This document shows positions 1 to 33,472 of a stretch of 33,472 nucleotides of DNA, piece by piece; within the stretch, counting starts at the first letter, position 1; every line of letters begins with the position of its first letter. Origin of the DNA: Octopus bimaculoides. Lineage: Eukaryota. Location: contig NC_068999.1 of NCBI RefSeq assembly GCF_001194135.2, positions 26,115,524-26,148,995 of the forward strand, written 5' to 3'. The notes below the pieces were generated by a model, which had not been told where the DNA came from, did not search any database, and was given only the letters and a program-made list of their open reading frames with translations. Position numbers and translations under genes: made by a program.

Positions 1-567
1 ATCAACACTTAAAAGCCATAATTTTAAGGAGCGATAAGAATTTTTGAATAAAGGAAAATGGGTAGGGGTGGGTAGGTACCGCCAGCGAGTAGATAGGGCT
101 CTTAATTGTAGATTTTAAATATTTGAGAGACAACAATGCATAAATCGTAATTTTTAAAAGAGCAATGAATTTAGGAAGCTTAGAAAATGAATAAGTATGA
201 ATTTAAGACAACAACTGAATTCAATTGAATTTCATGGAGAGAAACAAGATAAATAATAGAGGGCAAACTAAAGCACGAAGGTATGAGATGTTTGAGGCCG
301 TAAATAAATAAAAATCTCTATCTTATCTGCATCTTGGAGATTTCGTCGTAGTATGTCAGCGAGATAAGACTGATGTTTAAAGCTACAAATTTGCACACTA
401 GCAACTCTGAGAATCTGAGTGTCAGTCTGGATAAAGACTAATCACAAATTCAGTATTATGTAATCAATGTAACAATAATTGTGTAGGAGGAGCAGTGATC
501 TTAGATCATCAATATCTGCCAGATAATTAAAGTCAGTGTGTGTAAGAATCTATTGCCTACTTTTCAG

Positions 568-664
568 ATGGATGCAGATTATGATCCTACACAACACAAA
601 TCTAAAAAGAGAAAGAGAGAGAAGAAAAAGAAACAGAAGCAAGAGAAACCTAAATTTAATCCAG
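568..664 (+). CDS. KRI1: KRI1 homologue (40S ribosome biogenesis factor), first coding exon in the window; upstream exons lie outside it
   Basis: TTTTCAG acceptor ends 567, GTAAGT donor at 665. Translates MDADYDPTQHKSKKRKREKKKKQKQEKPKFNP+G, matching the metazoan KRI1 motif MDADYDP...EKPxFxP as I recall it. Phase 1 joins the exon at 7035. Confidence 0.88.
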
Positions 665-1388
665 GTAAGTTTAAATTTGTTTTATGTATATCTCTTCATT
701 AAAGTTGTAGATTATTAAGAGAACTTGGCTGTTAGTGAGGTCTAAATATGCAGGTTGAAATTGGTGTGACTGGGTATTTGCAAGAATTTTGTGTTAGGTA
801 CTTACATTGGTTTATATCATGTTTGGTATAAATATGATTTCTTGAAGGATTTACTCAAATATTCTTATACCTATTCATTTTGCTGCCTCTTTGCTTTAAT
901 CCTTAAAATATACATTCATGTAAATAATAAATAAATTAGTAAAATAAGTACCTAATCAAATCTTAAGTTATGAAGAGAGTCAGTAACAACCCTTCGTTAA
1001 AGAGAAAATTTAATCTCCAACATATTCACATGGCTAGATTCAACTCTTGAATTTTATGAAATCTTAAAAGTAACCTTCAAACATTTAAAGCAACTTTTTG
1101 ATTGTTTATAGAAAATCTAAGTAAAACATTCAGAAACATCATCACCATCATTATTTTTAATGTCCATGTTCCCATGCTGTCATCGGCCAAACCATTAACT
1201 GAGGTAGATTTTCTATGTCCTTCTTGTTACAAAATCATTACCTGTTTCCAAGCAAGGCAGTATTTCTCCTACAAAGATATATTTGCACAGAATAATGGAA
1301 GCAAATGATACTGTTTGTATGACAGTGACACTCATTTACAACTATCATACGCTGTCAAGACAGGGATACTCAACACGTATGACAGGTT

Positions 1389-1490
1389 TTACATCTTGGG
1401 TAAGCGTCTTCTATGAAGACGCTTACCCAAGATGTAATGCAGTAGGACTGAACACAAAAACGTGGTTGGGAAGCAAACTTATTAAGTATA
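1389..1490 (-). mobile_element. Fragment of a tRNA-derived SINE with a 23-bp fold-back duplication at its break point
   Basis: AAGACGCTTACCCAAGATG..GCAGTAGGACTGAAC..GTGGTTGGGAAGCAAACTT resembles the SINE at 1640-1880 and 26415-26722. 1389-1411 is the exact reverse complement of 1415-1437. Confidence 0.6.
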
Positions 1491-1639
1491 CAGCCATGCC
1501 TGTTGTGGAGCTTAAATTCAATAGTGTTTTCCTCAATTTCATCTTGCTATATAAAATCTGTTAATTACTAATTAAACATCAGTCTTATCATCTTTTATAA
1601 GCTTGGTATTTACTCTATTGGTCTCATTTGCTGAAGTAC

Positions 1640-1880
1640 TAAGTTACAGGGACATAAACACACCAACACTGATTGTCACGCAGTAGCAGGGGACAAACAC
1701 AAACACACATATATATAACAAGCTTCTTTCTGTTTCTGTCTACCAAATCCACAAACAAGTCTTTGGTTGGCCCAAGGCTGTTGTAAAAGACACTTGCTCA
1801 AGGTGTCACACAGTGGGACTGAACCCAGAACCATGTAGTTAGGAAGCAAGCTATATATGAACCATGTAGTTAGGAAGTAC
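1640..1880 (-). mobile_element. tRNA-derived SINE (family 1), degenerate
   Basis: The minus strand reads GGTTCTGGGTTCAGTCCCACTG (B-box-like) followed by ACCTTGAGCAAGTGTC. Clearly homologous to 26415-26722. Confidence 0.75.
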
Positions 1881-2089
1881 CTATATATTAACAATTATTA
1901 ACTTCCTAATCTCCATTTCTTTTTCTTCTATGGATATAAACTATATGTTTTTATATACACCAATTATTTTAAGGAAATACATTCCCATAAAATACTAGGT
2001 ATTGAACCAGTATTTCCTTGGATGAAACCATCTCTTCATGATGTTAACATATCCTCTAATTAAATATATAATAAGGTGGCACATAATAA

Positions 2090-2629
2090 GCACGATTCAA
2101 GCGTGGGTCGATGCCAGTGCCAGTTGCATGTAGCATCATCCGAATGTGGTCGATGCCAGTCCCCACCCCCCAACTGGCTCCTGTGCTGGTGGCATGTAAA
2201 AAGCATCCACTACACTCTCAGAGTGGTTGGCGTTAGGAAGGGCATCCAGCTGTAGAAACGTTGCCAAATCAAGGTTTCTACAAGGCGAGTGAGCTGGCAG
2301 AAACGTTAGCACGCCAGGCGAAATGCTTAGTGGTATTTTGTCTGTTGTTATGTTCTGAGTTCAAAATCAGCCATGGTCGACTTTGCCTTTCATCCTTTCA
2401 GAGTTGATAAATTAAGTACCAGTTACGCACTGGGGTCGATGTAATCAACTTAATCCCTTTGTCTGTCCTTGTTTGTCCCCTCTATGTTTAGCCCCCTGTG
2501 GGGCAATAAAGAAATAAGAAACCTTGCCAAATCAGATTGTAGCCTGGTGCAGCCTACTGGCTTGCCAGTCCCCAGTCAAACTGTCCAACCCATGCCAGCA
2601 TGGAAAACGGACGTTAAACAATGATGATG

Positions 2630-2630
<1 letters not shown>
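2090..2630 (+). mobile_element. 3' UTR/tail fragment of an RTE LINE, interrupted by a SINE
   Basis: GGTGGCATGTAAAAAGCA..GAGTGGTTGGCGTTAGGAAGGGCATCCAG..CATGGAAAACGGACGTTAAACAATGATGATGAT, the same tail as 8820-9165. Confidence 0.8.
2272..2516 (+). mobile_element. tRNA-derived SINE (family 2, probable Deu/Nin-type core) with an 18-bp TSD
   Basis: A-box-like TGGCAGAAACG, B-box-like GAGTTCAAAATC, core GCCTTTCATCCTTTCAGAGTTGATAAATTAAGTACCAG, tail AATAAAGAAATA. TSD AGAAAC(G/C)TTGCCAAATCA at 2254-2271 and 2517-2534. Confidence 0.8.

Positions 2631-2682
<52 letters not shown>
2629..2682. repeat. (TA)n microsatellite at an RTE tail
   Basis: Direct reading; other (TA)n runs occur near 5522-5546 and 6880-6900. 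Confidence 0.95.
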
Positions 2683-2685
<3 letters not shown>

Positions 2686-3287
2686 CATATATTTGAAATT
2701 AATGCACTGTTTGTATCACTGTACAGTTTACCTTGTTTATTGATTGCCATCATTATTTCATGTTTGTATTTTCTCCTTAACCTCATCTATAAGTATTTTC
2801 TTAGCTCTCATCATTCTACTTTAGGTGTACTGTGTGTTAATTTTATGATTAATGTAACTGATATTTAATATCATCAGTCCTTAACAATCACCCACTCTCC
2901 TTATTCCCATAGTGATCGTTATCTCATCCTCCAAGTTAATCAAAATTAGTTCTGTCCCAAATAATTTCTTCCAATCCTAGATATGACTTTGCATCTGACA
3001 CAAGCAATCTTGCATGACAAGTGTAGTCTTTTGTCAAATTAGGCTATTCTATACCTTGTTATGGTGAACTCTGAACCAAATTGTTTTATTTATGAAAGGC
3101 CAGGTCTTAGCTGTTGATTCTACTATAAATACAAGTTTACATATATTGATACTTTGGTAAATGTTACTTGACAAAGTGCATGCATGGCTTTGTGGTAAGA
3201 GGCTTCCTTCCCAACCACATGACTTTGCATTCAGTGCCACAGTGTGGTATCTCAGCATTTGTCTTCAATTATACACCCAATATGTGT

Positions 3288-3460
3288 CATCATTATCACC
3301 ATTTAACATCCATTTTCCATGATGGCATGGGTTGAACAGTTTGACATCAAGCTGATCAGATTCTGATTATCTGTTATTGCATGGTTTCTGTGGTTGGATC
3401 CCCTTCCTAACACCAACCACTTTACAGAGTGTGCTGGGTGCTTTTTACGTACCACTGGCA
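3288..3460 (-). mobile_element. RTE LINE 3' tail fragment, reverse orientation
   Basis: CATCATTATCACCATTTAACATCCATTTTCCATG..CCCTTCCTAACACCAACCAC is the reverse complement of the tail family. Confidence 0.75.
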
Positions 3461-3731
3461 TCTGAAAGGATAAGCCTGGAAGGCAGTGATTTTACTTAGC
3501 TTGATGGATCTCCTCAAGTACAGCAAATTGCCACTTCTCCCAGTTGCTTGTCATTTTTTCAGTGAGACCCAGCATCCAAAGATCCTTTCTCACCATTTCA
3601 TTGTATGTAGTTTCAGGCTTTAATGAGTATAAATAAATGTGATAAGATATGAAAATTATACACCATTATAAAAGCTTAGTGTGTCTCCTTTTTGTTTCAG
3701 ACTAAATAAATTCAGATTTATAAATTAGATA

Positions 3732-4836
3732 ATGGCTATAAACTGAAATACAATCATAACCCTCCACAAAGGAGGCAAAAATAATACAGCTATAGAAAAA
3801 AGGCTTTTAAAATTTACCAAACAAGTCTGGAAAATTCTCAAGAAATTTCAAGAGACTGGTTCCACTGCTGATCAGCCTGGACGTGGCCAAAAAAGAAGTG
3901 CATGGATCCCCAGCTTATCAATCGTACCAGAGAAAAGATACAGTGAAATCCTCATCATTCCATCAGTAAACTGGCTGCCACAGCAAAAATAAGCCAAACA
4001 TCTATGTATTGAGTGCTGAAGGAAGATCTCCGGACCCACCCCTACAAGATGATCTGCCATCACGAGCTCACGCAAGTTTATAAGGCCATAAGACTGGAGA
4101 GAAGTCATTTTGTCCTGCGTCAGGTTGCTGAAAATATGCTGCCCAACCTGAGGTTCACTATTGAAAAGAAATTTGACATCAAACAGACACTAAACCACCA
4201 GACTGACTGACTTTGGAGTGTATGTGGTTTTATCAAGGGTAGACTCATAAATCAACATTAAAATCCAGTCAGTTATGGTTTGGGTGGCTGTGACAGCCAC
4301 TAGAAGGTCTCTCCTTATTTTTGTTCTCTGGGGTGTTAAAATTAACACCCAGTATTAGCAACATTCTGGAAGCTGAACTGCTTCCATGGGTGAATGAGCA
4401 CTTTCACGGTGCACCTTGGAGCCTCCAACAAAACTTGGCACCATCCCACAGCTCCAAACAGATACAACACTGGATTCAGAAAAACATCCCATCGTTCATA
4501 GGCAAGGATATATGGCCCTCAAGAAACCCTGATCTCAACCCGTTGGATTTTTCTTTTTGGTTCATCTCAAGCATTCCTCAGGCTCAACACTTTGAAAGCA
4601 AAACAGCGCCAGGAATGGGCTTCAAACCTACAAGAACAGCAGTGTGCCACGTGAAGCATTCGCACCTAGACTTAAGGCTATGATTCAAAACAGAGGTGGT
4701 TATATTGAATAAATTTGGTAGTGTCATAATTGTGTTTCCTTTACCATTCTGTTGCAATGCTTGGACCTGAAATATAGCAATATTTTACTTAGGCGAAATT
4801 GAAAAAAGTTGGTTGCCATAATTTTGGGACACCCTG
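3732..4836 (+). pseudogene. Degenerate Tc1/mariner DD37D (maT-type) transposon with a decayed transposase
   Basis: N-terminal KKFQETGSTADQPGRGQKRS, VMVWVAVT, QQ(N)LAPSH...WPSRNPDLNPLDF with 37 residues between the second and third catalytic positions, and C-terminal IQNRGGYIE* (stop 4710-4712). Right end TTTTGGGACACCCTG. Several stops and frameshifts; no left TIR found. Confidence 0.85.
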
Positions 4837-4854
4837 TGTATATATGCATATGTA

Positions 4855-5045
4855 TATGAGGGGTGCTGAAAAGTTCCTGGCTTTAAGGGTATCATGAACA
4901 GCCTGGTTGAAAACTGAACCTTCCAAGTTCTTTCACAAGGCTTAGAAAAACTGAAGGACCTCTGCAATAAGTTTGTGAATCTGAGAATGGAATATGTTGA
5001 ATAAAGTCATAATTAACTGATCCTCCTGTATTTTCTTTTACCTAA
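4855..5045 (+). mobile_element. Non-autonomous mariner deletion derivative
   Basis: Starts TATGAGGGGTGCTGAAAAGTTCCTGG (mariner-type TIR) and keeps only the transposase end GLEKLKDLCNKFVNLRMEYVE*. Right TIR degraded. Confidence 0.65.
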
Positions 5046-5546
5046 AGACTTCACATTAATTGTGAATTGGGTCCAATTTCTGGATTAAAGCCATAAAAAC
5101 AGGCTTTTTTTCCTTCAACACAATACACGAGGAATATAAATACAAATAATTATACATACCTGCACAAAGCAGATTTGCACGTATAGATCAAAGATAAGTC
5201 AGATTTATATCTTTTCATGACAAACATGGATATATTATCAAAATAGCTTCACAGGAAATGTAGTTCCGATCAGGAGTAACATTTGGCCGACAACAATCCA
5301 TATATATTTTGGAGATTTTCAGTAGTATCTGAGTGCCTCTGCATTTTCAAGCATGTTGGAGTTAGGTCATTTTATGCCCTTGCCCCCTTAATATAATTAT
5401 GTACATATATATATAATTATTAATTTAATGCATAAATTACTTATAAATTTTTTATTGCATACTGACTAGCTGATAAAAAGCACTAATGTGATTTTATCTT
5501 TATATTCTACTATATACATACATATATATATATATATATATACATA

Positions 5547-6384
5547 CAGGGTGCAATCGGTAAATTGTCAACATTTTATATTCTTAATTTCACGCATGCG
5601 CATTGTTTTGTTTTTTTATTTTGTCAACTACACTGTAAAGTAGGGTCAGTTGGGCACTGTCTGTGATAAAAACAGCACCATGGCGCAATTCACTCGGCCA
5701 GAAATTTTGAAACATGTTGTACTGCTTGGCATTCATGCCAGAAGTTCCAATATGAACATTTCAGAGTGTCTGGGTGTCAATCTGAGGACATGTACCAAGA
5801 GTGATAAAAATCAAACATCCAGTCAACATCATGGTGTTTGGAGTGATCACTAGTGATGACAATGTTATGCCTCCATTTATCTTCCCACATGGCTTCAGAC
5901 TCAACACGGAGGCCTACATCAAGTGCCTGGAGGGGGTAGTGCTGCCCTAAGTCAAGAGGGTGACTGCTAGAAGACCCTATGTCTGGCAACAGGACTCTGC
6001 ACCGTGGCTGTCAGACAATTTCTGCAACCACATAACCCCTAACATCTGGCCACCTAACTCCCCAGACTGCAACTCCCTTGATTATCATGTGTGGGATGCA
6101 GTTGAGCTAGAGACCAACAAAACTCCTTGTAACACCAAAGATGAACTGAAGGCAAGGATTATGGCTGCATTCACCAACTTAAACAAGGAGACCGTCCAGA
6201 AGAGTTGCAGAAGATTCCAAAGTCTTCTGGTGGTTGAAACCAATGGGGATCTTATTGAATAAATTTACTCTTTAGTATTTCAAGATATTTTTATGTAATT
6301 TTGGTAAATATATCTATTAAAATGAGATATCAGTGTTATTTTCATTTTGCTTAATTTAGACGACAGTTTATTCACCATACCCTG
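5547..6384 (+). mobile_element. Internally deleted DD37D-like Tc1/mariner element inserted at TA
   Basis: TA|CAGGGT...ACCCTG|TA ends with imperfect TIRs. Remnants MAQFTRPEI.., VMVFGVITSD, VWQQDSAP, WPPNSPDCNSLDY, ETNGDLIE*. Confidence 0.85.
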
Positions 6385-6545
6385 TATATATATTTATATA
6401 TACACACACACGTGCATGTATCATAATCATCTTTTCCTCTGAGGCTTCTATCACATCTATTGGTACCTGAAGACTATATCATATCTGTTAGTACATATAA
6501 TGAACTAGTGTTCATGTATATGATGTTGATGATGATGATATATAT

Positions 6546-6833
6546 ATTTTTTGTTGTATCTGGGGAGAATCATTCTGTTTTAATGCCTTATTAATTAACA
6601 CACTCACTGGTTCGATTTCCACTCATTAACTTCTTTTTTTTTTTCCCCTCTCTGAAATTTTCATTGCTTCTTGCAACCTCTTCGATAATTGTTGACAACT
6701 ATTAAAGAGGTTGCAAGAAGCAACGAAAATTTTAGGAAAAAATAAATAAGTAAATGAGTGGAAATCAAACCAGTGAGTGTGTTAATTAATAAGGCATTAA
6801 AACAGAATGATTCTCCCCAGACACAAAATAAAA
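6546..6833. mobile_element. Fold-back MITE-like element (near-perfect ~290-bp inverted repeat)
   Basis: TGTATCTGGGGAGAATCATTCTGTTTTAATGCCTTATTAATTAACACACTCACTGG... is mirrored by ...CCAGTGAGTGTGTTAATTAATAAGGCATTAAAACAGAATGATTCTCCCCAGACACA. An inner pair TTGCTTCTTGCAACCTCTT / AAGAGGTTGCAAGAAGCAA is also present. Superfamily not assignable. Confidence 0.8.
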
Positions 6834-6865
6834 TTATGCTTCAACACAAACCAAATAAAAAACGA

Positions 6866-6900
<35 letters not shown>

Positions 6901-6913
6901 CATCATCATTTAA

Positions 6914-7183
<270 letters not shown>

Positions 7184-7589
7184 TAATTAATTGTATTATT
7201 CTTTTATGATTTGTTGAAACATATGTTTAAAGCTAGAGTCATTTCCTTACACTACTACACAAAATGGATATGAGGAAACTTATTTTCACTTGAGATAAAA
7301 AGAAGTAACTACATAATTAAAAAATAATTATGCAGATTACAGAAACACCATAATTTTACCAAGTGATAATGTAAAATAAAAGTTAATAACTAACTCTTAG
7401 ATTATCTTCTATCTTATATTTGATAAAGGGAAATTTTCTGAAATGTAATAGAAGCATTGAACAACATATGTAAAGTAATACAAGATTTAGTCTTTGTTTT
7501 ATTTATTAACATCACCTTACATATTTTGCCTAGCATTGCTTTTATTGTATTTACACATTGCAATGCTTCAAGCAAATTACAGTGCTTGT

Positions 7590-9165
7590 TTGCCTCTGGG
7601 ATCTCCTCTATGCTGATGACCTTGCTCTAATTGCTGAGTCACTATCAGAACTAGAGGAGAAGTTTCAGGTGTGGAAGCAAGGACTAGAATTGAAGGGTCT
7701 TAGAGTCGATCTAGCTAAAACCAAAGTCCTGATAAGTAGAAAGGTAGACAAACCACAAACACCTTCAGGTAGATGGCCCTGCTCAATCTGTAGAAAAGGC
7801 GTAGGTAGAAACTCTATAAGATGTACCCGGTGTAAGCTATGGACACATAAGAGGTGCAGCAATATCAAAGGAAGGCTAAATAACAAGATAGTTTTTTCTA
7901 TGTAGCAGATGCTCAGGAACAATAAACACTGAAAATGTGCAGAGAACAACTTCTGCCACATTCCAGGGAGAAAAACTAGAAGTAGTTGATAGCTTCCGTT
8001 ACCTAGGTGACCAAGTCAGTAGCGGGGGGNNNNNNNNNNNNNNNNNNNNNNNNNNNNNNNNNNNGGGGGGGGGGGGGGCTCTGAAAATGTAGCTGCTAGA
8101 ATAAGAATAGCCCAGGCAAAGTTCAGAGATCTCCTACGTCTGCTGGTCACAAAAGGCCTCTCACTCAAAGTAAAAGGTAGACTGTATGGTACATGTGTAT
8201 GAACAGCCATGTTACATGGCAGTGAAACATGGGCCGTGACTGCTGAGGACATGTGTAAGCTTGCAAGGAACAAAGCCAGTATGCTCCAATGGATGTGTAA
8301 TGTCAGTGTGCATACTCAACAGACTGTAAGTGCCTTGAGAGAAAAGTTGGGCCTAAGAAGCATCAGATGTGGTGTGCAAGAGAGACGGCTGCGCTGGTAT
8401 GATCATGTGGTGAGAATAGATAAGGATAGCTGTGTGTAAAAATGTCACACCCTAGCGGTTGAGGCTACCTGTGGAAGAGGTAGACCCAGGAAGACCTGGG
8501 ATGAGGTGGTGAAGCACGACCTTCGAACATTAGGCCTCACCGAGGCAATGACTAGTGTCCGAAACCTTTGGAAATATGCTGTGCATGAGAAGGCCCAGCA
8601 AGCCAAGTGAGACCATAACCCGTGGCCTATGCCAGGGGTGTAACCAGCCCACTTATGCGTACCTTTCCTTCATTGGACACTAAACTGTGCTTGCGAAGAC
8701 CTGTTGAGGCAAGTGAAATCAAATTCAATGACAGCACCACATGACTTGCATCTGTGCTAGTGGAGCGCTAAGAGCACCATCCATGTGTGATTGTTGCCAG
8801 GGCTGCTGACTGTGTGCTGTGCCGGTGGCATGTAAAAAACGCCCTTCGAGCGTCATCATTACCAGCATCACCTTACTGGCACGTGAAAAACAACATTCGA
8901 GCGAGGTTGTTGCCAGTGCAGGTGGCACGTAAAAAACACCATTTGAGTGTGGTCATTGCCAGTACTACCTGACTGGTCTTCATGCTGGTGGCACGTAAAA
9001 GCACCCACTACACTCTCGGAGTGGTTGGCATTAGGAAGGGCATCCAGCTGTAGAAACTCTGCCAGATCAGATTGTAGCCATCCAGCTCGCCAGTCCTCAG
9101 TCAAACTGTCCATCCCATGCCAGCATGGAAAGCGGATGTTAAACGATGATAATGATGCTCGAAAT
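7590..9165 (+). mobile_element. 5'-truncated RTE-clade LINE (RT 3' half, PHD-like finger, 3' UTR, GAT tail)
   Basis: LWDLLYADDLAL, GLRVDLAKTK, FRYLG, LHGSETW, RRLRWYDHV; tail GGATGTTAAACGATGATAATGAT. Frameshifted. Confidence 0.92.
8030..8064. other. Assembly gap (35 N) inside a poly-G run
   Basis: N run flanked by G6 and G14 at the SGGG codons of the RTE RT; the RT sequence continues directly on both sides. Confidence 0.95.
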
Positions 9166-9460
9166 TAAATATTACCTAATTTCTTTTGTTTAAAACAAAA
9201 CTGGTAATGTTTTTGTTAGCCGTAGGTAAGTTTGTGTGAGAACTTCCATTTAAAATAAACATTGTTTTCAGATCTCTCTCTCTCTCTCTCATGACAAATA
9301 TTTGCTGTTACATTTTTATCAAAATCCCTGATACTCCAGCAACTGATTATAATTCTTTTACTTTCCCTCTACTAAACCTGACTGCAAACAAAAAAATACA
9401 TTGTGTTTTATTATATGTGTTTGTATGAACACATAAATATTTACCTTTCTCTCTTTACAG

Positions 9461-9525
9461 ATCTTGCATTCAACGGATAAAGAACTTAATTCCTGGTGCC
9501 CCCTCAGCAAAGTGGTGCAATATAG
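9461..9525 (+). CDS. KRI1: KRI1 internal exon
   Basis: CTCTTTACAG acceptor, GTAAAT donor at 9526. ILHSTDKELNSWCPLSKVVQY(R) matches KRI1 [22 protein letters not shown]. Confidence 0.93.
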
Positions 9526-9899
9526 GTAAATAATTAAGCCAGTTTTTGTTTATTGAACTACAACAGCTTTTTTTTAATCTTCTGCTGAGATGTTCTGTAA
9601 ATCTCAGCCAGTAACTTTAGCTTCTTTACAAGTGATATTTGCTGTACTTATACTTTCAAATGCTTCTTGTCATTCTGTCTCATCTTTCCATTCTTTTATA
9701 ATGTCCTGTCCTTATGGCACCATTCTCCGGTAGTATTTCTTATAAAGATACTGATACTAGAAATGAACAACCCTGTTGATAATGTACCAAAATTGCCTTC
9801 ATCATCAATTAACAGCTGATAAGAGAAGAATGATATCTTTTTCCTTCATCAACTGTTTTATCTAAGGAGATTTGTGGTGGTCTACATCAGCAAGACTTG

Positions 9900-11830
9900 T
9901 ATTGTTTGGAAAAGGTAACAGAAAGAGTAAAGTAATATAGGGAGCAAAGTGTCTGGTATTTCAGTCAAGGCCCTTCTTCAGGATTAAGATGATAAGGGAT
10001 GGCGGTGGGGGAAGGAGAAGAGTTTTGCATCTTCTGTTTTGTGTGATTTGTAGTAACTAACAGGAAACATAAAACAAGTGTAGACAAGCTGTAGGAGAAG
10101 AGAGGAGGAAAGAAAGAGAAATAAATAGAGGAAGAAAAACCAGTGAAGGGGAAAATTAAATTGGAAGGATAGCTAAAAGATTACTGTATTAGGAGTGGTG
10201 ATAGGATTGAAGGAAAAACTTGTTTAAACCCATTGGTGCCCTGGTTTCAAATGTATATATGAGGCATTGTTCCTTCCACTTCCTTACAGATATATGGTGT
10301 GCAGAGAAGCCAGACAATAATGAGTGGGTAATAGAGTGGTCTTGTTATGTTGAAGTGGATAGCAATGGGTTGGCCTGGCTGTGGAACACATTGCAGATGA
10401 CTACAAATGTGCTCACAAAAGTGAATGACAAGGTGACAATTTGTGTCATCAATGTAAAAGGCACCACATAGTTTGCAGTCTATTCAATTGGTAGATGTGC
10501 AGCAGAAGTTTTGTGCAATGTGATACTGTGACTTTGGATAGTGTTGATGTTGATGACCATTATTTCATCTCCTGCGAGTAAATTAAAAAGTGCCTAGTTG
10601 TATATGGCTGGCTTCTAAGAGATTGCCAAGGTTCTTCTCTTTCTTGAATGCAAAGAGAACTGGTGTGAGTAAGATTGGAGTTGTTGTGGAGTCAGAAAGT
10701 AGGATTTGGAAGTTGCAGGTTGTGTGTTTCAGTAGTAGATAGAAGGGTGGGTTCCACTTCTACCATATGTAATGCTGTAGTTAGCTTTCTTAACATTTCT
10801 ATTACTATCAATAATGTCCATCTTCAGCCACTACAAATCTAATGACCCCCACTCTTTTCTCCACTATCATACTAAGCATACTAAATTTGCAATACCATTT
10901 TCCCAATTCACCAATCCTCGTTGCTTTTGCATCATCGATTTGGATTTCATCTCTCAACATGAAAGAATGCAGTATTTCCTCAAGTATTTGTGAACCCTGC
11001 ACGATGCCATTCCCAGGGCATTGACTGTGTCACTGCTCTCCTATCTTTTTTAAAGGACCTACAGACAGTATTCCACTCTCCCTCAAATTTCACTCATTCA
11101 TTTTCATTGAAATGTATTCTTATTTGCAACTTCAAAATCCTACTTTCTGACCCCAATTCTTCTCCAATCTTTCCTACACCACTTCTTGCCTTCAAGAAAG
11201 ACAGGAACCTTAGGCAATCTCTTAGAAGTACCCAACCATAGACAGCCAGTCACTTTTTAATGCAGCACCTATCCTTACATCAACAACCATCATCAGCCTT
11301 AAATCACAGTACCACATTACACAAAGACTTCTGCTGCATGTCTACCAACCTCATATATTGCATTATTTGCAAATTTTGTAGTGCCATTACATTGATAAAT
11401 CAGTCTAACCCAACCCATCATCACCTGCTTCTGTCCAATGGGCCCATTCCATTACTCTTATTCATGTCTGGTGTCTCTGCATGCTTAAAGAAACAAAAGG
11501 AACAATGTTTCATATTCAAATTTGAATATGGCACCTATGAATTTAAATGAACATTTCTCCTTCTATTCCTTCACCTCCTCCTAATTTAATGATCCTAGTT
11601 TCGTCCTTTAACTCTCTTCTTACTTTTCCCTCCACTTCACCTTTCCCCAGCTTATCTTCCTCTTCTCTCTCCTACTATTTTTTGTCTATGCATGCACTTT
11701 CACTTTGTTTTACATTCCTAATGTTTACTCTCAGTTGCTTAAACATTGAGGATGTTAAACTCCTCAGTGTTTCTGTTTTTCCCCCATATCTCAACCCTGA
11801 AGGACTCCAAACTAAATATTGAAAACTCCA
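9900..11830. mobile_element. Degenerate Penelope-like element (PLE): + strand RT end and GIY-YIG region (10800-11830) preceded by an inverted copy of its 3' part (9900-10690)
   Basis: + strand remnants HYKSNDPHSFLHY..TKFAIPFSQF, PLLAFKKDRNLRQSL, FCCMSTNLIYCIICKFC, EQCFIFK are PLE motifs. The reverse complement of 10610-10686 aligns with 11161-11240, and 10440-10530 (-) again reads FCCTSTN..DCKLCGAFYI. Confidence 0.72.
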
Positions 11831-13064
11831 CTTCATACAGCAGTATTTATAGTGCTGTCTGATGTTAATTTTGTACAAAGTAGTATACAATAGTTACAAA
11901 TAAGCAATTGTAAACAAAACCATTATATATGATCAAAAAGCAGTCATACTAATAGTTTTCATTGACTACACGTAAAACATTTGTACAAATCAAACTGGAA
12001 TTTTCCAGTCATTCTGGATTTTATTCTGAGCCAAGTGCAAAACTCTTTATTCTACTGGAAAGTTGTACAAACAGTGATAACATCATATATATAATATTGA
12101 TAAAACTGCACTCCAAAGGCTAGGCTCCTCCAGAACCAGAAAATATTTCTGCACTGATCTATTACTGACCTACTATGAAGCTCTGGTACAACCCACAGAC
12201 ACCTGGGCAGTGCTACTCACACAGGTATCCAAGACCATTTTCCAAAAGAAGGCCAATTGTCTAAGTTATATTCGCCAACACTATCCTTGAGCTTGTTTCT
12301 TCTTCCTGACTTTTCTACTGCTTTTGTGACAAGTTTCTACACTCCAGAACAAAAATGTTGCATACAACGCCGCTAGGCTGAACACTTCATTTGTCATTCA
12401 TATTGTGACTCATCCTACCAAACACTGTACTAAATATTTTTCACAGCCCTCTTCAGAACTACAACTCTCTGGGAAGTCCTTTCTTGTCCTCATTTTTACT
12501 TCAGAAGTTTAAACTGAATATTAACTGCACTGATCTCACAAGTCTGGGAGATCCAGCAAATACCATGAGTGCTGCTCCTCTTACTTCAATGATAATGTCT
12601 AATATCTCACATTACCACAAGATACCATAGGTCTCTATTGCTGTTGAGAGAGCATCAAATGTTCTTCATATTTACAAAGATTATGTGTCACTTAATGGAG
12701 CAGTAATGACGATGCAGTGCTGTTGGTAAAGCAAAGCTGAATATTTAATTCTTTCTAGTTTACTAAATTAAATTTCAAATTAAAATTTTGCCAGAACCAA
12801 ATTTGTTCTCATCATTGTAAGATTACTAAACTAAATATCATCATTACTGGTATTTAATTTGACTGAATGTGCATAAATTGTATTATGCTACCTTTGTAGA
12901 TAAAAGCCAAGTAATAACAGGTATGTTCCCAGCAAATCAAGTTCACATTGCAGTTTCAATTCCTTGTTCATTTCTAATGCTTTTTAGAAAAAAATTCAAA
13001 AGGTCTTAATTCTTCTTTCTCATAGAAAATCAATATCAATAGCTTCATATTTCTACTTTTGTAG

Positions 13065-13163
13065 GACTGAGGAGGAAGAGTTTGTCAGCAGAAAAATGTA
13101 TTCAAAACGGAGTAGACAAAACAATCGCAAGAAGAATATCTTAACGACTTTTTACACTCACAG
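13065..13163 (+). CDS. KRI1: KRI1 internal exon
   Basis: TTTTGTAG acceptor, GTAATT donor at 13164. (R)TEEEEFVSRKMYSKRSRQNNRKKNILTTFYTH aligns with the KRI1 SEQEE...AYSQKAQN..KK segment. Phase 2 in, phase 2 out. Confidence 0.85.
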
Positions 13164-13401
13164 GTAATTCCTCAAAAGAGAATTTTATAATGTTAGCTAA
13201 AAATGTGTGTGTGTATGTATAAATAAAACAATTGTTCTAAAATATTTCGATTCATCTAGCTTTACCTCTTGTTTTTTTCACTTTTTTAAACCAGTTCTTA
13301 GAATTTTTGTCAGTTCATAACAGAAAAGTAACTAGATTTTTATGATTTAGTCAAATCTAATTTGAGATTAATTACTTAACTACTGCAATATCTAATTACA
13401 G

Positions 13402-13921
13402 TGAGTCTTCCTCGAGTAAAACATCAAATAATAAAGAAGAAAATGAAGAGAAAGTAGAAAAAAAGCCATGCAACATAAAATCTGACCACAAATCTAATGA
13501 TGAGATTCCTTCAGTAAACAGTAAGCAACAGAAAAACTCTAAGAAGCGAAAGATGTCAGTTGATGATGCCTCACCAGAACAAAACATGGCAAGTGCTGAA
13601 AACGAAGAAAATGCAGTAAATAAATCCAAAAAGAAGTTTCAGTCCAAAGATAACAGTTCGTCAATAGCAGGGGCTTTAACCAAAACCAAAAGTTCAAAAG
13701 GTTCTAAAAATAAAACTGAAAAAGAAGGAAATACTGCAAAGGTTTCTGAATTGTCAAATACCAAACTGAAGAGGAAGAAACGTGCTGAATGCTGGAAGCA
13801 AAAGCAAAAAGGAAACAAACACAATGAACAATTAAATGTAACATTGTCTAATACCCGTCTCAAAGCATATGGCATCAACCCAAAGAAGTTTAAATACATC
13901 CAACTTACAAAACAGAAATAA
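13402..13921 (+). CDS. KRI1: KRI1 terminal coding exon (Lys/Ser/Glu-rich tail)
   Basis: AATTACAG acceptor ends 13401. The frame is open into ORF 13553-13921, which ends in RLKAYGINPKKF, the conserved KRI1 terminal motif (RLxAYGLNPK). Stop TAA at 13919-13921. Confidence 0.88.
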
Positions 13922-13975
13922 AAAAAATTGATAATTCGTTGTAATGGTTTATTGTTTCGTTTTGTTTTCTATATT
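13917..13975 (+). terminator. Candidate KRI1 polyadenylation signal
   Basis: AATAAA overlaps the stop codon (13917-13922) and is followed by a T/GT-rich tract (TTTATTGTTTCGTTTTGTTTT). Not verifiable without transcripts. Confidence 0.4.
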
Positions 13976-14258
13976 TTAGTACTTTCTCCTTTACTGTTTT
14001 TATTGACATCATTACAATCTGTTATATACATAAATAATTACACAGTTATACATACACATACTTCCACAAACTTACATGTATAATATAATTTCCCTTCCTA
14101 ACATTTCACCCAATTCACCATTAAGAGCTACATCAAAATATAAACCCATGCTTGCAACATTCTTTAATTAGTAACAGATCTTCATATTTTCATAAAATTC
14201 ATATAACAATCACTATGACACTTCCCAACTCTCAGAAATGCCTAAACACATTTACCTT

Positions 14259-15110
14259 CATCATCATCGTTTAACGTCTGTTTTCCATGGGTTGGACAGT
14301 TTGACTGAGGTCTAGAAAGCTAGCAGCTGCACCAGGCTCCAATCTGATCTGGCAATGTTTCTATAGCTGGATGCCCTTCCTAACGCCAACCACTCCGAGA
14401 GTGTAGTGGGTGCTTTTTACATGCCACCGGCACAGGAACTAATCAGGCAGGCCTGGCATCGATCACGTTTGGATAATGCTTTTTACGTGCCACCAGCACG
14501 GGAGCCAGTTAGTGGGTACTGGCATCAGCCACGTTCAGATGGTGCTTTTTACATGCCACCGACATAGGAGCCAGCCAGGGGGCACTGGTCACAGCTACGA
14601 TATTGGTTTTACTTGACTCAGCAGGTCTTCTCAAGCATATCATATCATACAGCGCATCAGCGGTACTCTTAACTGGGCCAGACATGCGTGGCTGCGATCT
14701 CACTTTAGTTGCCGGGTCTTCTCAATCACAGCATACCTCCAAAGGTCTCGGTCTCCTGTCATTGCCTCTGGGAGACCCAATGTTCAAAGCTGATGCTGCA
14801 CCACCTCATCTCATGTCTTCCTGGGTCTACCTCTTCCACAGGTTCCTTCCACAGTTAGGGAGTGGCACTTCCTCATTCATACGTAACACATGACCATACC
14901 AGTACAGTCGTCTCTCTTACACACCACATTTGATGTTTCTTATGCCCAACTTTTCTCTCAAGGCGTATGCATACTGACATTACACATCCAGCGGATCATA
15001 CCAGCTTCATTTCTTTCAAGCTTACACAGCAGTCATGGCCGATGTTTTACTGCCGTATAGCATGGCAGTCTGCACACGTACATTGTACACACTACCTTTC
15101 ATCCTGAACA
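14259..15110 (-). mobile_element. 5'-truncated RTE LINE, reverse orientation
   Basis: Begins CATCATCATCGTTTAACGTC (reverse tail), with three reverse TGGCA(C/T)GTAAAA motifs and the RT C-terminus (LREKLGIRNIKCGV on the minus strand). Confidence 0.88.
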
Positions 15111-15364
15111 AGAGGTCCTTAGTTGCCAACATAGGTAGGAGCTACAAAAATGTATGGTCTTTGCCTGATTGAAAGAAAGTTTCCTGTACAGTAGGCCAAG
15201 TAATTTTGTTTCCATGTTATCTGAATGTGGAAGGAAGAGTCGCTGGAGTTGTGAACAAAGGCAGTGGAGACAGAAAGTTATATGACACACACACACTCTC
15301 CCTCTCTCACATGCACTAAACAGTGAACTGAAATTGACAGCCATTATGTATGCAAGATACATTG

Positions 15365-15840
15365 AGAGTCAGTTGAAGGAGAATAGAGCAGTGGAAGAGA
15401 AAGAAGGAAGATATTATAAAGAGAAGTGATTTAAATAGATAGGGAATTATTAATTAGAGTGGGAGAGAAAGAGAGAATTAATCAGCATTCTTGCTAGTGG
15501 ACCAGGTAGGCAGGTGAGAAAACAGGAAGGATGGATAAAAAGAGTGGGAAAGGAAGAGGTGGTTTAAATAATGAAGTAAAAGAGGGAGAGAGAAAACGAT
15601 AAGAAATCTACCATAGAGAGGGAATTGGGTAACACGATAAAAGGAGCAAATAAAGAGAAATTTGTGCATAATATTGAGAAGTGTGGAGGAAAAAACATTG
15701 GGAAATGAAGAAGGGAGGTGGAGAATGATTTGAAAAGTAGAAACTAAGCTTGAATTGTAAAGAAAAAGTAAGCACGAAAAAAAATGGAGACAAGGTTTGA
15801 AGCAGAAAGATTGAGAATTACTGAAAGGAAGCAGAGTTAG
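15365..15840. repeat. Purine-rich (GA/AAG) low-complexity tract
   Basis: Strong A/G strand bias by inspection, similar in character to the PLE 3' tracts at 10060-10210 and 11560-11700. Confidence 0.55.
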
Positions 15841-16151
15841 ACCCTGTCATTTTTTTATAGTATAAAAAAGTAATATCATAAACCTGCCTTCCTCTCTACT
15901 GTAGTGCCACTGAATAGAAGGGAATTTTAGTTTTGTGAGTTACATTGCAACCTCACTAATGCTGGTGCCTCAAAAAAAGGACCCAGTACACTCTGTAAAG
16001 CGGTTGGCATTAGGAAGAGTATTTGGCTACAAAAACTATGCCACAGTAGACATTGAAGCTCAATGCAGTCCTCAGACCTGTCAAACCCTCCCAACTCATA
16101 TCAACAAAGAAGGTGGACTTTGAAAGGTGTTTTTTTTTTTCTTTTTTGCAA

Positions 16152-17760
16152 AGAGATTTCCATCATCATTGTTGTTTAACATCCATCTTCCTTGCATGCA
16201 TGGGTAGGATGGATGACAGGCAGAAAAACTCTCCTAGGCTACTGTGTCTGTTTTGGCAGGGTTTTTATGGCTGGATGCCCCTCTTAACGCCAACCACTCC
16301 ACAGAGTGAACTCAGTGCTTTTTTATGTGGCACTAGCACAGGCGACGTTAGTTTTGGCATGATTTTTACAGCTGGATGCCCTTCCAGATACCAACCACAT
16401 TACAATGTGAACTGGATGCTTTTAACATGGCACCAGCAATGTCAGGGTAACTAAGTAACTTACAAGACAAGGAAATACGAGAGGGGCAAGGCCTTTGAGG
16501 AAGGAGACTTGTATCAGTGGATGAAAGGTTATAGTGTGACAAAGATACAGAAGCAGGTGTCTTGCCACAACAGAGTGGACATTAGAGGAGGTGATCCAGT
16601 ATCAGATGATAAAAGGTTAGAGTATAACAGAGAAATAGAGAGGCAGAAATAGGTGTCTGTCTGTCCTTGTTTGTCCCCTCTATGTTTAGCCCCTTGTGGG
16701 CAATAAAGAAATAAGAAATAGGTGTCTTGCTATAGAGGAGGTACAAGAAAGAGGCCAGAAACAAATGTGCTGATGTAAAGGAGATACTTGGTTACCTAGT
16801 CGGAGGAAAAACAAGAGAATGTGACTAAGAAACAGCAAAGGTTTAGTGCTAGGGTATACTTACAAGTAACAAGAATATGAGCATAGAAGCTGGGTTGAAA
16901 AATTGTGTGTGGGGAGCAGTGATACAGTGAGCAGGGCAGTGAGGGCAAGAAAGGGGACTGGAAAACAATCATAATTTATGAAGAGGAAATGTGAGGAAGA
17001 AAAAGATGCAGTTAGAAGAGGAGCTGTAGTTCGATTTCTTAGGGTAGAGTGGGTGAAAAGCATGTTGTTACATGTGGGTGGGCTACAACTCTTCTAACAC
17101 TCAATTTTGTGGACGAGTCTTCTCTAGAACCTCATATCGCCAAACATCTTGGTCCACTGTCATTTCCTCCATGAGCCCCAACATCCTAAGATCTGTCCTT
17201 ACCACTTCATCCCATGTCTTCCTAGGTTTCCCTCTTCCACAGGTACCATCCACTTCCAGAGACCAGCACTTACTCATATGCATCCCATGTACAAACCAAT
17301 ACATTCTTTCCTGCATACCACATTTAATCCCTCTTATACCCAACTTTTCTCTCAACACTGTTGTGCTTTATTGGTCATGCACTCTGGTGTTGCGAATCCA
17401 ATGAAGCATACTACTTTCGTACCTTTCCAGCATACGCATGTCCTCTGGTCTCCTAAATAGCAGAAACTATCTACTACCTCAAGAGAGCCTCCTGGGTATT
17501 TGAGAGAGTTTCAGTCCCTCATGCTCTTAGTACTTACTGTTCCTGTGCACCTGCAACACACGAAAGTGACCTTATTTGACAACCTTCCCATAATTCCACT
17601 GCACCTCTTATGCGTCCATAGCTTACACTTGGTGCAGCAAATGGAATTACATCCCACTCCTTTCCTACATACTGAACAGGGCTATTTGCCAGCTGGAAGG
17701 AGAGTCTTATCTCCTTTCTTGCTAACAACAAGGGGATAAGAGTTAAAGCCCAATTAATTA
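16152..17760 (-). mobile_element. RTE LINE fragment(s), reverse orientation (tail, purine-biased UTR region, RT C-terminus and PHD-like finger)
   Basis: Reverse tail at 16152-16440. Minus-strand ORFs 17101-17358 (LREKLGIRGIKCGMQER..GRGKPRKTWDEVV) and 17534-17806; WKYPCSVCRKGVGCNSICCTKCKLWTHKRC on the minus strand. Whether this is one copy is uncertain. Confidence 0.78.
16659..16713 (+). mobile_element. 55-bp 5'-truncated insertion of the family 2 SINE 3' end with a 14-bp TSD
   Basis: Near-identical to 2461-2516; perfect TSD AGAAATAGGTGTCT at 16645-16658 and 16714-16727. Confidence 0.85.
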
Positions 17761-17764
17761 GAAA

Positions 17765-19262
17765 CAGAATGAGACCAGATGAAATGCCATTCAGCTTTGT
17801 CCCCATAGTCAGGCAACTTCAAGAGAAGTATTTAGCTAAGAACAAGCTGCTGTACTTGGCATTTGTTGATCTAGAGAAAGCCTTCGGCAGAGTACCTCAC
17901 TCTGTGATATGGTGGTCTCTGAGGAAGTTAGGGATAGAGGAATGGCTTGTGAAAATAATACAGGCTATGTCCAGGGGTGCTGTTAGTAAGGTAAGAGTTG
18001 GCCATGGGTACAGTGATGAATTTAGTGTACAGATAGGTGCACACTAAGGTACCCTCAGTACCCTCTTACCATTGTCCTCCAAATCATAACAGGAATTTAA
18101 GACTGGAAGCCCATGGGAACTACTACATGCTGATTATATAGAAAAATCTATATCATAATTAAGAAATTCCAGGAATGGAAACAGAACTTGGAATCAAAGG
18201 CTCTTAAAGTAAACTTAGCAAAAACCAGGGTCCTAGTAGGGAAGAAATTGGTCAGGACCCTTCACCCTTCTGATAAATGGCTCTGCTTGATATATAGGAA
18301 GGGTGTAGACAGAAATTCCATTTGGTGTACCCAGTGCAAGCTGTGGATGCACAAAAGGTGCAGTGAAATAGTAAGAAGGTTAACAGATAAAGTAGTGTTT
18401 GTATGGGACCATAAAGATGCATAGAAAACTGATTTCCTTAAAATGTTCCAGTGGCTCTCTGGAAATCATAGATAATTTTTGCTCCTTAGCAGTGGAGGAA
18501 GTTGTAGAGAAAATGTAATTGCTAGAATAAGAATAGGATGAAGAAGGTTTAGAGAGCTATTACTTCTGTTGGCAACCAAAAGTCTCTCTTTCTCCAAGAG
18601 AGGATTGTATGATGCATGTGTACAAATTGCAATACTGTATGGCCTTGAATACAGAAGATGTGAAGACTGGAGAGGAACAAAGCTGGTATGCTCCACTGGA
18701 TGTGCATGTACAACAGTGCATTGATATTGAGAAAGAAGTTAGGGACAAGAGGAATTAGACACAGTGTGCAAGAGAGGAGACTGCTGATTTGGTCATGTGA
18801 TGTGGATAGATGAGGACAGTTGCATGAAGTGCTGATCACTTAAAGTGGAGGGAGGTTGTGGAAGAGGGAGACCCAGGAAGACATGGGATGAAGTATTGAG
18901 GGCTGGTCTCAAAACGTTGAACCTTACAAAGATGACAGAAGACCAAGATATGTAGTGCATTGTTTTACTTGAGAAGACCCACCCACCACAACAGAATTGA
19001 GGTACAGAAAATGAAGTGCCATGTAAAAAACATTGGTGTGTCTGCTGGTGTCACATAAAAAACACTAGTGCTGATGCCACTTAAAAGCACTGGTGATAGT
19101 ACTACATAAAAAGCACCCAGTTCACTCTGTGAAGTGGTTGGCATTAGGAAGGGCATCCAGTCATAGAAACCAGGCCAAAACAGGCTATGGAACTTAGTGC
19201 AACCCCTGACTTTGCCAGCCTGGAAAATGGACGTTAAATGTTGATGATAATGATGATGGTGA
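17765..19262 (+). mobile_element. 5'-truncated, degenerate RTE LINE
   Basis: IVRQLQEKYLAKNKLLYLAFVDLEKAFGRVP (RT), LKVNLAKTRV, decayed finger CTQCKLWMHKRC, RGRPRKTWDEV; tail GGACGTTAAATGTTGATGATAATGATGAT. Confidence 0.88.
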
Positions 19263-20573
19263 TATATATACCATACTAACTCCTTTGATAAAGGCATCGC
19301 TATTACTATCCATCGATTTATATGCAGACATTCAAATTAAGCTGATGAAAAATAAACTTTTCCTGCTGCAGGTAAGTAATAGTCTCATTAGCTTAAATTT
19401 GAGTAATGTATAATGAAGTAAACACTTCATCAGATTTCAATTCATGACATGAACGTATAGTATCCTATCCTCTAGATCATTTTGCTTCCATGCAGTTAAA
19501 ATGTATTTTAAATTGGTAAACAGTTGAAATGCAGCTTTCTTCTTGTTTGTCACTGTCTGTGACAGGCTGTGTAATCATTATAATTGGGTCATTATTAACT
19601 TATTGAATAATCTCTGCCTACTTGAACAGCAGAAAGGCACTGTCTTTAATGTTGTAGGAGCATATGATGTCCTGTTTTTAGATTTAAAACATGTGATACC
19701 CACTTTAAAGATAAGAAGTAGGTAGATTATAAAAGGAAATTTGGTAGTTACATGACACCCCTTTTGTCATAAATTTTCACACTAAGATAAGTTGAATAAA
19801 TCTCATTTGTTAGAGGATATTTTTGTGGCCAGTTTGATGTATTGGCTAGTCATTGTAGTGACCATCACCAGAAAGGTTCTGGTCACCAAAAATTCTGTGG
19901 CTTTTATATACTAGTGGCTTTTATACTAGTAGGTCTTAACCTGGGGACGGCATCAGTAATTTTCAAGGGGGTGCATGAGCCCTTGAGAAAAAGCAGGAAT
20001 TTCATTAATTATGTTTGTTGTTCTCTTAATGAGAGAATAGCCAAATAATGAGAAGTTTAAGAAACAATGCAAAAGTATCACCTTTAGTTTTCTTATTCTA
20101 CTATCTTAGCACCGTTTACCATTTTCTGTACTTATTGACCCACCACCACTTCATATCCCTAAAAACCTGCACTAATTCTAAATTGTAACTTTAACATTTG
20201 CTTTTATTTTGTAATTTTTTTTTTGTCACAAGACTGGTATAAAGCTTAGATATTATTATCGTGTAAAGACAAACACCTTTTGCAGTTAATAGATTATAAA
20301 CAAGTTTGATCCACTGTTTTCATATATATGAAATAATGTGATTCTTAAAAATCAAGAGACATACTGAAGCATTATCAAATCATTATAGTAACATACTAAG
20401 AATAGGTTCTACTATCACTCAATTTGATAAAATCTCAAACAAATTAAAACATAGATTGGAAAAATAAAAAATTTTAACAATAAAACCAAATTTTTTTATA
20501 TTAAATCTTTATGTTAAAAACACAGTAAATTTTTTGTAAGAAAAAAATTATAATATAAAGTACTTTATAATAT

Positions 20574-20717
20574 AAAGATTTTGCATAGCTTTTAGTTTTA
20601 CCAAGTACTTTCTGTAATATTTAAATCTGAAATTTAGTTTAACATTTGTTAAACTAAATTTCAGATTTAAATATTACAGAAAGTACTTGGTAAAACTAAA
20701 AGCTATGCAAAATCTTT
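20574..20717. repeat. Perfect palindrome: 71-bp arms, 2-nt loop
   Basis: 20574-20644 is the exact reverse complement of 20647-20717 (checked block by block). Confidence 0.95.
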
Positions 20718-20959
20718 TCCTTTTTAAAGAAATCTTTTTTATATTTTCGTACAAATAAATACAATATTTTATTGTACAAATTTTTCATATAACTTTTCTT
20801 TTAATTTAACTTAATTTTAATTTAACTAATTCCAAATTTTTTTTCAGAACTCTTTACTCCAAGCATTCTAACTTGGGCCTTGACATTATCTTACATGTGC
20901 CTTATCTTCTGTTCACATATTTGTGTTGTCCACTGCACATCAAATAATTCGCAAGGAGT

Positions 20960-22030
20960 GCAAAGAAATGGAAGTATCTTGACAAATATATTCATTCTCT
21001 CCAAAAGGATGACACAGAAGTCCCCCAGTGTATGATATGTTACAAAACTTTGAGCGATGATGGAATGCGACCCTCACACTTGGAATACCATTTAAGGACA
21101 ACATATCCTGCTTTTGCAGACAAGCCCAAGGCATTCTTTGAAACAAAAAGACATTCCTTGAAGCAAGCTAAATTGGATGGTTGTGGGGCATTTCAGCAAC
21201 AAACTTCAATGGTTGTTGAGACTTCCTATGAAATCACCATGTTCATTGCAAAGAGCAAGAAGAGCCATAACATCGGAGAGTCTCTCATAAAACCAAGTCT
21301 ACTCCATGCAGCAGAACTCATTCTGGGGAAAGATAGTGCAAACAAGCTTTCTCAGATTTCACTATCAAACAATACAGTCAAGGAAAAGATCGACGACTTG
21401 TCTCAAGACATCAAAGATCAAATTCTCAACCACATAAGAGATTCTCCTGTTTTTGGATACCTTTGAAGTGTTGAATGCTCTCGACCTTAAACTACAAGGG
21501 CAAAACATCAATATTCTCATGCGTCACGACCCCATTCAAACCTTTATGGCCAAACTCAACCTCTGGAAATGTCTAATTGAGCAGGGAAATACAGCCAGTT
21601 TTAGTTACTTGGATTCTGCTCTCACTCAGGGTAACCTTGGTTCTGAGTTAAAGAAACAAATAATCACTCATCTGACTGACTTGAAAACAGAATTCATCAG
21701 ATACTTCCCAGATACAGATGAAAAGCATGAAGTCTGGAGATTCATCAGGAACCCATTTCTGTGTGAAGTGACTGATATTTTGGATGAAGTGTAAGAGGAG
21801 TTTCTTGAGCTGAAGTTCAACTGGATCTTGAAATGTTCTGGATCAAGTACCTTCCTGTTTACCCTCTGATCTCACATCAGGCTCTTCAGATTTTAGCTAT
21901 TTTTGGATCCATGTATCTTTGTGAAACTGCACCTTGCACACTTGTTGCTGTCAAGAATAAGTACAGAAACAGGATGAACGTTGAAAATACTCCAACATTA
22001 AGAAAATACTGCAACACATGGCATCACTAA
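20960..22030 (+). pseudogene. Buster/Charlie-family hAT transposase relic (ZBED5/ZBED8/FAM200-like), internally deleted
   Basis: PQCMICYKTLSDDGMRPSHLEYHL, SYEITMFIAKSKKSHNIGESLIKP, ISLSNNTVKEKI, NALDLKLQG, FMAKLNLWK, hATC-like FGSMYLCETA...VKNKYRNRMNVE. Three frames; the central catalytic region is missing. A possible decayed left TIR (TAGTAGGTCTTAACCTGGGG) lies at 19927-19946. Confidence 0.85.
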
Positions 22031-22226
22031 TTCTCGGAATTTTCTTGAAAACAAGAAAATACATCAGCTTTATTCTCTCTTTCTACAATAGTAACTGCTC
22101 CCATGAATACTCTAACTATACACCTCAAGCATACACTATTTGATACCATTCTGTTTTCATCTCTGCTGTATTTCAATCCTCCTCAGCCACATGTTTCCCA
22201 CAAAGCAACCTACAAAAGGTCTAGAT

Positions 22227-22732
22227 CAGGGGTGGGGAAATCCCCGCCCACAAAACCATTTTATTTTGCCCACAGGCTGATATACTCGCATGTACAAAAT
22301 ATAGTAAATTTTTCAATTATAAAATTTATACAATATTTGTATGCCTGTTTCCAACATAGGTTGCATTTCCACTACGACTTAAAAGGGTTAGACTCAAACA
22401 GAAACTCATTGGGTAATTGCCATTTGAATGGAAATTTTGTTTTCACTATCACTATAAAACACACATTGCTAGGTTTGTACCACCCCCTTGAGACCCAACT
22501 ACACGCTAGCTGAAAAATATAGAAACCTCATAAGTAATATAAATGTCCTAAATTCAGTGGCTGTGTTAATAAAGATGATACATATTAATTTAATCTGTTA
22601 AACTTATTTTTATTAATGTATATCAAATTATACATAGATATGTACAAGATCTACACAGATATAAGAATTAGAACTTGTGATCCGCCCTTGGACCTTTTTT
22701 TTTCTCTCGTATAGAAAGTTTCCCCACCCCTG
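22227..22732. mobile_element. Non-autonomous hAT (Charlie-type) MITE
   Basis: 14-bp perfect TIR CAGGGGTGGGGAAA / TTTCCCCACCCCTG; 8-bp TSD GTCTAGAT / GTCAAGAT, matching the NTCTAGAN target preference of Charlie/Buster elements. Confidence 0.9.
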
Positions 22733-23190
22733 GTCAAGATAAATACCATGTGTATCAACTTCGTACATTTCTGTAAACCAAACTTCAAGCTCTGAGGATC
22801 TCAATTACTTTAATGGCATATTATGTACATGATTACTTTGTGCAGTATATTCATCCATTTTCAAGATATCGTCAGTTAAAATTTGGAAGAAGATTTAGTA
22901 ATTAATTTTTGTAGGTTGAGCGACCATGTAGAGCAGCACTGCCCCCTTGGGGGCGGTGGATAGATCCAGGAGGGCATTGAAGTAAAGTGGGATGATAATG
23001 GGGTGATGGATGTAAAAAAAAAATATTAATAGGTTAATTAGGTTTAAGTTTTGTTTGTGAAATACAGTTGTTTTGAATTTTCTGCAGAAAATAAGTCTAT
23101 ATATTTACGGGTGAGGGCACTAGGAATGTGGCCTGAGTGCCAAGGTGGCAGCAGCCTGAAAAAGTTTGGAATTACTTTTGTAGAGGTTCT

Positions 23191-23386
23191 GGTAATTTTT
23201 CAGATTAACACATGCACGATTTTCACTAGGGTGTTAGGGTTAGGGTTAGGGTTTTAGGGTTAAGGTTTTAGGGTTAGGGTTAGGGTAAGGGTTTAGGGTT
23301 AGGGTTAGGGTTAGGGTAAGGGTTTAGGGTTAGGGTTAGGGTTTTAGGGTTAGGTAATCGTGCAGGTGTTAATCTGAAAAATTACC
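23191..23386. mobile_element. Merlin-like MITE, family T copy A, with an internal (TTAGGG)n array
   Basis: 31-bp TIRs GGTAATTTTTCAGATTAACAC(A/C)TGCACGATT at 23191-23221 and 23356-23386 (1 mismatch). 8-bp TSD GAGGTTCT / AAGGTTCT (7/8). About 120 bp of TTAGGG and variants inside. GG termini plus an 8-bp TSD fit the Merlin superfamily. Confidence 0.82.
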
Positions 23387-24122
23387 AAGGTTCTTTCATT
23401 TGCTCACAGTTTTAAATCCATTCGTATATAGGGGGAGGCAAGGTTATTTGGAACACAGTTCGCAAAAGTATTTATTTTTGCAACATGCTTATCTCGATAA
23501 ATTTAATATATTTTTATAGCTATATATGTAAACAGTAAATTTATAACTATGTTCCACAAGGACCTAGAGATATTCGCAAAAAAATGTAATTTTTGTGACC
23601 CAGGACATTCATATTTGCATATTTCAGCATGAACTGGTATTGTCCATTTGGGGTATACAAAATCTTTCAACAACAAACAAAAACCGCACAACAGCACACT
23701 TTGAATCATTACAGTTGCACACAGCCCCCTTAAGACATTATAATACTAAAACTAAAAAACCATCTGGGTATGTGAAAAGTTCAATTTGTGGCTGCAGCAA
23801 CTCCAGTCCTTAGTTTCTACAACTACATGGAAAAACAACTTCCAAAACATCAGACACATTTACAAAACCACATATACTTCCACTCAAGTCAAGACAAAAG
23901 CTTACACATAGAAATAGCTGCAACATCCATAACCCCCAAACATAATGTGATGTAAAGTAAAACAAAAATAAAATCTTTCTGGAAAACGTTTTGCTTTACT
24001 CCATCTCCATTTCAAATAATAATCTTAATTCTTTGGACCTATACAACAGCTACTACAAAGACAATAAATGAGAAATGATCCGTGTAGTTACAATTCATTT
24101 ACTATCCAACAAAAATATTCCA

Positions 24123-25808
24123 TCACTTATTTCTCATGTGCTCAATTTTTGCTCTTAAATCGGAGAAAGACTCCTTAAAGTCAGGTTTTTTCTTCAGATT
24201 AACTCGAGACACTTGTTTTCTGCTTTCTCTTTCGCGCTCACTTTGAAGAAGGTAGGTAAAGTTGTTTAACAAGTGTTTGCCATTCCTATTTCGCAGAAAA
24301 CTTTCTTTTACATCAGCTTCAACAGGTTTCCATTCCAAAATGTTTTCAGTGTTGTTCTGTACCAACGGGCGCTTCAATAAAGTAGTTACTTCACTGAATT
24401 TCGTTGCAGTGATCTTTTGTAGCTCAGACCGTTTGTTTGGTTTATCCTCGATTATAAAAGGACCCTTGAGAAACTGAACTGCTTTCTTTTCAAAGTCGTT
24501 TATTGCTTCATTAATTCTTTGTGCAGAGCCATAAAACGACATTACTTTATAATCTGTGAGTCGTCTTTGTAAGCGCTGTGGAAGTGGGAAATGACGCGAA
24601 TGACTCAGTGTTAGACGGTCGTCTGAACAAGTGATTGAAGGAATATCAAATACTTTGCTTCTCAATATGATGTGGTCTTCTTCAAAGAAAATATTAAAAA
24701 AGATGTCCTGTTCACCAATATCCACCGAATTTATCCCCTTCGAATTTCCCAACAATCTAAACGTTTGACTATTGCTGTTTAGCATTGATCCAAGTTTCAA
24801 AAGAGTATCGATCTTGTGACTACTTTGAGAAAGATTTCCCTTAGCTTCATACAAAGTATTTGTGATACTGAAACACGTCCAGCGTAAAAGCATAGATTCG
24901 CTGTCGTTAAGATCATGCTTTCGGGCTACACTTCTACACAATAACATTACTTGACTGTAAATGAAATCCATAAATACTGTCGCAAATATATTTGCCAATA
25001 GTTTCGGTTGTCCTTTTGAATTTACCGAAATCTGTCGCTGACCTGCTAATATTATTTGATTCTTTAAATTTAAAATATCACAGTCTAACGAGGCAGCCGA
25101 AATATCGAAGAGGGAAATAGTTTTGGTTTCAACTTTCATAGAATTTTTGCAAATTAATCTTTTCCGTTGTACTTGCCTTCTTTTCTTCCATACATGTTTT
25201 ATTAACACTAAAGTTGCTGTGGTTATTAACATTGCAATCAAGACAATAACTTTATCAATAATCGTAGGAATGTAATCAATAATATCGTTGTACAGTTGCC
25301 CACCAATAACTGTTTTTGTCCATTTGCCGAATAACAAAAAGGAACGAGATAGAAAATTGACAAACTTTAGAAAAGATTTAAAACTATATCTATAATAAAA
25401 TATCTGTAAGCAGAAGCCAGTCGTTGATGTCTTTAACCAGAGGTTTAATAAGTTTACTCGCTTTTCTAATTTACAAACCTTGCTCAGACAGCAATATAGA
25501 GAACACATAAGAACAAAAATTGTTGCCCAAATAATCGTTTGCTTTAAGCAAGTCTGAATATCTTTTAAAAGATTATCCACATATTCAATATTTTTGCACA
25601 TCTCTCGGCACGGAAATAAAGGAAATTGTGCGAGGCGTGCATTTTCCGAGTCTGGAATTAACGGAACATTGGATTTACGGCATCCGAAAAGAGACAAGAA
25701 TTCCCAATCGCGTAATGTACTCAGTCCGATGAACGGAATTAAGAACTGAACCGATAAAGTTACATCTTGAAGAAAAGAAATCTGAGATTGAAGCTTATTC
25801 CGATCCAT
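24123..25808 (-). CDS. Intronless 561-aa ORF of unknown function, predicted membrane protein
   Basis: Uninterrupted 1686-bp ATG-to-stop ORF in AT-rich DNA where neighbouring TE ORFs are broken. Hydrophobic segments at aa ~91-108 and ~187-203, the latter followed by KHVWKKRRQVQRKR. Visibly more CpG than the flanks. Candidate AATAAA on the minus strand at 23471-23476. I recognise no domain. Confidence 0.7.
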   Translation of the reverse strand: MDRNKLQSQISFLQDVTLSVQFLIPFIGLSTLRDWEFLSLFGCRKSNVPLIPDSENARLAQFPLFPCREMCKNIEYVDNLLKDIQTCLKQTIIWATIFVLMCSLYCCLSKVCKLEKRVNLLNLWLKTSTTGFCLQIFYYRYSFKSFLKFVNFLSRSFLLFGKWTKTVIGGQLYNDIIDYIPTIIDKVIVLIAMLITTATLVLIKHVWKKRRQVQRKRLICKNSMKVETKTISLFDISAASLDCDILNLKNQIILAGQRQISVNSKGQPKLLANIFATVFMDFIYSQVMLLCRSVARKHDLNDSESMLLRWTCFSITNTLYEAKGNLSQSSHKIDTLLKLGSMLNSNSQTFRLLGNSKGINSVDIGEQDIFFNIFFEEDHIILRSKVFDIPSITCSDDRLTLSHSRHFPLPQRLQRRLTDYKVMSFYGSAQRINEAINDFEKKAVQFLKGPFIIEDKPNKRSELQKITATKFSEVTTLLKRPLVQNNTENILEWKPVEADVKESFLRNRNGKHLLNNFTYLLQSERERESRKQVSRVNLKKKPDFKESFSDLRAKIEHMRNK

Positions 25809-26103
25809 TGTACTAAAACCCTTAATATTATAAATATTAAAGGTGAATAGTTAGAAAACTTCAAGGATTCGGATAAGAATATAATTAGCTTTTTGTTAGC
25901 GATTATCCTTTTGACTACTGTGAAAAATTTTGAAAAACGATAGCTCTATTTTAAAATCATTTTAGCGTTCAGTGTCGATCAACTCCTTTTCATGCATTCA
26001 GGTTCTTCGGGAGAGTTCATTTTCCATGTATTTTATTAACACTTTTCTTTTTCGGAATTTTTTTTTTTTTTATGCCGGCTTGTAATGTCTTTCCCAAGAT
26101 TTT

Positions 26104-26284
26104 GGTAAATTTTCAGATTAACACCCGCACGATTTTCACTAGGGTGTTAGGGTTAGGGTTACGGTTAGGGTTAGGGTTAGGGACGGAATTCCCTAACCCT
26201 AACCGTAACCCTAAACCCTAACCCTAAAACACTAACCCTAACACCCCAGTGAAAGTCGTGCGGGTGTTAATCTGAAAATTTACC
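26104..26284. mobile_element. Merlin-like MITE, family T copy B: fold-back with head-to-head (TTAGGG)n-(CCCTAA)n arrays
   Basis: About 50-bp TIRs GGTAAATTTTCAGATTAACACCCGCACGA(T/C)TTTCACT(A/G)GGGTGTTAGGGTTAG; G-strand array, 8-bp spacer ACGGAATT (26183-26190), C-strand array. Perfect 8-bp TSD AAGATTTT at 26096-26103 and 26285-26292. Confidence 0.88.
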
Positions 26285-26414
26285 AAGATTTTTCCCCGAC
26301 TGAATTTCAATATTGCTTTGTTTAGTTCAGAATTAGTTTGACTTTTTTCAATGAGATAACAAGATCGAAATAAATCATTTATTTATTTATGTAACATATT
26401 CTTTTATTTGTTTC

Positions 26415-26722
26415 AGTAATTTGACTGCGGCCATGCTAGAGCACCGCCTTTAGTCGAACAAATCGACCCCAGGACTTATTCTTCGTAAGCCTAGTACTTA
26501 TTTTATCGGCCTCTTTTGCCGAACCGCTAAGTTACGAGGACGTAAATACACCACTATCGGCTGTCAAGCGATGGTGGGGGACAAACACAGACACGGGCTT
26601 CTTTCAGTTTCCGTTTACCAAATGACTTTGGTCGGCCCAAGGCTATAGTAGAAGACACTGGCCCAAGGTGCCGCGCAGTGGGACTGAACCCGGAACCATG
26701 TGGTTGGTAAGTAGCCATTCCT
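26415..26722 (-). mobile_element. tRNA-derived SINE (family 1), relatively young copy
   Basis: Minus strand GGTTCCGGGTTCAGTCCCACTGCGCGGCACCTTGGGCCAGTGTCTTCTACTATAGCC; CpGs retained; homologous to 1640-1880. Confidence 0.8.
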
Positions 26723-26813
26723 GCATCTACATGAAAAAATTTTTTGTGGAGTATAAATTAATACATACAACTTCAATGGCTGCGGGTTAAAATAACATAA
26801 AAGTAAAATGGTT

Positions 26814-27091
26814 GGTACTTTTTGGTTATCTCACCCCCATTAAAAATTGAGTTATCTCCCCCCGTTTTACGAGAAATATCAGTACTTTTGGTTATCTTCT
26901 TCAACTAAAAAAATTGTTTAACCCTCAATAAAACAAAAAAATTAAAAAATTAATAAACATAAAAAGTGAAAAGATGAAACATCATTTTCAATTTGATAAT
27001 ATTTTTAGGATCTATTCCATTTCATCAAGCTGTTAAAAAAATTAATTAAAAACTCTGTGATTGAGATGGGAGTGAGATAACCAAAAGTACC
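26814..27091. mobile_element. Second Merlin-like MITE family (no telomeric repeats)
   Basis: TIRs GGTACTTTT(T)GGTTATCTCAC(C/T)CCCAT at both ends; perfect 8-bp TSD AAATGGTT at 26806-26813 and 27092-27099; an internal partial TIR copy near 26882. Confidence 0.85.
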
Positions 27092-27199
27092 AAATGGTTG
27101 TAGGTGAGGTAAGATAAATTATTTAATTTTTTGTTTTCAAGGTCAGAATTTAAATATGAAAAATTATTTTATTTCTTCTAAAGACCTGAAGCTAAACAG

Positions 27200-27500
27200 C
27201 AGAAAATTAAGTTATTCGTGGCTAAATCTTTCAAGTAACTGGATATATCTCAGCAATAGGTTCGCAGGTTTTCAAATCTTCCTTTGCAGTTCATCTCAAC
27301 CAGTATTCTGTGAAATGGTCCTCGAGCAAATTACTGTTTCTTTTCTCGGCAACAAAATCTGCTTAGTGGGTGCAAACCTAGTTTTTGAAGAGGATGTTCA
27401 AAGTGTTTTCATAGCCTACTCAGAATTTTAGGAATGAGGGGCGCTTGCATAACCTGTTCCGAAACCAATGCTGACCACCCTTGTCCTCCATCTCTTCTAC
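27200..27500 (-). mobile_element. Short BEL/Pao LTR-retrotransposon RNase H remnant
   Basis: Minus-strand translation SSSKTRFAPTKQILLPRKE resembles the BEL/Pao motif SKTRVAPLKxxTIPRLEL; stops nearby. Confidence 0.5.
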
Positions 27501-27844
27501 TCTTACTCCAATGATAGGAACAAGAAAATGCTGACTGTAGTTGACAGTAGATTATTACCTTCTCTAAGACAAAAAAAAAAAAAATAACAAAGTGCAATAT
27601 TAGAATTGGACAATCTCAAAAATTGTCAGTCTACATTTTTGTGAGAATCATATTCTTAGATTCCACATATTGTAATGCCAAGTATCCATAAACCAACATT
27701 TTGTGGACCTGGAGTAGAGAGAGCATGTCTTTGATGAGGTTGCAAATGGCAATGAAAGGACTAACAAACCTGATTGATTGATTGACTGACTGAACACTTA
27801 ATGAAACAATCAAATAGTTAATTGGTGAAATGGTGAACCAGTGT

Positions 27845-27990
27845 GTGTAGGCACATTGAAAGGTAGATCTTGTGAGATTGTTGAGATGCTTGAAAGGAGA
27901 CATGTTGATGTGTGCAGCATCCAAGAAGTTTGGTGGAAGGGAGTTTCAGCCAGGTTCATCAATGGCAAAAGGCATAGGTATAAATTCTGG
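27845..27990 (+). mobile_element. RTE LINE endonuclease N-terminal fragment
   Basis: VGTLKGRSCEIVEMLERRHVDVCSIQEVWWKGVSARFINGKRHRYKFW (APE motifs including QE). Confidence 0.75.
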
Positions 27991-28149
27991 AAACTTCTGG
28001 TTACGGCGTCTCGGTGATGAGCCATTAAACGTACAGCTCTGGGTACTGAATTAAATAATCTACTTCTGACAAAAAAACAAGCTCAAGGGGACAAAAATTC
28101 CAGCAAAGGTAAAGAATATACACATCAGGTGTTTAGGGTTAGGGTTACG

Positions 28150-31100
28150 CTGAAAATGGATGGTGTGTGTATCCTTTACCGCTGCCAAAATTCCGATCCA
28201 AACCAGTGGTACCCAGTGTAAAATCCTACCTAAATGGACCTAATAGCGTAATGGGCACAGATTCGTCGAAAGGCACAATGAGTGATTTGAAGTCAGCAGA
28301 TGCCATGTTGATCTCAAATGATATCAAAGAATTCATTAAATCACAAACGGTGGAAATTCTCAACTCATTTGCCTCTGTAAAAGCCGAGTTGGAACAACTG
28401 AACGAACATTCAACCAAAATGGAACGAACCATTGATTTTAATTCTGGAAAAATTGCGGAAATGAGATGGGAAATCAACAACATGGCGGAAACACAAAGTA
28501 AGTTTGATGATAAATTCATAGAGTTTGAACTTTACTCTTGCAGATCAAACATCCTCTTCGATGGAATGAAACATATCGACAATAATGCATCTTTGAGCCA
28601 ACTCGAACATTTTGCCAAGGAACTGTTTATTTCTGTTCTTACAATTGAGGAGAACAAAGTGAAAGCGATATTGCTTGCAAATGTGCATCATCTTCCTCAA
28701 AGAAAAACAGAGCTGGGTAAGCCATAGTCAAGTTTGTCAGTGTAACTGATCAAAATTTAGTCTTTTTTACTGCTCATAAATCCTTCAAAGTTCCATCAGA
28801 GAGGAAAATTAGAATTCACAGTGACCTCCCACAAGTTCTGAAACAGTTTAGAGCCAAACTGGTACATCAAGGCTGATACCTCAGAAATACCAGCAACTTA
28901 CAGGGAAAATTCAGCAAATCTGTGAATATTGATACACACCTTTCGTTGGAAAGAATGACTAACAACACTTGATACAAAACTAAGCTTTGAGCTCATAAGT
29001 TGACTTTTCTTATATTTTGTTGCTCTTTTGAATAAGGTCAGACTTTCATTTTAATTTGTTGATTATGACTGATATGATTTTATTAGTATTCTGTAATAAT
29101 TGTATAACTAAACTCAGTTGCTATGTTTCATGAAGGGGTTGGGTAAAATGTTTGCTAAGAGTGGGTGTATGAATGGAAGGTACGAATGTCAGTTCCTGTG
29201 TGTGTTTGAATATATATCTTTTACTGGAAGGCTTGAGGATTCATTCCAATACTTTTTTCACCATTCATTATGTTTCTTATTACAAATCTGTTATGTATAT
29301 TCTAAACGGATGAGCTAAAATATACCTAAATGTTCAGTCAACTGTAGGGACCTTAATGAAGAAAGGATGTTTTGAATTTTTTGAGGGCCAAAAAATATAA
29401 AATCTATTTATTCCAAGATAACCTCTTTTTGAAAGAAAAAGAACCTTTTATTAGAAGTGAATGGGGCTCTGAGGTACTATTTAATAGTAATAATGGACAG
29501 TCAAGAGGAGTTGCCATTCTGTTTTCTAATAATATTGATTATAAGGTACCTGACAGTTTCAGGGATGGCAAGGGCAATCTTCTGATGTTGAATATCACTA
29601 TTTGTGAGAAAAAAAATATCTTTGGTCAACTTATGTGGCTCAAATGCAGATGAACTGGAGTTTTATGCTGTGGTGATGGATAAAACCAAAGCCTTTGGAA
29701 ACTTGCTTTGTATTATAGCTGGGGATTTTAACCTTTGTCTACAGCAGTCTTTGGATACTTTCATTTATCAACATATAAGCAACCCTAATGCTAGAAAGCA
29801 AGTGATTGATATGATAGGGGACCTCGACCTTGTAGATGTTTGGAGAGATCATAACCCAGAAGTACAGGGATATACATGGAGATGTCCAAATCCTATTAGA
29901 CAAGCAAAGCTAGATTTCTTTCTGGTGTCACAGAATTTATATTCATTTATTTGCCAGTCATCTATAAATCTTGGGTACAGATCAGACTATTCTCTTGTTG
30001 ACATCAAAATAAAACTTCCTAAGAAAGATGACCATAAAAGTACATATTGGAAATTTAATAACTCCCTTTTAAGAAATCCAAAATATGTTTCCTGTTAGGA
30101 AAACCATTAGCAGTGTTGTCAAGCAATATGCCCCCTCTTTGGAACATGATAGAGATATTAGCACAGTTAATTTGTCTGAGATTGAATTTGTTGTAAATGA
30201 TTAATTATTTTTGGAAACTCTTCTAATGGAAATTAGAGGAAAATCTATTTCATATTCTTCATTTAAAAAAAAAAATCTAGATTAAAAAATGAACAGGATC
30301 TATTGGATGATATTAAGCAATTGGAAACCAATTTTTTTTTGTAATCAAGAAATTGGAGGGAAAAAGAATTAGAGGAGATTTGTAAAGTAAAAATGGAGGG
30401 TATTATTATTTGCTCAAGGGCCATGTGGATAGATGAAGGAGAGAAAGTTAGCCGTTGCTTTTGCAATCTAGAAAATATGAATTTTGTGAGTAAAGGCATG
30501 TCCCAATTAGAGCTAGATGATGTGTCTACTGTAGAAAGTACAAATGATATTGTTCTTGAAGCAACATCCTTTTATGAAGGAATGTATTCTTCCAAGGAGC
30601 ATGTGTTGAAAGATTGTGACCTTGATGAACTTTTTTCTGAAGGGGATTTGTATAGGCTTAGTAAGGGAGATTCTGATTCATTGGAAGGCCCAGTAACTCA
30701 TGATGAACTTTTGAAATGTTTGAAAAAGGCAAAGAACAATAAAAGTCCAGGTCCAGATGGGTTTACTTATGAGTTCTATAAATTCTTTTGGAAAGATTTA
30801 TCTCCGTTCCTGTTGAGATCATTCAATTATACCTTTGCTAATGATTATTTGTCAGTGACACAGAGGCAAGGTATCATTATTTGCATTCCAAAAAAAGATA
30901 AGCCCAAACAACTGGAGACCTATAAACTTCTATAGAACTGGAGACCTATAAACTTCTTTCATCTGTTATTGCTGAGAGGTTCAAAAGTATTCTCCCAAAG
31001 CTGGTTAGTACTGATCAAACAGGATTCATATCTAACAGATACATTGGCGATAACATAAGACTAGTATATGATTTGATGAATTACACAGAATCCAATGATA

Positions 31101-32654
31101 TACCAAGAATGTTGTTTTTAATAGATTTTGAGAAGGCATTTGATTTTGCCTCATAGTCATTTATAAACAATGCATTATTATTTTTTGGCTTTGGTGAGGA
31201 CATCTGAAGTGGTTCAATATTCTTTACCACTTACAGATGCTAGATCTTGTTTGAGTATTAATGGTACATTGTCTCCTTAGTTTCCTGTTGAGCAGAGCTG
31301 TAGACAGGGTGATCCTCTCTCTCCCTATATTTTCATCCTCTGCGTCGAGGTCCTGGCTGGTCTTATAAGAAAGAACAGTGATGTTAAAGGAATTACAGTT
31401 GATGGCAAATTTCTTCGGAATTAAACAAAATGGTATTTAAATTACTCTGGAGTGGAAAATCTGATAAGATCAAGAGAGTTGTTGCTTGTATGCCTGTTAA
31501 AGAGGGTAGACTTGGTATGGTAAAAGCTTCTGCTTATGTCAGTTCTTTACAGTTATCTTGGATGAGAAAGTTATTGGATACTAATTATGAATCCAAATGG
31601 AAACATTTGTGCTATGCCTCCTCCCCAAAATGGCTAAGTTTAGCTGTATTTGGTAATGTTTTTCTGAATAAACTCTCCAAGAGTATGATTTTTGGCATGA
31701 TTGTTTTTCTGCTTTTGATAAGTTTACAAATAAGACAGAGCCTAGTTCATTTGATGAATTCATAACAGAACCAATCTATTATAATAAGCACTTAAAAGTT
31801 GATAAAGAGGTAATCTTTTGTTCTGCGTGCTTTGAGAGAGGTGTTAGATTCATGATTTCATCAACTTAGATGGATCCCTTGAAGAATTCCAGAGTACTAT
31901 TGAACTTGATATCAATTTTCTTCATTATAATGGTCTTATCATGACTATTAAAAGCTACCAAGCAAGGTTAAAGACAAGCAAACCTACTTCTTTTCAACAA
32001 TTAGATGATCTAAATTGCAATGGTTTCAGTTCAGAATTATACATAGTATTTTAACAACCAATTTTCTTCTATTTAAGATCAAATTAGCTGAAAGCAACTT
32101 GTGCACTTTTTGTCAATGTGAAGTTGAGACAATAGCACACCTCTTTTGGTATTGTAAACATGTACAAGCTTTTTGGCAACACTTTCTTAAACTGCTGTAT
32201 GGAAAATGCTTGCATGTTCACAACATGAACTTTGTCCTACAGCTTATTGTGTTTGGGTTGAGAAAGAATATATATACTGATGGTGTTTTTGATTTACTAT
32301 TATTGTTAGCTAAATTTTTTATATATAAACGTAAAGTATTAAAAACTACTCTTAGCTTTAAACATTTTAGACATTTTGTACATGATAGGTATCTTATTGA
32401 GAAGAACATATCCTTTAGTAAAAGCGAGCAAGATAAATTTTATAAAAAGTGGATGCTCTACCATGATTTTGCAAATGTTAACTACTCCTTTTCAGGTTGC
32501 TATTTTTTACCTCTTCATAATCATATTACTAGTTTTAACTATGTGGAACCCCAAGAACTTATAGTAATTTTCTGAAAATTTTAGGAGCAATTGGTGAGTG
32601 AATGTGTTGTAGTGTGTAGTCCTGTCTTTTTCTTTTTTTTCCAAAAAAAAAAAG
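28150..32654 (+). mobile_element. Degenerate L1/Tx1-clade LINE (ORF1 ~28170-28900, ORF2 ~29310-32575, poly-A 32643-32654)
   Basis: ORF1: coiled-coil-like region then ELYSCRSNILFDGM. ORF2: SVNCR, QSRGVAILF, IAGDFN, YTW...QAKLDFFLVS, SDYSLV, WKFNNSLL (APE); KSPGPDGFTYEFYKFFW, IDFEKAFD, CRQGDPLSPYIF (RT); CTFCQCEVETIAHLFWYC (C-terminal Zn knuckle). Many stops; the YADD region is deleted near 31410. The 5' boundary is approximate. Confidence 0.88.
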
Positions 32655-32759
32655 GCCTGTTTTCCACCTCTTCATCCACATCTTACAACTTTGTACAAGA
32701 CTTCACAGTCCCCTGGCTGTGCTGTCTTCAACTGTAACAGGGAGAACAGGAAATTTTTA

Positions 32760-33238
32760 AAAAATCTTCTGAGAGGGAAACAGGGACAGGATAGGATGTG
32801 TTGGCATACTTTTAGCTGAGAAATGGGTGAATAAGGTGATTGAAGTTGTCAGAATACGTGATAGGGTACTTAAGCTTAGACTAGTTTTGCAGAATAACAC
32901 AACAACAATCATCTCCACCTATACCCACCCAATTGGGTCTACCAAATGAACAAAAGGACTGCTTTTATGACACACTTTTGCAGGCCACTTTGAAGATAAA
33001 TGATAGTGACTTTATCTTTGTGACTGGTGATTTCAAAGAACATGTTGGTCAGCACCCAAGTGTCTTTCATGGGTGCATGGGGGCCATGGAATTGGTTCCT
33101 GAAAGGAGGAGGGAACAAGGTTGCTGGAGTTCTATGATGCAAATGACCTAATGATCTACAACACCAACTTCAGAAAGCCAGCCAGTCACCTTGTAATCTA
33201 TAAATTCGGTGACCACACGAGCCAGATTGACTACATTC
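32760..33238 (+). mobile_element. RTE LINE endonuclease fragment
   Basis: GNRDRIGCVGILLAEKWVNKVIEVVRIRDRVLKL, GLPNEQKDCFYDTL, FVTGDFKEHVG, SQIDYI. Confidence 0.8.
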
Positions 33239-33472
33239 ATCATCATCATCATCATCGTTTAACGTCCGCTTTCCATGCTAGCATGGGTTGGACGATTTGA
33301 CTGAGGACTGGTGAAACCGGATGGCAACACCAGGCTCCAGTCTAATTTGGCAGAGTTTCTACAGCTGGATGCCCTTCCTAACACCAACCACTCAGAGAGT
33401 GTAGTGGGTGCTTTTACGTGTCACCCGCACGAAAACGGCCACGCTCGAAATGGTGTCTTTTATGTGCCACCC
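33239..33472 (-). mobile_element. Young RTE LINE 3' tail, reverse orientation, running off the window
   Basis: (CAT)n CGTTTAACGTCCGCTTTCCATGCTAGCATGGGTTGGACG with CpGs intact. Confidence 0.88.

What the first reader, a model, noticed from the sequence alone, without database searches (positions are those of the whole stretch)
26096..26292. Cut-and-paste element carrying a head-to-head telomere junction (TIR-(TTAGGG)n-8 bp-(CCCTAA)n-TIR)
Seen: a 181-bp near-complete fold-back with GGT...ACC ends, a perfect 8-bp TSD (AAGATTTT) and two inward-pointing arrays of the telomere repeat separated by ACGGAATT. Both arrays share the TTACGG variant. Established: GG termini with 8-9 bp TSDs characterise Merlin (IS1016-related) transposons, and (TTAGGG)n(CCCTAA)n is the geometry of an end-to-end telomere fusion. 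Inference: this is a mobile interstitial telomere cassette. A break at the centre would leave a correctly oriented telomere seed on each arm. It could also recruit TTAGGG-binding proteins and form G-quadruplexes or a cruciform wherever it lands. Telomere-like repeats occur in some other non-autonomous DNA elements, so family novelty needs a library search.
Basis: partly seen in the sequence, partly recalled or inferred. Interest (0 to 1): 0.82.

Follow-up and report, generated by a model that had tools for sequence, protein, structure and literature searches.

The report
Octopus MITE carrying telomere-type repeats
This is a small non-coding "cut-and-paste" transposon in an octopus genome whose interior is a short run of the animal's own telomere repeat. 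It shows that interstitial telomere repeats can be spread by transposition, and it is otherwise an ordinary kind of mobile element.

Summary
Window 26104-26284 is a 181-bp fold-back: TIR, (TTAGGG)6, ACGGAATT, (CCCTAA)~8, TIR, flanked by a perfect 8-bp duplication, AAGATTTT.

The genome is an octopus, probably O. bimaculoides. The orthologous O. vulgaris locus is collinear and has a clean empty site with one copy of the 8-mer. So this is an insertion, not a chromosome-fusion scar.

A second copy lies at 23191-23386. It has the same TIR and an 8-bp duplication, and its site is also empty in O. vulgaris. Its interior is a one-directional array of about 19 TTAGGG units. The head-to-head geometry is therefore not a fixed family trait.

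A 3.1-kb relative in O. sinensis has a 26/30-identical TIR, an 8-bp duplication and 1.4-kb fold-back arms. It carries no telomere repeats.

Best reading: a MITE family with a hitchhiking telomere-type microsatellite. In copy A one arm was mirrored onto the other, because both arms share the TTACGG variant in register.

Merlin is the most likely superfamily. The ends start with GG, all three duplications are 8 bp, and the targets follow the same purine/pyrimidine pattern as octopus Merlins. No transposase-bearing partner was found.

The telomere-seed or healing idea remains untested. I rate this a new member of a known kind, of moderate interest.

The parts
26096..26103 (.). Copy A, left target-site duplication AAGATTTT
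   Evidence: Identical to 26285-26292. The O. vulgaris ortholog L001 has this 8-mer once, an empty site.
26104..26146 (+). Copy A, left terminal inverted repeat (43 nt of unique sequence, starts 5'-GG)
   Evidence: The first 36 nt are 26/30 to 32/36 identical to the ends of the O. sinensis element L005:161-3272.
26147..26182 (+). Copy A, G-strand array: TTAGGG x2, TTACGG, TTAGGG x3, with the 3' end pointing to the centre
26183..26190 (.). Copy A, centre ACGGAATT. The symmetry axis lies in AATT (GGGAATTCCC in the register of the right arm).
26191..26241 (+). Copy A, C-strand array (about 8 degenerate CCCTAA units). CCGTAA mirrors TTACGG at the same register from the centre.
   Evidence: (I2: 27 nt, 96% complementary).
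26242..26284 (-). Copy A, right terminal inverted repeat (2 mismatches to the left TIR)
   Evidence: (I1: 65-nt arms, 92%).
26285..26292 (.). Copy A, right target-site duplication AAGATTTT
23183..23190 (.). Copy B, left target-site duplication GAGGTTCT. It matches the single copy in O. vulgaris.
23191..23233 (+). Copy B, left TIR (3 differences from copy A: T6, A22, T23)
23234..23354 (+). Copy B, one-directional degenerate (TTAGGG)~19 array with TTTTAGGG, TTTAGGG and TAAGGG variants and a 31-bp higher-order period
   Evidence: (period 31, 3.5 copies, 91%).
23355..23386 (-). Copy B, right TIR. Only the outer 30 nt are kept; the inner TTTTCACTAGGGTG part and any C-strand arm are absent.
23387..23394 (.). 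Copy B, right target-site duplication AAGGTTCT (7/8; one later substitution)

Best explanation

The family has no coding capacity. A DDE transposase supplied in trans most likely moves it, by binding the ~30-43-bp terminal inverted repeats that start 5'-GG. The transposase would cut the element out and re-insert it at a staggered 8-bp cut, giving the 8-bp duplication. The most likely source is a Merlin (IS1595-like) transposon, a superfamily unusually abundant in octopus.

The interior is a hitchhiking, degenerate microsatellite of the host telomere hexamer. It is inherited with the element and changes by slippage or unequal exchange.

In copy A the whole left arm (TIR plus array) has been mirrored onto the other side, a fold-back or snap-back duplication around an AATT centre. 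That step automatically turns (TTAGGG)n into (TTAGGG)n-(CCCTAA)n. The telomere-fusion geometry is therefore a consequence of palindromic MITE architecture, not of a chromosome fusion.

Shown here:
- The two window copies are insertions with 8-bp TSDs, and with the related O. sinensis element (8-bp TSD) they form one TIR family.
- The arrays share variants.
- The arms are mirror copies.

Inferred:
- The identity of the transposase.
- The fold-back step.
- The origin of the array. One attractive possibility is telomerase extension of a broken element end just inside the TIR, followed by fold-back.
- Any effect on the host.
For: 1. Insertion. Window 23388-26103 and 26279-26406 align to O. vulgaris L001 12195-9471 and 9484-9357 at about 93% identity, with only the 8-mer in between. 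Copy B is likewise replaced by a single AGAACCTC.
2. Family. Four TIRs occur in the window against 0 expected. A 3112-bp O. sinensis element (L005:161-3272) has TIRs 26/30 identical, a perfect 8-bp TSD AAAAAAAT, arms 1-1437 and 1688-3112 inverted at 94.8% identity, and no transposase.
3. Arrays travel with the element. TTTTAGGG and TTTAGGG variants are shared by A-right and B. Both arms of A carry TTACGG two units from the innermost paired repeat. B shows a 31-bp higher-order period, which points to slippage rather than telomerase synthesis.
4. Merlin-type features. Published Merlin hallmarks are 5'-GG TIRs of 24-462 bp and 8-9-bp TSDs (PMC8101967). O. bimaculoides has 191 Merlin transposase hits. 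An 8.7-kb octopus Merlin defined here has GG ends, ~354-bp TIRs and perfect 8-bp TSDs in 3 of 3 copies.
5. Target pattern. The TSDs of MITE copies A and B and of all three Merlins are purine-rich then pyrimidine-rich. Background frequency is 9.3%, so 5 of 6 gives p ~ 4e-5.
6. TTAGGG is the cephalopod telomere motif (PMC13218726).
Against: - Only two telomere-bearing copies were seen, both in this window. No further copy turned up in about 63 kb of other O. bimaculoides DNA or about 168 kb of O. vulgaris and O. sinensis DNA, so copy number and the commonest form are unknown.
- No transposase-bearing element with these TIRs was found among the octopus Merlin loci inspected.
- Similarity between the MITE TIR and the one well-defined octopus Merlin TIR is weak (7 of the first 12 nt) and not significant.
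- The direction of change is unresolved: either the fold-back is ancestral and copy B is a deletion, or the reverse.
- Repbase and Dfam could not be consulted.
Confidence: 0.8

Rival explanations
1. The element is a relic of an end-to-end telomere fusion, or another chromosome rearrangement that left a head-to-head interstitial telomere site.
For: The (TTAGGG)n-(CCCTAA)n orientation is the geometry of a telomere-telomere fusion.
Against: - The arrays sit inside 43-nt inverted repeats and an 8-bp duplication.
- The flanks are contiguous and collinear in O. vulgaris, with a clean empty site.
- A second copy with the same ends has a one-directional array.
- The arrays are only 36 and 51 bp long and are mirror images, down to the TTACGG variant.
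Confidence: 0.01
2. Each array was added independently at this site by telomerase during double-strand-break repair (the short-ITS mechanism), and the inverted repeats are coincidental.
For: Telomerase-mediated capture of TTAGGG at breaks is an established origin of short ITS in vertebrates (from my own knowledge; not checked here). The array starts exactly where homology to the O. sinensis relative ends, after ...TTTTCACTA.
Against: - The same 30-43-nt ends flank both copies, each with an 8-bp TSD.
- The arrays are degenerate and share variant units between copies.
- Copy B has a 31-bp higher-order repeat.
- Telomerase repair may still explain how the ancestral element first acquired the array.
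Confidence: 0.03
3. It is a MITE as described, but it is mobilised by a non-Merlin transposase: hAT, Mutator/Foldback, P/Galileo or another family that makes 8-bp TSDs.
For: - No Merlin with these TIRs was found.
- hAT and Mutator families outnumber Merlin families in O. vulgaris: 134 and 55 against 18.
- The O. sinensis relative has long arms with ~130-bp subterminal tandem repeats, reminiscent of Foldback or Galileo elements.
Against: - The ends start with GG, not the hAT YARNG or the P/Galileo CA.
- The three TSDs do not follow the hAT nTnnnnAn pattern.
- All three TSDs are 8 bp, whereas Mutator/Foldback typically give 9-10 bp. The hAT, P and Mutator criteria are from my own knowledge.
- The TSD purine/pyrimidine pattern matches the octopus Merlins.
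Confidence: 0.2
4. The element is a mobile telomere-seed cassette: breakage at its centre yields two correctly oriented seeds that telomerase can heal, or it recruits telomere-binding proteins and forms G4 or cruciform structures with consequences for chromosome stability.
For: - The orientation is geometrically right for seeding on both sides.
- Each strand offers at least four GGG runs.
- The hairpin is very stable.
Against: - The arrays are short (6-8 degenerate units).
- Only one of two copies has the two-sided arrangement.
- A relative with the same ends lacks telomere repeats entirely.
- Octopod karyotypes appear stable, 2n=60 in the three species studied (PMC5646656 abstract).
- No data on breakage exist.
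Confidence: 0.05
5. The palindrome is an assembly or sequencing artefact, such as a fold-back chimera.
For: Perfect palindromes can be created by library artefacts.
Against: - The arms differ: 2 substitutions in the TIR and unequal arrays.
- The element is embedded in collinear sequence with a TSD that matches an empty site in another species.
- A second, non-palindromic copy exists.
Confidence: 0.01

Closest known systems
Merlin superfamily DNA transposons and their MITEs (IS1016/IS1595-related; Feschotte 2004; PMC8101967)
   Same: The ends start 5'-GG, the TSD is 8 bp and the TIR length falls within 24-462 bp. The superfamily is abundant in octopus. The targets show the same purine-then-pyrimidine pattern as an octopus Merlin characterised here.
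   Different: No DDE_Tnp_IS1595 transposase with matching TIRs was found. The TIR sequence is only weakly similar to the one octopus Merlin whose ends could be defined. The interior is made of telomere-type hexamers.
MITEs with hitchhiking microsatellites, e.g. the lepidopteran (GTCY)n MITEs (Coates et al. 2011, cited in PMC6947457) and microsatellite- or tandem-repeat-bearing MITEs of bivalves
   Same: A short TIR element whose interior is essentially a microsatellite. The array is spread by transposition and varies by slippage.
   Different: Here the microsatellite is the host's telomere repeat. In one subfamily it is present on both arms in inverted orientation.
Fold-back type elements (Drosophila Foldback, Galileo) and palindromic MITEs
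   Same: Near-complete self-complementarity. The O. sinensis relative has 1.4-kb arms with subterminal tandem repeats.
   Different: The TSD is 8 bp rather than 9 bp (FB) or 7 bp (Galileo). The ends start with GG. Copy A is only 181 bp.
Telomere-bearing elements of ciliates (Oxytricha TBE, PMC4724952; Tetrahymena Tel-1)
   Same: DNA transposons that carry the host telomere repeat in inverted orientation on both sides.
   Different: In TBE the telomere repeats are the outermost tips of a Tc1/mariner element that encodes its own transposase. Here they are internal, point inward, sit in a non-coding element, and occur in an animal.
Head-to-head interstitial telomere sites from chromosome fusion (e.g. 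human 2q13) and short ITS inserted by telomerase at breaks
   Same: The same (TTAGGG)n(CCCTAA)n orientation, with short degenerate arrays.
   Different: This one is flanked by TIRs and a TSD and is absent from a collinear ortholog. It is an insertion, not a fusion point or a repair patch.

Membership tests
MITE (non-autonomous TIR DNA transposon) | Short element with terminal inverted repeats and no coding capacity | tested here: met
   The two copies are 181 and 196 bp with 30-43-nt TIRs. Every reading frame is interrupted or consists of low-complexity repeat.
MITE (non-autonomous TIR DNA transposon) | Target-site duplication of fixed length, confirmed by an empty site | tested here: met
   Copy A has an 8/8 TSD and copy B a 7/8 TSD. 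Both sites are empty, with a single 8-mer, in O. vulgaris. The O. sinensis relative has an 8/8 TSD.
MITE (non-autonomous TIR DNA transposon) | Multiple dispersed copies forming a family | tested here: inconclusive
   Two copies of two TIR subtypes plus one relative in another species were found. There were no further copies in about 235 kb of other octopus DNA, and the whole genome could not be searched.
Merlin superfamily | TIRs begin with 5'-GG | tested here: met
   All four TIRs in the window and both ends of L005:161-3272 begin GGTAA. Criterion from PMC8101967.
Merlin superfamily | TSD of 8 or 9 bp | tested here: met
   The TSD is 8 bp in 3 of 3 elements. Octopus Merlin copies also give 8 bp in 3 of 3.
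Merlin superfamily | TIR length 24-462 bp | tested here: met
   TIRs are 30-43 nt of unique sequence, and the whole arm in copy A.
Merlin superfamily | An autonomous relative with the same TIRs encoding a DDE_Tnp_IS1595 transposase | tested here: inconclusive
   Loci of seven octopus Merlin proteins (10 loci) and one remnant in L001 were inspected, and none has these TIRs. O. bimaculoides has about 191 Merlin hits, so most were not examined.
hAT superfamily | 8-bp TSD with nTnnnnAn preference and short TIRs starting YARNG | tested here: not met
   The TSD length fits. However, the ends are GGTAAA, and none of the TSDs AAGATTTT, GAGGTTCT or AAAAAAAT fits nTnnnnAn in either orientation. The criterion is from my own knowledge.
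Mutator / Foldback | TSD usually 9-10 bp | tested here: not met
   All three TSDs are exactly 8 bp. The criterion is from my own knowledge.
Telomere-fusion ITS | The junction marks a breakpoint of synteny, with no TIR or TSD | tested here: not met
   The flanks are collinear with O. vulgaris on both sides, and TIRs and a TSD are present.

The most novel reading that the evidence does not exclude
The family arose when a broken or half-excised transposon end was extended by telomerase just inside its TIR. The array starts exactly where homology to the telomere-free relative ends, and its G-strand 3' end points away from the TIR. The end then folded back to regenerate a two-ended, transposition-competent palindrome.

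Since then the family has seeded correctly oriented telomere-repeat pairs around the genome. These could act as preferred healing or fission sites and as binding sites for telomere proteins.
Probability: 0.08. Interest if true: 0.75.

Novelty: new member of a known kind. Interest (0 to 1): 0.35.

Why it matters
- Interstitial telomere repeats are routinely read as scars of chromosome fusions. A recent slug genome paper does so for a mollusc (PMC12506671).
- Here two such sites in an octopus are demonstrably transposon cargo, inserted after the split from O. vulgaris. Counts and maps of ITS in cephalopods and other molluscs therefore cannot be taken as a record of rearrangements without masking this family.
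- The motif is also used to guide scaffolding of cephalopod assemblies.
- The element is a compact example of how a palindromic MITE can be built from one arm.
- If the family is abundant, it would be a natural set of dispersed, oriented telomere-repeat pairs for studying fragility, G-quadruplex or cruciform formation, and telomere-protein binding.

Tried and rejected
1. I translated the TIR-plus-array reading frame and searched the 5.8-billion-protein set, hoping to catch ORFs called across other copies. The (LG)n low-complexity part swamped the candidate list, and 0 of 120 hits contain the TIR peptide. The exhaustive representative search with the window ORF also gave only low-complexity hits.
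2. Exact-pattern scans for the TIR found nothing: JGI metagenome contigs (two patterns), IMG/VR viral contigs and GTDB genomes all gave 0 hits. These collections do not hold octopus genomes.
3. I hunted for the autonomous partner. A Merlin profile built from octopus and snail sequences published in the supplement of PMC8101967, plus a translated Merlin remnant ORF from locus L001, recovered octopus Merlin proteins. I fetched 10 loci of 21 kb each.
   - One Merlin family could be delimited: 8.7 kb, GG ends, 8-bp TSDs.
   - None has the MITE's TIR.
   - One look-up returned nothing.
4. Looking up window TE ORFs, to harvest more DNA of the same species, failed. None is on record.
5. Rfam gave no hit anywhere in the window, so there is no support for a known hairpin RNA.
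7. Literature searches for a telomere-repeat MITE found no precedent in the held library.
8. Readings considered and rejected: fusion scar, site-specific telomerase repair, and assembly artefact (see the rival explanations).

Full report
**Observation.**
- Window 26104-26284 is a 181-bp near-palindrome.
- It consists of a 43-nt left TIR (GGTAAATTTTCAGATTAACACCCGCACGATTTTCACTAGGGTG), a G-strand array (TTAGGG x2, TTACGG, TTAGGG x3), the 8-nt centre ACGGAATT, a C-strand array of about eight degenerate CCCTAA units that includes CCGTAA, and the right TIR with 2 mismatches.
- It is flanked by AAGATTTT on both sides (26096-26103 and 26285-26292).
- As single-stranded DNA it folds at -79.8 kcal/mol, against -22.1 +/- 3.1 for shuffles (z = -18.5).
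- The TIR occurs four times in the window, against none in 100 shuffles.

**Organism and orthologous locus.**
- The 561-aa ORF next to the element (24123-25808, minus strand) is 92% identical to a hypothetical protein of Octopus vulgaris.
- The exact window protein is on record only in UniRef and MetaClust. A SINE-like repeat at 33232-33472 is 98.8% identical to a copy in O. bimaculoides, but at most 91% identical to copies in the O. vulgaris and O. sinensis loci I held. The window is therefore probably O. bimaculoides. This is an inference.
- The O. vulgaris locus (L001) is collinear with window 9507-26406 at about 88-94% identity.

**It is an insertion.**
- In O. vulgaris the two flanks of copy A abut, with a single AAAATCTT (the reverse complement of AAGATTTT) and nothing between them.
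- This is a clean empty site. It proves the 8-bp duplication was made by insertion.
- It also excludes a chromosome-fusion scar, because the flanks are contiguous in the sister species.

**A second copy changes the picture.**
- At 23191-23386 there is a 196-bp element with the same ends, 1-3 differences per 29-nt TIR.
- Its flanks are GAGGTTCT and AAGGTTCT. O. vulgaris has one AGAACCTC at an otherwise empty site. This is again an 8-bp TSD, with one later substitution.
- Its interior is a one-directional, degenerate array of about 19 TTAGGG units with a 31-bp higher-order period. Its right TIR keeps only the outer 30 nt.
- The family thus carries telomere-type repeats in both copies seen, but the head-to-head arrangement is present in only one.

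**The arrays are inherited cargo**.
- The variants TTTTAGGG and TTTAGGG occur in both the right arm of copy A and in copy B.
- Both arms of copy A carry the TTACGG variant two units from the innermost paired repeat. The symmetry axis falls in AATT (GGGAATTCCC).
- The two arms of A are therefore mirror copies of one array made in one event. They are not two independent telomere additions.
- The higher-order periodicity of B indicates growth by slippage or unequal exchange.

**TIR subtypes.**
- Both ends of A have A6 and C22-C23. Both ends of B have T6 and T23.
- The two copies thus belong to two subtypes. Within each element the two ends share the diagnostic bases.
- This is what repeated regeneration of one arm from the other would give. 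This is an inference from two copies.

**A relative without telomere repeats.**
- While inspecting octopus Merlin loci I found, by chance, a 3112-bp element in O. sinensis (L005:161-3272).
- Its ends, GGTAAAATTACAGATTATCACCCCCACGATTTTCACTAAG, are 26/30 identical to the MITE TIR, and it has a perfect 8-bp TSD, AAAAAAAT.
- It is a fold-back: arms 1-1437 and 1688-3112 are inverted at 94.8% identity. It has ~130-bp subterminal tandem repeats, no transposase and no TTAGGG array.
- Homology to the MITE stops right after ...TTTTCACTA, exactly where the telomere-type array begins.
- The TIR lineage therefore tends to form fold-back derivatives. In that architecture, any array on one arm automatically appears inverted on the other.
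- A's TIR shares the A6/C22/C23 states with this relative. This mildly favours the palindromic form as the older one, with B as a deletion derivative, but that is unresolved.

**Superfamily.**
- Published hallmarks of Merlin are TIRs of 24-462 bp beginning 5'-GG and TSDs of 8-9 bp (PMC8101967). O. bimaculoides is singled out there for 191 Merlin transposase hits.
- I built a profile from octopus and snail Merlin proteins published in that paper's supplement plus a translated Merlin remnant ORF from locus L001. With it I recovered octopus Merlin proteins and fetched their loci.
- One family could be delimited. It is 8.7 kb with ~354-bp TIRs and termini GGCGATGTTTCG... and GGCATAGTTTCGG.... Its three copies have perfect 8-bp TSDs: GCAAATCT, CAAGGCTT and GAAACTTT.
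- The MITE meets the same criteria. In addition, the TSDs of MITE copies A and B and of all three Merlins are purine-rich in the first half and pyrimidine-rich in the second. Background frequency is 9.3%, so 5 of 6 gives p ~ 4e-5.
- hAT and Mutator/Foldback criteria are not met: the hAT end sequence and nTnnnnAn target, and the Mutator/Foldback 9-10-bp TSDs.
- None of the Merlin loci examined carries the MITE's TIR. Membership therefore remains probable, at about 0.6, rather than shown.

**Abundance.**
- No further copy, and no array of three or more TTAGGG units, was present in about 235 kb of other octopus DNA. About 63 kb of that was O. bimaculoides.
- The two copies in this window therefore overstate the genome-wide density. 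The true copy number is unknown.
- A 22-nt patch at 28127-28148 (GGTGTTTAGGGTTAGGGTTACG) matches the TIR/array junction of copy A, including the TTACG variant. It may be a fragment.

**Mechanism and consequences.**
- Best-supported model: trans-mobilised cut-and-paste insertion with an 8-bp stagger, a hitchhiking telomere-type microsatellite, and fold-back duplication of one arm giving the head-to-head arrangement.
- The geometry would indeed leave correctly oriented repeats on both sides of a central break, and each strand has enough GGG runs for a quadruplex. Nothing here tests that.
- Against the functional reading: the arrays are short and degenerate, one copy is one-sided, and octopod karyotypes appear stable.
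- A speculative origin is telomerase extension of a broken element end followed by fold-back. It fits the array orientation and start point, but rests on little evidence.

**Comparison with known systems and novelty.**
- MITEs that spread microsatellites are known (Coates et al. 2011, via PMC6947457). So are fold-back and palindromic MITEs, and ciliate transposons tipped with telomere repeats (TBE, PMC4724952).
- Searches of the held literature found no MITE with a telomere-repeat interior, and no mention in the 2026 O. vulgaris repeat annotation. Repbase and Dfam could not be queried.

**Verdict.** I rate it a new member of a known kind, of moderate interest. Its main value is as direct evidence that interstitial telomere repeats in a mollusc genome can be transposon cargo rather than fusion scars (compare).

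Noticed in passing
window 24123-25808 (minus strand); L001 10001-11476 and L001 1-2275: An intron-less 561-aa ORF with no Pfam domain is conserved at 92% aa identity in O. vulgaris, where a second, tandem paralog lies about 8 kb away. The two MITE copies bracket it: copy A is 295 bp upstream of the ATG and copy B is 736 bp downstream of the stop.
   Followed up: partly
L005 161-3272 (O. sinensis CM016860.1): A 3.1-kb fold-back element with the same TIR lineage as the MITE. It has a perfect 8-bp TSD, 1.4-kb inverted arms and ~130-bp subterminal tandem repeats. It has no ORF of note and no telomere repeats.
   Followed up: yes
L005 4266-12986; L007 4253-12988; L006 3888-12938: An 8.7-kb Merlin element with ~354-bp TIRs and perfect 8-bp TSDs at three different sites. 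It encodes an identical 305-aa transposase in O. sinensis (two chromosomes) and O. vulgaris, which looks recently active.
   Followed up: partly
L001 7750-8557 (O. vulgaris): A degraded Merlin transposase remnant lies about 1 kb from the empty site of copy A. The corresponding stretch is not present in the window.
   Followed up: partly
window 28127-28148: GGTGTTTAGGGTTAGGGTTACG is a 22-nt match to the TIR/array junction of copy A, including the TTACG variant. It has no recognisable TIRs and sits just upstream of a LINE ORF. It may be a fragment or footprint of the same family, or chance.
   Followed up: partly
L012 12553-12675; L012 3075-3086 and L013 15187-15198 (O. sinensis): Other short octopus repeats contain two-unit telomere-like motifs. 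One is a small palindrome with CCCTAACCCTAA ... TTAGGGTTAGGG pointing outward. Another repeat family contains TTAGGGTTAGGGG.
   Followed up: no
L009 10001-10891 (O. bimaculoides) and L013 10001-10891 (O. sinensis): Merlin-derived 296-aa genes of equal length have the same HTH_48-domain neighbour downstream in both species. This looks like an old shared insertion, possibly domesticated.
   Followed up: no
window 28167-32575; 4321-6262; 7558-7905; 17769-18047; 21032-21794: The window is dense with decayed transposons: a frameshifted LINE with endonuclease and RT remnants, ORFs that read like Tc1/mariner and hAT fragments (judged from the translations; no Pfam hit), and an RT fragment at 17769-18047 (weak Pfam hit) plus an RT-like one at 7558-7905 (by eye).
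   Followed up: partly
window 14411-14588 and 2630-2682: A 66-bp tandem repeat (2.7 copies) lies within the region collinear with the O. vulgaris Kri1 gene. There is also an (AT)26 microsatellite.
   Followed up: no
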